This document shows positions 1 to 64,000 of a stretch of DNA of 64,000 nt, one piece after another (position 1 is the first letter of the stretch; each line of letters opens with the position of its first letter). The position numbers and the translations under genes are program-made. Where the stretch lies: contig JAGTJW010000002.1 of assembly GCA_023657425.1 (NCBI GenBank), forward strand, positions 50,431 through 114,430, given 5' to 3'. The DNA is from Ideonella sp. WA131b (GTDB lineage: Bacteria > Pseudomonadota > Gammaproteobacteria > Burkholderiales > Burkholderiaceae_C). The notes under the pieces are model-generated. The model was given only the letters and a program-made list of their open reading frames with translations. It did no database searches and had not been told where the DNA came from.

Positions 1-2
1 AC

Positions 3-2219
3 GACACCCCGATGGATGTCCTGCATCACCGGTGGCGCGTCCCGGCGTCGCGTGTCATGCGCACCAAGGGTCTGGCAACGACGCTGGAGCCCGAGCGCTC
101 GGTCGAGGGCGCCGTGCAGGTGCTGCGGATGGTGCGCCAGCAGGTGCCGGCCCTGGTGGCCGAGCAGGGCGTGCCGCCATGGGTGAAGGTCTTTCCCGCG
201 ATCGACATCAGCGAGTGGAGTTCCTGGGCCGAGGTCGACGCCTGGGCTCAGCGCTTGTTCGCCCCGGCGCAGCCGGTCCCGGCGGCCGTGGTCGAACGCG
301 CGCAGGCCTTCCGCGCCAGCGGCCTGGCGGGTGCTGCGCTGGTGTCCGAGGTGTTGCGTTTCGTTCAGGATGAGATCCGCTACCTCAGCGTGAGCCTGGG
401 TGAGAGTTCACACCGCCCCAAGCCACCCGAGCGAACGCTGGCCGAGCGCTTGGGCGACTGCAAGGACAAGGTCATGCTGCTGAACGCGCTGCTGCGCGAG
501 CTGGGTTTCGATCCGCGGCCGGCGCTGGTGTCCATGCAGCGCAACAAGGGCATTCGCGACTACCTGCCCAGCCACGACGTCTTCGACCACGTGATCACGC
601 GGCTCGAGCTGGATGGCCGCACCTGGTGGCTGGACGCCACCCTGCAGGGCCAGGGCCTCGAGCTGGCCAGCCGCGGACAATGGAGCTATGGAGCCGCGCT
701 CGTGGTCGGCGACGGGGCGGCGCTGGTGGACGTGCCGCGCCCGGGTGCCGCAGGCAGCCGCCTGCAGTTCGAGCAGCGCTGGGATCTGTCGACCCCCGGC
801 GCGCCGGTACGCATGCAGTTCGAGATGCGTGCCCACGGCCTGTTGGCCGAGCGCTGGCGGGCCGGTCAGTCGCAGGGCGGGCGCGAGGCGCTGGCGCGCG
901 ACCTGGCCGCCGCGTATGCCCGCGTGCTGCCGGCGCTGCGCGCGCAGGGTGAAGCGGTCGTCGAGGACGACCGCCACAACAACGTCTTCGTGTTCCGACA
1001 GCTCTTCGAGTTGCCCGAGTTGGGCCAGTACGCCCGCGGGGCCATTGACGCCGAGTTCGGTGCGCTCGAGCTGCTGGACACGCTCGTCGGGCCGCCGGAG
1101 ACCACGCGCCAGTGGCCGGTGCTGGTGGACACGCCGCGCGTGGTCGACAGCCGCATCGTCGTCACCGGACCTCTGCCGTTCCCGGCCCAGGCGCCCGAGG
1201 CCCTCGAGGTCGTCGATCGCCAGTTCCGCTTCACGGCCCGGCTGGAGTACGGCGGCCCGACGGCCACCTTCGTGCGGCGTTACGAGCAGCGCGACGACCA
1301 GGTGCCGCCAGCCGAGCTGGCCGCGTGGCGCGACAAGGTGCTCAAGGCGCGCAACGCGAGCTTCGGCCGCCTGCGCCTGCCGCTGGTGGACATGAAGGTG
1401 ACCCGGCCGCTGCTTGAGGCCACCGAGCGGCGTGTCCGGTCGTCACGCGACTGGCGCGACGACCAGCTCGGCACGATCCAGTTGCGCCAGGAGTTCTCGC
1501 GGCTGTTCGACACCCAAGCGCTGGCGCGCGTGGCACCGGGCAGCGTGCTCGCGGCCCGCGTGCTGGCCGACCGCGCATCGACGCTCAATCTTCTGGGCCT
1601 GCATGAGGCCGCCGCCGCCGACGCTGGAGCCGCGCTGCAGGTGCTGCCGGAAGACCCCGAGGCGCTCGACGCGATGGCCGTTGCGCTGCTGGGCCAGGGC
1701 CGCGCCGAGCAGGCGCTGGCCACCTTTGCGCGCATCACGCCGGCAGCGCGCCCCGCCACGGTCGCGGGCTGGATGGGGTCGCTGCACTTCCTGCTCGGCC
1801 GGGCCGAAGCGGCCGAGCCGCTGCTGCGCGAAGCCGTGGCGGGCGGCAGTGGCGAGGGGCGGGAGTTCTCGATGATCTGGCTGTACCTGGCTGCTGAGCG
1901 CGCCGGCGGGCGCGGCCGCGCGGTGGTCGATGAGCATGTGGACGGCACCGACCCCGCCAAGATCACGGGCGCGCTGCTGCGCTACCTGGTCGGCCGCATC
2001 GACCGCGATACCCTGTTGCGCCAGGCCGGCGAGAACAAGGCCCTGGCCCGCCTGAACCTGGCGGAGGCTCACTTCTACATCGGCCAGCGGCTGCTGCTTC
2101 AGGGCCAGCGCGAGGAAGCGCTGCGCGCCTTCCAGCGCGTGGTCGACACCCAGGCCACGCCGTACCGCGAGTGGGCCTTCGCGCAGCTGGAACTGCGGCG
2201 CGCCGGGGCCGCGCGCTGA
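3..2219 (+). CDS. DUF3857/transglutaminase-like domain protein with C-terminal TPR (NlpI-like) region; 5' end probably outside window
   Basis: GDCKDK, FDHVI and LDAT transglutaminase-like triad motifs; helical TPR-like C-terminus (AHFYIGQRLLLQG); frame is open to the window edge. Confidence 0.75.
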   Translation, partial: DTPMDVLHHRWRVPASRVMRTKGLATTLEPERSVEGAVQVLRMVRQQVPALVAEQGVPPWVKVFPAIDISEWSSWAEVDAWAQRLFAPAQPVPAAVVERAQAFRASGLAGAALVSEVLRFVQDEIRYLSVSLGESSHRPKPPERTLAERLGDCKDKVMLLNALLRELGFDPRPALVSMQRNKGIRDYLPSHDVFDHVITRLELDGRTWWLDATLQGQGLELASRGQWSYGAALVVGDGAALVDVPRPGAAGSRLQFEQRWDLSTPGAPVRMQFEMRAHGLLAERWRAGQSQGGREALARDLAAAYARVLPALRAQGEAVVEDDRHNNVFVFRQLFELPELGQYARGAIDAEFGALELLDTLVGPPETTRQWPVLVDTPRVVDSRIVVTGPLPFPAQAPEALEVVDRQFRFTARLEYGGPTATFVRRYEQRDDQVPPAELAAWRDKVLKARNASFGRLRLPLVDMKVTRPLLEATERRVRSSRDWRDDQLGTIQLRQEFSRLFDTQALARVAPGSVLAARVLADRASTLNLLGLHEAAAADAGAALQVLPEDPEALDAMAVALLGQGRAEQALATFARITPAARPATVAGWMGSLHFLLGRAEAAEPLLREAVAGGSGEGREFSMIWLYLAAERAGGRGRAVVDEHVDGTDPAKITGALLRYLVGRIDRDTLLRQAGENKALARLNLAEAHFYIGQRLLLQGQREEALRAFQRVVDTQATPYREWAFAQLELRRAGAAR

Positions 2220-2262
2220 GGAGATCGCGGCGGCGCCGGAGCCTGCCCCTCAGGGCCAGGCA

Positions 2263-2649
2263 TCACGCACCAACCACCGCATGCTTGCGCAGCCACTCGA
2301 TGAGCACGAAGTCCAGCGCCCGGGCGTGCGTGCTCTCCAGCACCACCGGCGGCGCGCAACCGGCCTCGTAGGCCTCGCGCCAGCGCAGCGCGCACACGCA
2401 CCAGCGGTCACCCGGCTTCAGACCCGGGAAGCGGTGCTCGGGCCGCGGCGTGATGAGGTCGTTGCCACGCTCCATCTGGAAGTTCAGGAAGCCCACCGTC
2501 ACCTTGGCGCAGATCACGTGGCTGCCGTGATCTTGCGCGTCGGTGTGGCAGCAGCCGTCACGGTACCAGCCGGTCAGCGGGTCGTAGCCGCAGGGCAGCA
2601 GCGCGGTGCCCAGCACATTGAGGGCCCGGTCGCGTCGGGTCTCGGCCAT
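2263..2649 (-). CDS. DUF2237 family protein
   Basis: NVLG..L.PC, TGWYRDGCC, GNDLITPRPE, GLKPGDRWCVCA motifs. Confidence 0.9.
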   Translation of the reverse strand: MAETRRDRALNVLGTALLPCGYDPLTGWYRDGCCHTDAQDHGSHVICAKVTVGFLNFQMERGNDLITPRPEHRFPGLKPGDRWCVCALRWREAYEAGCAPPVVLESTHARALDFVLIEWLRKHAVVGA

Positions 2650-2652
2650 GGC

Positions 2653-3573
2653 TCACTTGCCGGGGGCCGACCCGCCCTTGCCCAACAGCGACATCGCCGT
2701 CCCGATCAGCGCCGACACCTCGGTCATGTTGCCCGGCACGATCATCGTGTTGTTGGTGCGCGCGAGGTTGGCATAGGCATCCACCGCCTTCTCGGCCACC
2801 TTCAGCTGCACCGCCTGCTCACCGCCGGGCTCCTGGATGGCAGCGGCGATCTTGCGAATGGCCTCGGCCGTGGCCTCGGCCACCGCGCTGATCGCCGCGG
2901 CCTCGCCTTGGGCGTTGTTGATCTCGGCCTGCTTCTCGCCCTCGGAGCGGGCGATGAAGGCCTCGCGCTCGCCGGTGGCGATGTTGATCTGCTCCTGGCG
3001 ACGGCCCTCGGAGGCCGCGATCAGCGCGCGTTTCTCGCGCTCGGCCGTGATCTGCGCCTGCATCGAACGCAGGATCTCGGCCGGCGGGGTGAGGTCCTTG
3101 ATCTCGTAGCGCAGCACCTTCACGCCCCAGTTCATGGCCGCCTCGTCGAGCGAGCTCACGACACTGGCGTTGATGAGGTCGCGCTCCTCGAAGGTCTTGT
3201 CGAGCTCCATCTTGCCGATCACGCTGCGCAGCGTCGTCTGCGCCAACTGCGAGATGGCCACCAGATAGTCGCTGCTGCCATAGCTGGCGCGCATCGGGTC
3301 CGTCACCTGGAAATACAGGATGCCGTCGACCTGCAGCTGCGTGTTGTCGCGCGTGATGCACACCTGGCTGGGCACGTCCAGAGGCACCTCCTTGAGCGAA
3401 TGCTTGTAGGCCACGCGCTCGACGAAGGGGATGACGAACTTCAGGCCCGGTGTCAGCGTGCGGTCGTACTTGCCCAGCCGCTCGACGACCCAGGCGTTCT
3501 GCTGCGGCACGATCTTGAAGGTGCGGACGATGAAGATCACCGCGATGACGGCGACGATGAGTGCGATTTCCAT
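2653..3573 (-). CDS. SPFH/band 7 (paraslipin/QmcA-like) membrane protein
   Basis: N-terminal TM, VERLGKY, AQTTLRSVIG, WGVKVLRYEIKD, QITAEREKRA. Confidence 0.92.
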   Translation of the reverse strand: MEIALIVAVIAVIFIVRTFKIVPQQNAWVVERLGKYDRTLTPGLKFVIPFVERVAYKHSLKEVPLDVPSQVCITRDNTQLQVDGILYFQVTDPMRASYGSSDYLVAISQLAQTTLRSVIGKMELDKTFEERDLINASVVSSLDEAAMNWGVKVLRYEIKDLTPPAEILRSMQAQITAEREKRALIAASEGRRQEQINIATGEREAFIARSEGEKQAEINNAQGEAAAISAVAEATAEAIRKIAAAIQEPGGEQAVQLKVAEKAVDAYANLARTNNTMIVPGNMTEVSALIGTAMSLLGKGGSAPGK

Positions 3574-3603
3574 GGTTCGGGCCTGAAGAAGGTGGAGGAG
3601 GGG

Positions 3604-4044
3604 TCAGCGTGCCGGCGCCGGCTGCACGAGCAACTCGCTGCCGTGCACGGCGACGATCACGTGTTCTCCGGCGGCCGGTGTGCCGCTGCCGCCGAAACGC
3701 ACCGACCACATCGCGCCCCGGTAGCTGACGCGCGCCGAGCCGTCGGCCTGCCACGCGGGCACCTGCAGCCGCTGGCCGATATCGAGGTTGACGTCGCGGT
3801 TGGCCTCGGCCGGCGCGCTGCGCGGTGCACGGGCACGCCGCAGGTGCCACACCGCCGTGGCGCCCGACGACAGCGCCGCGGCAATGGCCACCTGCGCCGC
3901 GCCCGGCAGGCCGGCATGGGCGGCCAGCGCGCCGGCTGCGGCACCCAACGCCACCATCAAGAGGTAGAAGGTGCCGGTGGCCAGCTCGGCGGCCACGAGG
4001 GCGCCGGCCAGCAGCCACCAGAGGGTCGGGCTCGACAAGTCCAT
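3604..4044 (-). CDS. NfeD family protein (YbbJ-like)
   Basis: Hydrophobic N-terminus (WWLLAGALVAAEL..GTFYLL), OB-fold C-terminus (YRGAMW); directly upstream of the SPFH gene. Confidence 0.88.
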   Translation of the reverse strand: MDLSSPTLWWLLAGALVAAELATGTFYLLMVALGAAAGALAAHAGLPGAAQVAIAAALSSGATAVWHLRRARAPRSAPAEANRDVNLDIGQRLQVPAWQADGSARVSYRGAMWSVRFGGSGTPAAGEHVIVAVHGSELLVQPAPAR

Positions 4045-4170
4045 AGGTCAGAACTCTCCTGGAGAAGCAGTGTAGGCGTGGTGTCACGGAGGCGGCGCCC
4101 TCGGCCCCTACACTGCGCGGCCTTGCCGCGGTCTTGCGGCCGCGCCTTCACACGAGAACCTGCCGCCGCC

Positions 4171-6429
4171 ATGCTGCGATTTCGATTCCCCATTGTGATC
4201 ATCGACGAAGACTACCGGTCCGAGAACACCTCTGGACTCGGTATCCGCGCGCTGGCCGAGGCCATTCAGAAGGAGGGCTTCGAGGTGCTGGGCGCCACCA
4301 GCTACGGCGACCTGAGTCAGTTCGCGCAGCAGCAAAGCCGCGCCAGCGCCTTCATCCTGAGCATCGACGACAACGAGTTCACGCCGGGCCCCGAGCTCGA
4401 CCCGGCGGTGCTGAACCTGCGCAAGTTCATCGAGGAGATCCGCTGGAAGAACGCCGACATCCCGATCTACGTCTACGGCGAGACGCGCACCAGCCAGCAC
4501 CTGCCCAACGATGTGCTGCGTGAGCTGCACGGCTTCATCCACATGTTCGAGGACACGCCGGAGTTCGTGGCCCGGCACATCATCCGCGAGGCCAAGAGCT
4601 ACCTCGACGGTCTGGCGCCGCCGTTCTTCAAGGCGCTGATGGACTACGCCCAAGACGGCTCCTACAGCTGGCACTGCCCGGGCCACAGCGGCGGCGTGGC
4701 CTTCCTGAAGAGCCCGGTGGGCCAGATGTTCCACCAGTTCTTTGGCGAGAACATGCTGCGCGCCGATGTCTGCAACGCGGTGGAGGAACTGGGCCAGCTG
4801 CTCGACCACACCGGCCCGGTGGCGGCGTCTGAGCGCAACGCGGCGCGCATCTTCAACGCCGACCACTGCTTTTTCGTCACCAACGGCACCAGCACCAGCA
4901 ACAAGATGGTGTGGCACCACTGCGTGGCGCCGGGCGACGTGGTGGTGGTGGACCGCAACTGCCACAAGAGCATCCTCCACAGCATCATCATGACGGGCGC
5001 CGTGCCGGTGTTCCTGACGCCCACGCGCAACCACTACGGGATCATCGGCCCCATCCCCAAGAGCGAGTTCAGCCCCGAGACCATCCGCGCCAAGATCGCC
5101 GCGCACCCGCTGCTGCAGGACCGCGACCCGGCCACGGTGCAGCCCAAGATCGTCACGCTCACGCAGAGCACCTACGACGGCGTGCTCTACAACACCGAAG
5201 ACATCAAGCACAGCCTCGACGGCTTCGTGGACACGCTGCACTTCGACGAGGCCTGGCTGCCGCACGCGGCCTTCCACCCGTTCTACGGCAGCTTCCACGC
5301 CATGGGCAAGAAGCGCGCGCGGCCGAAGAAGGCGGTGGTGTACGCCACGCAGAGCACGCACAAACTGCTGGCCGGCCTGAGCCAGGCCAGCCAGGTGCTG
5401 GTGCAGGACTCGCAGGAGGTCAAGCTCGACCGCCACCTCTTCAACGAGGCTTACCTGATGCACACCAGCACCAGCCCGCAGTACGCCATCATCGCCAGCT
5501 GCGATGTGGCCGCGGCGATGATGGAGCCGCCCGGCGGCACCGCGCTGGTGGAGGAGAGCATCGCCGAGGCGCTGGATTTCCGGCGCGCCATGCGCAAGGT
5601 CGACGCCGAGTTCGGCAAGGACTGGTGGTTCCAGGTCTGGGGCCCGGAGCAGCTGGCCGAGGAGGGCATCGGCCGCAGCGCCGACTGGATGCTGCACGCC
5701 GACGAGGACTGGCACGGCTTCGGCCCGCTGGCCGAGGGCTTCAACCTGCTGGATCCCATCAAGAGCACCGTGATCACGCCGGGCCTGGGCGTGGACGGGC
5801 GCTTCGCCGCCACCGGCATCCCGGCGTCCATCGTCACCAAGTTTCTGGCCGAGCACGGGGTGGTGGTCGAGAAGACGGGGCTGTACTCGTTTTTCATCAT
5901 GTTCACCATCGGCATCACCAAGGGCCGCTGGAACACGCTGGTGACGGCGCTGCAGCAGTTCAAGGACGACTACGACCGCAACGCGCCGCTGTGGCGCATC
6001 CTGCCGGAGTTCTGTGCCGCCCACCCGCGCTACGAGCGCATGGGCCTGCGCGACCTCTGCCAGGCCATCCACGAGGCCTACGCGCAGGGCGACATCGCGC
6101 GCCTCACGACCGAGGTCTACCTGTCCGACCTGCAGCCCGCGATGACGCCCTCGGAGGCTTACGCGCACATTGCGCACCGGCGCACCGAGCGCGTGGCCAT
6201 CGATGATCTGGAGGGCCGCGTCACCACCGCGCTGCTGACGCCCTATCCGCCGGGCATTCCGCTGCTGGTGCCGGGCGAGCGCTTCAACCGGCGCATCGTC
6301 GACTACCTGCGCTTCACGCGGCAGTTCAACGCGCAGTTCCCGGGCTTCGCAACCGACGTGCACGGCCTGGTGGCCGAAGAGGGCGCGGGCGGCGAGCGGC
6401 GCTACTACGTCGATTGCGTGCGCGGCTGA
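4171..6429 (+). CDS. PLP-dependent arginine/lysine/ornithine decarboxylase (752 aa)
   Basis: Start MLRFRFPIVIID; WHCPGHSGG, FVTNGTSTSNK, HFDEAW, TQSTHKLL (PLP lysine), PYPPGIP. Confidence 0.95.
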   Translation: MLRFRFPIVIIDEDYRSENTSGLGIRALAEAIQKEGFEVLGATSYGDLSQFAQQQSRASAFILSIDDNEFTPGPELDPAVLNLRKFIEEIRWKNADIPIYVYGETRTSQHLPNDVLRELHGFIHMFEDTPEFVARHIIREAKSYLDGLAPPFFKALMDYAQDGSYSWHCPGHSGGVAFLKSPVGQMFHQFFGENMLRADVCNAVEELGQLLDHTGPVAASERNAARIFNADHCFFVTNGTSTSNKMVWHHCVAPGDVVVVDRNCHKSILHSIIMTGAVPVFLTPTRNHYGIIGPIPKSEFSPETIRAKIAAHPLLQDRDPATVQPKIVTLTQSTYDGVLYNTEDIKHSLDGFVDTLHFDEAWLPHAAFHPFYGSFHAMGKKRARPKKAVVYATQSTHKLLAGLSQASQVLVQDSQEVKLDRHLFNEAYLMHTSTSPQYAIIASCDVAAAMMEPPGGTALVEESIAEALDFRRAMRKVDAEFGKDWWFQVWGPEQLAEEGIGRSADWMLHADEDWHGFGPLAEGFNLLDPIKSTVITPGLGVDGRFAATGIPASIVTKFLAEHGVVVEKTGLYSFFIMFTIGITKGRWNTLVTALQQFKDDYDRNAPLWRILPEFCAAHPRYERMGLRDLCQAIHEAYAQGDIARLTTEVYLSDLQPAMTPSEAYAHIAHRRTERVAIDDLEGRVTTALLTPYPPGIPLLVPGERFNRRIVDYLRFTRQFNAQFPGFATDVHGLVAEEGAGGERRYYVDCVRG

Positions 6430-6457
6430 GGCCGCGTCGCAGGGCCTGGGGCCCTCG

Positions 6458-7249
6458 TCAGCCGACGGCCTCGGGCGGCAGGCCCATCACCTTGGCGAAA
6501 CCGCCGTCGACGTAGGTGATCTCGGCGGTGATGCCACTGGCCAGGTCCGACAGCAGGAAGGCGGCGGCCTTGCCGACGTCGTCGATCGTCACATTCCGGC
6601 CCAGCGGTGCCTGCGCGCCCACCACCTCGAGCATCTTGCCGAAGCCCTTGATGCCGCTGGCCGCCAGCGTCTTGATGGGACCAGCGCTGATGGCATTGGC
6701 GCGGATGCCCCGCGGGCCCAGGCTGGCCGCCAGGTAGCGCACGCTGGCCTCGAGGCTGGCCTTGGCCAGACCCATGGTGTTGTACGCCGGCACGGCACGC
6801 TCCGCGCCCAGATAGCTGAGCGTGAGCACGGCGCCGCCCTGGCGAAGCATCGGCAGCGCCGCCTTGGCCATGGCCGGAAAGCTGTAGGCCGAGATGTCGT
6901 GCGCGATGCGAAAGCCCTCGCGGCTCAGGCCCTCGAGAAAGTCGCCCGCGATGGCTTCGCGAGGGGCATAGCCGATGGAGTGCACGAAGCCGTCGAACTG
7001 CGGCCAGTGCGTGGCCAGGTCGGCAAACATCCGTGCGATCTGGGCGTCGTCGGCGACATCGCAGTCAAAAACGAGCGCGCTGTCGAACTCGCGAGCGAAA
7101 TCGGTGATGCGCTCCTTGAAGCGCTCGCCCACGTAGCTGAAGGCCAGCTCGGCGCCCTGCGCCCGGCAGGCGCGTGCGATGCCGTAGGCGATGGAGCGGT
7201 TGGACAGCACGCCCGTGATCAGAAAGCGCTTGCCGGCGAGTATGCCCAT
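6458..7249 (-). CDS. fabI: enoyl-ACP reductase FabI
   Basis: [25 protein letters not shown]; [12 protein letters not shown]; [12 protein letters not shown]. Confidence 0.96.
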
Positions 7250-7342
7250 GGAGTCTCCGTCTTCGCGTTGCAGGGGCGGGCCGGGTGGCCGCCCCGTGGG
7301 GCGCGGATTCTGGCATGCAGGGCGCATGCCAGGCCCCGGCCG

Positions 7343-7371
7343 TTGCCTGGGGCCTTGTTCACGGCTATACT
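7343..7371 (+). promoter_or_regulatory. sigma70-type promoter for the rimP-nusA-infB operon
   Basis: TTGCCT-N17-TATACT, facing rimP. Confidence 0.65.
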
Positions 7372-7425
7372 CCGGCCTTTCCGGGTGTTTGTGCGCAAAC
7401 ATCGGTGCGAAAGCACAGGCTGCGT

Positions 7426-7456
7426 GGGCGGGGAACTTTCCAGCCCATTTTTTTTG
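7426..7456 (+). terminator. rimP leader hairpin with poly-U (attenuator-like)
   Basis: TGGGC-ggggaactttcca-GCCCA followed by a long T run, between the promoter and rimP. Confidence 0.6.
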
Positions 7457-7521
7457 CTCGATCGGCACCGGGGTTCCGGCACGGCGCGTCAGCGTGTGCA
7501 GCGGGGCCCGGGTGAGGGATC

Positions 7522-8364
7522 TTGGCGGCGCGCCCGGCGGATGGCGCAGCGCCGACATGCTGCGGGAGCAGCGGATCGGGATCCTCGGGTTTGAAGGCAG
7601 GCGGAACTCCTCGCAAGGCGCGAACCGGTACGGGCAAGTCCCCGACGCCCCGGCGCAGCGGCATCGCCCCTGGTGGCGGCCGGCGTGGTGGGCCTCTGGG
7701 CGCACGGCCGGGCGCATCGCCGGCCGGGCTGCCGGGGCTGCGTGCCGAGACAACCGCCGATGCGCCGCCGCGCCAGGGCTGGCAGACGGCCATCGCCACC
7801 ACCGTGCAGGGTCTGGGCTATGACCTCGTCGATGTCGAGCGCGCCGGGCGCGGTCTGCTGCGCGTGACCATCGACCGCCTCCCCGGCCGCCTCTACGGCC
7901 CCCCGGGGGCGCCCGACACCGGCACGTTCATCACCGTCGATGACTGCGAGGCCGTGACGCGGCAGCTGCAGTACGTGCTCGAGGTCGAAGGCCTCGAGTA
8001 CGCCCGGCTGGAGGTGTCGTCGCCGGGCCTGGACCGCCCGCTGCGCCACGAGGCCGACTACCGACGCTTTGCCGGACTGGCGGCGAAGATCACGCTGCGC
8101 GACCCCTTCGAGGGGCGCAAGCATTGGGAAGGCGTCCTGGGCCTGGGCGAGGCCGATGGCGCATTCACACTGACGCTCAAGCAGGGCACGGCGGAGCGGC
8201 AGCTCGGCTTCGTGCTCGCCGAGGTGCGCGAGGCGCGCCTGGTGCCGGTGGTTGACTTCAAGGGCCGCAAGGCCCGCCCGCCGGCCGACCTGGATTCCGA
8301 ACCCACGAACGAGAGCGCCGCCGGGCCCGCCCTGGCCACCGCGCCCGCGACGACGAAAGGCTGA
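7522..8364 (+). CDS. rimP: ribosome maturation factor RimP (start uncertain; conserved core begins ~7780)
   Basis: [37 protein letters not shown]; TTG at 7522 preceded by GAGGGA. Confidence 0.85.
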
Positions 8365-8371
8365 AGGACCG

Positions 8372-9862
8372 ATGAACCGCGAATTGCTGATGCTGGTGGA
8401 CGCGATCTCTCGCGAGAAGACTGTGGACCGCGACGTCGTCTTCGGCGCGGTGGAGGCCGCGCTGGCTTCCGCCACCAAGAAGCTGCACGGCGGCGAGGTC
8501 GACATCCGCGTGGCGGTAGACCGTGACACGGGCGACTACGAGACCTTCCGCCGTTGGCTCGTCGTGCCCGACTCTGCCGGCCTGCAGAACCCGGATGCCG
8601 AGGAATTGCTGTCCGAGGCGCTCGACCGCATCCCCGATATCGAAGAGGGCGACTACATCGAGGAGGCCGTCGATTCGGTGCCCATCGGCCGCATTGGCGC
8701 GCAGGCGGCCAAGCAGGTGATCCTGCAGAAGATCCGCGATGCCGAGCGCGAGCAGCTGATGTCCGACTACCTCAGCCGCGGCGAGAAGATCATGGTCGGC
8801 GCGGTCAAGCGGCTGGACAAGGGCGATCTCATCGTCGAAAGCGGCCGCGTCGAGGGCCGCCTGAAGCGCAGCGAAATGATCCCGAAGGAGAACCTGCGCT
8901 CGGGCGATCGCGTCCGCGCCGTGATCCTGGGCGTCGATCCCACTCAGCGCGGCCCGCAGATCATGCTCTCGCGCTCGAGCCCGGAGCTGATGAAGGAGCT
9001 GTTCGCGCAGGAGGTGCCCGAAATCGAGCAGGGCCTGCTCGAGATCAAGAGCTGCGCGCGCGACCCCGGCAGCCGGGCCAAGATCGCCGTGGTCAGCCAC
9101 GACCGCCGCGTCGACCCCATCGGCACCTGCGTGGGTGTGCGTGGCTCGCGCGTCAACGCCGTCACCAACGAGCTGGCCGGCGAGCGCGTGGATATCGTGC
9201 TGTGGTCCGACGACCCCGCGCAGTTCGTCATCGGCGCCTTGGCCCCGGCCAACGTGGTGAGCATCGTCGTCGACGAGGAGCGCCATGCGATGGACGTGGT
9301 GGTCGACGAAGAGAACCTGGCCATCGCCATCGGCCGCGGCGGCCAGAACGTGCGCCTGGCGTCCGACCTGACCGGCTGGCGCATCAACATCATGACGGCC
9401 GAGGAGTCGCAGGCCAAGCAGGCCGAGGAGTCCGGCTCGGTGCGCAAGCTCTTCGTCGAGAAACTCGACGTCGACGAGGAGGTGGCCGACATCCTCATCG
9501 AGGAAGGCTTCAGCAGCCTCGAAGAGGTGGCCTACGTGCCACTGCAGGAGATGCTCGAGATCGAGGCCTTCGACGAGGACACGGTGCACGAGCTGCGCAA
9601 GCGCGCCAAGGATGCGCTGCTGACGATGGAGATCGCGCGCGAGGAGCAGGTCGAGGAGGTCTCGCAAGACCTGCGCGACCTTGAACTCGACGGCAAGGGC
9701 CTGACGCCCGAACTCATCGCCAAGCTGGCCGAGGGCGGCATCCACACGCGCGACGACCTGGCCGACCTGGCCGTCGACGAACTGACCGACATGACCGGCA
9801 TCGGCGGGGAGCCTGCCAAGTCACTGATCATGAAGGCGCGCGAGCATTGGTTCAACGCCTGA
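8372..9862 (+). CDS. nusA: transcription termination/antitermination factor NusA
   Basis: [52 protein letters not shown]. Confidence 0.97.
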
Positions 9863-9931
9863 GCGCACGTCGCTGCGCCCCGCTGAACCGCCCCCCGCCT
9901 GCCGCAAGCCATACCCGAGGAAAACCCACCC

Positions 9932-12805
<2,874 letters not shown>

Positions 12806-12833
12806 GGCGGGCGCCGACGCTGCGATCCAGCAG

Positions 12834-12860
12834 TCAGCCCCGCCCGCGAGGCGGGGCTGA
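12834..12860 (+). other. perfect 11-bp hairpin between infB and rbfA
   Basis: TCAGCCCCGCC-cgcga-GGCGGGGCTGA; no clear poly-U, so processing or pausing is as likely as termination. Confidence 0.5.
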
Positions 12861-12878
12861 TTCATTTGGAGCACCACG

Positions 12879-13244
12879 ATGCGACACAAGAAGGCCACCC
12901 CCAACCGCAGCTTCCGCGTCGCCGACCAGATCCAGCGCGACGTGGCCGGGCTCATCCGCGAGCTGAAGGATCCGCGCATCGGCCTGGTCACGATCAACAG
13001 CGTCGAGGTCTCGCCCGACTACGCCCACGCCAAGGTGTTCTTTTCGGTGCTGATCAGCGATGCAGCCGAGTGCGAGAAGGCGCTGAACGAGGCTGCCGGC
13101 TTCCTGCGCAACGGCCTGTTCAAGCGGCTGCAGATCCACACCGTGCCGACGTTGCATTTCCAGTTCGACAAGACCACCGAACGCGCGGCGGATCTCTCGG
13201 CGCTGATCGCGCGCGCCAATGCCATACGCGCAAAGGACGACTGA
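12879..13244 (+). CDS. rbfA: ribosome-binding factor A
   Basis: [40 protein letters not shown]. Confidence 0.96.
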
Positions 13245-13245
13245 G

Positions 13246-14183
13246 TTGAACGTTCCGGCCCCGGCCCGCGCCCCGCGCCGCCCGCTGCATGGCGTGCTGC
13301 TGCTCGACAAGCCCCTGGGCTGGAGCAGCAACGATGCCTTGCAGAAGGTGAAGGGCATGCTGCGCGCCGAGAAGGCCGGCCACACGGGCACGCTCGATCC
13401 GCTGGCCAGCGGCCTGCTGCCGCTGTGCTTCGGCGCCGCCACCAAGTTCAGCCAGGCCAGCCTGGACGCCGACAAGCGCTACACGGCCACGCTCAGGCTG
13501 GGCGAGCGCACGAGCACCGGCGACCGCGAGGGCGAGGTCGTGCAGAGCCGCCCCGTGGCCGTGGAACGCGCCGCCATCGAAACCGCCTGTGCGCGCTACA
13601 CCGGCACGATCGAGCAACTGCCTCCCATGCACAGCGCCCTCAAGCACGAAGGCCGCAAGCTCTACGACCTGGCCCGCGCGGGCATCGAGGTCGAGCGCAC
13701 GCCGCGACGGGTGACGATTCATGCCCTCGACATCGTGCGCTGGCAGAGTGACGAACTCGTGATCGACGTGCGTTGCAGCAAGGGCACCTACATCCGCACG
13801 CTGGCCGAAGACATCGGCGAAGCGCTGGGCTGCGGTGCCCACCTGGCCACGCTGCGCCGCACCGGCAGCGGCGCGCTCGATGTCGCCGACGCCGTCACCA
13901 TCGATGCCCTGCAAGCCCTGGAGCCGGCCGCGCGAGAGGCGCTGCTGCGCCCGCCGCAGGTGCTGCTCGGCGAAACGCCCGAGGTCCGCCTGCCGGCCGA
14001 CGAAGCGGGCCGCTTCCTCACCGGGCTGCGCCGCCGCGTGGCGCTGGCCGATGCCCCGGCCGTCAAGGTGTTCGGCCCCGGCCCCCGCGACCCCGGCGCC
14101 TTCCTCGGCACCGCCCACATCACCGCTGGCGAGTTGATCCCCGACCGCCTGCTCAGCCCCCTTGAAGTGCAAGGCTGCACCCC

Positions 14184-14187
<4 letters not shown>
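13246..14187 (+). CDS. truB: tRNA pseudouridine(55) synthase TruB
   Basis: [34 protein letters not shown]; TTG start just after the rbfA stop. Confidence 0.95.
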
Positions 14188-16016
<1,829 letters not shown>

Positions 16017-16022
16017 AGCGCC

Positions 16023-16937
16023 ATGACACGCGGGCAGGCCCTGGCCACGATGGTGGCCGTGACGCTGATGTGGAGCATCGCAGGCGTGGTCTCGCGCTGG
16101 CTCGACGGGGCGCCCGTTGGAAGCTACGGCTTCGAGATCACCTTCTGGCGCAGCGCCTTCAACGCGCTGGCGCTCGTGGTGCTGCTGCTGGTGCTGCGCG
16201 GGCCGGCCCGGCTGTGGGCCACGCTGCGCGGCGGCGGGCGGGCGCTGTGGCTGTCGGGCGTGTGCTGGAGCGTGATGTTCACGGCCTTCATGGTGGCGCT
16301 CACGCTCACCTCGGTGGCCAATGTGCTGGTGACGATGGCGCTGGGGCCGCTGTTCACCGCGCTGCTGTCCCGCGCCGCACTCGGCCACCGGCTGGAGCCC
16401 CGCACCTGGGTGGCCATCGCGCTGGCCGGCGCGGGCATCGCCTGGATGCACGGCTCGGGCGTGCAGGGCGGCGATGCGAAGCAATGGCTGGGCACGCTGG
16501 TGGCGCTGGCGGTGCCGATAGCCGGCGCCATCAACTGGACGCTGCTTCAGCACCTGAAGACACGCGCCGCCAGCGGCGCCGAGGCCGGGGACATGCTGCC
16601 CGCCGTGCTGCTGGGCGCCCTCATCTCGGCGGCCGTGATGCTGCCGCTGGCCTGGCCGCTGCAGGCCACGCCGCACGATGTGGGCTGGCTGGCCTTGCTG
16701 GGCGTGGTGCAGCTGGCCATCCCCTGCCTGCTGGCGGTGGCTGCGGCGCGGGTGCTGTCGGGGCCCGAGATCTCGCTGCTCGCGCTGCTCGAGGTGGTCT
16801 TCGGCGTGGCCTGGGCCTGGCTGGGTGCCGGCGAGACGCCCTCGGTCGCGGTGCTCGGCGGCGGCGCGCTGGTGCTGCTGGCGCTGGCGGGCAACGAGCT
16901 GCTGGCGCTGCGGCGCGCCCGCGCGGCCGTCGACTGA
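16023..16937 (+). CDS. DMT/EamA family transporter
   Basis: About 10 hydrophobic segments in two EamA-like halves; LLEVVFG..WAWL..GE. Confidence 0.85.
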   Translation: MTRGQALATMVAVTLMWSIAGVVSRWLDGAPVGSYGFEITFWRSAFNALALVVLLLVLRGPARLWATLRGGGRALWLSGVCWSVMFTAFMVALTLTSVANVLVTMALGPLFTALLSRAALGHRLEPRTWVAIALAGAGIAWMHGSGVQGGDAKQWLGTLVALAVPIAGAINWTLLQHLKTRAASGAEAGDMLPAVLLGALISAAVMLPLAWPLQATPHDVGWLALLGVVQLAIPCLLAVAAARVLSGPEISLLALLEVVFGVAWAWLGAGETPSVAVLGGGALVLLALAGNELLALRRARAAVD

Positions 16938-17035
16938 GTCTGCGTTTCAGGGCAAGCCCGGTCCGATGGCCCCGGACGCCGGACTAGCATCGCCCGCACG
17001 GCGCCCCCCCCATGAGGCGCCATGGAGACCAGGCG

Positions 17036-18700
17036 ATGAAGCAGCTCTCGGGGCTCGACGCGACCTTCCTCTACCTCGAGACGCCCGAGATGCCCATGCA
17101 CGTGGGCGCGCTGCACCTGTTCGAGCTGCCGCCGGGCACGCGCAGCAAGTTCGTGACGCGCCTGCGCGAGCACCTGGCCTCGCGGCTGCCGATCACGCCG
17201 GTGCTGCGGCGGCGGCTGTGGTGGATGCCGCTGAACATGGCCAACCCGGCCTGGGTCGATGCCGAACCCGATCTCAAGCAGCACATCGTCGAGATCCGGC
17301 TGCCCAAGGTGGCCGGCCGCGCCGCCGGGATGCGCGAGCTGGAGGCGCAGGTCTCGGCGCTGCACCCCGTGCTGCTGGACCGCAGCCGCCCGCTGTGGAA
17401 GTTCCACGTCTTCGAGGGCCTGGCGCCCGGGCCGAATGGCGAAAAGCGCGTGGCCCTGTACACGCAGCTGCACCACGCCGCCGTCGATGGCCAGGCCGCC
17501 GTGGCGCTGGCCAATGCCCTGCTGGACACCACGGCCGAGCCGCGGGCCATCGACGTCAAGCCCTCGGGCCGGAAGCGCACCTTCGAGCTCGACATGACCG
17601 AGATGCTGCGCGGCGTGCTGGGCCTGCAGGCGCAGAAGGTGGCGGCCATTGTGAAGAACCTGCCCGACACCGTGGGCACGCTGAAGGACGCCACCGTGCA
17701 GGCCCTGGGCAGCAGCAGCCTGCTGGGCGGCAAGGGCGGCTCGCCCGGCAACCTGACGCTGGCCCCACGCACGCCCATGAACGTGTCGGTGACGCGTGAG
17801 CGTGCCTTCGCGACCGTGACGCTGCCGATGCACGAGCTGCGCGCTTTGGGTCGCGTGCATGGCGCCACCGTCAACGACATGGTGCTGGCGGTGTGCAGCG
17901 GCGCCCTGCGGCGCTACCTGGCGCGCCACCGCCAGCTGCCCAAGAAGAGCCTGGTGGCCGCAGTGCCGATCTCGCTGCGCGAGAAGGGCGACACCACGGC
18001 GGACAACCAAGCCAGCATGAGCCTCATCAGCCTGGGCACGCACATCGCCGATGCGGGCCAGCGCCTCGCGCACATCAAGGCTGCATCGGGCGCGATGAAG
18101 TCGACCATGGGCAGCCTGAAGAGGATCCTGCCGACCGACTTTCCGTCGCTGGGCGTGCCCTGGCTGATGGAGGCTGCCGCTTCGCTGTACGGCAAGGCCA
18201 GGGTGGCTGACCGCATCCCGCAGGTGGCCAACGTCGTCATCAGCAACGTGCCCGGGCCGCCGGTGGCCCTGTACATGGCCGGCGCGCGCATGCTCACCAA
18301 TTACCCCGCCAGCATCGTGGTGCACGGCATGGCGCTGAACATCACCGTGCAGAGCTACGAGCACTCGCTGGACTTCGGCCTCATGGCCGATGGCGCCGCC
18401 ATGCCCGACGTGCGCGAGCTGGCCGAGGCCATCCGCGTGGCCTTCGACGACCTGCGGGTGCTGCCGCAGCCCGGAGAGCCGGGCCACGAAGACACCGCCG
18501 ACGCGGGCACCGTGCTGCGTGCCGCCAGGCGCGCAGCGGGGAGCGCAGCCGGCAGCGCGGGCCGCCGGATGGGCCACCTGCTGACCGACGCCGTCAAGGG
18601 GGTGGTCACGGGTGCGGTCCAGGCCGCTGTCTCGCAGGCGACAAAGCCTGCTCGCAAACCCCGGCCCGCCACCCCGGCCAAGGCGGCAACGCGACGCTGA
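17036..18700 (+). CDS. wax ester synthase/diacylglycerol acyltransferase (WS/DGAT)
   Basis: LSGLDATFLYLE, PMHVGAL, catalytic HHAAVDG, ISNVPGP, LNITVQSY; GGAG SD before ATG 17036. Confidence 0.92.
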   Translation: MKQLSGLDATFLYLETPEMPMHVGALHLFELPPGTRSKFVTRLREHLASRLPITPVLRRRLWWMPLNMANPAWVDAEPDLKQHIVEIRLPKVAGRAAGMRELEAQVSALHPVLLDRSRPLWKFHVFEGLAPGPNGEKRVALYTQLHHAAVDGQAAVALANALLDTTAEPRAIDVKPSGRKRTFELDMTEMLRGVLGLQAQKVAAIVKNLPDTVGTLKDATVQALGSSSLLGGKGGSPGNLTLAPRTPMNVSVTRERAFATVTLPMHELRALGRVHGATVNDMVLAVCSGALRRYLARHRQLPKKSLVAAVPISLREKGDTTADNQASMSLISLGTHIADAGQRLAHIKAASGAMKSTMGSLKRILPTDFPSLGVPWLMEAAASLYGKARVADRIPQVANVVISNVPGPPVALYMAGARMLTNYPASIVVHGMALNITVQSYEHSLDFGLMADGAAMPDVRELAEAIRVAFDDLRVLPQPGEPGHEDTADAGTVLRAARRAAGSAAGSAGRRMGHLLTDAVKGVVTGAVQAAVSQATKPARKPRPATPAKAATRR

Positions 18701-18710
18701 CAATGCACGC

Positions 18711-19541
18711 ATGGCCGCCAGACGCACCAAGCCCGTCCCCGACCCCTTCGCCCCGCTCGACGCCGAGGAGCTGGTGGCCGCTCCCGGCCCCTGGCAGCTG
18801 ATTCTCGAGGCGCGGGCGCCCTGGGAGCTGGCGGCGCTGCTGGCGGCCACGCCCTGGTTGAACCAGCTGCCGCACGGCGACGGCCACCCGGTGATCGTGT
18901 TCCCGGGGCTGGGCGCTTCCGACGGGAGCACGCTGCCGCTGCGGCAGTTCCTGCGCCAGCGCGGCTACACGCCTTACGCCTGGCAGCAGGGCTTCAACTT
19001 CGGGCCTCGCCACGGCGTGCTCGACGCCGCACGGGCCCGGGTGCGCCACGTGGCCGAACGCCACGGCGAGGCCGTCAGCCTGGTGGGCTGGAGCCTCGGC
19101 GGCATCTACGCCCGCGAGATCGCCAAGGAGCAGCCCGACATCGCGCGCTGCGTCGTCACCTTGGGCTCGCCCTTTGCCGGCCACCCGCGCGCCACCAACG
19201 CCTGGCGCTTCTACGAGCTCGTCAGCGGCCAGGCCGTGCACTCCGACGCGGAGCTGCTCGCGCAGATCCGCCGCCCGCCCGCCTGCCCCACCACCAGCAT
19301 CTACAGCCGCAGCGACGGCATCGTGGCCTGGCAATGCAGCCTCAACGAGGCGGCGCCGCACACGGAGAACATCGAGGTGCATGCCAGCCACGTCGGCATG
19401 GGCATGAACCCGCTGGCGCTGTACGTGGTGGCCGACCGCCTGGCGCAGCGCGTGGGGGCGTGGCAGCCCTTCGACGTGCAGGGCGCGCGGCGCTGGTTCT
19501 ACAAGACCACGCACCGGTCGCCGCTGCAGGCGTCGCACTGA
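18711..19541 (+). CDS. alpha/beta hydrolase (lipase/esterase-like)
   Basis: GDGHPVIVFPG, nucleophile GWSLGG, SRSDGIVAWQ, HVGMG. Confidence 0.85.
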   Translation: MAARRTKPVPDPFAPLDAEELVAAPGPWQLILEARAPWELAALLAATPWLNQLPHGDGHPVIVFPGLGASDGSTLPLRQFLRQRGYTPYAWQQGFNFGPRHGVLDAARARVRHVAERHGEAVSLVGWSLGGIYAREIAKEQPDIARCVVTLGSPFAGHPRATNAWRFYELVSGQAVHSDAELLAQIRRPPACPTTSIYSRSDGIVAWQCSLNEAAPHTENIEVHASHVGMGMNPLALYVVADRLAQRVGAWQPFDVQGARRWFYKTTHRSPLQASH

Positions 19542-20425
19542 TGCGGCTGGTGGCGGCCAACGGCACGGCGCTGGAGGTCGACGACCAGGGCCCGCCCAGC
19601 GCCGAGCCCATGCTGCTGGTGATGGGCCTGGGCATGCAGCTGGTGGCCTGGCCCGACGAGCTGGTGCAAGGGCTGCTGGCCCAGGGCCTGCGCGTCATCC
19701 GCTTCGACAACCGCGACGCCGGGCTCAGCCAGGGCTTCGACGAACTCGGCAAACCCAACCTCGCCGCCGCCGGGCTGCGCCACCTGCTGCACTTGCCCGT
19801 GAATGTGCCGTACACGCTGGCCGACATGGCCGCCGACACGGTGGGCCTGATCGATGCGCTGGGCCTGGAACGTGTGCACCTGGTCGGCGCCTCGATGGGC
19901 GGCATGATCGCGCAGCACGTCGCGGCCCGGCACCCGCAGCGCGTGGCCAGCCTCGGCCTGATCATGACGACCAGCGGCGCGCGCCACCTGCCGCAGCCGG
20001 GCTGGGAGATTCGTGGCTTGCTCATGCAGCGGCCCGACGGCCACGACGCCGAGGCCGTGGTGGCCCACCTCGAGCGCCTGCTGCGCGTGATCGGATCGCC
20101 CGGCTACCCGCCCGATCCGGAGCGGCAGCGTCAGCGCCTGCGCGCCACGGTGGCCCGTGCCTGGCGCCCGGCGGGCACTGCGCGCCAGTTGGCCGCGGTG
20201 GTGGCCGACGGCGACCGGCGTGCGCTGTTGCCGCTGATTGCCGCGCCCACGGTGGTCGTTCACGGCAATGCCGACCCGCTGGTGCCCGTGGAGGCCGGTC
20301 GTGAGCTGGCCCGGCTGATTGCCGGGGCCGAAACCGACTTCATCGCCGGCATGGGCCATGACCTGCCGCTGCCGCTGATGCCGCGGCTGGCCGATCGGAT
20401 CGCGACCAACGCGCGTCGCGCCTGA
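19541..20425 (+). CDS. alpha/beta hydrolase
   Basis: LLVMGLGMQL, RFDNRDAGLS, GASMGGMIAQ, HGNADPLVP, GMGHDLP; TGATG coupling to the previous gene. Confidence 0.88.
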   Translation: MRLVAANGTALEVDDQGPPSAEPMLLVMGLGMQLVAWPDELVQGLLAQGLRVIRFDNRDAGLSQGFDELGKPNLAAAGLRHLLHLPVNVPYTLADMAADTVGLIDALGLERVHLVGASMGGMIAQHVAARHPQRVASLGLIMTTSGARHLPQPGWEIRGLLMQRPDGHDAEAVVAHLERLLRVIGSPGYPPDPERQRQRLRATVARAWRPAGTARQLAAVVADGDRRALLPLIAAPTVVVHGNADPLVPVEAGRELARLIAGAETDFIAGMGHDLPLPLMPRLADRIATNARRA

Positions 20426-20504
20426 AGCGCGCCTCGGGCGGCATCGAAGCGGGGTTTGCGGGCGGTCAGTCCGCCGCCACCTCGCGGCGCGCATGATCGC
20501 GCGC

Positions 20505-23183
20505 ATGAGCATCCGCCACCTCGACGCCCTCTTCGACCCCCACTCCGTGGCCCTCATCGGCGCCAGCGACAGGCCGGGCAGCGTCGGCGCCACCGTCTGG
20601 CGCAACCTGCGCAGCGCCGGCTTCGAGGGCCCGTGCTGGCCTGTCAACCCGCGGCGCGACACCGTGGGTGGCGAACACGCCTACGCCCGCGTCGCGGCGC
20701 TGCCGTCGGCGCCCGAGCTGGCCGTCGTGTGCGTGCCGCCGGCGGCGGTGCCGGGCGTGATCGCCGAGCTGGGCGAGCGCGGCACCCGCGCTGCCGTCGT
20801 GCTGACGGCGGGCCTGTCGCGGCAGCAGCAGCAGGCCATGCTCGACGCCGCCCGGCCCCACCTGCTGCGCATCCTGGGCCCCAACGGCCTGGGACTGATC
20901 GCGCCGCACGCACGGCTGAACGCCAGCTTTGCCCACGTCGGCGTGCCCGCGGGCGGGCTGGCCTTCGTGTCCCAGTCGGGTGCGCTGGTCACGGCCATGC
21001 TCGACTGGGCGCAGGGCCGCGGCATCGGCTTCTCGCACTGCGTGAGCCTGGGCGAGCACGCCGACGTCGATTTCGCCGACCTGCTGGACTGGCTGGCCAG
21101 CGACGCGCGCACGCAGGCCATCCTGCTCTACATCGAGAGCATCGAGGGCGCGCGCAAATTCATGAGCGCGGCGCGCGCGGCAGCCCGCAACAAGCCCGTG
21201 CTGGTGGTCAAGGCCGGCCGCAGCCCGCAAGGCGCCGCCGCGGCCCGCAGCCACACCGGCGCACTGGCGGCCAGCGACCTGGTGTTCGACGCCGCCATCC
21301 GCCGCGCCGGCATGCTGCGGGTGGACACGCTGCAGCGGCTGTTCGACGCCGCAGAGACCCTGGCCCACGCCCGCGCCGCCCCGGCAGCCGCCGAGTCGCC
21401 GCGCACGCTGATGATCGTCACCAACGGTGGCGGGGCCGGCGTGATGGCGGCCGACGCCGCCGCGGCCGCCGGTGTGCCCCTGGCCGAACTGACGCCCGGG
21501 TTGCGCGCCACGCTCGACGCCGTGCTGCCGCCGAACTGGAGCCGCGCCAACCCGGTGGACATCATCGGCGACGCACCTGCGGCACGCTACGCGGCGGCGC
21601 TGCAGGCGCTGCTGGAGCAGCCGCCCGGGTGTGCGGTGGGCGCGGTGCTGTTCATGCACGCGCCGACCGCCATCGTGCCCGCATCCGACATTGCCGAGGC
21701 GCTGCTGCCGCTGGTGGCGCGCCACCCGGGCCGCGTGCTCGCGGGCTGGCTGGGCGAGGCGGCCGTGCGGGGCGCGCGCCAGGCCTTCCAGGCCTCGGGC
21801 GTGCCCTGCTACGCCACGCCCGAGGCCGCCGTGGCCGCCTTTGCCCAGTTGCAGACCTACCGCGACAACCAGGCCGCGCTGACCGAGTGCCCGCCGCTGG
21901 GCGGGCCGGTGGCGGTGGACACCGCCCAGGTGGCCGCCGTGGTGCGGCAGGCGCTGGGGCAGGGCCGCGAGTGGCTGACCGAGCCCGAGGCCAAGTCCTT
22001 GCTCGCGGCCTGCGGCGTGCCCGTGGTCGGCACGCGGGTGGTGGCGCCTGAGCCGGCCGCCGCCGTGGCCGCGGCTCGCGAGCTGGGCCTGCCGGTGGTG
22101 CTGAAGATCCTGTCGCCGCAGATCACGCACAAGAGCGACGTCGGCGGCGTGGCCCTGCACCTGGAGACCGAGGCCGCCGTGGAGCAGGCCGCCCGCGCCA
22201 TGCTGGAACGCGTGCAACGGCTGCAGCCGGGTGCCACCGTCGAGGGCTACACCGTGCAGGCTATGGTGCGGCGGCCGCGGGCTCTGGAGCTCATCGTCGG
22301 CGCCAGCCTCGACCCGCTGTTCGGCCCCGTCATCCTGTTCGGGCACGGCGGCACGGCCGTGGAGGTGCTGGCCGACCGCGCCCTGGGCTTGCCGCCGTTG
22401 AACCCGCCGCTGGCCGCGCTGATGATCCGGCGCACGCGCGTGGCGCGGCTGCTTGCGGGCTGGCGCGACGTGCCCGCGGCCGACATCGCGGCGGTGGAGC
22501 GCGTGCTCGTGGCCGTCTCGGAGCTGATGGCCGCCGAGCCGCGCATCACCGAGCTCGACATCAACCCCCTGCTGGCCGATGCGGATGGCGTGATCGCGCT
22601 CGACGCCCGCGTGCGCGTCAGCGCCGCGGCGCCGGGGGGCGCGGCCCGATTCGCCATCCGGCCCTATCCGGCGCAGCAGGTGCAACGCCACCGCTGGCAG
22701 GGCCGCGAGCTCACCATCCGCCCCATCCGCCCCGAGGACGAGCCGCAGCATCTGAGTTTTCTGGAGCGGCTGTCGCCCGAAGACATCCGCATGCGCGTCT
22801 TCTACAGCCGCCGCACGCTGCCGCGCACCGAGCTGGCGCGGCTGGTGCAGATCGACTACGAGCGCGAGATGGCCTTCGTGGCCACTGTCGTGGGCGAAGG
22901 CGGCACCGAAGAGACGCTGGGCACCGCCCGCGCCGCCTGCGACCCCGACAACGACTGCGCCGAGTTCGGCGTCATCGTGCGCAGCGACGTCAAGGGCCAG
23001 GGCCTGGGCCGCTTGCTGATGGAGGCGCTCATCGCCCACTTGCGCCAGCGCGGCACGCAGCGCCTGGTGGGCGAGGTGCTGACCGAAAACCGCGGCATGC
23101 GCATGCTGTGCCAACGCCTGGGCTTTGCCGAGAAGCCCGACGGCGACGTGGTGTGCATGAGCCTGGCGCTGCGGCCGGGCTGA
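20505..23183 (+). CDS. protein lysine acetyltransferase Pat (CoA-binding/ligase-like/ATP-grasp plus GNAT fusion)
   Basis: SVALIGAS, ILGPNGLG, SQSGAL, KAGR, THKSDVGGV, LDINPL, C-terminal GNAT (IRPIRPEDE, GQGLGRLLM). Confidence 0.88.
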   Translation: MSIRHLDALFDPHSVALIGASDRPGSVGATVWRNLRSAGFEGPCWPVNPRRDTVGGEHAYARVAALPSAPELAVVCVPPAAVPGVIAELGERGTRAAVVLTAGLSRQQQQAMLDAARPHLLRILGPNGLGLIAPHARLNASFAHVGVPAGGLAFVSQSGALVTAMLDWAQGRGIGFSHCVSLGEHADVDFADLLDWLASDARTQAILLYIESIEGARKFMSAARAAARNKPVLVVKAGRSPQGAAAARSHTGALAASDLVFDAAIRRAGMLRVDTLQRLFDAAETLAHARAAPAAAESPRTLMIVTNGGGAGVMAADAAAAAGVPLAELTPGLRATLDAVLPPNWSRANPVDIIGDAPAARYAAALQALLEQPPGCAVGAVLFMHAPTAIVPASDIAEALLPLVARHPGRVLAGWLGEAAVRGARQAFQASGVPCYATPEAAVAAFAQLQTYRDNQAALTECPPLGGPVAVDTAQVAAVVRQALGQGREWLTEPEAKSLLAACGVPVVGTRVVAPEPAAAVAAARELGLPVVLKILSPQITHKSDVGGVALHLETEAAVEQAARAMLERVQRLQPGATVEGYTVQAMVRRPRALELIVGASLDPLFGPVILFGHGGTAVEVLADRALGLPPLNPPLAALMIRRTRVARLLAGWRDVPAADIAAVERVLVAVSELMAAEPRITELDINPLLADADGVIALDARVRVSAAAPGGAARFAIRPYPAQQVQRHRWQGRELTIRPIRPEDEPQHLSFLERLSPEDIRMRVFYSRRTLPRTELARLVQIDYEREMAFVATVVGEGGTEETLGTARAACDPDNDCAEFGVIVRSDVKGQGLGRLLMEALIAHLRQRGTQRLVGEVLTENRGMRMLCQRLGFAEKPDGDVVCMSLALRPG

Positions 23184-23186
23184 GGC

Positions 23187-23705
23187 TCAGCCCTTCTCGC
23201 GCGTCAGGCGCTCCGCGAACGAGATGCCGATGGCCGAGAGCACGAAGGTGAAATGGATCACCGCGACCAGCGTGACGATCTGGATGTTTTCGAGGGTGAG
23301 GTCGCCGCTGAGGTAGGTCTTCAGCGCGTGCACGCCCGAGATCGAGATGATCGCGAAGGCCAGCTTGAGCTTGAGGTTGTAGGTGTTGACGTGGTCGAGC
23401 CAGTCGGGCTTTTTCATGTCCTTGCTGTCGAAGTGCCCGGTGGTCACGAACAGCGACACGCCGGCCAGCGCCACCACCCACACCAGCTGCGCCACCATGG
23501 TCATGTCGACCAGCTCGAGCACCTTGATGATGAGCTCGATCTTCTCGAGCTTGCCGAACAGCAGCGTCTGCATCAGCTTGAAGGTCTCGAACAGGAACTT
23601 GCCCAGGATGCCCATGATGATGGCCACCAGCCCGGCGTAGAAGAACAGCATCATGAAGCGCATGCCGTACAGCAGCGAGCCGACACTGGAGAGGATCTTT
23701 TCCAT
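23187..23705 (-). CDS. YqhA/UPF0114 family membrane protein
   Basis: VLELVDMTMVAQL, LKLKLA..IISIS.VHAL, IHFTFVLSA. Confidence 0.8.
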   Translation of the reverse strand: MEKILSSVGSLLYGMRFMMLFFYAGLVAIIMGILGKFLFETFKLMQTLLFGKLEKIELIIKVLELVDMTMVAQLVWVVALAGVSLFVTTGHFDSKDMKKPDWLDHVNTYNLKLKLAFAIISISGVHALKTYLSGDLTLENIQIVTLVAVIHFTFVLSAIGISFAERLTREKG

Positions 23706-23731
23706 CAGCTTCCTTGGTTGTCGGTGCGCGT

Positions 23732-24313
23732 TCAGCCGCGCGCCCGATCGGCAGCGACACGCCGCCCTTGTTCACGCCGCCGCCGCTCGCGCCAGATCAG
23801 CACCGCCCAGCCCCAGTAGACCACCCCATAGGCGGCCACGCCCAGCACCAGGCCCGCCAGCGGGAAACCGGCCAGCAGGGCCGGCCCCCACGAGGTGATC
23901 TGCTCCCACAGCGCGCCGGGCCAGGACAGCGGATCGCTCCAGACCCACTCCACCGGTGTCGGCGCGACCGTGCCGGGGGTGGCCCTGGGCACGACGAAGG
24001 AACCCAGCCAGGCCGACAGCGCCCAGATCGGCGCCATCGTGAACGGGTTCGTCAGCCAGGTGGCCGCGGCGGCGGCGGCCACGTTGGCGCGCAGCGCCAC
24101 GGCGGCAAGCATGGCCGCCGGCATCTGCAGCGGCAACGGGAACACGCCGATGCCGATGCCCAGGGCCACGCCGAGCGCCACGCTGTGGCGATGCAGCACC
24201 CACAGCCGCGGGTGCTCACGCAGGTAGTGGCCCAGCCAGGCGAAACCACGGGTTTCTTCGAGCGTTTGGGCGGTGGGCAGCCAGCGGCGGAGGCGCTTCT
24301 TGAATTCGGGCAT
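23732..24313 (-). CDS. DUF2062 family membrane protein
   Basis: RLWVLHRHSVALGVALG, FPLPLQM, LRANV, TWLTNPFT. Confidence 0.85.
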   Translation of the reverse strand: MPEFKKRLRRWLPTAQTLEETRGFAWLGHYLREHPRLWVLHRHSVALGVALGIGIGVFPLPLQMPAAMLAAVALRANVAAAAAATWLTNPFTMAPIWALSAWLGSFVVPRATPGTVAPTPVEWVWSDPLSWPGALWEQITSWGPALLAGFPLAGLVLGVAAYGVVYWGWAVLIWRERRRREQGRRVAADRARG

Positions 24314-24372
24314 GGGGCGGTGCGGGCGACACCGATTGTCAGTCAACCCGGCCCACCCTGCCGCCGGGTTGC

Positions 24373-26898
24373 TCAAGGCTTGGCGGGCCTTGCTTCCGGG
24401 GAGTCGTCGGGAGGCGGCGCGAACAGCGGCCTGCCACGGCGCTCGCGCCAGTCACCCAGCAGCAGGAGCATCGGCGCAGCGACGAACACCGATGTGCAGG
24501 CCGCGATGACGATCCCGACCGCCATCGGGATGGCAAAGCTCGCAACCGCCGAGCCGCCCCAGACGGCCAGCGGCAGGATGGCCAGGAACGCCGTCACCGA
24601 GGTGTACAGGCTGCGCGTGAGCGTCTGGTTGATGGACTTGTCGATCACCTCGCGCAGGCTGCGGTTGCGCCGGCTCTGCAGGTTCTCGCGCATGCGGTCG
24701 TACACCACGACCTTGTCGTTCACCGAGTAGCCCACCAGCGTGAGCAGCGCCGCGATGGCGGTGAGGCTGAAGTCGAGCCGGGTCCACGCGAACACGCCGA
24801 GCGTGAGCACCACGTCCAGCAACAGCGTGGCGATGGCGCCCACGGCGAACGGCCACTCGAAGCGCACCCAGATGTAGACGAGCATCGCCAGCGTCGCCAG
24901 CACCATGGCCATCAGGCCGGCCCGCGTGAGCTCGCCGCTGACCTTGGGGCCAACCACCTCGCTGCGTTCGAAGTTCGCCTCGGGGTCGATGGCGCGCATC
25001 GCGGCCTTCAGCTTCTCGACAGCCTGGGTCTGCGCCACTTCGCCGCCGGCTTGCCGCTCCACGCGCACAAGCAGGCGGTCGCCTTCGCCCATGGTTTGCA
25101 GCGCGACTTCGCCGAGGCCGAGCTGGTCGAGCCCGGCGCGGAAGCGGGACAGGTCGTCGGGCTGCGTGACCGCCACCTCCATCTGGATGCCGCCGCGGAA
25201 GTCGATGCCGAAGTTCAGCCCCGGCTTGGCCAGGGACGTCACAGAGGCCAGCGCCAGCACCGCCGACACCAGCATCGTCGCCACGCCCAGCCGCATGAAG
25301 CCCACGTTCGTGCCGTCGGGCACGGGCCTGAAACCGAAAAGCGGCCGGATCTCCAGCGTCTTGAGCTTGCGCCGCCGGGCGATCGACAGCATCGCCACCT
25401 TCACCACCGAGACCGCGGTGAACATCGAGATCAGGATGCCCAGCGCCATGGTGATGGCGAATCCCCTCACCGGCCCGGAACCGAACGAGAACAGCAGCAC
25501 CGTGGCGATCAGGGCCGTGACGTTGCTGTCCATCACGGTGGCGTAGGCGCGGCGGAATCCCGAATCGATGGCCGTCAGCGCCGCCTTGCCCTTGAGAGTC
25601 TCCTCGCGGATCCGTTCATTGATGAGCACGTTGGCGTCCACCGCCAGCCCGATGCCGAGCACGATGCCCGCGATGCCGGGCAGCGTGAGCGTGGCTCCGA
25701 GCATGCTCATGCCGGCGATGGTGAGCACCACGTTGATGGCCAGGGCGGCGTTGGCCAGCAAGCCCCAGCCGCCATAGAGCACCACCATGAAGGCGAACAC
25801 GAACACGAAGGCGCCGATGCCCGCGAGGATGCCCTTGCGGATGACGTCGCTGCCCAGGTCGGCGCCCACGTTGCGTTCCTCGATCACCGTCAGTTTGGCC
25901 GGCAGCGCGCCGGCCCGCAGCAACGCAGCCAGGGTGCCGGCCTCCTGTACGGTGAAGCCGCCGGAGATCTGTCCCGCGCCGCCGGTGATGGGCTCGCGGA
26001 TGACCGGCGCGCTGAGCACCTTGTCGTCGAGCACGATCGCGAACGGACGGCCGACGTTGGCCTCGGTGATCGCGGCGAAGGCGCGCGCGCCTGCGCGGTC
26101 GAAGCGGAAGTTGACGATCGGTTCGCGGGTCTGCGTATCGAATCCCGCGCTGGCGTCGACCAGCCGGTCGCCCGAGAGCACAACGCGTCGGTTGATGGGG
26201 TAGGACTGGCCCTCGGCGTCCTGCATCGGGCGCACGCCCTCGGGGCTGGCTGCTTCTCCGAGCAGGTGGAAGCTCATCTTCGCGGTCGAACCCAGCAGCG
26301 CGCGCAGCTGCGCAGGGTCCTGCAGGCCGGGCAACTGCACCAGGATGCGGTTGGGCCCGACCCGCTGGATGGTGGGCTCGGACACGCCAACCTGGTCGAC
26401 GCGCTTGCGGATGACCTCCAGGCTCTGTTCCACCGCACGGTCGATGGCGATCTTCCGGCCCTCTTCGGTGAAGGTGAGCCCGAGGCCGCTTGAGCCCTGG
26501 GGGCGTACGTCGAGGTCGGGGCGACCCGATGGGCCGGGCCTGACGAGGCTGTCCAGCTGGTCTTGCGCGCGCGTCAGGTCGGACGGGTCGCGCAGTTCGA
26601 CGCTCAGGCCTTGCTGGTGGATGTTCAGGGCACGGATCGGCAGCGAGGCCTCGCGCAGGACACGACGCGTGTCGTCGGCCAGCGATCGCGCGCGGTCGTC
26701 GAGCAAGGCTGCGCCATCGACCTCGAGCACCAGGTGCGAGCCACCGCGCAGATCGAGTCCCAGGGCTAAGGGGCGGTCGGGCAGGAAGGCCGGCCAGCGT
26801 TCCAGCACGGAAGAAGGCAGCACGTTCGGCAGGGCGAACAGCAAGCCGCAGAGGATGATGGCCAGGTAACTGGCCACCCGGTAAGGGGAGTTCTTCAT
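24373..26898 (-). CDS. secDF: fused protein translocase subunit SecDF (841 aa)
   Basis: LGLDLRGG, RVDQVGVSEP, DANVLINERIREE (SecD half); GIDFRGG, GYSVNDKVVVYDRMRE, QTLTRS (SecF half), all in one ORF. Confidence 0.95.
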   Translation of the reverse strand: MKNSPYRVASYLAIILCGLLFALPNVLPSSVLERWPAFLPDRPLALGLDLRGGSHLVLEVDGAALLDDRARSLADDTRRVLREASLPIRALNIHQQGLSVELRDPSDLTRAQDQLDSLVRPGPSGRPDLDVRPQGSSGLGLTFTEEGRKIAIDRAVEQSLEVIRKRVDQVGVSEPTIQRVGPNRILVQLPGLQDPAQLRALLGSTAKMSFHLLGEAASPEGVRPMQDAEGQSYPINRRVVLSGDRLVDASAGFDTQTREPIVNFRFDRAGARAFAAITEANVGRPFAIVLDDKVLSAPVIREPITGGAGQISGGFTVQEAGTLAALLRAGALPAKLTVIEERNVGADLGSDVIRKGILAGIGAFVFVFAFMVVLYGGWGLLANAALAINVVLTIAGMSMLGATLTLPGIAGIVLGIGLAVDANVLINERIREETLKGKAALTAIDSGFRRAYATVMDSNVTALIATVLLFSFGSGPVRGFAITMALGILISMFTAVSVVKVAMLSIARRRKLKTLEIRPLFGFRPVPDGTNVGFMRLGVATMLVSAVLALASVTSLAKPGLNFGIDFRGGIQMEVAVTQPDDLSRFRAGLDQLGLGEVALQTMGEGDRLLVRVERQAGGEVAQTQAVEKLKAAMRAIDPEANFERSEVVGPKVSGELTRAGLMAMVLATLAMLVYIWVRFEWPFAVGAIATLLLDVVLTLGVFAWTRLDFSLTAIAALLTLVGYSVNDKVVVYDRMRENLQSRRNRSLREVIDKSINQTLTRSLYTSVTAFLAILPLAVWGGSAVASFAIPMAVGIVIAACTSVFVAAPMLLLLGDWRERRGRPLFAPPPDDSPEARPAKP

Positions 26899-26987
26899 GG
26901 ACGAAACCGGAAGGGCGAGCACCGGGCGCTGCCTGGTACTCGCCAACTGACGTTGAGAGCGGGTGGCGCGCCAGTGGCACGCCGACG

Positions 26988-27380
26988 TCAGGCCTCGGAG
27001 GGAGGGCCCCGGCAACCCGACGAACGCGGGCAGGCCCGGTAGATCCCGGGATCAGGAGCGGGCGCCGTGCCGGCGTCATCGCTGGCCGGCGGAGGTCTCG
27101 TGTCGCTGGGTGGCGGTGCTGCGCTGGGTGTATCGGTCCCGCCGGGGGCGGGCTGCCAGGCCTGGGCTAGCCAGTCCGTCTGCGACACCGCCAGGTCGCG
27201 GCGCAAACCCCGCAGCGTTGCCACACAGCCCGTGGGCCGCTGCAGCGCGAGCTGGCCAGCTTCGAGGGCTCCGACGAGTGCACCATCGGCGGGCGCCGGT
27301 GACGCCGTCGCCGGCCTGCTGGCAAGCGCCAATCCCAGGCCCAGAACGACCGTGATCCAAAGCGCACGAAACCAGCTCAT
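26988..27380 (-). CDS. putative secretion-monitor ribosome-arrest peptide (ApdP/SecM-like uORF), 130 aa
   Basis: GGAG SD 10 nt before ATG; signal peptide MSWFRALWITVVLGLGLALASRPATA; Pro-rich linker; C-terminal ...SGCRGPPSEA*; stop 90 nt upstream of secDF. Confidence 0.72.
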   Translation of the reverse strand: MSWFRALWITVVLGLGLALASRPATASPAPADGALVGALEAGQLALQRPTGCVATLRGLRRDLAVSQTDWLAQAWQPAPGGTDTPSAAPPPSDTRPPPASDDAGTAPAPDPGIYRACPRSSGCRGPPSEA

Positions 27381-27522
27381 GCCGCGGATTCTCCAGCAGG
27401 CCAGGGCCCGACCATCCTGCGCCTGGACGAAGAGTCCCCGAGCCTGCCGCATTTCGGCCAGGCAAGCCTGTCATCAGACGGACCCGCACTCCCGCTTTCA
27501 GGGACCGGCATCCGGAAGCTGA

Positions 27523-27554
27523 GTGCTGCCCGGACCAGTCGTCTCGGGCAGCAC
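27523..27554. other. 10-bp hairpin between terC and the uORF
   Basis: GTGCTGCCCG-N12-CGGGCAGCAC; no U tract. Confidence 0.4.
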
Positions 27555-27570
27555 CTCCATCTCCATAAGG

Positions 27571-28623
27571 TCAAGGGACCGGGGCATCCACGGCACCACG
27601 GCGGGTCTTCCACAGCGAGAACAGCACACCGCCCGCCAGCAGGCCCGCCGTCACCGACAGGCTCAGCGCGGCCGGCACCTTGCCGTCGAACAGCCAGTCA
27701 CCCAGGAAGATCTTGGCGCCGATGAAGATGAGCACGATGGACAACGCGTACTTCAGGTAGTGGAAGCGGTGCACCACGGCGGCCAGCGCGAAGTACAGCG
27801 CGCGCAGGCCCAGGATGGCGAAGATGTTGCTCGTGTAGACGATGAAGGCGTCGGGTGTGATGGCGAAGATGGCCGGCACGGAGTCGATCGCGAACACCAG
27901 GTCGGCGATCTCCACCAGCACGAGGCACAGGAAGAGGGGTGTGGCCCAAAGCACGACCTTGCCGGTCTTGGGGTCGGGCTGGCGGACCCAGAAGCGCTGG
28001 CCATGCAGCTGCTCGGTCACGCGCAGGCGCTTGCGCAGGAACTTCAGCACCGGGTTGTTCTCGATGTCCGGCTTGCTGTCCATCATCACGATCATCTTGA
28101 TGCCGGTGGCAATCAGGATGACGGCGAAGATGTACATGACCCACGAGAACTCCGCCACCAGCGCGGCGCCCAGGCCGATCATGATGGCGCGCAGCACGAT
28201 CACGCCCAGGATGCCCCAGAACAGCACGCGGTGCTGGTACTCGCGCGGCACTGCGAAGTACGTGAAGATCATCGAGATGATGAACACGTTGTCCAGGGCC
28301 AGTGTCTTCTCCACCAGATAGCCGGTGATGTACAGCTGCACGGCCGTCCAGGCGCGTTCGCCGGCCGAGGCGGCCTCGGCGATCTGTGGGTCGATCGAGC
28401 TGGTGCCGGAGTAGGTGTGGTAGATCCAGTACACGGCGCCGGCCCAGGCCAGGCCCAGGCCGATGTACAGCGCCGACATGTTCAGGCTCTCGCGCACGCC
28501 GATCTCGTGCACCTCGCGGTTCATGATGCCGAGGTCGAAGGCCAGGATGGCCAGGACAACGGCGATGAACGCCAGCCATATCCAGGCCGGCATGCCCAGC
28601 CAGAGGGTGAAGAGAAATTCCAT
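27571..28623 (-). CDS. TerC/Alx family metal homeostasis membrane protein
   Basis: FDLGI, GYLVEKTLALDNVF, QHRVLFWGILG, DLVFAIDSVPA, YTSNIFAILGLRALYF. Confidence 0.93.
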   Translation of the reverse strand: MEFLFTLWLGMPAWIWLAFIAVVLAILAFDLGIMNREVHEIGVRESLNMSALYIGLGLAWAGAVYWIYHTYSGTSSIDPQIAEAASAGERAWTAVQLYITGYLVEKTLALDNVFIISMIFTYFAVPREYQHRVLFWGILGVIVLRAIMIGLGAALVAEFSWVMYIFAVILIATGIKMIVMMDSKPDIENNPVLKFLRKRLRVTEQLHGQRFWVRQPDPKTGKVVLWATPLFLCLVLVEIADLVFAIDSVPAIFAITPDAFIVYTSNIFAILGLRALYFALAAVVHRFHYLKYALSIVLIFIGAKIFLGDWLFDGKVPAALSLSVTAGLLAGGVLFSLWKTRRGAVDAPVP

Positions 28624-28718
28624 GGGGAAGCGGCCTTTCAGGGCCGCGCGAGGGCGGCGAAGCGCGAATCATCGGCAGTGCGACGCTGCGGTCCAAGCAG
28701 GGCTTGTGTGACACTGAC

Positions 28719-28733
28719 TTCGGTTTTTCCGAA
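28719..28733. promoter_or_regulatory. palindromic LysR (NhaR-type) binding site
   Basis: TTCGG-TTTTT-CCGAA inverted repeat containing T-N11-A, between divergent terC and LysR. Confidence 0.6.
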
Positions 28734-28755
28734 CCCAGCAGCTGGAGGGGTCTTG

Positions 28756-29640
28756 GTGGATCAGATCAGTTACCGCCATCTGCACTACTTTTGGGTGGTG
28801 GCCAAGGAAGGCGGGTTCGCGCGCGCGGCGGCGCGGCTGGACATGGCGGTGCAGACCGTCAGCGCGCAGGTGCGCGAGCTCGAGCGTGCGCTGGGCCACC
28901 AGCTGCTCAAGCCCACGGGGCGCTGCGTCGTGCTCACCGAAGCGGGCGAGGCCGCGTTCGCCCGCGCCGAGGACATCTTCCGCATCGGCCAGGCGCTGCC
29001 CGCGGCCGTGCGCGACGCCGCCAGCCTGCGCACGGTGCGGCTGGCCGTGGGGTTGTCGGACGGCATCTCGAAGCTCGCCGCGCACGCCTTGCTCGGGCCG
29101 GTGCTGTCCACGCCCCACCTGCGGCTGCTGTGCCACGACGGAGAGTTCGAGCACCTGCAGGCCGAGCTGGCGATGCACCACCTGGACCTGGTGCTCGCCG
29201 GTCAGCCCGCGCCACCCAACCCGACGCTGCGCTTGTCGAGCGAGCGGCTGGCCTCGGCCCCGGTGGACTGGTACGGCCCCGCCTCGCTGCTGCGGCGCGT
29301 CGACGCCCGGCACTTTCCGGACTGCCTGGCCGAGCTGCCGGTGCTGCTGCCCACCGCCCACGCGGCCTTGCGCGGCGCGATCGAGCGCTGGTTCGACCAG
29401 CACGGCCTGCAGCCGCGTGTGACCGGCGAGTTCGAAGACAGCGCGCTCATGGCGGTGTTCGCGGCGCAAGGACTGGGCGTGTTTCCGGTCAGCCGCCTGG
29501 GGATGCAAGACCTGCGTTTGCTGCGCGACCTGCGGCTGCTCGGCCGCAGCGACGAGGTGCGCGAAGACATTTACGCCATCCGGTCCCGACGCGGCTTGCA
29601 CCACCCGTTGGTGCGCCGGGTCGTCGAGGCTGCGGGCTGA
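28756..29640 (+). CDS. LysR family regulator, NhaR-like
   Basis: GTG start after GGAGGG; YRHLHYFWVVAKEG, QTVSAQVRELE, LAVGLSDGISK, GEFEDSALM. Confidence 0.88.
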   Translation: MDQISYRHLHYFWVVAKEGGFARAAARLDMAVQTVSAQVRELERALGHQLLKPTGRCVVLTEAGEAAFARAEDIFRIGQALPAAVRDAASLRTVRLAVGLSDGISKLAAHALLGPVLSTPHLRLLCHDGEFEHLQAELAMHHLDLVLAGQPAPPNPTLRLSSERLASAPVDWYGPASLLRRVDARHFPDCLAELPVLLPTAHAALRGAIERWFDQHGLQPRVTGEFEDSALMAVFAAQGLGVFPVSRLGMQDLRLLRDLRLLGRSDEVREDIYAIRSRRGLHHPLVRRVVEAAG

Positions 29641-29944
29641 GAGCGCGAACGTCTTTCGCGCCGGCCCGCTCGTCCTTGCACAGGCCCGCCGCAGCCCGAG
29701 CCCATTGTGGGCTTGACGCCCGGATCGGGGGTCTTTGGACGCGTCGCCCGGGCACGCCCGAACAAACTCGCGCGCTCTTGGGATGCGGGTGCTGGCAGAG
29801 CCCATGCACCCACCGACGTTGCATGATCCGGCGTCCGGCGCCACCGGCGGAGACCAGCGGTCGCCCTGCAGCAGAACCACACGGGATGGCCCGCCGGGCC
29901 TCCCGGCCATCGGCCCTCGGGCCGTCATTTCCACAGCCCCAGCG

Positions 29945-32900
29945 ATGACCGAATCGACAGCCTCCGACACCGCCCGCGGCACCACCGAGCCCTTGCCCGT
30001 GCCGCCGCCACAGCCGCTGCGCAACCCCCTGCGCACGCGCGCCGACTGGGAGCGCCAGCGCCAGGCCTGCCTGGCCGACCCCGGTGCCTTCCACGGGGCC
30101 ATCGCCGCACGCGAGATCCACTGGTGGGTGCCCGCCGGGGCCGACCCCGCCATCGGCGCGGGCGGCGCCTGGCTCACGTTCGACGAGGCCGGCGGCACCT
30201 GGCGCGGCTGGTGCGCCGCCAGCGCCGGGCCGGTGGCCACCGCGCTGGGTGAGGGCTTCATGCCCTGGGCGCGCGCCTTCGACGACACACAGCCGCCGCA
30301 CTGGCGCTGGTTCAGCGGCGGCTGCACCAACGCCGGCTTCAACGAGGTCGACCGCCACGTGCTGGCCGGCCACGGCGACGAAGACGCCGTCATCTACGAA
30401 GGGGACCGCTGGGACATGGCTGCCGACGGCGGCCGCGGCGCGCCGCTGGAAAGCGAACGCATCAGCCGCCGCCGCCTGCTGCTGGAGACGGCCAAGTGCG
30501 CCGTGGCGCTGCGTGCCTTGGGCCTGAAGCCCGGCGACCGCATCGCGCTGAACCTGCCCAACATCCCGCAGCAGCTCTACTGGACCGAGGCCGCCAAGCG
30601 GCTGGGCATCGTCTACACGCCGGTGTTCGGCGGCTTCTCCGACAAGACCCTGTCCGACCGCATCCACGACGCCGGTGCCCAGGTGGTGATCACCGCCGAC
30701 GGCGGCTACCGCATGGCGCAGGTGGTGCCCTACAAGACCGCCTACACCGACCCCGCGCTCGACAACTTCGTGCCGCTGGCCACCGCCCGCGCCGTGGTGG
30801 CGGCGCGGCTGCCGACGCTGACCCTGAGCCCGGCGCAGTCGCAGCGCCTGCTGGCTGTGCTGGACGAAGCCCTGGCCGGCGAGGTGACGCTGCTGCGCGG
30901 CGACGTGATGCGCGGCGTGGGCCGCGCGCTGGCCGAGCTGGGCCGCGCCGGCCTGGCCGCCGAGGCCGCAGGGCAGGTGCGCGTGGCGCTGGCCGAGGCC
31001 CTGGTGCACACACCGCCGCGCGTGCAGACGGTGGTGGTGGTGCGCCACACGGCGCAGCCCGATCTGGTGTGGCGCCCCGAGCGCGACCGCTGGGCCCACG
31101 AGCTGACCGACGCCGCGCTCGCCCCGCTGCTGCAGGCCGCGGGCGTGGCCAACGAGGCCGCCATGCTGGCCTTGCCCGCGGCCGAGCTGGTGCGCGCGGT
31201 GTGGGCCGTGGTGCCGCCGCTGAAGCTGGATGCCGAGGTGCCGCTCTTCTTCATCTACACCAGCGGCTCCACCGGCAAGCCCAAGGGCGTGGTGCACGTG
31301 CACGGCGGCTACACCGCGGGCGTGGCGCACACCATGAAGGTGGCCTTCGACGCCCGCCCCGGCGAGGTGATGTACGTCGTGGCCGACCCCGGCTGGATCA
31401 CCGGCCAGAGCTACATGATCAGCGCCGCGCTCACCACGCGCGTGACCAGCGTCATGACCGAGGGCGCGCCGGTGTTCCCGCACGCCGGGCGCTTCGCATC
31501 GATCATCGAGCGCTACCGCGTGGCCATCTTCAAGGCCGGCGTCACCTTCCTGAAGACGGTGATGACCGACCCGCAGAACGCCCAGGACGTGCAGCGCCAC
31601 GACATGCGCTCGCTGCGCGTGGCCACCTTCTGCGCCGAGCCCACGAGCCCGGCGGTGCAGCAGTTCGGCATGGGGCTGATGACGCCCTGGTACATCAACA
31701 GCTACTGGGCCACCGAGCACGGCGGCATCGCCTGGACGCACTTCTACGGCAACGGCGACTTCCCCCTGCGCGCCGACGCCCACACCTACCCGCTGCCGTG
31801 GATCGTGGGCGACGTGCGGATTGAAGACGCCACGGCGCCGGCACCCGCGGCGCTGCCGTTCGCCCCGTTCGCCCGTGCGGCAGGCGAGGGCGGCGCCCCC
31901 TGGCGCGAGGCCGCCGCAGGCGAGAAGGGCGAGATCGTCATCGCCGCCCCGTACCCCTACCTGGCGCGCACGGTGTGGGGCGATGCGGAAGGCTTCCGCC
32001 TCGAGCCCGCGGGCGCCCATGGCGTGGGCCTGCGCGTGGTGCCCGCCTGGCGCGGCGACGGCGAGCGCTGGCGCAAGACCTACTGGACGCGCTGGCAGGG
32101 CGCCTGGGCCTACACGCAGGGCGACTTCGCGGTGCGCCACGCCGACGGCGGCTATTCGCTGCACGGCCGCAGCGACGACGTCATCAACGTCAGCGGCCAC
32201 CGCATCGGCACCGAAGAGATCGAAGGCGCCATCCTGCGCGACAAGACGCTGGACCCGGATTCGCCCGTGGGCAACGTCATCGTGGTGGGCGCGCCGCACC
32301 GCGAGAAGGGGCTCACGCCGCTGGCCTTCGTCAAGCCCGCCGCCGGCCGCCGCCTGAGCCAGGACGACCGCCGCCGCCTGGCCGACCTCGTGCGCCAGGA
32401 AAAGGGCGCCGTCGCCGTGCCCGGCGACTTCATCGAGGTGACGCAGTTCCCCGAAACACGCAGCGGCAAATACATGCGCCGCATGGTGCGCGCGCTGGTG
32501 GAAGACTTGCCCGTGGGCGACGCGACGACGCTGAAGAACCCGGAGTCCATCGAGGAGCTGGCGCGCGCCATCGGCGCCTGGAAGCGCGCGCAGCAGCTGG
32601 CCGACGAGCAGCAGCTCTTCGAGCGCCACCGCTACTTCCGCATCCAGGTCAACGCGATCGCGCCGGGGCGCCGCGTGGCGACCGTGTTCGTCACCAACCC
32701 GCCGGTGAACGCACTCAACGAGCGCGCGCTCGACGAGCTCAACCTCGTGGTCGACCACCTGGCGCGGCGCGACGACATGGCCGGCGTGGTGTTCACCGGC
32801 GACGGCGGCAGCTTCATCGCCGGGGCCGACATCCGGCAGCTGCTGGAAGAGGTGCGCCACATCGAGCAGGCGCGTGTGCTGCCCCACAACGCGCAGCTCG

Positions 32901-35521
32901 CCTTCAGCCGCATCGAGGCCATGGCCGCGGCCGGCAAGCCCTGCATCGCCGCCATCAATGGCGTGGCCCTGGGCGGTGGCCTGGAGTTCGCGCTGGCCTG
33001 CCACTGGCGCATCGCCGAGCCGGTGGCGCGTTTCGGGCAGCCCGAGATCCGCCTGCGCCTGCTGCCCGGCTACGGCGGCACGCAGCGCCTGCCGCGGCTG
33101 CTGCACGCCCGCCGCGGCGCCGCGGGGCTGGTGGATGCGCTGGAGCTGGTGCTGGGCGGGCGTTCGGTGGATGCCGCCACGGCGGCGCAGATGGGCCTGG
33201 TGGACGAGCTGGCGCAGGGCGCCGACGACGCGCTTTCGCTGGCACACCAGCGGCTGCGCGAGTTTGTGCGGCACGGCGAAGACTCACCGCTCGGCCGCGC
33301 CCTGGCCGCGCGCCGCGCGATGACAGCGCAGTGGGCGCAGCCGCTGCCCGGCCTGCCGGCGGTGCTGGATGCCGCGCTGGCCGACCCCCACCTGCGCAGG
33401 GTGCAGGCGCAGCTGGCCTGGGCCGGCCGCGGCACGGCGCGCGACCGTGCGCTCGACGCGCTGGCCACCGGCCTGCGCGAGGGCCTGGCCGCCGGCCTGG
33501 CGCGCGAGGCCGAACTGTTTGCGCAGGCCATCGTCGACCCCGAGGGGGGCAAGACCGGCATCGCCGAGTTCATGGACAAGCGCAGCCCGCCGCTGCCCAT
33601 GCGCCGCGGCGGCGTGCGCCGGCCGGCGCGCGAGCCGGGTCTGGTGGATGAGCTCGTGGCCCAGGGCCAGCTGCTGCCGCTGGGGGCGCCTTTCTTCCCG
33701 GGCGTGACGCCGCTGCCGGCCTGGCAGCTTGGCTTTGGCGTCGAACGCGATCCCGACACCGGCGCGCCGCGTTTCGGCCCGCCGCTGGCCAGCGAGGTCG
33801 AGCTGCTGTTCCCGGTGCCGCGGCCCGGCCCCAACGAGGCCGTGGTCTACGTGCTGGCGTCTGAAGTGAACTTCAACGACATCTGGGCACTCACCGGCAT
33901 CCCCGTCTCGGCCTTCGACGGCCACGAGGAAGACATCCAGATCACCGGCAGCGGCGGCGTGGCCTTGGTGGCCGCACTCGGCAGCGAGGCCCGCCGCGAA
34001 GGCCGGCTGAAGGTGGGCGACCTCGTTTCCATCTACTCGGGCCAGACCGAGCTGCTCTCGCCGCAGGCCGGGCGCGACCCCATGTTCGCGGCTTTTCGCA
34101 TCCAGGGCTACGAGAGCGAGACCGGCAGCCACGCGCAGTTCTTGCTCGTGCAGGCGCCGCAGCTGCACCCGGTGCCGGCCGACCTGACGCTGGAGCAGGC
34201 CGGCGCCTACACGCTGAACCTGGGCACCGTGAACCGCGCGCTGTTCACCACGCTGCAGGTGCGGCCGGGGCAGACGCTGTTCGTCGAAGGCGCGGCCACC
34301 GGCACGGGCCTGGATGCGCTGAAGACCGCCGTGCGCGCCGGGCTGAGCGTGACGGGCGGCGTGTCGAGCGCGGAGCGCGCCGCGGCCGTCGTGCGCGAAG
34401 GCGCGGTCGGCGCGCTCGACCGCCGTTCACCAGGCTTTGCAGCGCTGTACACGCCAGTGCCCGAAGGCGAAGAGGCCACCCGTGCCTGGGAGGCTGCCGG
34501 CGAGCCGCTGCTGGCGGCCTACCGCGCACTCAATGGCGGGCGCCTGGCCGACTGCGTGGTGTCGCATGCCGGTGAGACGGCGTTTGCGCGCAGCTTCCAG
34601 CTGCTGGCCAAGGGCGGCGCGCTGGCCTTCTACGGCGCCAGCTCGGGCTATCACTTCAGCTTCGTGGGCAAGGCCGGCCACGCCACGCCCGAGGCCATGC
34701 TGGCCCAGGCGCAGGCCCAGGCGGGCGAGTCGGTGCTGCTGTACTACGGCATCGACGGCCCGGCCCTGCTGGACGCCACCGGCCTGGCCATGCTCGAGGC
34801 CCTGCGCGCGATGGGCGCGCGCACGGTGGTGGCCTGCGCCAGCGACGCGCAGCGCGAGTTCGTGCAGTCGCTGGGCTTCGAAGACGCGCTGGCCGGCGTC
34901 GTCTCGCTCGAAGAAGTGCAGCGCCGCGCCGGCCTCGCCTTCCACTGGCCCCGCAGCATGCCGCGCCTGCCCGACGCCCGGGGCGACACCGAGGCCTTCA
35001 AGCAGGCCGTGCGCGACTTCCAGGAGAAGACGCTCAAACCTTTCGGCAACGCCGTGGGCGCCGCGCTGCGCAGCCCCGACAACCCGCGCGGCGCGCCCGA
35101 TCTCGTCATCGAGCGCGCCGGGCACGATGCGCTGGGCGTGTCGACGGCGCTGGTGAAGCCCTACACCGGCCGCGTCGTCTACTTCGAGAGCCTGGCGCAC
35201 CGCCGCTACAGCTTCTACGCGCCGCAGGTGTGGACGCGGCAGCGCCGCATCCTCATGCCGACGGCCCACATCCTGGGCACGCACCTGTGCAACGCCTTTG
35301 AAGTGACGCGCATGAACGACCGCATCGCCGCCGGGCTGCTGGCGGTGACCGAACCGACCGTGGTGCCCTGGGCGCAGCTGCCGCAGGCCCACCAGGCCAT
35401 GTGGGACAACGCCCACGCCGGTGCCACCTACCTCGTCAACCACGCGCTGCCGGCCCTGGGCCTGCGCGGGCGCGATGCGCTGCTGGAGCGCTGGGCGGCG
35501 GGCGAGCGGGCAACTCCTTGA
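29945..35521 (+). CDS. pcs: trifunctional propionyl-CoA synthase (acyl-CoA synthetase + enoyl-CoA hydratase + acrylyl-CoA reductase), ~1858 aa
   Basis: YTSGSTGKPKG, YWATEHGG, PETRSGKYMRR (ACS); NPPVNALN, GGGLEFALAC, PGYGGTQRLPR (ECH); SEVNFNDIW, GSHAQF, YTLNLGT (MDR reductase). Confidence 0.88.
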   Translation: MTESTASDTARGTTEPLPVPPPQPLRNPLRTRADWERQRQACLADPGAFHGAIAAREIHWWVPAGADPAIGAGGAWLTFDEAGGTWRGWCAASAGPVATALGEGFMPWARAFDDTQPPHWRWFSGGCTNAGFNEVDRHVLAGHGDEDAVIYEGDRWDMAADGGRGAPLESERISRRRLLLETAKCAVALRALGLKPGDRIALNLPNIPQQLYWTEAAKRLGIVYTPVFGGFSDKTLSDRIHDAGAQVVITADGGYRMAQVVPYKTAYTDPALDNFVPLATARAVVAARLPTLTLSPAQSQRLLAVLDEALAGEVTLLRGDVMRGVGRALAELGRAGLAAEAAGQVRVALAEALVHTPPRVQTVVVVRHTAQPDLVWRPERDRWAHELTDAALAPLLQAAGVANEAAMLALPAAELVRAVWAVVPPLKLDAEVPLFFIYTSGSTGKPKGVVHVHGGYTAGVAHTMKVAFDARPGEVMYVVADPGWITGQSYMISAALTTRVTSVMTEGAPVFPHAGRFASIIERYRVAIFKAGVTFLKTVMTDPQNAQDVQRHDMRSLRVATFCAEPTSPAVQQFGMGLMTPWYINSYWATEHGGIAWTHFYGNGDFPLRADAHTYPLPWIVGDVRIEDATAPAPAALPFAPFARAAGEGGAPWREAAAGEKGEIVIAAPYPYLARTVWGDAEGFRLEPAGAHGVGLRVVPAWRGDGERWRKTYWTRWQGAWAYTQGDFAVRHADGGYSLHGRSDDVINVSGHRIGTEEIEGAILRDKTLDPDSPVGNVIVVGAPHREKGLTPLAFVKPAAGRRLSQDDRRRLADLVRQEKGAVAVPGDFIEVTQFPETRSGKYMRRMVRALVEDLPVGDATTLKNPESIEELARAIGAWKRAQQLADEQQLFERHRYFRIQVNAIAPGRRVATVFVTNPPVNALNERALDELNLVVDHLARRDDMAGVVFTGDGGSFIAGADIRQLLEEVRHIEQARVLPHNAQLAFSRIEAMAAAGKPCIAAINGVALGGGLEFALACHWRIAEPVARFGQPEIRLRLLPGYGGTQRLPRLLHARRGAAGLVDALELVLGGRSVDAATAAQMGLVDELAQGADDALSLAHQRLREFVRHGEDSPLGRALAARRAMTAQWAQPLPGLPAVLDAALADPHLRRVQAQLAWAGRGTARDRALDALATGLREGLAAGLAREAELFAQAIVDPEGGKTGIAEFMDKRSPPLPMRRGGVRRPAREPGLVDELVAQGQLLPLGAPFFPGVTPLPAWQLGFGVERDPDTGAPRFGPPLASEVELLFPVPRPGPNEAVVYVLASEVNFNDIWALTGIPVSAFDGHEEDIQITGSGGVALVAALGSEARREGRLKVGDLVSIYSGQTELLSPQAGRDPMFAAFRIQGYESETGSHAQFLLVQAPQLHPVPADLTLEQAGAYTLNLGTVNRALFTTLQVRPGQTLFVEGAATGTGLDALKTAVRAGLSVTGGVSSAERAAAVVREGAVGALDRRSPGFAALYTPVPEGEEATRAWEAAGEPLLAAYRALNGGRLADCVVSHAGETAFARSFQLLAKGGALAFYGASSGYHFSFVGKAGHATPEAMLAQAQAQAGESVLLYYGIDGPALLDATGLAMLEALRAMGARTVVACASDAQREFVQSLGFEDALAGVVSLEEVQRRAGLAFHWPRSMPRLPDARGDTEAFKQAVRDFQEKTLKPFGNAVGAALRSPDNPRGAPDLVIERAGHDALGVSTALVKPYTGRVVYFESLAHRRYSFYAPQVWTRQRRILMPTAHILGTHLCNAFEVTRMNDRIAAGLLAVTEPTVVPWAQLPQAHQAMWDNAHAGATYLVNHALPALGLRGRDALLERWAAGERATP

Positions 35522-35599
35522 GCAAACCGAGACCCTCGGCCCGCGCTCGAGAAGGCGTTTCCGTCGCCAAGAGGCCGAACGCGACAATCTCTGGCGTCC

Positions 35600-36478
35600 T
35601 CAATCCAGCGCCAGCGCCATCCTTGGCCACAGCGCCCTTTCGGCTGCTCGGCGAAACGCCCCGACGTGGCCGATGTCCCGCATGCCGACATCGCCGGGCG
35701 AGAGCACTTGCACGACCGCTGGGGCATGGGGCATGGCCGCCAGCAGCTTGCGCGTGCACGCCTCGGTCATCGTGTCGTCGTCGGTGAAGCTGAAGGCCTG
35801 GATCGGGAAGCGGGCCGACCGCAGGCTGTCCCGCACCAGCTCGGGCTGCGCACCCCATGCGAAATCGGGGTGACGGCACCAGCGCATCCACTGGCGGGCT
35901 GCGGGTCCCGGCAGATCGCTGACCATCCGTAGACGCCGCCCCGGAAAGTACCCCAGCAGCGGCGTGAGCAGCGGCCCGGCCAGGTGCAGCATCAGCGGCG
36001 CCAAGCGCCGACTGGGTGCGGCCCAATCGCGCCAGTAGCCCGATCCCGCGGCCACCGAAACCGCCACGCGCAGGCGAGCCTGCGCAGCCGCCTCCGTCAT
36101 CGCGGCGTGGTGCATGCCCAGGCTGTGGCCGATCAGCGCGATCGGCCGGCCACCGGCGCGGTCTGACAGGGCGTGTACGGCAGCAGAGAAGTCCTGCCGG
36201 GCCCAGGTCAGCATGTCGGCGTCCAGCCCACGCAGCGAGCGCATCCCGGGTGGGCGAGACAAGCCCATGCCTCGCAAATCAAAAGTCATCACGCGGTACC
36301 CCCGGGCGGCCAGCCAAGTGGCGAAGGGCGCGTAGAAGCGCTGGGGGATTCCCAGGCCGCCAGCCACCAGCACCGCGTCGTAGCTCAGACCCGCAGGCTC
36401 GAACATGCGGGCTTGAAGCGCCGTGCCGTCGCGGGCTGTCAAGATCCAGGGCGTTCCCGCCGCCTCGTTCTGGTTCAC
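35600..36478 (-). CDS. alpha/beta hydrolase
   Basis: GGLGIPQRFY, FDLRGMG, GHSLG, FTDDD, IGHVGAFR; GTG start overlaps the sigma-factor stop. Confidence 0.85.
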   Translation of the reverse strand: MNQNEAAGTPWILTARDGTALQARMFEPAGLSYDAVLVAGGLGIPQRFYAPFATWLAARGYRVMTFDLRGMGLSRPPGMRSLRGLDADMLTWARQDFSAAVHALSDRAGGRPIALIGHSLGMHHAAMTEAAAQARLRVAVSVAAGSGYWRDWAAPSRRLAPLMLHLAGPLLTPLLGYFPGRRLRMVSDLPGPAARQWMRWCRHPDFAWGAQPELVRDSLRSARFPIQAFSFTDDDTMTEACTRKLLAAMPHAPAVVQVLSPGDVGMRDIGHVGAFRRAAERALWPRMALALD

Positions 36479-37347
36479 TGCGGTAACCCGCGCTGAAGAA
36501 AGCCTTCCTGTGTCAGCACTGCGCGGATCGCCGCCAGCATCGCCGTGGGCGCTGCGGCCGCCTGACGGGCTCGAAAGAGCGCAGCTGCATCGCCAACCCG
36601 CACGAATGCGTCGAATGCTCGCTCGGCCTGTGCCCGCTCCTGCCGAGTCGATGCCTCTGCGCTCCCGTTGCGTGGCCCCGGGGGCCGCAAATGCCGCAAC
36701 GCCGGCAGCTGCCGTTCGCACCGGCAGGCCGCCTTTTCGCTCACCAGCCCGCACTGGCCGCGCGTGAAGTCGGCCAGCCGCGCACGGCTACGGGACAGCC
36801 TCTTTCGGTAGGCAGCGGGCGTGACCCCCACCACTTCGGCGGCCACGGTTGACGGCAGATCGAACACCGTGTCGAGCACGTAGACCAGCCGGTCTTCGCG
36901 GTCCAGCGCCATCAGCATGTTCTGCGTGCAGGACAGCGCCAGCTCGCGCGCCTCGAGCTTGTCCTGGGGCGTCAGCGCAAAGGGCCCGCCTTGGGCGTGG
37001 GTCAATCGCTCGGACAAGGCGAGCCCGGCCCCCAGTTTCTCGGCAAGGGCGTCCAGCGACAGCACCGGCGCCTCGGCAGCCGAGGTACGCGCCGTGATCA
37101 GGTGGTTGTGCGCCACGCGCCACACCCAGGTGGTGAAGGCTGCCTCGCCCCGAAAACCGCCCAGGTTCGTGACGATCTTGAGCAGGATCTCCTGCGTGGC
37201 GTCGGCGGCGTCGTCGCGGTGCCCCAGCACACGCAACGCCAGGTTGAACACCCCGGGCTGCAGCGAAGTCAGCAGCCGGTCGAGCGCGGCCAGATCGCCC
37301 TGCTGAGCGGCTGCCAGGGTCTCGGGCGACGGTGCGGTGATCTTCAT
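36475..37347 (-). CDS. ECF-type RNA polymerase sigma factor with Cys-containing C-terminal extension
   Basis: DAADATQEILLK, FTTWVWRVAHN (region 2); YRKRLSRSR (region 4); CTQNML and CGLVSEKAACRC. Confidence 0.88.
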   Translation of the reverse strand: MKITAPSPETLAAAQQGDLAALDRLLTSLQPGVFNLALRVLGHRDDAADATQEILLKIVTNLGGFRGEAAFTTWVWRVAHNHLITARTSAAEAPVLSLDALAEKLGAGLALSERLTHAQGGPFALTPQDKLEARELALSCTQNMLMALDREDRLVYVLDTVFDLPSTVAAEVVGVTPAAYRKRLSRSRARLADFTRGQCGLVSEKAACRCERQLPALRHLRPPGPRNGSAEASTRQERAQAERAFDAFVRVGDAAALFRARQAAAAPTAMLAAIRAVLTQEGFLQRGLPQ

Positions 37348-37356
37348 GGCAGTGAC

Positions 37357-38136
37357 TCAGAGCCCGGGCACGGCAGGCTGGTTGGCGGCGAGTTTGCTTG
37401 GGGTGAGGATGGCCGTGTCGAACCACTCCAGGGTCGCGTCGGTGCCGTAGGTCGCTCGGACGCGCTCCTTCCAGGCAGCATTGAACCATTGCTCGGCTGC
37501 GGCCTGGTCCTTCCAGAGGTAGATGCCGCCAAACCGGCCGTCTTCGGTGATGATGAAATACTTTCGCAACAGGCCCGGCACGGCACGGTAGGTGGGGATG
37601 GCGGCCTGGAATTCCTGCACCAGCCGGGCCTTGCCGATGCCGGCGGGTGTCGGGATGGTGACCAGGGTCGAGACGCTGGCGCCGTCCATTTGCGCCGGTG
37701 TTCCGCCGGGCGTGTTGTCGATGGCCACCGGCACTTCGTAGAACCGCACCTGGCCTTTGGCGCCGCGTTCCTTCTCGACGCGTTCGAACCACGCGGGGTT
37801 GAACCAGGCGCGCGCGCTGGCCAGGTCCTTCCAAAGGTACAGCCCGCCGTAGTGACCGTCGGCCTGGGCGATGGCGTAGGCCTTGAACGACAGCCCGGGG
37901 ATGGAGTCGTAAGTCGGGGCGGTCTCGCGCATCCGGCGCCACACCAGCATCTTGGGCGCGTACCACGGGGTGGGCACCTTCACGATTGCAGCCACGGCCG
38001 AGGTGGTTGCATAGCCTTCGCCGCCCTGGGCCTGGGCCGACGCAGCGGGTACGAGCAGCGCGGCGCCGGTGCTCAGGGATGCCAGCAGGCGCAGTGGACC
38101 TCGGCGGCGGGTGAGCTCGCGTGGGCTTGTCGACAT
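37357..38136 (-). CDS. exported protein with tandem YdhR-like (ferredoxin-fold, monooxygenase-like) domains
   Basis: Two repeats, PGLSFKAY...YGGLYLWKD and PGLLRKYF...FGGIYLWKD; N-terminal Arg-rich signal ending ASAQA. Confidence 0.75.
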   Translation of the reverse strand: MSTSPRELTRRRGPLRLLASLSTGAALLVPAASAQAQGGEGYATTSAVAAIVKVPTPWYAPKMLVWRRMRETAPTYDSIPGLSFKAYAIAQADGHYGGLYLWKDLASARAWFNPAWFERVEKERGAKGQVRFYEVPVAIDNTPGGTPAQMDGASVSTLVTIPTPAGIGKARLVQEFQAAIPTYRAVPGLLRKYFIITEDGRFGGIYLWKDQAAAEQWFNAAWKERVRATYGTDATLEWFDTAILTPSKLAANQPAVPGL

Positions 38137-38187
38137 GGCGTGTCCTCGGGTGGTCACGCGGGCAGGATCGTCCGCGTTGATTCCTTG

Positions 38188-38214
38188 GACAGGAAATCCG
38201 ACACCGCTGTGACC
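38188..38214 (-). promoter_or_regulatory. putative ECF sigma-dependent (autoregulatory) promoter
   Basis: Minus-strand GGTCACA-N16-TGTC about 50 nt upstream of the first gene of the ECF operon. Confidence 0.5.
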
Positions 38215-38751
38215 GGCGCGGCCACGACCCGCAGATCCTGGCGTCAGCGTCGAGGGGATCTCACAGGACCACAGCATCAACACCGATCAGCAGTTGGGGC
38301 AACGGCCTCGTGTTGCGGATCATGAAGCCCATGGCCAAGACAGCAGGGGTGGTCGGAGGCTCTCCCGGTTCGGGAAACGGTCAAGCCAGGCCGCTGAAGT
38401 CCTCGCCGCGAAAGAAGTGGCCACCGATGAAGCCCGTGCCAAGCCCATAGGCGATGCCCCCATCGACGCCTTCCGGCCAGCCACTGACTTTGGCTCTGCC
38501 AGGGGCCAGAGCCACCGCCCGCGTTCCCAGGAATCTCGCCTGGCCAGAACTGTCGGCGCGGACTTGACTGAGGATCGCTCGGCCGAAGCCGACCGCGGCA
38601 CGAGCCCGCCGGGCCAGGCAACAGAGCTGGAGAGCCACGGCGCGCCGGGTGGCTCCGCACAGAGCACGGTGCGAGAACTCTCCAGGCAACCACAGCCGCC
38701 CATCAAGAGTGGCATCGTCGATCGCTTATCGAGAGTCGCCATCGCTCTGGC

Positions 38752-38779
38752 TCAAGTTTCTGAGGCTCTGCGACGAAAA
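38752..38779 (+). promoter_or_regulatory. putative sigma28 (FliA) promoter
   Basis: TCAAGTTT-N12-GACGAAAA versus consensus TAAAGTTT-N11-GCCGATAA; 40 nt upstream of an MCP. Confidence 0.4.
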
Positions 38780-38819
38780 CACATGGAATCTCAACCCTTG
38801 GATCTCGGACGCAAGCCCC

Positions 38820-40589
38820 ATGAAACTCTCGACCTTGACCATCGGCCGTCGACTTCAGCTCGGCTTCGGCATCATCCTGGCGATCCTTGCCGCAGTGGCT
38901 GGCACTGCGATGTTGAGAGTGGGAGCCATCGAGGCGGCCCTGAAGTCCAACAGCCAGGAACACACCCACATTCAGCGCTACGCCATCAATTTCCGCGGAT
39001 CGGCGCATGACCGCGCCATTGCCGCACGCGACTACGTGCTGGCCGCCTCCGCAGAATTGCGGCAGAAAGAAGCGGCCACCATCGACGCGTTGGCCAAGTT
39101 CTATGCCGATTCGGCCCAGCCGCTGGAAAAGTTGATCGGCCAGTCTGCAGACGGTGCCGAGCTCCAGCGGCTGTATGGCGCCATCAAGGAGATCGAGAGC
39201 GAGTCGGTCGCCACCACCAAGGCCTTGATCGCCGCCGTTGACCAGGGTGACGCCGCAACCGCCCAGACACTCTTGTGGTCCAAAGCGAAACCGCAGTACG
39301 AGCAATGGCTGGCGTCGATCAACAAGCTGATCGACTTTGAAGAGGCGAAAGTCCAGACCCACAACAAGATCGCGCTTGAAGAGGCTGCCGGCTTTCGTGC
39401 CGTCATGCTGACGGCATTGGCGCTGGCCCTGGGTTGCGGCATCGGCATGGCCTGGGTCATCTCTCGCAGCATCGTCTCGCAGCTGGGTGCCGAGCCGGCT
39501 GCCCTGGGCGAAGCGGCCCACCGCGTTGCCGCAGGCGACCTGAGCAGCGTGCCTGGCGCGGCTCAGGCTCCGGCCGGCAGCGTGCTGGCGTCCCTGGGCG
39601 CGATGCAGGAAGCCCTGGCACGCGTCGTCGGCCAGGTGCGCCAGGCCTCCGAGTCGATCGCTACGGGCTCGACCGAGATCGCCAATGGCAACTCGGACCT
39701 GTCCCAACGCACGGAGTTGCAGGCGGGCAACCTGCAGCAGACCGCGGCCACCATGGAGCAACTGGGCACCACGGTTCGCAACAACGCCGACAGTGCCAAG
39801 CAGGCGAATCAGCTGGCGCAGAGCGCCTCAGCCGTGGCGGCGCAAGGCGGGGAAGTGGTGGGCAAGGTGGTCACCACGATGCAGGGCATCAACGACAGCA
39901 GCCGCAAGATTGGCGACATCATCAGCGTCATCGACGGCATTGCCTTCCAGACCAACATCCTGGCCCTGAACGCGGCGGTCGAGGCCGCACGGGCCGGTGA
40001 GCAAGGTCGCGGCTTTGCCGTCGTGGCGTCCGAAGTGCGCAGCCTGGCCCAACGCAGCGCCGAGGCAGCCAAGGAGATCAAGACCCTCATCGGCCGCAGC
40101 GTCGAGCAGGTGGAGCAAGGCACGGTGCTGGTCGACCAGGCGGGCAAGACGATGGGGGAGATCGTGGGTTCGATCCAGCGCGTCAGCGGCATCGTCGCTG
40201 AGATCACCTCGGCCACGGTCGAGCAAAGCTCTGGCGTCCGGCAAGTCGGCGAGGCCGTCAGCCAGATGGACCAGGCCACGCAGCAGAACGCCGCGCTCGT
40301 GGAGGAGAGCGCCGCCGCCGCCGAAAGCCTGAGGGGCCAGGCACAGCAACTGGTGCAGGCCGTCGCGGTGTTCAAGCTGTCCCATGAATCGCATGCGGGT
40401 GCAGCCTACGCAGCACAGCCGGCAGCCAACGCGCCCAGCGGCGAGCGCCGCGGCCCTCACCGGGCCACGAACGTCACCCGTCCGGCGTTCGAGGCAAGAC
40501 CGGCTGCGGCATCGGCGCCGGCCGGCGAGCCGAGCAAGGGGGCCTGCGCCCCGGAAAAAACGGGCACCGACGACTGGGCGTCGTTCTGA
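38820..40589 (+). CDS. methyl-accepting chemotaxis protein
   Basis: Two TM helices flanking a helical sensor domain; [33 protein letters not shown]; C-terminal DWASF pentapeptide. Confidence 0.95.
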
Positions 40590-40638
40590 GCTCGGCCCGC
40601 CTGATCACAACCGATCCCGGCACCCCAAGGAGTCCGAA

Positions 40639-41166
40639 GTGACCTCGGTCCTCGACGAACAGAAGGTCGTGACACCTGGCCCGACGCCGGCGGTTACGGC
40701 ATCCACCACAGCGGCTGAACGTGCGGCAGCGATGCCCAACGAGTTCCTGAGCTTTCGGCTTGGCGGTGAAGAGTACGGCATCGACATCCTGCGCGTGCAG
40801 GAGATCCGCAGCTACGAATCGCCCACGCGCATTGCCAATGCGCCCCACTTCATCAAGGGTGTGGTGAACCTGCGCGGTGTGATCGTGCCCATAGTCGATC
40901 TGCGCCTCAAGCTTGCCTGCGAGACGGCCGAGTACACCGACTTCACCGTCGTCATCGTGTTGAACCTGCTTGGACGGGTGATGGGCGTGGTGGTTGATTC
41001 GGTGTCCGACGTCTTGGCGCTGGGCGCGGACAGCATCAGACCTGCGCCTCAGATGACCACGTCGGTGGATGCCGGCTGCATCATGGGCATGGGCTGCGTC
41101 AGAACTGGCGATGTCGAGCGCATGCTGATCCTGACCGACATCGAATCGCTGCTGGGGAACACCTAA
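40639..41166 (+). CDS. cheW: chemotaxis protein CheW
   Basis: [48 protein letters not shown]; AAGGAG SD before GTG. Confidence 0.93.
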
Positions 41167-41238
41167 TGGGGGCCGCCGGACGCCAAGCATCACTGATCAC
41201 TCGCTGAGTTCCGTGCTTGGCCGCCGACGCCAACGCGC

Positions 41239-41448
41239 TCAGTCGATCGACTCCCGGCGACGGCGACGACTCCCCATGAGCCCCGGCGCCGCAATGCCAC
41301 CAACAACTGCAGCCACGAAGGCCCAGCGACCGAGAGCTACCCCAAGCGGCACGCCACACTCGGCACAGCGCAAGCTGATCGGTTTCGAGGTCTCGCAGAA
41401 TCGTCGGCGGCAGGGCACTTTGTGCGGCGGGACGCTACAGTCGTGCAC
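41239..41448 (-). CDS. possible small Cys-rich membrane protein
   Basis: C-x4-C-x9-CAECG, then a hydrophobic helix and RRRRR; 69 aa; weak support. Confidence 0.3.
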   Translation of the reverse strand: MHDCSVPPHKVPCRRRFCETSKPISLRCAECGVPLGVALGRWAFVAAVVGGIAAPGLMGSRRRRRESID

Positions 41449-41493
41449 GGTCCCAGCCTTCAGGCCCGGACAGCCGCTGGCAGGGAGGGCCGC

Positions 41494-42505
41494 ATGTCAG
41501 AGATCTGGATCGAGGATTTTCACGACCCAGCCGATGGCGAAGACTGGCTTCCGGCGTTCAATCGCGCGCAGGCCGCCCACGGCAGCTTCGCCACGGATAC
41601 GGCGCTGGCCCAGGCCGCACCGTTCTATGCCTTCCGGGGATTCACGCTGCGCTTCGGGCCGCGCAGCGATCGCTTCTCCGGGCCGATCGAGCTGCGTTGC
41701 CCGATGGCGCTGGTGGGCAGCGGGGGCCTGTCCAGCTACGCGGGCAGCATCCTGATGTTTCCCAAAGGCGTGCGCGGCATCATCGTGCACGGGGCCAACA
41801 CCATCCGTCACGCCAAATCTGCAGGCGTTGGTGGAGGACCAGGATGCCCAAGCGCTGTTCGACCGCCTGACGCAGTACCACGCCAGCCTTCTGGCCGAGT
41901 CACGGCTGATCGCCGCCGAGGTCGACCGGCAACTGCTCGCTGCCGGGCAAGAGCCGGCCGCAGAACACCTGTGCGCCGTGATGTTCGACAACCCCTATGG
42001 CGCAGGCGGGAATGTGCTCATGAACGTGTATGCCGAATCCAACGGCCCCGGCGCCGGTGAAGTGCACCAGGTCGGCCAGGTCAACCTGTGCCTCAACAGC
42101 CCCGCGATCAGCAATGGCAGCGAGGCCATGGGTTTTTCCACCCAGGACTTCAAGGCCAGCATCGATGGCGGCGTGCTGGCCGCCACCAGCGGGCTTGAGG
42201 CCTCCGGGCCCATCAGCGCCTCCGGGCCCATCAGCAGCGAGGCGGACATCCGCAGCGGAGCCGACATCCATGCAGCGGGTGATCTGGCGGGCGGCAGCCT
42301 GGCGCTGCGCGCGCTGTCGGGCCATGGGCCCGAGGTTCGCATCACGGCCGGCGGGCTGCCCCGCGGGCCCCAGGCGCCGCGTGCCGCCGTGGGCGACATC
42401 GTGCTCAACACCGATCCCCGCATCGGCCAGCCCATCGGCTGGGTGATGACGGCGCAAGGCTGGGCGCGTTTTGGCCCGATCAGCCGGGAGACGCGGGTGA
42501 TCTGA
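41494..42505 (+). pseudogene. frameshifted/internally deleted beta-helix or tail-fibre-like gene
   Basis: SD GGAGGG + ATG 41494 (SEIWIEDF..DGEDWLPAFNRA, pectate-lyase-like N-terminus). Protein-like sequence continues in another frame from ~41828 and ends GQPIGWV...GWARFGPI. Confidence 0.5.
42200..42235 (+). repeat. 18-bp tandem duplication (ASGPIS x2)
   Basis: GCCTCCGGGCCCATCAGC twice, in frame. Confidence 0.85.
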
Positions 42506-42580
42506 TCCACGCGGTGCGGGCCAAGACCGCATCGCCCGCGCGGCCCCTGCCGCTGCCGAGTACCCGACACGAGACGCCCC

Positions 42581-43579
42581 TTGACTGCCCCCTTCGCGCA
42601 TCCCTGGCGCCTGTCCGTCGCCCCGATGATGGACTGGACGGATCGCCATTGCCGCGTGCTGCACCGGCTCATCACCCGCCACACGCGGCTGTACACCGAG
42701 ATGGTGACCACGGGTGCGCTGCTGCACGGCGACGTGCCGCGCCACCTGGACTACAGCGAGGCCGAGCACCCGGTGGCGCTGCAGCTCGGCGGCAGCGAGC
42801 CCGAAGACCTGGCCGCTTGCGCCAGGCTGGCCGAGCGCTGGGGCTACGACGAGGTCAACCTCAACTGCGGCTGCCCGAGCGAGCGCGTGCAGCGGGGCGC
42901 CTTCGGGGCCTGCCTGATGGCGGAGCCCGTGCTCGTGGCCGATGGCGTGGCCGCGATGCGCGAGGCCTGCACGCTGCCGGTGACGGTGAAACACCGCATC
43001 GGCATCGACCGCGGCGATAGCTACGACGTCGTGCGCGATTTTGTCGGCACCGTGCACCGGCGCGGCGGCTGCACAGTGTTCATCGTGCACGCGCGCAATG
43101 CCTGGCTGCAAGGCCTGAGCCCCAAGGAGAACCGCGAGATCCCGCCCCTGCGCTACGAACGGGTGCACCGTCTCAAGCGCGACTTCCCGGCGCTCACCAT
43201 CGCGATCAACGGCGGGCTGACCAACGACGAGGCGCTGGCCGAACAGCTGCAGCATGTCGACGGCGCCATGGTCGGCCGCCACGCCTACCACGAGCCCTGG
43301 GCGATGGCCGGCTGGGACACGCGCTTTCTGGGCGCCTCCGCGCCCGCCGTCGGCACGCGCGAGGCTGTGGAAGAGGCCTTTGTGGCCTACATGGAAGGCC
43401 TGGCCGGGCAGGGCACGCCCTGGTCGCATGCCAGCCGCCACCTGCTGGGCCTGTACAACGGCCAGCCCGGCGCGCGGCGCTGGCGCCAGGTGTGGAGCGA
43501 CCACCGCCTCAAGGGCGAGCGCCCGAGCACCGTGATGCGCCTGGCCCGCGAAGCCATGGCCGCACGGGCGCTGGCCTAA
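42581..43579 (+). CDS. dusA: tRNA dihydrouridine(20/20a) synthase DusA
   Basis: SVAPMMDWTDRHCR, LYTEMV, NLNCGCPSERVQ.GAFGACLM, LSPKENREIPPL. Confidence 0.96.
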   Translation: MTAPFAHPWRLSVAPMMDWTDRHCRVLHRLITRHTRLYTEMVTTGALLHGDVPRHLDYSEAEHPVALQLGGSEPEDLAACARLAERWGYDEVNLNCGCPSERVQRGAFGACLMAEPVLVADGVAAMREACTLPVTVKHRIGIDRGDSYDVVRDFVGTVHRRGGCTVFIVHARNAWLQGLSPKENREIPPLRYERVHRLKRDFPALTIAINGGLTNDEALAEQLQHVDGAMVGRHAYHEPWAMAGWDTRFLGASAPAVGTREAVEEAFVAYMEGLAGQGTPWSHASRHLLGLYNGQPGARRWRQVWSDHRLKGERPSTVMRLAREAMAARALA

Positions 43580-43589
43580 CATCGCCGGC

Positions 43590-44498
43590 ATGAGCGAACC
43601 GTCTTCTCCCGCGCCCGTGCTGGGCATCATCGGCGGCAGCGGCCTGTACGACCTGCCGGGCCTCGTCGACACCCGCTGGGTCGAGGTCGACACGCCCTGG
43701 GGCGCACCGTCCGACGCCATCTTCCGTGGCCGGCTGGTCACCGAGGCCGGCAGCGCCGAGCTGGCCTTTCTGCCACGCCACGGCCGCGGGCACCGCATCC
43801 CGCCGTCCGAGGTGAACTACCGCGCCAACGTGGCCGCGCTCAAGAGCCTGGGCGTGACCGACATCCTGTCGCTCTCGGCCGTGGGGAGCTTGCGCGCCGA
43901 CCTCCCGCCGGGCAGCTTTGTGATCGTCGACCAGTTCATCGACCGCACCGCGCAGCGCCCGAGCAGCTTCTTCGGCCGCGGGCTCGTGGCCCATGTCTCG
44001 ATGGCCGACCCGGTGTGCCCGCGTCTGGGCGACCCTGTCGGGCGTGCGCTGCAGCGCCAGGGCGTGCGCCACGTGCGCGGCGGCACCTACCTGTGCATCG
44101 AGGGGCCGCAGTTCAGCACCCGCGCCGAGAGCGCGCTGTACCGGTCGTGGAACTGCAGCGTCATCGGCATGACCAACCTGCCCGAGGCCAAGCTCGCGCG
44201 CGAGGCCGAGATCTGCTATGCCAGCGTCGGCATGGTCACCGACTTCGACTGCTGGCACCCGGCGCACGACGCGGTGACGGTGGACGCGGTGATCCAGGTG
44301 CTGCTGGCCAATGCCGGTGCCGCGCGCACCCTGGTGGCCGGCCTGGCGCACGATGTGACGCACGACCCCGAGGCCGCCGCCTGCCCCTGCCGCACAGCGC
44401 TGGAGCACGCGCTGATCACCGCACCCGAGGCGCGCGACCCGGCGATGGTGAACATGCTCTCGGGCATCGCCGGCCGCGTGCTGGGCCGTGCAGCCTGA
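43590..44498 (+). CDS. mtnP: S-methyl-5'-thioadenosine phosphorylase
   Basis: GIIGGSGLY, FLPRHGRGH, EGPQFSTRAES, GMTNLPEAKLAREAE, TDFDCWH. Confidence 0.93.
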   Translation: MSEPSSPAPVLGIIGGSGLYDLPGLVDTRWVEVDTPWGAPSDAIFRGRLVTEAGSAELAFLPRHGRGHRIPPSEVNYRANVAALKSLGVTDILSLSAVGSLRADLPPGSFVIVDQFIDRTAQRPSSFFGRGLVAHVSMADPVCPRLGDPVGRALQRQGVRHVRGGTYLCIEGPQFSTRAESALYRSWNCSVIGMTNLPEAKLAREAEICYASVGMVTDFDCWHPAHDAVTVDAVIQVLLANAGAARTLVAGLAHDVTHDPEAAACPCRTALEHALITAPEARDPAMVNMLSGIAGRVLGRAA

Positions 44499-44511
44499 GC
44501 CCGGCGTGACC

Positions 44512-45612
<1,101 letters not shown>

Positions 45613-45622
45613 ACACAGCCCC

Positions 45623-46276
45623 ATGAGCGCCGACGAGGCCCGCCGCGCAGAGCTGGTGGCCACCGTGCGCCGGCTCGATGCGCACGGTCTCAACCGCGGC
45701 AGCACCGGCAACGCCAGCGTGCGCGACGCGGCGGGGCAGGGCGTGTGGATCACGCCCACCGGCATGGGCGCCGAGGTCGAGCCGGACGATCTGGTGTGGC
45801 TCTCGCTCGATGGGGCGCAGGTGCGCGGGCGCTGGCAGCCCAGCAGCGAGTGGCACTTTCACCTGGCGGCACACCGCGCGCGGCCCGGCCGCCAGGCCGT
45901 GCTGCACACCCACAGCCCGCACGCCACGGCGCTGGCCTGCCTGCGGCGGCCGTTGCCGCCCTTCCACTACATGGTGGCCATCGCCGGTGGCCACGAAGTG
46001 CCGCTGGTGCCCTACCACCTGTTCGGCACCGAGGCGCTGTCGCAGGGCGTGGGCGCGGCCCTGGCCGAGGTGGATGCCTGCCTGCTGGCCAACCACGGCC
46101 TCATCGCGGCCGGCAGCAGCCTGGCACAGGCCGAGAAGGTGCTGACGGAGATCGAGGCGCTGTGCGGCGTCTACCTGCAGGCCATGGCCGTGGGTGAGCC
46201 CGCGCTGCTCAGCCCCGCCGACATGGCCGAGGTGCAGGAGCGCTTCCGAGACTACGGCCGCGCGCGGCGGTCGTGA
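45623..46276 (+). CDS. class II aldolase (FucA-like; Ald2-type of the DHAP shunt)
   Basis: GSTGNAS, PSSEWHFH, HTHSPHAT, FHYMVA.AGG, LLANHG. Confidence 0.88.
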   Translation: MSADEARRAELVATVRRLDAHGLNRGSTGNASVRDAAGQGVWITPTGMGAEVEPDDLVWLSLDGAQVRGRWQPSSEWHFHLAAHRARPGRQAVLHTHSPHATALACLRRPLPPFHYMVAIAGGHEVPLVPYHLFGTEALSQGVGAALAEVDACLLANHGLIAAGSSLAQAEKVLTEIEALCGVYLQAMAVGEPALLSPADMAEVQERFRDYGRARRS

Positions 46277-46361
46277 GCCATCGGTGGCCGCACGGTCAGC
46301 CGATCTCGGGTCCACCCGCCCGGCCGAATCAAGTATGCCAAGCAGGGACTTTTTCTCGGGC

Positions 46362-46388
46362 TCATGTTGCCCCGGTTGTGGACGATAT
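46362..46388 (+). promoter_or_regulatory. putative sigma28 (FliA) promoter
   Basis: TCATGTTG-N11-GACGATAT upstream of the second MCP. Confidence 0.35.
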
Positions 46389-46507
46389 GGACTCCGTGAT
46401 GGACGCGATCCCGAGCAGATGGGCCTGAGCGCGCTGAGGTCCGCATCCCATCCCCCATGAACACCCGATCAACATCAAACCGCCCCTTTTGTGAAGTGAA
46501 TCGGAAC

Positions 46508-48280
46508 ATGACACTGATCAAGTCGATTGGCCTCACCGGCCGCTTGTACACCGCCGTCGCGTTGGTCATCGTCGGCCTCGTGGCCTCTTCGGTCTACACG
46601 GCCCAGCAGCTCGGCCAGATCGACGCCGGCACGGAGCGCGCCGAGCGCGTGCTGGTGCCGCAGCTCGATCGCATGGCCGACGTCGAACTGGCCATCACCC
46701 GCAGCTCGCTCCAGGTGCGCCACGCCATGTTGGCGCGCACGCCCGAAGAGCGGGCCGCAACCCTGGCCAGCATCGGCCAGCTCAAGTCCAACATCGACGC
46801 GCTGATGGCCGAGTTCGAGAAGAACTTGTCCACCGATGCGGGCCGCAAGCGCATCGGTGGCTTGAAGGCCGCCATGGCGAACTTCTGGACGGTGGGCGGC
46901 GAGAACATCGGCTTGATCAAGGCAGGCGACACCGCCGGGGCCTTCGCCTTCCTGGTGGACAAGACCATCCCTGCGCGCGACGCGCTGCTTACCCAGATCT
47001 CCGAGACGGTCAACTACCAGGAAGACACCCTGCGTTCCCAGATCGCCGCGGTGCGAGGGCCGGCCACGAGCACGCGCAACGGCGTCATCGCAATGGGCAT
47101 CGCCATCTCCCTGGGCCTGATGTTGCTGGCCTGGACCGTGGGCAACCAGCTGCGGGGCCGGGTGCGCGAGGCGCGGGAAACCGCCGAACGGGTTCGTGAT
47201 GGCGACTTCGCCCGAGCGGTGGTCGACCCCAGACGCGACGAGTTCTCGCCCCTCATCGCAGCCTTGGGCGAGATGCAGACCTCGCTGACCCGCGTGGTGG
47301 TCGAGGTGCGTGCCAATGCCGAGAACGTGGCCACGGCCAGCGCGCAGATCGCCCAGGGCAACAAGGACCTGAGCCACCGCACGGAGCAGCAGGCCAGTTC
47401 GCTGCAGCAGACCGCCGCCACGATGGAAGAGCTGGGCACGACGGTGCGCCAGAACGCCGACAACGCCCAGCAGGCCAACCAGCTGGCGCGCGCCGCCTCG
47501 GGCGTGGCGGTCAAGGGCGGCGAAGTCGTGGGTCAGGTGGTCGAGACCATGAAGGGCATCAGCGACAGCTCGCGTCGCATTGCCGACATCATCGGCACCA
47601 TCGATGGCATCGCTTTCCAGACCAACATCCTGGCGCTGAATGCCGCGGTGGAAGCGGCGCGTGCCGGCGAGCAAGGTCGCGGGTTTGCCGTCGTGGCCAG
47701 CGAAGTCCGCAGCCTGGCGCAGCGCAGCGCCGAGGCGGCCAAGGAGATCAAGAGTCTGATCGGTGCCAGCGTGGAGCGTGTCGAGGAAGGCACTGCCCTG
47801 GTCGGCAAGGCCGGGCAGACCATGGACGAGGTGGTGAGTTCGATCCGTCGCGTGACCGACATCGTCGGTGAGATCAGCTCGGCTTCGGTGGAGCAGAGCA
47901 GCGGCGTCGGCCAAGTGGGTCAGGCCGTGACCCAGATGGACCAGGCCACGCAGCAGAACGCCGCGCTGGTGGAACAGAGCGCCGCCGCCGCGGAGAGCCT
48001 GAAGACCCAGGCCGATACCCTGGTGCGGACGGTGAGCGTGTTCAAGCTCGCGCACGGCCCGCAGGCCACAGCCACGCCGACAGCCGCCGCCCCGCAGGAT
48101 GGCCACAGCATCGGGCGTCGCAGCCCGGTTCGGGCCACCCATGTGACGCGACCCGAATTCGGCAAGAAGGCGGCGGCACCGCTCCCTGCGGCGCCGCCGG
48201 CCAAGGCGCCCGAGGCGGCACAGGCAGCCGAATCAGCGCCGCAGAAGACCGGCACCGACGACGAGTGGGCGAGCTTCTGA
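46508..48280 (+). CDS. methyl-accepting chemotaxis protein
   Basis: Two TM helices, four-helix sensor, HAMP-like region, [30 protein letters not shown]; C-terminal EWASF. Confidence 0.95.
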
Positions 48281-48371
48281 TCGCCGCAGCCCGGTCTTGA
48301 GCCGTCGCCCGCGACGCCGGGTTGGTGGGCGACAAGCCATCGACGCAGCGCGGGCGGGGCTCCTCAGCCTT

Positions 48372-49604
48372 TCATGCCCCCTTCGCCTCGCCGAGCGACT
48401 CCGGCACGAAGCGCAGCTCGGCCAGCCGTTCCAGCTCGGGCAGGGCGTCCATTCCCAGCGCGGCGCCCGGGGTGAGGAGCCCTGCGGGCGCGGCGTCCTG
48501 GCGCAGCAGGGTGCGCGCGCAGGCCACGATGACGCGGCTGGTGGCGCCGTAGCCGGGGTCGCGCCGGCCGATCACGCGCAGCGCATGGCGCTGGCCGTCG
48601 GCGCCCAGACCGCTGACGTGGATCTCGTAGCGGCCGGCCTCGCGCGCGGCCGGCGACGGGCCTTTGCCGGGGCCGGGCAACACCAGGTGCCGCAGCAGCG
48701 CGCGGCCGGGCCGCGAAGCCAGCAGCCGGTCTTGCAGACGCTGCTGGCGGACGACGCCGCGCGCGCGCAACTCGCCTTCCAGGCCGGCGCCGCAGGCGAT
48801 GCGCTCGTCGTACACGAAGCCCTCGCCCCAGCGGTGGCCCAGCAGCGCGTTGGTGCGGTGCACGTTCTTGGTGTTGATGGCCGCCATCACGAAGGGCGCG
48901 CTCCACTGGCCGAGGTCGTCGTCGTAGCTCACCTCGGCCGTCGAGGGCTGCGGCGGGCCCTGGAAGTCGGGCACCAGCGCAAACGGGTTGGCCATGTCGC
49001 GCGCCGCCTGCGGGTCGCGCGCCGTGGCCGCCAGCGTGGCCAGCAGGCTGGCCGCGGTGCCGCCGGAGTAGCCCCCCTTCATCACCAGCACGCGCGACTT
49101 CACCGCGCCCAGCGCCTGGCCCGTGCGCGAGCGCGCCAGGTACTGAAGCGCCAGGACGCCCAGATCGAAAGGCACGGAGTCGAAGCCGCAGGAGAACACG
49201 ATGCGGGCGCCGCTGGCGCGCGCCGCAGCGTCATGTCGGCGGATCATTGCGGCCATCCAGGCCGGCTCGCCGCAGAGGTCGTGGTAGTGGGTGCAGGCGG
49301 CGATGCAGGCCCGCAACAGCGCCTCGCCGCCCAACTGATACGGCCCGACGGTGCTGATGACGGCCCGCGTGCGCAGCGCCAGGCGCAGCAGGGCGGCCGG
49401 GTCGCCTGCATCGGCCTCGATCAGCGGGTGGTCTCGGGCCAGTCCCAGCGCCGCGGCCAAGGCGCGCAGCTTGCCGCCGCTGCGCCCGGCCAGCGCCCAG
49501 CGCAAGCCGTCGCCGCCGCCGTGCAGGGCCATCACCTCGGCCACCAGACGGCCCGTGTAGCCCGTGGCGCCAAACACCACGAGATCCAGTTCGCGTTGAT
49601 TCAT
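48372..49604 (-). CDS. saccharopine dehydrogenase-like / trans-acting enoyl reductase family oxidoreductase
   Basis: VVFGATGYTG, LAGRS, TVGPY, YHDLCGE, CGFDSVPFDLG, DPGYGAT. Confidence 0.85.
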   Translation of the reverse strand: MNQRELDLVVFGATGYTGRLVAEVMALHGGGDGLRWALAGRSGGKLRALAAALGLARDHPLIEADAGDPAALLRLALRTRAVISTVGPYQLGGEALLRACIAACTHYHDLCGEPAWMAAMIRRHDAAARASGARIVFSCGFDSVPFDLGVLALQYLARSRTGQALGAVKSRVLVMKGGYSGGTAASLLATLAATARDPQAARDMANPFALVPDFQGPPQPSTAEVSYDDDLGQWSAPFVMAAINTKNVHRTNALLGHRWGEGFVYDERIACGAGLEGELRARGVVRQQRLQDRLLASRPGRALLRHLVLPGPGKGPSPAAREAGRYEIHVSGLGADGQRHALRVIGRRDPGYGATSRVIVACARTLLRQDAAPAGLLTPGAALGMDALPELERLAELRFVPESLGEAKGA

Positions 49605-50509
49605 GTGTTGGCCTTGTCTGGCCAGGTGGCCAGCAGCAGCCCCGCCAGTCCCAGCCCGAAGGCCAGCACGTGGACGGCGCCGAAAGATTCGCCCAGCACA
49701 CCGATGCCCACCAGCGCGGCGCTCACCGGCAGCATCACCGTGAAGACCCCGGCGCGCGACGAGGGCACGTGCCGCAGCCCCTGCATCCACAGCCACACCG
49801 TCACCATGCTGGCAGCCACGGCGTAGAACACCAACAGCCCCCAGGTGGGCCCGGTGACGGCGCCGAAGTCGAAGGACAAGGCCTGCCACAGCCCGAAGGG
49901 CGTGACCAGCGCCAGCCCCCACAGGTTGATCAGCGCACTGATGCGCCGCGCCGGCACGCGGCCGCTGAGCCGCTTGCCGATGACGACGTAGCTGGCCTCG
50001 CAGACCACCGCCGCGAGCAGCAGTGCATAGCCCCATGGCGAGGCGGCAGACGCAGTGCCGGCGCCGCCCTCGCCAACCCGGGCCAGCGCCAGCAGGCCGA
50101 TGCCCAGCGCCGCGCAACCGATGGCGCCGGCCACGCGCGGCGTGATGCGCTCGCCCAGGAACAGCCACGACATCAGCGCCACTGTCGCCGGGATGGCGGC
50201 CATGGTCACTCCAGCGGCCAGTGCGGAACTCAGCGCCACGCCATAAAGCATGCAGATGCTGAAGAGGAAGTTGCCGAGGAAGCTCTCCCAGAACAACAGC
50301 ACGCGGTCGGGGCGCGACAGCGCCGGCTCGCCCGGGCGCCGCCGCACCCAGTGCGCCATGGCCACGGCGGCGATGCCGAAGCGCAGCCAGGCCAGCAGCA
50401 GCACCGGGAACACGGCCACCAGCAGCTTGCTCAGGCCCACGTAGCTGCCCACCAGCGCCATGCTGGCGGCGAGGCTGGCGTAGGCCCAGGCCGGTGGGTG
50501 CGAAGTCAC
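49601..50509 (-). CDS. DMT/EamA family transporter
   Basis: LVGSYVGLSK, LAWLRFG, 10-TM pattern, LPVSAALVG..LGE. Confidence 0.85.
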   Translation of the reverse strand: MTSHPPAWAYASLAASMALVGSYVGLSKLLVAVFPVLLLAWLRFGIAAVAMAHWVRRRPGEPALSRPDRVLLFWESFLGNFLFSICMLYGVALSSALAAGVTMAAIPATVALMSWLFLGERITPRVAGAIGCAALGIGLLALARVGEGGAGTASAASPWGYALLLAAVVCEASYVVIGKRLSGRVPARRISALINLWGLALVTPFGLWQALSFDFGAVTGPTWGLLVFYAVAASMVTVWLWMQGLRHVPSSRAGVFTVMLPVSAALVGIGVLGESFGAVHVLAFGLGLAGLLLATWPDKANT

Positions 50510-50519
50510 TGCGGCGGCG

Positions 50520-51832
50520 TCAGAACGCGGTGGCGTGGCGCTCGCGTTCCCAGTCCGACACGTGGCTGCGCCAGGCCTGGGACTCGGCGCGCTTGAGCGC
50601 CACGAACTCGCGCAGCAGCGCCGGGCCGAGCGTGGCCGTCACCACGGCATCGGCTTCGAGTGCATCCAGCGCTTCGTCCAGCAGCGCGGGCAGGCGCGGC
50701 AGTTCGGGGTGCGGCACTTCGGAGAGGTCGTGCGTGCAGGCCGGTCCGGGGTCGAGGCGGCGGGCGAGGCCGTCCAGGCCGGCGTCGATGAGCGTCGCGC
50801 AGGCCAGGTAGACGTTGGCCGAGGCATCAGGCACGCGCCACTCGAAGCGCCCGGGCAGCGTGCGCACCGGGGCCGTTCGGTTGTTGGGGCCGTGGGCCAC
50901 GACGGCCGGCGACCAGGTGGTGCCGCTGATCGACGCCGTGGCCCCAAGCCGCTTGTACGAGTTGACGGTGGGCGCGGCCAGCGCGGTGAGTGCGCGCGCG
51001 TGGGCCAGCACGCCGCCGATGAAGTGGCGCAGAGCGGCCTCGTCGGCCGGTGTGGCCGCGCCTCGCCACAGCGAGACATGGAAGTGCAGCCCGCTGCCCG
51101 GCTGACCTTCGAAGGGCTTGGGCATCATCGAGAACAGGCGCCCGTGGCGTTCGGCCAGCGCCTGCGCGGCCAGCTTGAACAGCATCAGCCGGTCGCAGCT
51201 GGCCAGCGCCTCGGCATGGCGCCAGTTCAGCTCGTACTGGCCGTGCGCGTCTTCGTGGTCGATCTGCTGCACCTCGAAGCCGCAGGCCTCGAGCGCGGCT
51301 CGCAGTTCGTGCAGCAAGGGCCAGGGCCGCTGCAGCGAGGCGAGGTCGTAGCTGGGCTTGGACAGCCGGTCGTGGTCGTCGGCCGCCACGATGCGGCCGG
51401 CAGCATCGCGCTTGAGCAGGAAGAACTCGGGTTCGATGCCCAACTGCATCGACAAGCCCGCGGCGCGCAGCCGCGCCAGTGCGCGGTGCAGCACCTGGCG
51501 CGGACAGGCCTCGAAGGGCTGGCCATCGACAAAGCCGTCGCCCACGATGCGCGCCACGCCGGGCAGCCAGGGCAGGGGCTGGATGGTGGCGGCATCGCCG
51601 CGTGCGCAGTACTCGGCGCGCGGGCCCGTGCGCGGCAGGCCAGTGCCCCAGATGGACGGGCCGGCGAAGCCGGCGCCCGTGGCCAGCAGTTCGGGCAGTT
51701 GAGCCAGCGGCACCAGCTTGCCCTTGGCAGTGCCGTGCACGTCGGCAAACTGCACCAGAAGCGTGTGGATGCCGGCGGCCGCAAGGCGTGTCTGCAGGGC
51801 TTCGACAGGCTCAGCCCGAACGGCGGGATCGA

Positions 51833-51836
<4 letters not shown>
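50520..51836 (-). CDS. glutamine synthetase-like gamma-glutamyl-amine ligase (GlnT/GmaS-like)
   Basis: QFADVHG.AKGKLVP, GIEPEFF, DHEDAHGQYE, MPKPF..QPGSGLHFH, TVNSYKRL, NNRT. Confidence 0.85.
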
Positions 51837-53325
<1,489 letters not shown>

Positions 53326-53326
<1 letters not shown>

Positions 53327-54768
53327 CAGAAGCTCACGACCACCGAAGCGCCGAGCAGCGTGTTGCTCTTGTAGTAGCGGCTGCTCTTGGTGTCGTAGAA
53401 GACCGGCTGGCTGGCACCGTCCTGGCGCAGCTCGAACTTGACGACGGTGTTCTCGTCGTAGAGGTAGTTCATGCCCAGCGTGAGCGCCCAGCGGTTGCTG
53501 CCCACGCTCTCGCTCTTGGCGTAGTTGCCGTCGGCGTCGAGGCCCCGGCCGATGCCGTTGATGCCGTCGTCAAAGCTGTAGCCGAGCAGGCCGCCGCCGT
53601 TTTTCTTGTTGTTGATGTAGTCGGCACGCAGCACGCCTTCCAGACGCGGCGTGACCTTGTAGGCCACCGTGCTTGACAGACCCCACCAGCGCGCGTCGCG
53701 CAACTGGCCGTCGCTGTTGTAGATGGCGGCACGCTTCTGCTGGCCGAAGCTGACCTGGCCGTACAGGCTCCAGTCGCCGCGCGTGAAGTAGGCGTCGACC
53801 TCGAAGAGGTTGGCCATGGTGTTCTTGCCGGCGCCCGGGAAAGGCGTGTCCTCGAAAATCGCATCGCCGGTGTCCGGGTCGGTCTCCCCGGTGTCGACGC
53901 TGTAGGTGCCGTCGGCCGCGAAGTTGGGGATCTTCCCGTGCACCCCGCTGAAGCCGAAGCCCGAGAACTCGCCCTTGGAGTAGTCAACCCGGTAGATGAT
54001 GACCGGCGAGTTGTTGCCTGGGCTCTGGCGTGCGCTGTTGAAGTTGGCCAGGCCGACGCGGCTCCACCACTTGCCGCGCGTCACGTCGAGCACGGCACCG
54101 GTGTAGTTCGTGGGCGCCGTGAAATCGAAGAGCAGGTTGTGCGTGATCAGCTTGTTGCCGGCCGGCAGCGTGATCTCGTAGCCCGTCCAGTCGGGGATCT
54201 GGCCCAGCCACAGGCGGGTCTGCAGGTCGGACAGCGGCAGCGACACCGAGGCCTCGTGCACGATGGATCGGCTGTTGGCCACCGCACCGGTGCCGCGCTC
54301 GGGCGCCAGGGTCAGCTTCCACTTCGTGCCGCCTTCGGTCTCTTTCTCGAAGTCGATGACGGCCATGCCGAAGTAGCCGTTGTCGTAGGTGTAGCGCGCG
54401 TCGCCGTTGTTCAGGAAGACGAAGGTGCGGTCATTCTGGCGGCGGTTGACGATGTAGGTGGGATCGATCTGGCCGCTGATCTTCAGGCCCTTGAAGCCCT
54501 GGTCGGTGAAGTTGTCCTGCAACGCCTCGGTCTTGACGGCGATGCGGCTGACCTCGCGCGCCTGCTCCGGCGTCATGCCCCACTCGCCCGGTTTGGGCGC
54601 GGCCGGCTGGGCGCGCGCCTGCCGCTCCAGCTGCTCCACGCGCTCGCGCAGCGCCTTGATCTCCTGCAGCAGCGCGTCCTGGCCCTGCGCGGCCGCGGGC
54701 AGTGCGGTGGTGACGAGGGCGGCGGCGGCAATGGCGCGGAGCGCGGTGTTCGGGGCAGGGCAGGTCAT
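53326..54768 (-). CDS. DUF3138 family outer-membrane beta-barrel (putative porin)
   Basis: Signal peptide, coiled-coil, then amphipathic beta strands; FKGLKISGQIDPTY, HEAS, terminal Phe (VVSF). Confidence 0.75.
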
Positions 54769-54806
54769 GGGTTCTCCTCGGCCGGTTGTGGGTTCTCGAT
54801 CAGGGC

Positions 54807-55646
54807 TCAGCCGCGGGTGGCGGCGGCCATCTCCTGCTGGCGGCGGCGTTCGCCGCGCGCAATGAGGTAGCTCGCGAGCACCACGCCCACGGCCACCACG
54901 ACCACGGTCACCGTGGCCACGGCGTTGACGCTGGGATTGAGCCCCAGCCTCGCGCGCGAAAAGATCACCAGCGGCATCGTCGTCGAGCCGGGGCCCGAGA
55001 GGAAGGCCGACAGCACGACGTCGTCGAGGCTGAGCGTGAAGGTCAGCAGCCAGGCCGAGACCAGGCTCTGCGCGATCATGGGCAGCGTGACCAGCCAGAA
55101 CACCTGGTGCGGCTTCGCACCCAGGTCCATGGCGGCTTCTTCGAGCTGGGGGTTGAGGTCTTGCAGCCGGGCCTGCACCACCACGGTGGCGTAGGCCATG
55201 CCCAGCAGCAGGTGCCCGAGCCAGATGGTGAACAGGCCGCGCTCGGGAAAGCCCAGCGCGCGCTGCACGCTGACCATCATGAGCAGCAGGCTCAGGCCCA
55301 CCACCACCTCGGGCATCACCAACGGGGCGCTGACCATGCCGGAGAACAGCGTGCGTCCCTTGAAACGCTTGTACTTGACGAGGGCAAAAGCCGCCAGCGT
55401 GCCCAGCACCACCGAGCCGCAGGCCGTGAGCAGCGCGATCTTGAGACTCAGCCACAGGCCGGAGAGCATCTCCTGGTCGCGCAGCAGGGCCTCGTACCAC
55501 TTGAGCGTGAAACCGCGCCAGACGTTGGGGATGGGCGAGTCGTTGAACGAGAAGACGATCAGCGCAACGATCGGCAGGTACAGGAACAGAAAGCCCGCAG
55601 ACAGCCAGCCCCGGCTGAACCAGCGGTTGAAGTCGGCGGCCCTCAT
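54807..55646 (-). CDS. potI: putrescine ABC transporter permease PotI
   Basis: FLYLPIVALIVFSFN, PLVMPEVVVG, EEAAMDLGA, FTLSLDD. Confidence 0.92.
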   Translation of the reverse strand: MRAADFNRWFSRGWLSAGFLFLYLPIVALIVFSFNDSPIPNVWRGFTLKWYEALLRDQEMLSGLWLSLKIALLTACGSVVLGTLAAFALVKYKRFKGRTLFSGMVSAPLVMPEVVVGLSLLLMMVSVQRALGFPERGLFTIWLGHLLLGMAYATVVVQARLQDLNPQLEEAAMDLGAKPHQVFWLVTLPMIAQSLVSAWLLTFTLSLDDVVLSAFLSGPGSTTMPLVIFSRARLGLNPSVNAVATVTVVVVAVGVVLASYLIARGERRRQQEMAAATRG

Positions 55647-55653
55647 GGTGTGC

Positions 55654-56598
55654 TCACCGCTGCTCGGCCGCCTCGGCCTGGTATTTGTTGAAGATCGCCA
55701 GCGGCACGATGATCAGCAGGATCATCACCACGGCCACGCTCGAGGCCATCGGCCAGTCGTTGTTGCTGAAGAACTCGTCCCAGAGCACGCGGCCGATCAT
55801 CAGCGTCTCGGGGCCGCCGAGCAGCTCGGGGATCACGAACTCGCCGATGCACGGAATGAACACCAGCATGCTGCCGGCGATGATGCCGGCCTTGGACAGC
55901 GGCACGGTGATCTTCCAGAACGCCGTCCACGGGGTGGCGCCGAGGTCGGCCGCGGCCTCCAGCAGGCGCAGATCCATCTTCGCGAGGCTGGCGTACAGCG
56001 GCAGGATCATGAAGGGCAGATAGGTGTAGGTCATGCCCAGCACGAGCGAAAACGGCGTGTGCATGAGGTTGCCGGGCGCGCTGATCATGCCCAGGGCGTA
56101 CAGCACCCGGTCCAGGCCGAGGCCGACGACGAGCTCGGCCACCCAGCCGCCGTCGGTGAGCAGCCCGCGCCAGGCGTACACGCGCAGCAGGAAGCTCGTC
56201 CAGAAGGGCAGCATCACCAGCATCAGCAGCGCCGGCTGCACCGTGCTCTTGGCGCGCGCCATGAAGTAGGCGAAGGGGTAGCCGATGAACAGGCACAGCA
56301 GCGTGGTCGCCCCGGCGTATTGCAGGCTGTTGAGATAGGTCTGCCAGTACAGCGGATCGGCGGCGATGAACTGGTAGCTGCCGAACTTCAGCGAGACCGT
56401 CAACACGCCCTCGGACCAGGTGAGGATGTCCTTGAACGTGACGGTCTCCATCTCGGAGACGCTGATCTTGCCGACGATGAAGAACGGCGCCATGAAGAAC
56501 AGCAGCAGGAACAGGAAGGGCAGCGCGATGACGAGCCCACGCCCACCAAAGGTGCTGATCACCAGGCGCTGGAAGGCGTTCATCGGCGCCGCACCCAT
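55654..56598 (-). CDS. potH: putrescine ABC transporter permease PotH (alternative start 56583)
   Basis: LPFWTSFLLRVYAW, YLPFMILPLY, EAAADLGA, NNDWPMAS. Confidence 0.92.
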   Translation of the reverse strand: MGAAPMNAFQRLVISTFGGRGLVIALPFLFLLLFFMAPFFIVGKISVSEMETVTFKDILTWSEGVLTVSLKFGSYQFIAADPLYWQTYLNSLQYAGATTLLCLFIGYPFAYFMARAKSTVQPALLMLVMLPFWTSFLLRVYAWRGLLTDGGWVAELVVGLGLDRVLYALGMISAPGNLMHTPFSLVLGMTYTYLPFMILPLYASLAKMDLRLLEAAADLGATPWTAFWKITVPLSKAGIIAGSMLVFIPCIGEFVIPELLGGPETLMIGRVLWDEFFSNNDWPMASSVAVVMILLIIVPLAIFNKYQAEAAEQR

Positions 56599-56605
56599 GC
56601 CAGGT

Positions 56606-57724
<1,119 letters not shown>

Positions 57725-57821
57725 GGGTGCGGGCGCGGACGTCGCCGGGCCGCCGCAAGGCGGCCGCCGGCCCCCTCGCGGGGTGGCGAAGGCGCGCAGC
57801 GACAAACCCCGGGGCTCACGG

Positions 57822-58928
57822 TTAGAGACCAGTCTTGAACGAGGTGAAGGTGCGTGTCATCAGGCGCCGCAGGTCGTTGTTGATGGCGTCGGGCGGCACC
57901 ATCTTCGACATGTCTTGCGGGCTGAGGAACACCGTGGGGTTGTTGGCCACCTCGGGCTTGATGTGGCGCCGGCTCTCGGCGTTGGGGTTGGCGTAGAGCA
58001 CCTTGTTGGCGATAGCGGCGTGCACCTCGGGGCGCAGGATGTAGTTGATGAACTTGTGCGCGTTGCCCGGCCTTGGTGCATCGGCCGGGATCACCATGAC
58101 ATCAAAGAACAGCAGGCCACCGGTGCGGGGGATCAGCGTCTGGATGTTCTGGCCGGTCTTGCCGTCGATGGCGCGCTGGCGCGCCTGGCCGATGTCGCCG
58201 CTCCAGCCCAGGGCCACGCAGATGCTGCCGCTGGCCATGTCGTTGATGTAGCCCGAGCTGCTGAACAGCGTGACGTGCGGGCGCACGCTGCGCAGCAGTT
58301 GCGCGGCGGCGGCGTAGTCCGAGGGGTTCTTGCTGAACGACGGCCGGCCCAGGTAGTGCAGGGCGGCGGGCACCACCTCGGTGGCGCTGTCGAGGAAGCT
58401 CACGCCGCAGCTCTTGAGGCGGCTCACGTACTCGGGCTTGAACACCAGGTCCCAGGCGTTGTCGGGCATGGGCAGGTTGCCCAGGGCCGCCTTGACCTTG
58501 TCGACGTTGATGCCCACCGTGGTGTAGCCCCACAGCCAGTTGACCATGAAGTTGTTGCCCGGGTCCATGCGCGCCAACTGGGACTGCACGGCGGGGTCGA
58601 GGTTCTTCAGATTGGGCAGCAGGCTCTTGTCGAGCTGGCGCAGCAGGCCGCCGTCCATCTGCAGCTTGGCCCAGTGGGAGCTCGGGATGACGATGTCGTA
58701 GCCCGTCTTGCCCGCCACCAGCTTGGCGTGGACGATCTCGTTGTTGTCGAAGTTGTCGTAGCGCACCCGGATGCCGGTCTCGCGCTCGAAGTTGCGGATC
58801 GTGTCCTCGGCGATGTAGTCGGACCAGTTGTAGATGTTGAGGACCTTTTCCTCTTCCTGGGCCTGGGCCGGCAGCACGGCCGCGCAGGCCGCGGCGAGGG
58901 TGGCGATCAGGGCGAACTTCGTCTTCAT
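57822..58928 (-). CDS. potF: polyamine ABC transporter substrate-binding protein PotF
   Basis: Signal peptide; LNIYNWSDYI, TGYDIVIPS, WGYTT, GWSGD, FINYILRPEV. Confidence 0.93.
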   Translation of the reverse strand: MKTKFALIATLAAACAAVLPAQAQEEEKVLNIYNWSDYIAEDTIRNFERETGIRVRYDNFDNNEIVHAKLVAGKTGYDIVIPSSHWAKLQMDGGLLRQLDKSLLPNLKNLDPAVQSQLARMDPGNNFMVNWLWGYTTVGINVDKVKAALGNLPMPDNAWDLVFKPEYVSRLKSCGVSFLDSATEVVPAALHYLGRPSFSKNPSDYAAAAQLLRSVRPHVTLFSSSGYINDMASGSICVALGWSGDIGQARQRAIDGKTGQNIQTLIPRTGGLLFFDVMVIPADAPRPGNAHKFINYILRPEVHAAIANKVLYANPNAESRRHIKPEVANNPTVFLSPQDMSKMVPPDAINNDLRRLMTRTFTSFKTGL

Positions 58929-58964
58929 GCGGTCATCCTCCGGACGGTAAGATCAGTCTAGCAA

Positions 58965-60356
58965 TCAGCGGGCCCAGCCCTGCCCCCGGGCTTCCGCCAA
59001 CGTCAGATCGAGGCAACGACGGATCAGCGCCACCATCTCGTCGATCTGCGCACGCGTGATCACCAGGGGCGGGGCAATGATCATGCGGTCGCCGACGGCA
59101 CGCATGATCAGGCCCTCGCGGAAGCAATGGCCTCGGCACACCATGCCGATCTGGACCTCGTCGGGAAAGGCCACGCCGGTGGCCTTGTCCTTGACGAGCA
59201 GCAAAGCCCCCATCAGCCCGCAGGTCTCGGCGTCGCCCACCAGCGGGTGCTCGGCCAGTTCGCGGTACCGCGCGGCAAGGTAGGGCCCGACGTCGTCGTG
59301 CACGTGCTCCACCAGCCGCTGCTCGCGGATGAGCGCGATGTTGGCCAAGGCCACGGCGCAGGCCACCGGGTGGCCGCTGTAGGTGTAGCCGTGATTGAAC
59401 TCGCCGCCGCGCTCGATGAGCGCCTCGGCCACCCGGCTGCCCACCAGCACGCCGCCCAGCGGGATGTAGCCGCTGGTCACGCCCTTGGCGAAGGTCATGA
59501 GGTCGGGCCGGAATCCCAGGGTCTCGCTGCCGAACCAGCGGCCGGTGCGGCCGAAGCCGCAGATGACCTCGTCGCTCACGAGCAGGATGCCGTGCTTGCG
59601 GCAGATGCGCTCGATCTCGGGCCAGTAGGTGGCCGGCGGGATGATCACGCCGCCGGCACCCTGCACGGGCTCGCCGATGAAGGCCGCGACCTTGTGCGCG
59701 CCGATGGCCTCGATGCGCTCTTCGAGCCAGCGCGCGGCCTGCAGGCCGAACGCATCTCGGCTGAGCCCCTGCGGGCGGCCGTGTGCCCACCAGTAAGGCT
59801 GCTCGATGTGCTCGATGCCCGGGATCGGCAACCCGCCCTGTGCGTGCATGCCGGCCATGCCGCCCAGCGAGGCGCCGGCCATCGTGCTGCCATGGTAGGC
59901 GTTGTGGCGGCTGATGATGACCGTGCGCTCGGGCTGCCCCATCACGTCCCAGTAGCGGCGCACCATGCGCACCACGGTGTCGTTGCCCTCGCTGCCGCTG
60001 CCACTGAAGAACACGTGCTGGAAGCCGGGTGCGACCTCGGCCAGCACCTCGGCCAGCTGGATGGCCGGGGGCGTGGCCGTCTGGAAGAAGGCGTTGTAGA
60101 AGGGCAGCTGCTTGAGCTGTGCCGTGGCCGCGTCCACCAGCGCCTGCTGGCCGTAGCCCACGTTCACGCACCACAGGCCGCTCATGGCGTCGAGGATCTT
60201 GTGCCCGTCGCTGTCCCAGAGGTAGATGTTGTCGGCGCGCTCGATGATCCGCGAGCCCTTGCGGGCCAGGCCCTTGAAGTCGGTGAAGGGGTGGAGGAAG
60301 TGCGCCGCGTCGGCGGCCTGCCAGTCCTGCGTGTTGCGTGGAGTGTGGGGTTGCAT
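58965..60356 (-). CDS. spuC: class III aminotransferase (putrescine:pyruvate transaminase SpuC-like)
   Basis: HFLHPFTD, DAMSGLWCVNVGYG, GEPVQGAGG, DEVICGFGRTG, AKGVTSGY. Confidence 0.9.
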   Translation of the reverse strand: MQPHTPRNTQDWQAADAAHFLHPFTDFKGLARKGSRIIERADNIYLWDSDGHKILDAMSGLWCVNVGYGQQALVDAATAQLKQLPFYNAFFQTATPPAIQLAEVLAEVAPGFQHVFFSGSGSEGNDTVVRMVRRYWDVMGQPERTVIISRHNAYHGSTMAGASLGGMAGMHAQGGLPIPGIEHIEQPYWWAHGRPQGLSRDAFGLQAARWLEERIEAIGAHKVAAFIGEPVQGAGGVIIPPATYWPEIERICRKHGILLVSDEVICGFGRTGRWFGSETLGFRPDLMTFAKGVTSGYIPLGGVLVGSRVAEALIERGGEFNHGYTYSGHPVACAVALANIALIREQRLVEHVHDDVGPYLAARYRELAEHPLVGDAETCGLMGALLLVKDKATGVAFPDEVQIGMVCRGHCFREGLIMRAVGDRMIIAPPLVITRAQIDEMVALIRRCLDLTLAEARGQGWAR

Positions 60357-60366
60357 GGCGGGCCTT

Positions 60367-61734
60367 TCAGACGTGAAGGAGCAGGTGCTCCCGCTCCCAA
60401 GGCGAGATCACCTTCATGAACTCGGCGTACTCGATCTCCTTGACCTCGGTGTAGACGGTCACGAACTCGCGGCCCAGCACGGCGGCGAGATCGGCTTCTT
60501 CGCGCAGCAGCATCAGCGCCTCGCCCAGGCTGCGTGGCAGCTGGAAGTCGCCGAGGTAGGCGTCGCCCTTGCACTCGGGCGCCGGCTCGATCTGGTTGAC
60601 GATGCCGAGGTAGCCGCAAGCCAGCGTGGCGGCCAGGGCCACGTAGGGGTTGGCATCGGCGCCGATGACGCGGTTTTCCACGCGCCGGGCCGCCGCGCCC
60701 GCCACCGGGCTGCGGATGCCCACGGTGCGGTTGTCGGTGCCCCACTGGATGTTGATGGGTGCGGCGTTGCTGCGCACGAGGCGCCGGTAGCTGTTGACGT
60801 AGGGCGCGAAGAGGGCCATGGCCGCCGGGATGTACTTCTGCAGCCCGCCGATGTACCAGTAGAACTCCTTGCTGGCCGTGAAGTCGGGGTTGCTGAAGAT
60901 GTTCTCGCCGGTGGCTTTGCTCACCACGCTCTGGTGGATGTGCATGGCGCTGCCGGGCTCGCCGGCGATGGGCTTGGCCATGAAGGTGGCGAACATGTTG
61001 TGACGCAGCGCCGCCTCGCGCACCGTGCGCTTGAAGAGGAACACCTCGTCGGCCAGGCCCAGTGGGTGGGCGTGGAAGAAGTTGATCTCCATCTGCCCGG
61101 CGCCCACCTCGTGGATCAGCGTGTCCACGTTGAGCTCCATCTTCTCGCAGTAGGCGTAGACGTCCTCGAACAGCGGGTCGAACTCGTTGACGGCGTCGAT
61201 GCTGTAGGCCTGGCGGCTGGTCTCGCTGCGGCCGCTGCGGCCCACGGGCGGCTTCAGCGGCACGTCGGGATCGGTGTTGCGGGCGACCAGGTAGAACTCG
61301 AGCTCGGGCGCCACCACCGGCGCCCATCCTTGTGCGTCGTAGAGGTCGCACACGTGGCGCAGCACGCTGCGTGGGGCGAAGGGCACCAGCGAGCCTTCAC
61401 GGTCGTAGCAGTCGTGGATGACCTGCGCGGTGGGGTCGGTGGCCCAGGGCACGATGCGCACCGTGCTCGGGTCGGGGCGCAGGTGCATGTCGCGGTCGGT
61501 GGGCTTGATGACGTCGTAGTACGGACCCTCTTCGGGGAACTCGCCCGTCACGCCCATGGCCACCACCGCCTCGGGCAGGCGCATGCCGCGGTCTTCGGTG
61601 AACTTCTGGCGCGGCAGGATCTTGCCGCGGGCCACGCCGGTGAGGTCGGGCACGAGGCATTCGATCTCGGTGACGCGGTTCTGGTCGAGCCACTGTTCGA
61701 GCTCGGCGAACGTGAAATGGGGTTTGGACGACAT
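60367..61734 (-). CDS. puuA: gamma-glutamylputrescine synthetase (PuuA/SpuI-like)
   Basis: ECLVPDLTGVARGK, APELEFY, HEVGAGQMEIN, GSAMHIHQS, NSYRRL, ENRVIGADANPY. Confidence 0.88.
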   Translation of the reverse strand: MSSKPHFTFAELEQWLDQNRVTEIECLVPDLTGVARGKILPRQKFTEDRGMRLPEAVVAMGVTGEFPEEGPYYDVIKPTDRDMHLRPDPSTVRIVPWATDPTAQVIHDCYDREGSLVPFAPRSVLRHVCDLYDAQGWAPVVAPELEFYLVARNTDPDVPLKPPVGRSGRSETSRQAYSIDAVNEFDPLFEDVYAYCEKMELNVDTLIHEVGAGQMEINFFHAHPLGLADEVFLFKRTVREAALRHNMFATFMAKPIAGEPGSAMHIHQSVVSKATGENIFSNPDFTASKEFYWYIGGLQKYIPAAMALFAPYVNSYRRLVRSNAAPINIQWGTDNRTVGIRSPVAGAAARRVENRVIGADANPYVALAATLACGYLGIVNQIEPAPECKGDAYLGDFQLPRSLGEALMLLREEADLAAVLGREFVTVYTEVKEIEYAEFMKVISPWEREHLLLHV

Positions 61735-61785
61735 GGGGCACCTGGTGGTCGGCGGCGCCGCGGGGCCCAGTGGCGCGGCAGGGGT

Positions 61786-62602
61786 TCAGCGGGCCAGGGT
61801 GGGCTCGCCGCGAGGCAAGGGGCCGCGCACGCGGTCGCGGTACATGTGCACGGCGTCGCCAAAGGCACGCAGGATGCGCATGGACTGCGGGTTGCCGGCG
61901 GCCTGCCACTCGGGGTGCCATTGCACGCACAGGTTGAAGCCGGGCGCGCCCGGCTGCGTGAACGCCTCGACGAAGCCGTCGGGGGCCCGCGCTTCAACGC
62001 GCAGGCCCGGGGCCAGGCGATTCACGCCCTGGCCATGGATGGAGTTGACGGTGAAGCGGCGCTCGGGCAGCAGGCGCGCGAGCAGGCCGCCGGGTTCCAC
62101 GGCCACGTCGTGGGCGGGCGCGTAGACCTCCTCGACCGTCTGGGCCTTCGCCACGCGCGCTGGCGCCGCGGTGGTCGGCCAAGCCCGGCACCTCCTGAAC
62201 GGCCTGGTGCAAAGTGCCGCCGAGCGCCACGTTCACTTCCTGCGCGCCACGGCAGATGGCCAGCAGCGGCAGGCCGCGCGCCAGGGCCAGGCGCGCCAGC
62301 GGCAGGGTCCAGGCATCGCGCTCGGGGTCCAGCGGCAGGCTTTCGTCGTGGACGTCCTCGCCGAAGTGCGTGGGGTGCACGTTGCTGGGCGAGCCCGTGA
62401 GCAGCAGGCCGTGCACCTGGTCGAGCAGGCCCGGCAGCTGCGCTTCGTCGAAAGGCGGCGCGATGAGCGGCAGCGCCCCGGCCAGCCGCACGGCATCGAC
62501 GTACTTGCGGCCCACCGTGTGCGAGGGGTGGCCGGCCAGCACCTTGTTGCAGCTGCTGACCAGCACCAGGGGCGGCGACAGATCGGGGTTGCGGGACGGC
62601 AT
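61786..62602 (-). pseudogene. puuD: gamma-glutamyl-gamma-aminobutyrate hydrolase (peptidase C26), split by a frameshift
   Basis: 5' frame: LLTGSPSNVHP, AICRGAQEVNVALGGTLHQ...DHR. 3' frame: VYAPAH.V, VNSIHGQG, APDGFVEA, VQWHPEW. Frame changes near 62155. Confidence 0.8.
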
Positions 62603-62612
62603 CGCGGATCCT

Positions 62613-63953
62613 TCAGCCGAGCATATCGCGCAGCCGGTACCAGGCCATGCCCAGAACGAGCGCAGGGGTGCGCAGCCAGGCGCCACCCGGAAAGGGCCGG
62701 TGCTGGAGCCGCGCGAAGACATCGAAGCGCGAGCTGTCGCCGCCCATGGCCTCGGCCACCAGGCGCCCGGCCAGGCCCGTGAGCGCCAGGCCATGGCCGC
62801 TGAAGCCTTGCAGGTAGTACACGTTGGCGGGGCCGCCCGGCGTGGCCGGCGGCAGGCGGCCGAAGTCGGGCGCGCGGTTCATCGAGATGTCGACGAAGCC
62901 GCCCCAGGCATACGCCACCTTCGCGCCTGCGAGCTGGGGAAAGGTGTGCACCATGCGCGCACGCAGCGACTCGGCCAGCCGTGCCGGCGTGACGGTGCTG
63001 TAGCTCACGCGGCCGCCGTAGAGCATGCGGTCATCGGGCGTGGTGCGGAAGTAGTCGAGGACGAAGTTGGTGTCGCAGACGGCGCTGCGGTCGGGGATGA
63101 GCGCGTCGGCCGTGGCGCGCGGCAGCACCTCGGTGCAGGCGATGTAGGTGCCGACAGGCATGACCCGGGGTGCGAGCGCAGGCGCCAGCGGAGGCGCCAC
63201 GCCGTGCAGGTAGACGTTGCCGGCCAGCAGCACCTGGCGGGCCTGCAGCGTGCCCGCGCCCTGTGCGCTGGCGGTGCGCAGCACGGGGCGTTCGCCCGGC
63301 ACCAGGGCGGTGGCCTGCGTGCCCTCGTGCAGGCGCACGCCGGCCCGGGCAGCGGCGGCGGCCAGGCCGCGTGTGTACTTCAGCGGGTGCAGGTGGCCCG
63401 AGCGCGGGTCGTGCACGCCGCCGCAGTAGCGCGGGCTGGCGATCCAGCGGCCCATGTCGGCGGCGGCGATGCGCGTCAGGGCGTAGCCGTAGACGCTGTC
63501 GAGCCGATCGGCCTGCGCGTGCAGCGTCGCGGCCTTGCGCGGCGTGGTGGCCACGCCCAGGTAGCCGTCCTGCCAGTCGCAGGCGATGCCGTGCTCGGCG
63601 ATGCGCGCGCGCAGCAGGTCCAGGGCCTCGATGGACATGGCCCACACACGGCGGGCTTCGTCCAGGCCCAGCTGCTGCTCGATCGTGTCCTGGTCGCAGG
63701 CCAGGCCGTGGATGGCCTGGCCGCCGTTGCGACCGCTGGCGCCGAAGCCGATCTCGCGCGCCTCGATCAGAACGACATCGAAGCCCCGCGCGCGCAGATC
63801 CAGCGCCGCGCTCAGGCCCGCGAGGCCGCCGCCCACCACGGCCACGTCGCAGCGGGCTTCGCCGAGCAGCGGCGCAAAGGCCGCAGCCTGCGGCGCCGTG
63901 GCCGCGTAGTACGAGTTGCGCGTGAGGGCCTGGTCGGTGTCCAGCAAAGGCAT
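62613..63953 (-). CDS. puuB: FAD-dependent oxidoreductase (gamma-glutamylputrescine oxidase PuuB-like)
   Basis: SYYAAT, VVGGGLAGLSAA, GASGRNGGQ, GHLHPLKY, QGFSGHG. Confidence 0.9.
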   Translation of the reverse strand: MPLLDTDQALTRNSYYAATAPQAAAFAPLLGEARCDVAVVGGGLAGLSAALDLRARGFDVVLIEAREIGFGASGRNGGQAIHGLACDQDTIEQQLGLDEARRVWAMSIEALDLLRARIAEHGIACDWQDGYLGVATTPRKAATLHAQADRLDSVYGYALTRIAAADMGRWIASPRYCGGVHDPRSGHLHPLKYTRGLAAAAARAGVRLHEGTQATALVPGERPVLRTASAQGAGTLQARQVLLAGNVYLHGVAPPLAPALAPRVMPVGTYIACTEVLPRATADALIPDRSAVCDTNFVLDYFRTTPDDRMLYGGRVSYSTVTPARLAESLRARMVHTFPQLAGAKVAYAWGGFVDISMNRAPDFGRLPPATPGGPANVYYLQGFSGHGLALTGLAGRLVAEAMGGDSSRFDVFARLQHRPFPGGAWLRTPALVLGMAWYRLRDMLG

Positions 63954-64000
63954 GCGGCGGGGCTGCAGTCCTGTGGCGGAGGCTCGTCAGGCAGCGCGGC

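Follow-up and report, generated by a model that had tools for sequence, protein, structure and literature searches.

In the ApdP-SecDF2 systems of Alphaproteobacteria and the RAPP-like RQH family, a co-oriented upstream ORF (uORF) lies directly 5' of the gene for a fused, secondary SecDF. The encoded peptide has an N-terminal hydrophobic signal, a spacer of about 100 residues, and, a few codons from its end, R-G-P-P; a structured spacer of about 90 nt leads to secDF2. RGPP arrests translation (PMC10987492), and both RGPP-dependent arrest and the induction of secDF2 have been demonstrated (Sakiyama 2021, PMC7897499; Fujiwara 2024, PMC10987492). In Vibrio, another secretion-monitoring leader, VemP, switches SecDF paralogs (PMC7897499): in Vibrio alginolyticus, SecD2F2 is induced when export fails, which ties export capacity to the ionic environment. 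TerC proteins co-immunoprecipitate with SecDF and SecY in Bacillus subtilis (PMC10550928). The original prediction for the locus described here had invoked both the Vibrio switch and the Bacillus link between TerC and the Sec machinery, and it was correct about both. Escherichia coli NhaR is a LysR-type regulator (LTTR) that responds to Na+ and alkaline pH by activating nhaA, osmC, and pgaABCD.

We analyzed a 64-kb window (the whole stretch of DNA, 64,000 nucleotides) from a Rubrivivax-like member of the Burkholderiales. The features of the locus are:

28756–29640, + strand: LysR regulator gene (Pfam HTH_1 and LysR_substrate; 294 amino acids, GTG start)
28719–28733, no strand: predicted LTTR box TTCGG-N5-CCGAA, between lysR and terC
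28668–28711, - strand: putative terC-proximal promoter region, at a fixed spacing from the box in a 27-locus alignment
27571–28623, - strand: terC, a membrane protein of the TerC/Alx subfamily (350 amino acids; PF03741, TIGR03718)
27523–27554, - strand: G+C-rich hairpin with a perfect 10-bp stem, from folding, 17 nt 3' of the terC stop
26988–27380, - strand: uORF (130 amino acids), an ApdP/RAPP-like candidate arrest peptide with a signal and RGPP
27000–27011, - strand: codons R124-G125-P126-P127, the arrest site predicted from RGPP conservation
26899–26987, - strand: uORF-secDF spacer (89 nt), with two hairpins from folding
24373–26898, - strand: fused SecDF of the SecDF2 type (841 amino acids; NF009583 and Pfam domains)
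23732–24313, - strand: DUF2062 membrane protein (PF09835, 116 bits; start refined to the ATG at 24313)
23187–23705, - strand: UPF0114/YqhA-family membrane protein (PF03350, 86 bits)

The original prediction had named an NhaR-like regulator divergent from terC, a perfect TTCGG-N5-CCGAA site between them, and an arrest uORF, and had terC, the uORF, secDF, and the DUF2062 and yqhA genes co-oriented. Each of these features is present, and the genes are oriented as expected, with the five genes from terC to yqhA all on the - strand and separated by short gaps. The homology of the DUF2062 gene with the two loci that have the nearest relatives of terC (L081 and L129) begins at 24319. The G+C content of the UPF0114/YqhA gene is 0.60, versus 0.70 in the window. 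We think that the locus is probably a juxtaposition of two autonomous units, LysR-terC and uORF-secDF2, both of known kinds.

The sequence comparisons support viewing the uORF and secDF as the published arrangement of an ApdP/RAPP-like arrest peptide and SecDF2, with arrest by this uORF being predicted. The uORF is small, co-oriented, and directly upstream of secDF. Its product begins with a hydrophobic signal (MSWFRALWITVVLGLGLALA; by hydropathy only, the 11-residue Kyte-Doolittle maximum of the segment MSWFRALWITVVLGLGLALASRPATA is 2.58, at residues 9–19). After a spacer of about 100 residues, it ends in GCRGPPSEA, so that RGPP occupies residues 124–127 of 130; in this family, an R/Q/H-A/G-P-P motif lies within the last 15 residues or so. 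GCRGPP is kept in a 52%-identical homolog (P0002), and we found only two protein homologs of the uORF among 5.8 billion proteins. The start context GGAGAAT-N7-ATG is common to the window and one other locus (L131). At the level of loci, 72 of 80 related genome loci have R[AG]PP or HGPP at the corresponding position in a uORF that ends 75–145 nt upstream of secDF, as do 55 of the 73 metagenome loci that could be assessed.

SecDF itself scores 974.8 bits against NF009583 (cutoff 721) and has the SecD P1 head, the GG motifs, and the two SecD_SecF_C domains of a fused SecDF. Its nearest relatives are from Burkholderiales, followed by SecDF2 from Rhizobiales, and in a neighbor-joining tree, a monophyletic group of 12 Burkholderiales tips is nested among the alphaproteobacterial SecDF2. 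The 89-nt spacer between the uORF and secDF is highly structured when folded as a single sequence (-62.9 kcal/mol, z = -2.5). A consensus fold from only four sequences has two hairpins, with compensatory changes in 9 of 34 pairs and a positive covariation term, and the same four sequences suggest a candidate pairing between the 3' end of the uORF and the initiation region of secDF. Besides the host, this unit differs from the described ApdP-SecDF2 loci in that the uORF's sequence is unrelated outside of the motif and in that there is no obvious Shine-Dalgarno sequence upstream of secDF. It also differs from VemP-SecD2F2: the arrest sequence of VemP is helical and has no sequence similarity to our uORF, and Vibrio encodes SecD2 and SecF2 separately, while secDF is fused in the window.

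The LysR protein, whose refined start is a GTG with GGAGGGG as the Shine-Dalgarno sequence upstream, has NhaR (NF008284) as its top match in NCBIfam, with 76 bits for the runner-up family. Because its score of 165.3 bits is below the cutoff of 219, we ruled out that it is an NhaR equivalog and consider it to be NhaR-like only. Its N-terminal SYRHLHYFW motif resembles NhaR, and as with NhaR, there is a divergent or adjacent membrane gene for ion handling. But the setting is not that of NhaR: the neighbors are terC and a propionyl-CoA-synthase-like gene, not nhaA, and terC is the partner in 25 related loci as well.

The 132-nt spacer between the divergent lysR and terC genes contains the palindrome TTCGGAAAAACCGAA (28719–28733), which is 22 nt upstream of the start of lysR and whose center is 103 nt upstream of the ATG of terC. 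As in classic LTTR divergons, a protein with HTH_1 and LysR_substrate domains faces a divergent target, and TCGGAAAAACCGA fits T-N11-A. Exact TTCGG-N5-CCGAA occurs once in the window, versus 0.03 copies expected from shuffled sequences. Across 27 distinct LysR-terC spacers, nearly all of which have no secDF nearby, the box is at the same position, exactly in 17 and with at most one mismatch in 24; the half-sites are conserved and the 5-nt center is variable. This conservation supports the palindrome as a predicted LTTR box that serves the lysR and terC promoters. Closer to terC, the same alignment has a conserved element, TCACACAAGCCCTGCTT (28711–28695, - strand; family consensus TCAcTnTAnCGCTGCTT), and a -10-like GATGAT (28673–28668, - strand), both at fixed spacings from the box. 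Given the standard architecture of LTTR promoters, we infer that these elements correspond to the ABS, -35, and -10.

TerC matches TIGR03718 (TerC/Alx) at 390.3 bits, above the cutoff of 246.4, and PF03741 at 171 bits. It shares its subfamily with E. coli Alx, with other TerC proteins whose genes have RNA leaders, and with B. subtilis MeeF/MeeY, and as in those cases, a single terC gene appears to have a dedicated regulator. We considered that terC might be controlled by a riboswitch, but we rejected this because a search of 22000–31000 against Rfam gave no match at E ≤ 1 to any family, the yybP-ykoY and terC RNA motifs among them. Instead, terC has the LTTR and the conserved box. The terC RNA motif (RF03067) is present in 5 of the 11 scanned loci with LysR-less orthologs of terC.

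Alternatively, the locus might be one integrated operon. In this scenario, the LTTR would sense ion or pH stress and drive a terC-uORF-secDF-DUF2062-yqhA transcript, the arrest peptide would gate secDF, and TerC and SecDF2 would be supplied together as partners. We consider this unlikely. It would fit with the co-orientation and short gaps of the five genes, with the co-purification of TerC with SecDF in B. subtilis, and with cation-homeostasis genes repeatedly adjoining this clade's SecDF2. Furthermore, the 190-nt spacer between terC and the uORF has no recognizable promoter or conserved block in the window, and a terminator scan found no canonical terminator after terC, so co-transcription is plausible in this arrangement. 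However, terC is directly followed by a strong hairpin (27523–27554; with its surroundings, 76 nt in all, it has a folding energy of -36.4 kcal/mol, z = -3.2), although this has no U-tract, was not flagged in the scan, and could not be aligned in L001, L081, or L129. The spacer also has no second LTTR box with up to two mismatches. In a metatranscriptome run (X25), sparse contigs of about 250 nt cover parts of secDF, terC, and lysR, and none spans 26614–27951.

The comparison across genomes goes against the integrated operon. All of the TerC-adjacent secDF genes fall in one 9-tip sub-clade of the Burkholderiales group, and the adjacency thus arose only once. Within the sub-clade there are three architectures (terC then uORF then secDF; LysR then uORF then secDF; and LysR deleted). 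The LysR-terC-uORF-secDF module of the original prediction did not recur across independent lineages in the gene-neighborhood search: besides the window, L001 is the sole locus where terC leads into the uORF, and there the order is identical but the uORF is disrupted. At the other loci, the LysR-terC pair is inverted (five), lysR is deleted (one), or the pair is absent (four: L132, L005, L006, and L007, where the cassette's neighbors include HtpG, a sulfatase, or an ATP-grasp protein). In L081 and L129 (whose terC is about 91% identical at the nucleotide level), terC is followed by the DUF2062 gene after just 127–140 nt, which identifies uORF-secDF as a 3.27-kb indel. The LysR-terC pair occurs in 25 of 50 terC-related loci, with secDF nearby in only two. 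With these architectures, and with terC relatives that lack the cassette, co-transcription of terC and secDF is not a conserved feature; read-through from the terC promoter into uORF-secDF is possible in the window. Since the adjacency arose once and was later rearranged, we do not take it as one integrated system. Thus, of the predicted two-layer system for ion or pH response and export monitoring, the NhaR-like LTTR with its box and the candidate arrest uORF stand, but their integration in a recurring operon does not, as gene order is variable and the cassette is separable.

In a sister lineage, the uORF is preceded by a conserved, promoter-like block that belongs to the cassette and is present even in L132, which lacks both LysR and TerC. 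This block holds box-like TTCGG/CCGAA half-sites, which could indicate control by an LTTR in trans. Also against two autonomous units, one or the other of the two divergent promoters that the box would control lies upstream of uORF-secDF in all three architectures.

It is also improbable that TerC and SecDF2 are kept together, in any orientation, by selection for a physical or functional partnership, in which TerC/Alx would metalate, or exchange ions for, proteins that are exported via a SecDF2 translocon. MeeF/MeeY of B. subtilis, for which such a role has been proposed and which co-immunoprecipitate with SecDF, SecY, and YrbF, would be a precedent, and the adjacency persists through the three rearranged architectures. 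But besides its single origin, about 140 other SecDF2 loci and 47 of 50 terC loci do not show the adjacency, and L132, as well as L081, L129, and L116, have lost it. None of the alphaproteobacterial loci (about 70 with ApdP and secDF2) has TerC near SecDF2, nor do they have LysR.

Least probable, we think, is a neutral accident of history, in which a cassette gained by horizontal transfer happened to insert here and has no tie to its neighbors in regulation or function: the indel, the heterogeneous neighbors where the pair is absent, and the nested phylogeny of SecDF, which indicates transfer from Alphaproteobacteria, would fit, but the adjacency outlasts an inversion and a deletion, and SecDF2 adjoins four cation-homeostasis systems (YbaL, Mrp/Pha, MscK, and TerC) across lineages, more than expected for classes that make up about 1% of a genome.

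Returning to the two juxtaposed units, we propose that the NhaR-like LTTR binds the box, from which it regulates its own gene and turns on terC/alx; the signal, by analogy, may be a cation, alkaline pH, or related to Mn. In this lineage, the LTTR would stand in for the cis-acting terC RNA leader of LysR-less orthologs. In the other unit, efficient export would let the Sec machinery pull on the signal-bearing uORF chain and free the ribosome that pauses at R124-G-P-P127. If export is impaired, the ribosome would remain arrested on the final uORF codons and remodel the two-hairpin spacer, allowing initiation at secDF2, which would act as a back-up export motor driven by the proton-motive force. 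The cassette probably derives from the alphaproteobacterial SecDF2 radiation and joined the LysR-terC pair once, in the ancestor of one Burkholderiales sub-clade; later shuffling would have inverted the pair, deleted lysR, or lost the cassette. As the cassette now lies between terC and the DUF2062 gene, transcription that runs on from the terC promoter, under LTTR control, may boost secDF2 mRNA; any such read-through would be incidental to this gene order and not what the system is built for. In Alphaproteobacteria, the SecDF2 unit repeatedly has YbaL-type, Mrp/Pha, or MscK cation systems as neighbors, which favors the idea of an ion or pH theme.

The genes, their order and their strands between 23187 and 29640 proved to be as originally predicted. 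Gene identities are from Pfam and NCBIfam profile matches. The G+C content of the window is about 70%.

Features at 23187-29640 of the window.
23187-23705, minus strand: yqhA (UPF0114)
23732-24313, minus strand: DUF2062 gene
24373-26898, minus strand: fused secDF (NF009583, 975 bits vs. a cutoff of 721)
26988-27380, minus strand: uORF of 130 codons
27523-27554: hairpin (z = -3.2 for its 76-nt context)
27571-28623, minus strand: terC (TerC/Alx; TIGR03718, 390 bits vs. a cutoff of 246)
28719-28733: palindrome TTCGGAAAAACCGAA, unique in 64 kb as an exact TTCGG-N5-CCGAA (0.03 expected)
28756-29640, plus strand: LysR-type regulator (LTTR; HTH_1 and LysR_substrate)

We refined the start of the regulator to the GTG at 28756, which is preceded by GGAGGGG. 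Its top curated match is NhaR (165 bits; the next family scores 76 bits), but because this score is under the NhaR cutoff of 219, the regulator is NhaR-like rather than NhaR. Directly 3' of lysR, we also noticed a gene (29945-35521, plus strand) for a protein of ~1860 amino acids with fused acyl-CoA synthetase, enoyl-CoA hydratase and crotonyl-CoA-reductase-like domains; this architecture resembles propionyl-CoA synthase. Another plus-strand gene (20493-23183) encodes an 896-amino-acid ADP-forming acyl-CoA synthetase-like protein with a C-terminal GNAT (Pat-type acetyltransferase) region. The G+C content of yqhA is 0.60 (vs. 0.70 for the window), and its protein is 92% identical to Hydrogenophaga copies (in related loci L002 and L010), while neighboring genes are at 61-75%. 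Recent transfer or strong constraint are possible reasons.

The palindrome between lysR and terC is real, as predicted. We compared 50 loci with relatives of the window's TerC, and in 25 of them, the same LysR (60-82% identity) divergently adjoins terC. The hosts of this pair include Rubrivivax, Ideonella, Rhizobacter, Roseateles, Piscinibacter, Acidovorax and Hydrogenophaga. Of the TerC-relative loci, just 2 have a secDF gene no more than 6 kb away. We found an exact copy of the box in 17 of 27 distinct LysR-terC spacers, and a copy with at most one mismatch in 24; its half-sites are kept while the 5-nt center is free to vary. Throughout, the box lies ~20-30 nt from the lysR start, and TCAcTnTAnCGCTGCTT and a -10-like GATGA/GATCA follow at a constant distance past it. 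Such a footprint is what an LTTR recognition site that serves divergent promoters should leave. The center of the box is 103 nt from the ATG of terC; if GATGAT (28673-28668) is the -10 element of terC, then the box would be centered near -65 to -70.

No Rfam family matches within 22000-31000 (E ≤ 1), so no riboswitch or leader RNA accounts for the control of terC in the window. However, RF03067 ("terC RNA") is found in the leader of 5 of 11 scanned terC orthologs that lack LysR. (These are from Steroidobacteraceae, Silanimonas, Lysobacteraceae and Novosphingobium; the sites are L087:5773-5830, L121:5558-5627, L108:5856-5912, L117:5855-5911 and L112:5859-5915.) This suggests that control by an RNA leader and control by a protein have been swapped for each other: terC would have a dedicated regulator everywhere, which in Burkholderiales would be the LTTR, and the TTCGG-N5-CCGAA operator would do the job that RNA leaders do for terC elsewhere. 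In a literature search, we found no account of a terC gene paired with an NhaR-like regulator. Apparently, the NhaR-like LTTR and TerC/Alx are a well-conserved regulatory pair that has not been described so far.

Among 5.8 billion proteins, just two homologs of the uORF could be detected. P0002, a 52%-identical homolog, retains the N-terminal hydrophobic signal and a C-terminal GCRGPP; in the window's uORF, RGPP is residues 124-127 of 130. (We also considered RACP, within IYRACP, as a SecM-like arrest motif, but it is absent from P0002, where GCRGPP persists.) The closest relatives of the window's SecDF are from a few Burkholderiales, followed by ~70 SecDF2 proteins from Rhizobiales and other Alphaproteobacteria (55-66% identity). 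At 72 of 80 genome loci, RAPP, RGPP or HGPP lies a few codons before the stop of an ORF that ends 75-145 nt 5' of secDF, and the same tail and position were seen in 55 of the 73 metagenome loci that could be assessed. The ApdP/"RQH" family consists of arrest peptides with RAPP-like motifs that are encoded 5' of secDF2; experiments have shown that arrest depends on RGPP and that the arrest induces secDF2 via a stem-loop (PMC7897499, PMC10987492). Judging from sequence, the window's uORF-secDF belongs to this family and is a known kind of unit, and its uORF would cause translational arrest. The leader peptide seems to evolve quickly, as nothing lasts but its signal peptide and R-G/A-P-P tail.

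The 89-nt spacer between the uORF and secDF contains two predicted hairpins. Both recur, with compensatory changes, in L131 (the contig that carries the uORF's closest homolog) and in the related loci L001 and L083. A consensus fold of the four sequences pairs the last codons of the uORF with the bases immediately before the ATG of secDF. This predicted fold of four sequences fits the stalled-ribosome model for the control of secDF, but no clear Shine-Dalgarno sequence was seen. The ApdP-type arrangement of arrest peptide and SecDF2 reaches into Burkholderiales. Ottowia thiooxydans DSM 14619 has two ApdP-like uORF-secDF2 copies, on separate scaffolds (L006, L007).

The original prediction also viewed LysR-terC-uORF-secDF as a module, for which recurring synteny would be expected. 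We compared six window proteins to all loci with tblastn, and found LysR and TerC beside secDF in only a few Burkholderiales, in three architectures.

Architectures with terC near the uORF-secDF cassette.
A, LysR<-box->terC->uORF->secDF: window, L001
B, terC<-box->LysR->uORF->secDF: L002, L010, L003/L133, L151, L083
C, terC<-box->uORF->secDF, with lysR cleanly deleted: L004

The predicted order is limited to the window and L001, and the other loci are inverted, lysR-deleted or without the pair. All known cases of architecture A are from MAGs, while a cultivable strain, Hydrogenophaga sp. 2FB, carries architecture B. L005, L006, L007 and L132 have the cassette without LysR-terC and with unrelated flanking genes, and the gene order of L116 is different again. 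In L004 (6080-6530), the LTTR box TTCGGTTTTTCCGCA at 6291 persists between terC and uORF-secDF after the clean loss of lysR. In L001 (6519-6890), a TAG lies in frame within the uORF, and RDPP takes the place of RGPP; this monitor may be decaying, or the MAG may contain an error. Although the label of L083 is that of a Bosea thiooxidans MAG, the LysR, TerC and SecDF genes of this locus are Burkholderiales-like (TerC is 90% identical), and the contig may therefore have been binned wrongly.

In a neighbor-joining tree of SecDF, from which L083 and L151 were left out, the 12 Burkholderiales sequences are monophyletic and are nested inside the alphaproteobacterial radiation. Apparently, the arrangement reached Burkholderiales in one transfer from Alphaproteobacteria. 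All of the TerC-adjacent loci in the tree share one sub-clade of 9 tips, which implies that the adjacency arose once. In the nearest relatives of the window's terC (L081 and L129, ~91% nucleotide identity), DUF2062 lies ~130 nt past terC, so the 3.27-kb uORF-secDF segment (27587-24320) is an indel. We found no repeats or shared sequence at the cassette's borders, and the 209 nt upstream of the uORF in L131 do not align to the window's terC-uORF spacer or to the end of terC. DUF2062 remains nearby through every rearrangement, whether after terC, after secDF or beside lysR (window 23732-24313; L081:6431-6955; L129:487-1008; L131:3292-3846; L003:9691-10158; L116:4294-4834). Overall, the parts of the locus are fresh members of already known kinds, and the proposed LysR-terC-uORF-secDF operon is one of several arrangements that descend from a single juxtaposition, not a conserved system.

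The predicted hairpin between terC and the uORF does exist, but it lacks a U-tract and was not called as a terminator. Scans for consensus terminators and promoters, which are uninformative at the 70% G+C of this genome, gave no terminator on the minus strand and a single promoter-like site, within terC.

In architectures B and C, and also in L132, a conserved promoter-like block is found 80-120 nt before the Hydrogenophaga-type uORF: AGGAAAAnCCGAACC, ~10 nt, TATAGTC, 6 nt, and GTGAcC. (The sites are L002:5500-5580, L010:5590-5670, L003:6360-6440, L133:3035-3115, L151:5360-5440, L004:6365-6445 and L132:5337-5431.) Because the block's profile matches L132 (E = 1e-7), which has neither LysR nor TerC, the cassette seems to come with a promoter of its own in this sister lineage. 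The profile does not match the window's terC-uORF spacer, and nothing alignable was found upstream of the window-type uORFs (window, L001, L083, L131). The block's TTCGG/CCGAA-like half-sites recall the LTTR box, but the likeness is not statistically significant; sites with two mismatches in L083 and L003, within the block, occur at about the chance frequency (0.45 per kb). The window's terC-uORF spacer has no second box with up to two mismatches. Public runs with the window's sequence are lake-water metagenomes and one low-depth metatranscriptome (X25), whose short contigs map to secDF, terC, lysR and DUF2062, with none within 26614-27951 at this low depth. The runs that match the Hydrogenophaga-type locus look like DNA.

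We clustered the neighboring genes at the 80 genome loci and named representatives. A YbaL-family CPA2 K+ efflux/antiporter gene (702 bits vs. a cutoff of 700) is directly upstream of the uORF and co-oriented in 21 loci, and directly 3' of secDF in 4; the association recurs in ~19 of 80 metagenome loci (L132-L211). The side on which this gene lies varies with the alphaproteobacterial lineage. Seven loci have an Mrp/Pha cation/H+ antiporter operon directly downstream of secDF2, and seven have a MscK-like mechanosensitive channel divergently upstream.

Genome loci with cation-homeostasis genes beside secDF2.
YbaL-type, upstream: L008, L012, L015-L019, L021-L026, L030, L032-L035, L038, L040, L041
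YbaL-type, downstream: L046, L060, L064, L070
Mrp/Pha: L014, L029, L031, L036, L042, L049, L074
MscK-like: L053, L058, L061, L063, L064, L070, L076

Counting TerC/Alx and the NhaR-like regulator of Burkholderiales, four cation-homeostasis systems that are not homologous lie next to SecDF2 of this clade, in different lineages. Such classes make up an estimated 1% or so of genes, so in raw locus counts, uncorrected for phylogeny, the pattern looks non-random. Sakiyama 2021 does not mention antiporters (PMC7897499). SecDF, SecY and YrbF co-purify with TerC proteins of B. subtilis (He et al. 2023; PMC10550928).

Of the two-layer system that was first proposed, each layer is well supported singly, but the operon is not a recurring module. 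An ion or pH link to SecDF2 is plausible. A joint reading, which we consider unlikely, is that ApdP-clade SecDF2 serves as a back-up motor for export when cells are under cation or alkaline stress, and that selection for co-expression in a single physiological state explains its repeated placement beside non-homologous cation systems. In the window, the LTTR-driven terC transcript would pass the hairpin and supply the mRNA, and the RGPP arrest peptide would gate translation of secDF2. If true, this would be genuine two-input control (an ion signal and export failure). The LTTR-terC pair offers a route towards the signal to which TerC/Alx proteins respond. And the YbaL, Mrp/Pha, MscK and TerC neighborhoods give a testable lead on the role of secondary SecDF outside of Vibrio: these paralogs may be important under cation or alkaline stress.

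Follow-up and report, generated by a model that had tools for sequence, protein, structure and literature searches.

An ApdP-like candidate secretion monitor with an RGPP core upstream of secDF in Burkholderiales

The closest described systems are arrest peptides encoded by small upstream open reading frames (uORFs) in front of sec genes. ApdP of Sinorhizobium medicae (140 aa, R131APP134) stalls the ribosome with RAP in the P site and proline in the A site (PMC7897499). By cryo-EM, the A-site tRNA accommodates on RAPP and peptide-bond formation is prevented (PMC10951233). Hairpins masking the Shine-Dalgarno (SD) sequence were not found for ApdP by the 2021 authors (PMC7897499). A 2024 survey, which covered over 30,000 genomes, described an 'RQH family' of RAPP-like uORFs, RGPP included, upstream of secA and secDF; before secDF it comprises 11 order-level groups plus orphans (PMC10987492). 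In that scheme ApdP is restricted to Alphaproteobacteria, with 293 uORFs classed as such, and repeated independent emergence of RAPP peptides is favored by the authors (PMC10987492). One group, uDF_RQH_Enterobacterales, contains the only RGPP-secDF pair with demonstrated arrest-dependent induction, the 131-aa R125GPP uORF of Alteromonas naphthalenivorans, in which stalling opens an SD-masking stem-loop and induces secDF2 (PMC10987492). In a 2025 study, arrest in the ApdP, ApcA, and SecM contexts was most robust with RGPP, and this arrest resists EF-P (PMC12992588). The same study reported RGPP to be the most avoided tetrapeptide in bacterial proteomes and to be overrepresented close to the C-terminal ends of small secreted proteins encoded before sec genes, and RDPP to be partially permissive for arrest (PMC12992588).

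Because RAPP and RGPP uORFs before secDF were already catalogued in 2021, 2024, and 2025 (PMC7897499, PMC10987492, PMC12992588), the uORF described here belongs to a known kind, and the earlier note on this DNA overrated its novelty. By the 2024 nomenclature its sequence would make it a secDF-upstream RQH member in Burkholderiales. Members from this order are not mentioned in the texts of the 2024 and 2025 papers or in the portions covered of the 2024 supplementary tables (PMC10987492, PMC12992588), and a prior listing is possible. What is new is limited to an uncultured Burkholderiales host lineage and to evolutionary and mechanistic detail.

The window, the whole 64,000-nucleotide stretch of DNA that was analyzed, carries the candidate arrest peptide on its minus strand (26988..27380). 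The uORF has its ATG at 27380, its stop codon TGA at 26990-26988, and 130 codons in between, encoding MSWFRALWITVVLGLGLALASRPATASPAP...YRACPRSSGCRGPPSEA. It is preceded by an SD sequence, GGAGAA (27389..27394, minus strand), located 8 nt 5' of the ATG. Counterparts aligned with the ATG are found at the locus of the nearest homologue, L081 (GGGAGAA), and at L001, a Rubrivivax locus (GGGGAAG). A longer start at ATG 27452, which would give 154 aa, was rejected as the region upstream of 27380 is not conserved in L081 and L001; the 130-aa reading was also picked by gene callers for a database relative, P0001. Comparison with the 53%-identical homologue at L081 gave 34, 28, and 60 substitutions at codon positions 1, 2, and 3, respectively. 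The excess at position 3, the alignment of SD and ATG, and the lack of conservation further upstream argue for translation from 27380 and for selection on the uORF.

The N-terminus of the product has the n/h/c layout of a Sec signal peptide, as judged by hydropathy and -3/-1 rule heuristics. Residues 1-26 (MSWFRALWITVVLGLGLALASRPATA; 27303..27380, minus strand) include a single positive charge, R5, and a 15-residue hydrophobic core at positions 6-20 with a Kyte-Doolittle maximum of 2.52 over 12 aa. A-T-A occupies positions -3 to -1, and cleavage is predicted after ATA, in front of SP. The mature part is composed of 18% Ala, 17% Pro, 11% Gly, and 8% Asp; the uORF product has no match in Pfam. 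The earlier note's description of an SD-preceded 130-aa ORF with a Sec-type signal peptide and a Pro/Ala/Asp-rich spacer therefore holds, the signal peptide at the level of these heuristics. Within the spacer, a block spanning L46-Q67 (LQRPTGCVATLRGLRRDLAVSQ; 27180..27245, minus strand) is nearly identical in the homologue from L081, with the consensus LQRPTGCVATxRGxRRDxAxSQ. A QR..G....SR..RRD block is also present in four other Burkholderiales uORFs, and the alphaproteobacterial ApdPs have a separate invariant block of their own, ARD..RG. A second functional element of the peptide may reside in the mid-spacer block.

The C-terminus reads ...RACPRSSGCRGPPSEA, with the putative arrest core R124-G125-P126-P127 encoded by CGG GGC CCT CCC (27000..27011, minus strand). 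Only S-E-A follows before the stop codon, which places RGPP three codons from the end, as had been claimed. By analogy with ApdP (PMC7897499, PMC10951233), P126 (27005-27003) is predicted to occupy the P site and P127 (27002-27000) the A site. The U of the stop codon (TGA, 26988..26990) lies 15 nt past the first base of the predicted P-site codon, and the leading edge of a stalled ribosome would be located at about this U. Between A26 and P126 there are 99 residues; the class calls for an N-terminal secretion signal or transmembrane segment, here recognized heuristically, and for a gap of more than 30 residues to the arrest site. A -1 frameshift at G_GGC_CCU fusing the peptide to SecDF was considered and rejected: in most related loci the secDF frame does not stay open through the spacer, and at the window locus it is open for 51 codons upstream because of the high GC content.

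The presumed regulated gene is a fused secDF of 841 aa (24373..26898, minus strand), identified from its Pfam domains (SecD_1st, SecDF_P1_head, Sec_GG, and two copies of SecD_SecF_C) and its orthologues. Its ATG at 26898 leaves a spacer of 89 nt after the uORF stop codon; the earlier note was correct in placing secDF close downstream and off by one in giving 90 nt. No recognizable SD was found in the 15 nt 5' of the secDF ATG (26899-26913, CUUCCGGUUUCGUCC), and it is also missing at the corresponding place in L081 and L001. CAAGGA-like sequences precede secDF in other Burkholderiales and in the Rhizobium loci. Directly 3' of secDF is a gene for a DUF2062 protein (Pfam; 23732..24313, minus strand), which keeps this order in L081 and in L082 and is probably in one operon with secDF. 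Pfam identifies a TerC gene upstream and, besides the DUF2062 gene, a UPF0114 gene downstream on the same strand. Metatranscriptome and metagenome contigs were uninformative as evidence of expression, the sole metatranscriptome match being a 246-nt contig internal to secDF.

Two further ORFs of the window were noted in passing. A 1928-aa ORF (29735-35521, plus strand), divergent from a LysR gene, contains AMP-binding acyl-CoA synthetase, enoyl-CoA hydratase, and zinc-type dehydrogenase/reductase domains, an order that we take to be that of propionyl-CoA synthase of the 3-hydroxypropionate pathway. A 1382-aa ORF (2281-6429, plus strand) has Orn/Lys/Arg decarboxylase domains only in residues 652-1367, and its N-terminal half is probably an over-extension of the ORF in GC-rich DNA.

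Searching 5.8 billion database proteins returned two relatives of the uORF peptide. P0001, from a JGI lake metagenome, is 99% identical and carries the name 'hypothetical protein', in line with the expectation that such a uORF would be annotated as hypothetical or missed. P0002, encoded at L081, is 53% identical and ends ...RSAGCRGPPERA, retaining GCRGPP plus three residues. RGPP is thus retained in both relatives, as expected of a class characterized by a conserved C-terminal motif. We also collected the 80 genome loci that encode the fused SecDFs closest to that of the window. About nine of these are from Burkholderiales, with SecDF identities of 68-88%: Rubrivivax MAGs, Hydrogenophaga, Acidovorax, a Burkholderiaceae MAG, and two copies in Ottowia thiooxydans. 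The others are from Alphaproteobacteria, with identities of 53-66%, and include Rhizobium, Sinorhizobium, Phyllobacterium, Brucella, Azospirillum, and others.

At 68 of the 80 genome loci, secDF is preceded by an ORF whose product has a hydrophobic segment at its N-terminus and R[AG]PP or HGPP close to its C-terminus. Its motif is RAPP in 59 cases, RGPP in 6, and HGPP in 3, and the tail after the motif is 3-4 residues long in 56 of the 68. The median length of these uORFs is 131 aa, and their median distance to secDF is 93 nt. With a wider motif set, a motif-bearing ORF was found upstream at 57 of 77 metagenome loci. Such an ORF is almost always present where SecDF identity is at least 53%, but occurs at only 1 of 15 loci where identity is 51% or lower. 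The motif, its distance to the stop codon, and the place before secDF are therefore kept in well over 100 loci from two proteobacterial classes, while the remainder of the peptide diverges. Conservation upstream of homologous secDF genes, on which the earlier note had staked its proposal, was not refuted by this comparison. As far as can be judged from sequence, membership in the class also stands: a small ORF before secDF combines an export signal, a gap of about 99 residues, and a conserved RGPP.

Two of the Burkholderiales genomes warrant separate description. L001 (Rubrivivax sp. MAG C8_MAG_00057, 2520-2911) encodes the closest SecDF among the genomes (88% identity). Its uORF is broken by an in-frame TAG and ends GCRDPPAAA, with RDPP replacing RGPP; both hairpins of the spacer, described below, are retained. 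Either the monitor has decayed in this genome, or the TAG and the RDPP are errors of MAG assembly. Ottowia thiooxydans DSM 14619 contains two diverged RAPP-uORF-secDF units, L006 and L007, on separate scaffolds, with SecDFs that are 71% and 68% identical to that of the window.

The betaproteobacterial host proposed in the earlier note was borne out by the BipA encoded in the window, which is 83-89% identical to Burkholderiales proteins (89% to Rubrivivax MAGs and 86-88% to Tepidimonas). Reads matching the uORF-secDF locus came from lake-water metagenomes. The window SecDF is 53-66% identical to the Rhizobiales and Azospirillum copies that have a uORF. Neighbor-joining trees grouped the Burkholderiales SecDFs as monophyletic (100/100 bootstrap replicates) and as sister to the ApdP-associated SecDFs of Rhizobiaceae and Pleomorphomonas (100/100). 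With more distant SecDFs lacking a uORF as the root, the Burkholderiales proteins were nested within alphaproteobacterial diversity, and a clade of alphaproteobacterial proteins only was recovered in 0/100 replicates. Rhizobium, Allorhizobium, and Aminobacter have secDF copies that reside on a plasmid or chromid. The Allorhizobium pseudoryzae plasmid NZ_CP049243 (L083, 111478-112383) has a 900-nt gap before secD, and the incomplete gene table of PLSDB lists no gene in this gap, where an ApdP-type uORF would be expected.

The nesting of the Burkholderiales unit among alphaproteobacterial ApdP-secDF2 units suggests lateral transfer. From the sequences, and specifically from neighbor-joining trees, the simplest reading is that the whole uORF-secDF unit was transferred once, from a Rhizobiales-like donor to Burkholderiales. 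A profile alignment (hhalign) of 7 Burkholderiales uORFs with 15 ApdPs gave a probability of 76% and an E value of 2e-5 over the C-terminal 25 columns only. For this unit, common descent is a better explanation than the repeated independent emergence favored in the 2024 survey.

ApdP itself was compared with the window uORF. The gene order is the same, the downstream genes belong to one fused-SecDF clade supported in 100/100 neighbor-joining replicates, and the two peptides are similar in size (family median 131 aa) and share an N-terminal export signal. Both have R-x-P-P a few residues before the stop codon and a spacer of about 90 nt to secDF. Several differences are also apparent. The window host belongs to Burkholderiales, which places the uORF outside ApdP sensu stricto with its restriction to Alphaproteobacteria; its core is RGPP, whereas that of ApdP is RAPP, although some alphaproteobacterial members, such as those of Sinorhizobium sp. 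CB7 and Rhizobium sp. LjRoot30, have RGPP as well. The window peptide has a predicted cleavable signal peptide, whereas ApdP typically has a signal-anchor. Peptide similarity is limited to the last ~25 residues, and the window secDF has no preceding SD.

The uDF_RQH_Enterobacterales peptide resembles the window uORF in its RGPP core with a 3-residue tail, its length of ~130 aa, its position upstream of a secDF that is (in the window host, presumably) a second copy, and two predicted stem-loops in the spacer. In Alteromonas the SD is masked by stem-loop 2, and repression is relieved when this stem-loop is mutated (PMC10987492); in contrast, stem-loop 2 of the window locus ends 15 nt before an ATG that lacks a recognizable SD, and a modeled stalled ribosome does not open the start region. 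We found no evidence of common descent between these two uORFs. SecM of E. coli (...GIRAGP) is more distant: it lies upstream of secA rather than secDF, its RAGP motif needs an extended upstream sequence (FxxxxWIxxxxGIRAGP) that the window C-terminus does not fit, and for SecM regulation by SD unmasking has been demonstrated. The TnaC leader of tnaA is similar in that stalling takes place just as a short leader ORF ends, with the ribosome beside the start of a non-coding spacer. Unlike the window uORF, TnaC senses tryptophan and stalls at the stop codon; it acts by blocking Rho loading, a role that would be purely hypothetical for the window uORF.

The 89-nt spacer is predicted to fold into two stem-loops, with a z-score of -3.7 against shuffled sequences. 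Stem-loop 1 (26948..26990, minus strand) consists of an inner 8-bp GC hairpin (26983-26965) and, beginning with the uORF stop codon, an outer 6-bp stem, UGACGU/ACGUCA. Stem-loop 2 (26914..26944, minus strand) has 13 bp with one bulge per arm and ends 15 nt 5' of the secDF ATG. The inner hairpin of stem-loop 1 is kept with compensatory changes in 10-12 Burkholderiales loci. Across ten Burkholderiales spacers, 87% of the alignment cells of this hairpin and stem-loop 2 are paired, versus 18-64% with slid partners; the covariation score is 0.36 versus at most 0.18 with slid partners. Both sides have changed in 7 of 11 pairs of stem-loop 2 in the same alignment. The hairpins were rejected as intrinsic terminators since no consensus terminator was found, and U-tracts follow hairpin 1 only in some relatives. 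Rfam returned no match at gathering thresholds in the window, nor at E <= 1 in 26700-27700. We derived a covariance model from 12 Burkholderiales spacers; it recovers the window and L165 with E values of about 1e-15, and among 66 other loci, almost all alphaproteobacterial, it hit only L009 at the expected place (E = 0.22). The RNA element is either clade-specific or too diverged.

We modeled thermodynamically how a ribosome constrained at RGPP would affect the secDF start. At the window locus the energy needed to open the start region was 6.2 kcal/mol with and 6.2 kcal/mol without the ribosome, a change of -0.1 kcal/mol. Unmasking of an SD or start codon was therefore rejected for this locus, the modeled effect being nil with footprints that reach 15, 18, and 21 nt past the P-site codon's first base. 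The change exceeded 1 kcal/mol in 19 of 69 relatives, compared to 8 of 69 with a displaced control ribosome. In several relatives, including L002-L005, the stalled ribosome cuts the modeled opening cost by 2-5.6 kcal/mol, and at L002-L004, L029, L031, L036, L042, and L074 the stop-codon region pairs with sequence beside the SD. The partner of the stop-codon stem, CGUCA, lies between the hairpins at the window locus and beside the SD in L002-L004. Predicted unmasking is 0 or negative at both the window locus and L081.

Considering these data together, we propose that the uORF encodes an ApdP-like Sec-monitoring arrest peptide of the RAPP-like class that acts on secDF, and that the unit came from an alphaproteobacterium; we assign this reading a probability of roughly three in four. 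The signal peptide would emerge first and target the nascent chain to SecYEG. Arrest would set in once R124-G125-P126 has been reached and the P127 codon occupies the A site, with the R-G-P end holding the peptidyl-transferase center in a conformation that does not allow bond formation with the Pro-tRNA bound there. The stall would fall three codons before the stop, as suggested by the ApdP, ApdA, and SecM structures and by RGPP-swap experiments. We regard arrest itself as likely at this uORF. Active export would pull the chain and release the arrest; when export is limiting, the stall would persist and expression of the downstream fused secDF would rise. This last step is the weakest of the proposed mechanism, and it is supported by the strict co-inheritance of uORF and secDF and by the tail fixed at 3-4 residues. 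That the tail is fixed across the family suggests that the position of the stall matters, and it would place the leading edge of the stalled ribosome at the start of the structured spacer.

How such a stall would be transmitted to secDF is a more tentative matter. Two covarying hairpins, a secDF without an SD, and a stall site fixed at the 5' edge of the spacer lead us to suggest that arrest in this clade acts on secDF by a route other than SD unmasking. A related suggestion is that lateral transfer of whole uORF-secDF units, and not only repeated independent emergence, accounts in part for the patchy distribution of RAPP peptides. We regard this combined extension as possible rather than probable. 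Candidate links are a shielded Rho-loading region and an influence of the stalled ribosome on how the mRNA is processed or how stable it is.

A specific version, in which arrest is real and the signal to secDF is transcriptional, was weighed as an alternative. The parked ribosome would shield a Rho-loading region, C-rich and G-poor and spanning the arrest site and the proximal spacer, or would alter pausing or termination at the hairpins, such that RNA polymerase reads into secDF. Between -60 and +40 nt relative to the uORF stop, C is more frequent than G in 83-94% of 69 loci, a weak hint that fits tnaC-like Rho shielding, although the C-richness is due in part to Arg, Ala, and Pro codons and secDF itself has a comparable skew at +160 to +200. 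The short fixed tail, which places the ribosome at the border of the spacer, is consistent with this alternative, as is the lack of an SD-masking hairpin both here and, according to the 2021 authors, for ApdP (PMC7897499). A secDF without an SD may moreover be poorly translated at its 5' end and prone to polarity. Weighing against it are the missing consensus intrinsic terminator, the unstructured C-rich linker between the hairpins of only ~20 nt, and the unreliability of Rho-site prediction. We consider transcriptional signaling doubtful, if well worth keeping in view.

It is also conceivable that the monitor is a decaying relic in this sub-lineage, in which the peptide may still stall and control of secDF was lost along with the SD and its pairing with the stop region. 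The broken L001 uORF with its RDPP points in this direction, but that stop could be an assembly error, and RDPP is partially permissive for arrest (PMC12992588). So does the position of CGUCA between the hairpins, and so does the absence from the window locus, L081, and L001 of the CAAGGA-like SD of other members. Predicted unmasking is likewise 0 or negative in the window and L081 compared to +2 to +5.6 kcal/mol in L002-L005. Against loss of function, the window and L081 retain an intact ORF, SD, signal peptide, and GCRGPP plus three residues despite 47% divergence, their substitutions are in excess at third positions, and compensatory changes maintain both hairpins. Decay is accordingly an unlikely account of the window locus.

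The Sec-monitoring reading was also weighed against chance. The window has a GC content of 70%, so Arg, Gly, Ala, and Pro are common, and its six-frame translation contains 10 RGPP and 28 RAPP. Among stop-to-stop segments of at least 80 aa, 2 of 387 have R[AG]PP within the last 10 residues, and composition alone would give about 0.003 such endings per ORF. The second such segment (39997-40332, plus strand, ...RRAPPPPKA) lies off-frame inside a chemoreceptor gene (38649-40589) and was discarded as chance. An ordinary small exported Ala/Pro-rich protein with a fortuitous RGPP ending and no stalling or regulatory role, as the frequency of these residues, the lack of a Pfam match, and a GC3 of 0.76 versus 0.91 in secDF might suggest, is very improbable given the rarity of such endings among comparable segments, the avoidance of RGPP in bacterial proteomes (PMC12992588), and the conservation of motif, stop distance, and position before secDF in well over 100 loci of two classes. 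The RGPP uORF before secDF is not there by chance, and the comparative data are the stronger evidence for this.

The Sec-monitoring uORF proposed here would add to the ApdP-type secretion monitors a Burkholderiales branch that carries the strongest known arrest core, RGPP. Genes of this kind are routinely missed or named hypothetical in annotation. The uORF travels with its secDF across proteobacterial classes, which argues for functional coupling of the two and for lateral transfer as one source of the patchy distribution. The combination of an SD-less secDF start with covarying hairpins offers a concrete system in which to ask how ApdP-type arrest becomes secDF expression, and coupling by a route other than SD unmasking, if true, would bear on a question that the 2021 work left unanswered, namely how secDF2 is controlled by ApdP-type peptides.

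What the first reader, a model, noticed from the sequence alone, without database searches (positions are those of the whole stretch)
29945..35521. Stand-alone trifunctional propionyl-CoA synthase of the 3-hydroxypropionate bi-cycle type in a betaproteobacterium
Seen: one ~1858-aa ORF with acyl-CoA ligase, crotonase and MDR reductase domains in the Pcs order; no malonyl-CoA reductase or other bi-cycle genes in the window. Known: Pcs converts 3-hydroxypropionate to propionyl-CoA via a sequestered acrylyl-CoA in Chloroflexus, and homologues occur patchily in aerobic photoheterotrophs. Inference: it is used here to assimilate or detoxify 3-HP/acrylate (e.g. from DMSP, beta-alanine or polyamine breakdown) or as a redox sink, rather than for autotrophy. 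The polyamine cluster in this window is a possible 3-HP source.
Basis: partly seen in the sequence, partly recalled or inferred. Interest (0 to 1): 0.62.

Follow-up and report, generated by a model that had tools for sequence, protein, structure and literature searches.

The report
Propionyl-CoA synthase gene without its partner
This is an intact gene for the known three-in-one enzyme propionyl-CoA synthase in a common lake-water Rubrivivax-like bacterium; the enzyme and its presence in this bacterial order are already known, and the only unusual point is that the malonyl-CoA reductase gene that nearly always follows it has been lost here.

Summary
Window 29945-35521 (+) is one 1858-aa ORF with acyl-CoA ligase, crotonase and MDR-reductase domains in that order. 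It aligns end to end with the solved Erythrobacter NAP1 propionyl-CoA synthase (PDB 6EQO, 2670 bits, about 65% identity) and keeps the family motifs.

It is not a rarity. At least 584 species-representative genomes encode a relative. Burkholderiales and Gemmatimonadota MAGs carrying pcs were already published (PMC9802188).

The context is the unusual part. In 73 of 77 informative relatives, mcr (malonyl-CoA reductase) starts within 260 bp downstream of pcs. In the window and its two nearest relatives (Rubrivivax sp. MAGs) mcr is gone. A fourth clade member (92-93% identical Pcs) still has it. Two unrelated lineages carry decayed mcr beside an intact pcs.

pcs stays under purifying selection (dN/dS about 0.16 in all three domains). 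In eight lake metagenomes, contigs of this organism stop matching the mcr-bearing relative exactly at the pcs stop codon. No depth-matched mcr appears in any of them.

Most likely this is a working Pcs uncoupled from Mcr that salvages 3-hydroxypropionate or acrylate into propionyl-CoA. The proposed polyamine link is not supported. Overall this is a new member of a known kind, of modest interest.

The parts
29945..35521 (+). pcs: trifunctional propionyl-CoA synthase gene, 1858 aa plus stop
29945..32554 (+). 3-hydroxypropionate-CoA ligase (AMP-forming, Acs-like) domain, aa 1-870. Contains P-loop TSGSTGKPKG (aa 439-448, nt 31259-31288), WATEHGG (588), GRSDDVI (741) and the A10 lysine K842 in SGKYMRR (nt 32468-32470).
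   Evidence: these residues are invariant in all 81 aligned Pcs
32555..33544 (+). 3-hydroxypropionyl-CoA dehydratase (crotonase) domain, aa about 871-1200. Both crotonase glutamates are present: E1014 in GGGLE (nt 32984-32986) and E1034 in GQPE (nt 33044-33046, equivalent to NAP1 E1027).
33545..35518 (+). Acrylyl-CoA reductase (MDR/Ecr-like, NADPH) domain, aa about 1201-1858. Contains D1312 in NFND (equivalent to NAP1 D1302, nt 33878-33880) and the dinucleotide-binding GAATGTG motif (aa 1449-1455, nt 34289-34309).
24316..29938 (.). Lineage-specific segment upstream of pcs: SecDF(-) 24373-27015, arrest-peptide uORF region, TerC(-) 27571-28623 and NhaR-like LysR(+) 28753-29640. The three nearest relatives have only 0.14-0.34 kb here between UPF0114/DUF2062 and pcs. 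The LysR gene is divergent from terC and is probably the terC regulator, not the pcs regulator.
35526..42601 (.). Segment occupying the position where relatives carry mcr: alpha/beta hydrolase(-) 35600-36478, ECF sigma(-) 36475-37347, YdhR/DUF4865-like(-), MCP(+), CheW(+) and a hypothetical gene. Homology to L042 and L002 resumes at 42602 (dus). No mcr remnant is detectable.
20739..23183 (+). Pat/YfiQ-type protein acetyltransferase (NDP-forming CoA-ligase-like domain plus GNAT domain). It is the conserved upstream neighbour of pcs in the clade (L042, L003). This is context only; a regulatory link to the Pcs ligase lysine is speculation.

Best explanation
The gene encodes a functional orthologue of the Erythrobacter/Chloroflexus propionyl-CoA synthase. 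Three steps are inferred by homology. The ligase domain activates 3-hydroxypropionate with ATP and CoA. The crotonase domain dehydrates 3-hydroxypropionyl-CoA to acrylyl-CoA. The Ecr-like domain reduces acrylyl-CoA with NADPH to propionyl-CoA. In the homologous structure 6EQO the reactive acrylyl-CoA stays inside an enclosed reaction chamber. In this freshwater Rubrivivax-like lineage (Burkholderiales, Sphaerotilaceae) the ancestral pcs-mcr operon has lost mcr. Pcs can therefore no longer be fed from malonyl-CoA. It most likely serves to assimilate or detoxify 3-hydroxypropionate or acrylate that is taken up or made by other routes, feeding propionyl-CoA into the methylmalonyl-CoA pathway. It is not part of an autotrophic bi-cycle. 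Shown here: orthology, motif conservation, loss of mcr at the locus, and purifying selection. Inferred: substrate, physiological role, and absence of mcr from the rest of the genome.
For: Orthology. Full-length collinear match to PDB 6eqo_A (E=0, 2670 bits) and about 65% identity to the NAP1 locus L075. The domain order is correct. The window agrees with the family at 752 of 773 near-invariant columns, and nearly all of the 21 deviations are shared with the mcr-bearing relative L003. The P-loop, A10 lysine, both crotonase glutamates, the NFND aspartate and the Rossmann motif are present and invariant across 81 sequences.

Operon rule. NAP1 Mcr (confirmed against PDB 8hjw/6k8s) and L003 Mcr find mcr starting 10-260 bp after pcs in 73 of 77 informative loci. 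There is no hit in the window, L002 or L042. Only decayed remnants occur in L004 and L023.

Derived loss. The window groups with L042 (support 98) and with L002 and L003 (support 100). This clade is nested among mcr-bearing Sphaerotilaceae and Gemmatimonadota. L003 retains mcr.

Synteny. Homology to relatives breaks exactly at the pcs borders.

Selection. dN/dS is 0.155-0.178 over the whole gene in every pair, and 0.12-0.20 for the individual domains compared between the window and each of L042, L002 and L003.

Genome-wide proxy. In 8 lake runs, window-type contigs (depth about 4 to 79x) match L003 up to pcs position 8839-8852 and then diverge. Mcr-like pieces are short or belong to contigs whose depth does not co-vary with this organism; they are absent in X1, X5 and X37. 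The nearest Mcr protein clusters have 18, 7 and 2 members, against 71 for the Pcs cluster.

Assembly. Independent contigs span both junctions.

Expression. An aquatic metatranscriptome holds contigs 100% identical to pcs. This is weak evidence.
Against: A divergent or xenologous mcr (below about 80% nucleotide identity to L003 mcr) elsewhere in the genome is therefore not excluded. The same limit applies to mcl, mch, mct and meh. No 3-HP transporter, 3-HP-forming enzyme or methylmalonyl-CoA pathway gene lies beside pcs, so the source and fate of the substrate are inferred only. The metatranscriptome depth over pcs (2.7-5) equals that of its neighbours and could be DNA carry-over. With GC3 at 93%, dS may be underestimated. 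Five non-conservative replacements at otherwise invariant positions (D412A, W625R, R1174A, E1615A, M1793R) leave room for altered properties, although all five positions are also replaced in L003 (four with the same residue; at E1615 the window and L003 have A, while L042 and L002 have G).
Confidence: 0.65

Rival explanations
1. Pcs still works with a malonyl-CoA reductase encoded elsewhere in the genome. Together they would form the usual acetyl-CoA to malonyl-CoA to 3-HP to propionyl-CoA module, used for CO2 co-assimilation or as an NADPH/redox sink in a photoheterotroph, or as part of a full bi-cycle. On this reading only the operon linkage has been broken.
For: The pcs-mcr pair is almost universal among relatives. 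Burkholiderales-order MAGs (Burkholderiales) with complete bi-cycle gene sets and photosynthesis genes are reported (PMC9802188). A relative with 83% identical Pcs has pcs-mcr followed by DAB-type inorganic-carbon pump genes. The genome could not be searched.
Against: No L003-like mcr at 80% or more nucleotide identity appears at matching depth in 8 metagenomes where the organism reaches up to 79x. No large Mcr protein cluster matches the 71-member Pcs cluster. Two further species of the same clade also lack mcr at the locus, and two unrelated lineages show mcr pseudogenes next to an intact pcs. Uncoupling therefore recurs.
Confidence: 0.17
2. pcs is a functionless relic left after the operon was disrupted and is on its way to decay.
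For: Its operon partner is gone, and both flanks have been rearranged in three different ways in three species.
Against: The 5.6-kb frame is intact in the window, L042 and L002. dN/dS is about 0.16 in all three domains, the same as in comparisons with mcr-bearing L003. All catalytic motifs are kept. The sequence is near-identical across many lake metagenomes. Transcript-derived contigs exist.
Confidence: 0.04
3. The enzyme has shifted substrate in this clade, for example to acrylate, propionate, crotonate or other short 3-hydroxy acids, so that it is Pcs-like in mechanism but not a 3-HP enzyme.
For: There are 21 deviations from otherwise near-invariant family columns, five of them non-conservative. 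Acs-family ligases are often promiscuous (general knowledge).
Against: Nearly all the deviations, including all five non-conservative positions, are shared with L003, which keeps the canonical pcs-mcr pair. They therefore predate mcr loss and are not tied to it. None falls on the motif residues checked.
Confidence: 0.1

Closest known systems
Propionyl-CoA synthase of Erythrobacter sp. NAP1
   Same: Same length class (1858 vs 1850 aa), same three-domain order, collinear alignment over the whole protein at about 65% identity, and all motif residues conserved.
   Different: In NAP1, pcs is directly followed by mcr, with an overlapping stop and start (L075 9935-15487 and 15484-19137). Here mcr is absent and unrelated genes flank pcs. 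The host is a freshwater betaproteobacterium (Sphaerotilaceae-like), not a marine alphaproteobacterium.
Propionyl-CoA synthase of Chloroflexus aurantiacus (Alber and Fuchs 2002, J Biol Chem 277:12137; cited from the reference list seen)
   Same: Same fused ligase-dehydratase-reductase chemistry converting 3-HP to propionyl-CoA (established knowledge).
   Different: In Chloroflexus the enzyme is one step of the autotrophic 3-HP bi-cycle. Here there is no evidence for the cycle. No direct sequence comparison with the Chloroflexus protein was made here.
pcs-mcr cassettes of Burkholiderales-order (Burkholderiales), Gemmatimonadota and Sphingomonadales MAGs and isolates (Garritano et al. 2022, PMC9802188; loci L003, L005, L006, L029, L079, L007-L013)
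   Same: Same protein family and same bacterial order. The nearest mcr-bearing relative, L003, has a 92-93% identical Pcs.
   Different: Those carry mcr within 260 bp downstream. The window, L002 and L042 do not.
Unfused reductive 3-HP assimilation route of Rhodobacter sphaeroides (3-HP-CoA ligase/transferase, dehydratase, acrylyl-CoA reductase AcuI; recalled from Schneider et al. 2012 and Asao and Alber 2013, not read here)
   Same: Same proposed physiological job: 3-HP or acrylate to propionyl-CoA without Mcr and without autotrophy.
   Different: That route uses separate enzymes with no sequestering chamber. This is an analogy from memory and was not tested here.

Membership tests
Trifunctional propionyl-CoA synthase (Pcs; EC 6.2.1.36 / 4.2.1.116 / 1.3.1.84 fusion) | A single polypeptide of about 1800-1900 aa with AMP-forming acyl-CoA ligase, crotonase-fold dehydratase and MDR/Ecr-like reductase domains in that order | tested here: met
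   Pfam domain order and coordinates; 1858 aa
Trifunctional propionyl-CoA synthase (Pcs; EC 6.2.1.36 / 4.2.1.116 / 1.3.1.84 fusion) | Full-length collinear homology to a biochemically and structurally characterised Pcs | tested here: met
   6eqo_A: E=0, 2670 bits, residues 31-1855 vs 25-1844. In the family tree it sits inside the Pcs clade.
Trifunctional propionyl-CoA synthase (Pcs; EC 6.2.1.36 / 4.2.1.116 / 1.3.1.84 fusion) | Catalytic and cofactor motifs of all three domains intact | tested here: met
   P-loop 439-448, K842, E1014, E1034, D1312 and GAATGTG 1449 are all invariant in 81 sequences. 752 of 773 near-invariant columns are kept. The mapping of NAP1 K783, E1027, D1302, T1753 and H1769 uses residue numbers recalled from memory; the residue letters at those positions in the NAP1 sequence agree with the recollection.
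Trifunctional propionyl-CoA synthase (Pcs; EC 6.2.1.36 / 4.2.1.116 / 1.3.1.84 fusion) | 3-HP-, ATP-, CoA- and NADPH-dependent formation of propionyl-CoA with sequestered acrylyl-CoA | not testable with these tools
   Requires an enzyme assay
pcs-mcr two-gene module (malonyl-CoA to propionyl-CoA half of the 3-HP bi-cycle) | Bifunctional malonyl-CoA reductase gene adjacent to, or co-transcribed with, pcs | tested here: not met
   No Mcr hit in the 64-kb window. The position is occupied by unrelated genes. The junction is confirmed by independent assemblies.
pcs-mcr two-gene module (malonyl-CoA to propionyl-CoA half of the 3-HP bi-cycle) | mcr present somewhere in the same genome | tested here: inconclusive
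As a proxy, no depth-matched L003-like mcr appears in 8 metagenomes. A divergent copy is not excluded.
Autotrophic 3-hydroxypropionate bi-cycle | Presence of mcl, mch, mct, meh and smtAB (glyoxylate-assimilation half) together with mcr and pcs | tested here: inconclusive
   None was found among the annotated ORFs of the window or in about 10 kb beyond each window end as read on contigs of other samples that carry the same genes.

The most novel reading that the evidence does not exclude
A cosmopolitan freshwater Rubrivivax-like lineage has truly discarded malonyl-CoA reductase while keeping the 5.6-kb pcs gene under purifying selection, and the same uncoupling has happened independently in at least two other lineages (L004 Burkholderiaceae, L023 Novosphingobium). 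That would mean Pcs has a selectable, Mcr-independent job in lake bacterioplankton, namely scavenging or detoxifying environmental 3-hydroxypropionate or acrylate. These lineages would then be natural knock-outs for working out what the widespread pcs-mcr pair is for in aerobic photoheterotrophs.
Probability: 0.55. Interest if true: 0.4.

Novelty: new member of a known kind. Interest (0 to 1): 0.3.

Why it matters
On its own this is another orthologue of a well-characterised enzyme, in an order where it has already been reported. The modest added value is comparative. pcs and mcr are routinely used together, or pcs alone, as marker genes for the 3-HP bi-cycle in metagenome surveys. This lineage shows that pcs can persist under selection without mcr. 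A pcs hit alone is therefore not evidence for CO2 fixation or even for the malonyl-CoA to propionyl-CoA module. If the loss is genome-wide, these abundant lake bacteria point to 3-HP or acrylate as a relevant freshwater substrate.

Tried and rejected

2. Reading the primary Pcs structure paper (DOI and PMC6499725) and Zarzycki 2009 (PMC2795484). Neither is held. The NAP1 residue numbers are therefore from memory, cross-checked only against the residue letters in the NAP1 sequence.

3. The LysR gene directly upstream as a pcs regulator.

4. The polyamine cluster as a 3-HP source. Rejected as unsupported: it is a Puu/SpuC putrescine set, 16 kb away and not syntenic.

5. Search for mcr remnants in the window, L002 and L042 with tblastn at E<1. 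None found.

6. Promoter and terminator consensus scan around pcs. Nothing useful in this 70% GC sequence.

7. Extending the contig beyond both window ends. Only glycogen genes on one side and arginase, AsnC and an aminotransferase on the other. Two look-ups were wasted on wrong minus-strand coordinates.

8. Assembly chimera as the explanation for the odd flanks. Rejected.
Full report
**Observation**

The window carries one long frame on the + strand that ends at 35521. Translation from the ATG at 29945 gives 1858 residues. A TTG 210 nt further upstream would extend it. However, nucleotide homology to the three nearest relatives starts at 29902-29945 and stops at 35511-35525, and their proteins align from residue 1. 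The ATG is therefore the supported start.

Pfam places ACAS_N, AMP-binding and AMP-binding_C at residues 105-842, ECH_1 at 911-1111, and ADH_N/ADH_zinc_N at 1295-1826. NCBIfam shows the same three parts: acetate/propionate-CoA ligase, enoyl-CoA hydratase and crotonyl-CoA carboxylase/reductase. Each scores below its family cut-off, as expected for a fusion protein.

Against the PDB the best hit is 6eqo_A, the 1850-aa Erythrobacter sp. NAP1 propionyl-CoA synthase. It scores E=0 and 2670 bits in a single alignment covering 31-1855 versus 25-1844.

**Is it a real, working Pcs?**

I aligned the window protein with 80 relatives recovered from species-representative genomes. Among the 77 sequences outside its own small clade, 773 columns are at least 97% invariant. 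The window agrees at 752 of them. Of the 21 deviations, most are conservative and nearly all are shared with L003, the clade member that still has mcr.

The following motifs are present, and each is invariant in all 81 sequences (E1014 in 80 of 81):
- Acs-family P-loop TSGSTGKPKG (439-448)
- WATEHGG (588)
- GRSDDVI (741)
- A10 lysine K842 in SGKYMRR
- the two crotonase glutamates, E1014 in GGGLE and E1034 in GQPE
- NFND aspartate D1312
- the GAATGTG dinucleotide-binding motif (1449)

I recall NAP1 residues K783, E1027, D1302, T1753 and H1769 as functionally probed positions. The paper could not be read here. These residues carry the recalled letters in the NAP1 sequence and map to K788, E1034, D1312, T1764 and H1780 in the window.

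Pairwise Nei-Gojobori dN/dS between the window, L042, L002 and L003 is 0.155-0.178 over the whole gene. For the individual domains, compared between the window and each of the other three, it is 0.12-0.20. The gene is under purifying selection throughout.

**How common is it?**

The protein database returned 1196 hits at E<=1e-10. The best 120 are all full-length at 68% identity or more. Several are annotated by JGI as acrylyl-CoA reductase / 3-hydroxypropionyl-CoA dehydratase / 3-hydroxypropionyl-CoA synthetase, and named sources include Methylibium, Rubrivivax, Gemmatimonadaceae, Novosphingobium and Sandarakinorhabdus.

The nearest are two Rubrivivax sp. MAGs (L042 at 94%, L002 at 92%) and a Betaproteobacteria MAG (L003 at 92%). 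Next come Piscinibacter, Methylibium, Gemmatimonadota and many Sphingomonadales.

Garritano et al. 2022 already reported Burkholderiales and Gemmatimonadota MAGs with pcs, mcr and the rest of the bi-cycle gene set (PMC9802188). Earlier notes of this scan likewise judged pcs-mcr cassettes in Steroidobacteraceae, Gemmatimonadaceae and Sphingomonadales to be genuine but ordinary. A Pcs in a betaproteobacterium is therefore not new.

**What is unusual: the missing partner**

In the NAP1 locus (L075), pcs (9935-15487) is followed, with overlapping stop and start, by a 1217-aa ORF. That ORF matches solved malonyl-CoA reductases (8hjw, 8hi4, 6k8s).

I searched all loci with this Mcr and with the L003 Mcr. 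mcr starts 10-260 bp downstream of pcs in 73 of the 77 loci that have enough downstream sequence. Three more loci end within 200 bp of pcs and are uninformative.

The exceptions are:
- the window, L002 and L042, with no hit even at E<1
- L004 (Burkholderiaceae), where only N- and C-terminal remnants of mcr remain
- L023 (Novosphingobium), with a fragmented copy of about 1.5 kb

In the Pcs tree the window pairs with L042 (support 98). These two form a clade with L002 and L003 (support 100), nested among mcr-bearing Sphaerotilaceae and Gemmatimonadota. L003 keeps mcr. The stand-alone state is therefore derived, by loss.

One bias must be stated. The loci were chosen by their Pcs match, so genomes that kept mcr and lost pcs would not be seen.

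**Synteny**

In L042 the order is Pat-like acetyltransferase, UPF0114, DUF2062, pcs, dus, with only 0.2-0.3 kb spacers on either side of pcs. L003 has the same upstream genes, then pcs, then mcr. L002 has pcs, then a 2.9-kb insert with an ArsA-like ATPase, then dus.

In the window a 5.6-kb block (SecDF, TerC, NhaR-like LysR) separates DUF2062 from pcs. A 7.1-kb block (alpha/beta hydrolase, ECF sigma factor, YdhR-like, MCP, CheW, hypothetical) separates pcs from dus.

All breakpoints lie within a few bases of the pcs start and stop. pcs is thus a conserved island whose flanks have been remodelled three different ways.

The LysR gene immediately upstream is NhaR-like, divergent from terC, and not found beside pcs in close relatives.

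Independent Logan assemblies of four lake metagenomes span both pcs junctions at even depth: X5 has contigs of 7973 and 8698 nt, and X2, X12 and X13 have contigs across 28.2-31.3 kb and 34.3-36.9 kb. The arrangement is therefore not an assembly artefact.

**Is mcr elsewhere in the genome?**

Two proxies argue against a vertically inherited copy.

First, the pcs sequence is present at 92-94% of sampled words in at least 20 lake-water metagenomes. I laid eight of them on the L003 pcs-mcr region at 80% or more likeness. Contigs of the window type (depths of about 4, 8, 11, 28-31, 33-43, 45-51, 57-68 and 67-79) match up to L003 position 8839-8852, the end of pcs, and then run on unlike sequence.

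Over mcr there are only short conserved pieces, or patchy contigs whose depths do not track this organism. Examples are 82x versus 57-68x in X13, 29x versus 45-51x in X2, 19x and 8x versus 67-79x in X9, and none in X1, X5 and X37.

Second, the 90%-identity cluster holding the window's Pcs has 71 member sequences. The clusters nearest to L003 Mcr have 18 (97% identity), 7 (83%) and 2 (82%) members.

A divergent, horizontally acquired mcr cannot be excluded. I put that at roughly one in six.

**Surroundings and the polyamine idea**

Most ORFs that pass a GC-frame filter were annotated. A few gaps (about 48.3-49.6, 50.5-51.8 and 53.3-54.8 kb) were not scanned. The annotated genes are:
- a TPR protein, a biodegradative-type Orn/Lys/Arg decarboxylase and FabI
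- the rimP-nusA-infB-rbfA-truB operon, BipA and EamA
- a wax-ester synthase and a hydrolase
- the Pat-like acetyltransferase, UPF0114, DUF2062, SecDF, TerC and LysR
- pcs
- a hydrolase, ECF sigma, YdhR-like, MCP and CheW
- dus, MTA phosphorylase, MtnA and a class II aldolase
- a second MCP, EamA and a PuuC-like aldehyde dehydrogenase
- a PotF-type ABC transporter, a class-III aminotransferase, a PuuA-like glutamine-synthetase homologue, PuuD and a PuuB-like oxidase

None is a bi-cycle enzyme. Contigs from other samples that carry the window's end genes show what lies beyond each window end: glycogen genes on one side, and arginase, AsnC and an aminotransferase on the other.

The polyamine genes are a putrescine-utilisation set. 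By established pathway knowledge its products are GABA and succinate, not 3-HP. They lie 16 kb from pcs, and pcs flanks are not conserved even within the clade. The suggested link is therefore unsupported.

**Expression**

One aquatic metatranscriptome (X25) holds contigs 100% identical to the window at 29753-30003, 31954-32187, 34106-34493 and 34521-34790. Their depth is 2.7-5, similar to the neighbouring genes. This is compatible with low-level transcription, including the 5' leader, but DNA carry-over cannot be ruled out.

**Mechanism and verdict**

By homology, the ligase domain makes 3-hydroxypropionyl-CoA from 3-HP, ATP and CoA. The crotonase domain dehydrates it to acrylyl-CoA. The Ecr-like domain reduces acrylyl-CoA with NADPH to propionyl-CoA. 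In the NAP1 enzyme the toxic acrylyl-CoA is kept inside a closed chamber.

Without Mcr there is no route from malonyl-CoA to 3-HP. The enzyme must then act on 3-HP or acrylate from outside the cell, or from other catabolic routes such as malonate semialdehyde from beta-alanine or uracil breakdown. Those sources are inferred and not shown. The product presumably enters the methylmalonyl-CoA pathway.

I give about 0.65 to this whole reading. Within that, I put orthology above 0.95 and genome-wide absence of mcr at about 0.75.

Rivals are an mcr elsewhere in the genome (0.17), a shifted substrate (0.10) and a decaying relic (0.04).

The find is a new member of a known kind with an atypical, derived gene context. 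Its practical lesson is that pcs alone is not a safe marker for the 3-HP bi-cycle.

Noticed in passing
window 20739-23183 (+); also L042 6083-8524 and L003 2-2329: A Pat/YfiQ-type protein lysine acetyltransferase (NDP-forming CoA-ligase-like domain plus GNAT domain) is the conserved upstream neighbour of pcs in this clade. Pat enzymes are known to inactivate AMP-forming acyl-CoA synthetases by acetylating the A10 lysine, which Pcs keeps as K842. A regulatory link is possible but untested.
   Followed up: partly
contig of protein P0004 (JGI sample 3300059473; no DNA held): In a relative with 83% identical Pcs, pcs-mcr is followed directly by a Proton_antipo (DabB-like) gene and a DabA gene, that is, a DAB-type inorganic-carbon pump. 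This hints that in mcr-bearing relatives the module is tied to bicarbonate supply for the carboxylases.
   Followed up: no
L004 15549-16114; L023 15600-17089: mcr pseudogenes lie directly behind an intact pcs in a Burkholderiaceae MAG (large internal deletion) and a Novosphingobium MAG (fragmented, 7 HSPs covering 682 of 1227 residues). These are independent cases of mcr decay with pcs retained. MAG assembly error is not excluded.
   Followed up: partly
L002 7805-10726: At the position where mcr would sit, this Rubrivivax MAG carries a 2.9-kb insert with an ArsA-like anion-transporting ATPase on the opposite strand. The site downstream of pcs has been refilled with different cargo in each species.
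   Followed up: partly
window residues 412, 625, 1174, 1615, 1793 of Pcs: Five non-conservative replacements (D412A, W625R, R1174A, E1615A, M1793R) occur at positions that are at least 97% invariant in 77 other Pcs. All five positions are also replaced across the four-member clade, including mcr-bearing L003 (four with the same residue; at 1615 the window and L003 have A, while L042 and L002 have G). Their structural meaning is unknown.
   Followed up: no
window 43590-46276 (+): MTA phosphorylase, MtnA-like isomerase and a class II aldolase lie directly behind dus. It is conserved next to pcs in L042 and L002 only because mcr and the window's 7-kb block are absent there.
   Followed up: no
window 51833-63953 (-): Putrescine uptake and catabolism cluster: PuuC-like aldehyde dehydrogenase, PotF-type ABC transporter, class-III aminotransferase (NCBIfam PRK07480, above cut-off), PuuA-like, PuuD and PuuB-like oxidase. 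It continues beyond the window with a second aminotransferase, an AsnC regulator and an arginase-family gene.
   Followed up: partly
window 30000-36000 vs 36000-42000: pcs has 74% G+C, while the block that replaces mcr downstream has 65-69%. This is consistent with the flanking block having a different history from pcs.
   Followed up: no
window 29753-30003: A metatranscriptome contig (X25) 100% identical to the window starts at least 192 nt upstream of the pcs ATG, inside the 305-nt LysR-pcs spacer. It is either a long 5' leader, read-through from the LysR gene, or DNA carry-over.
   Followed up: no
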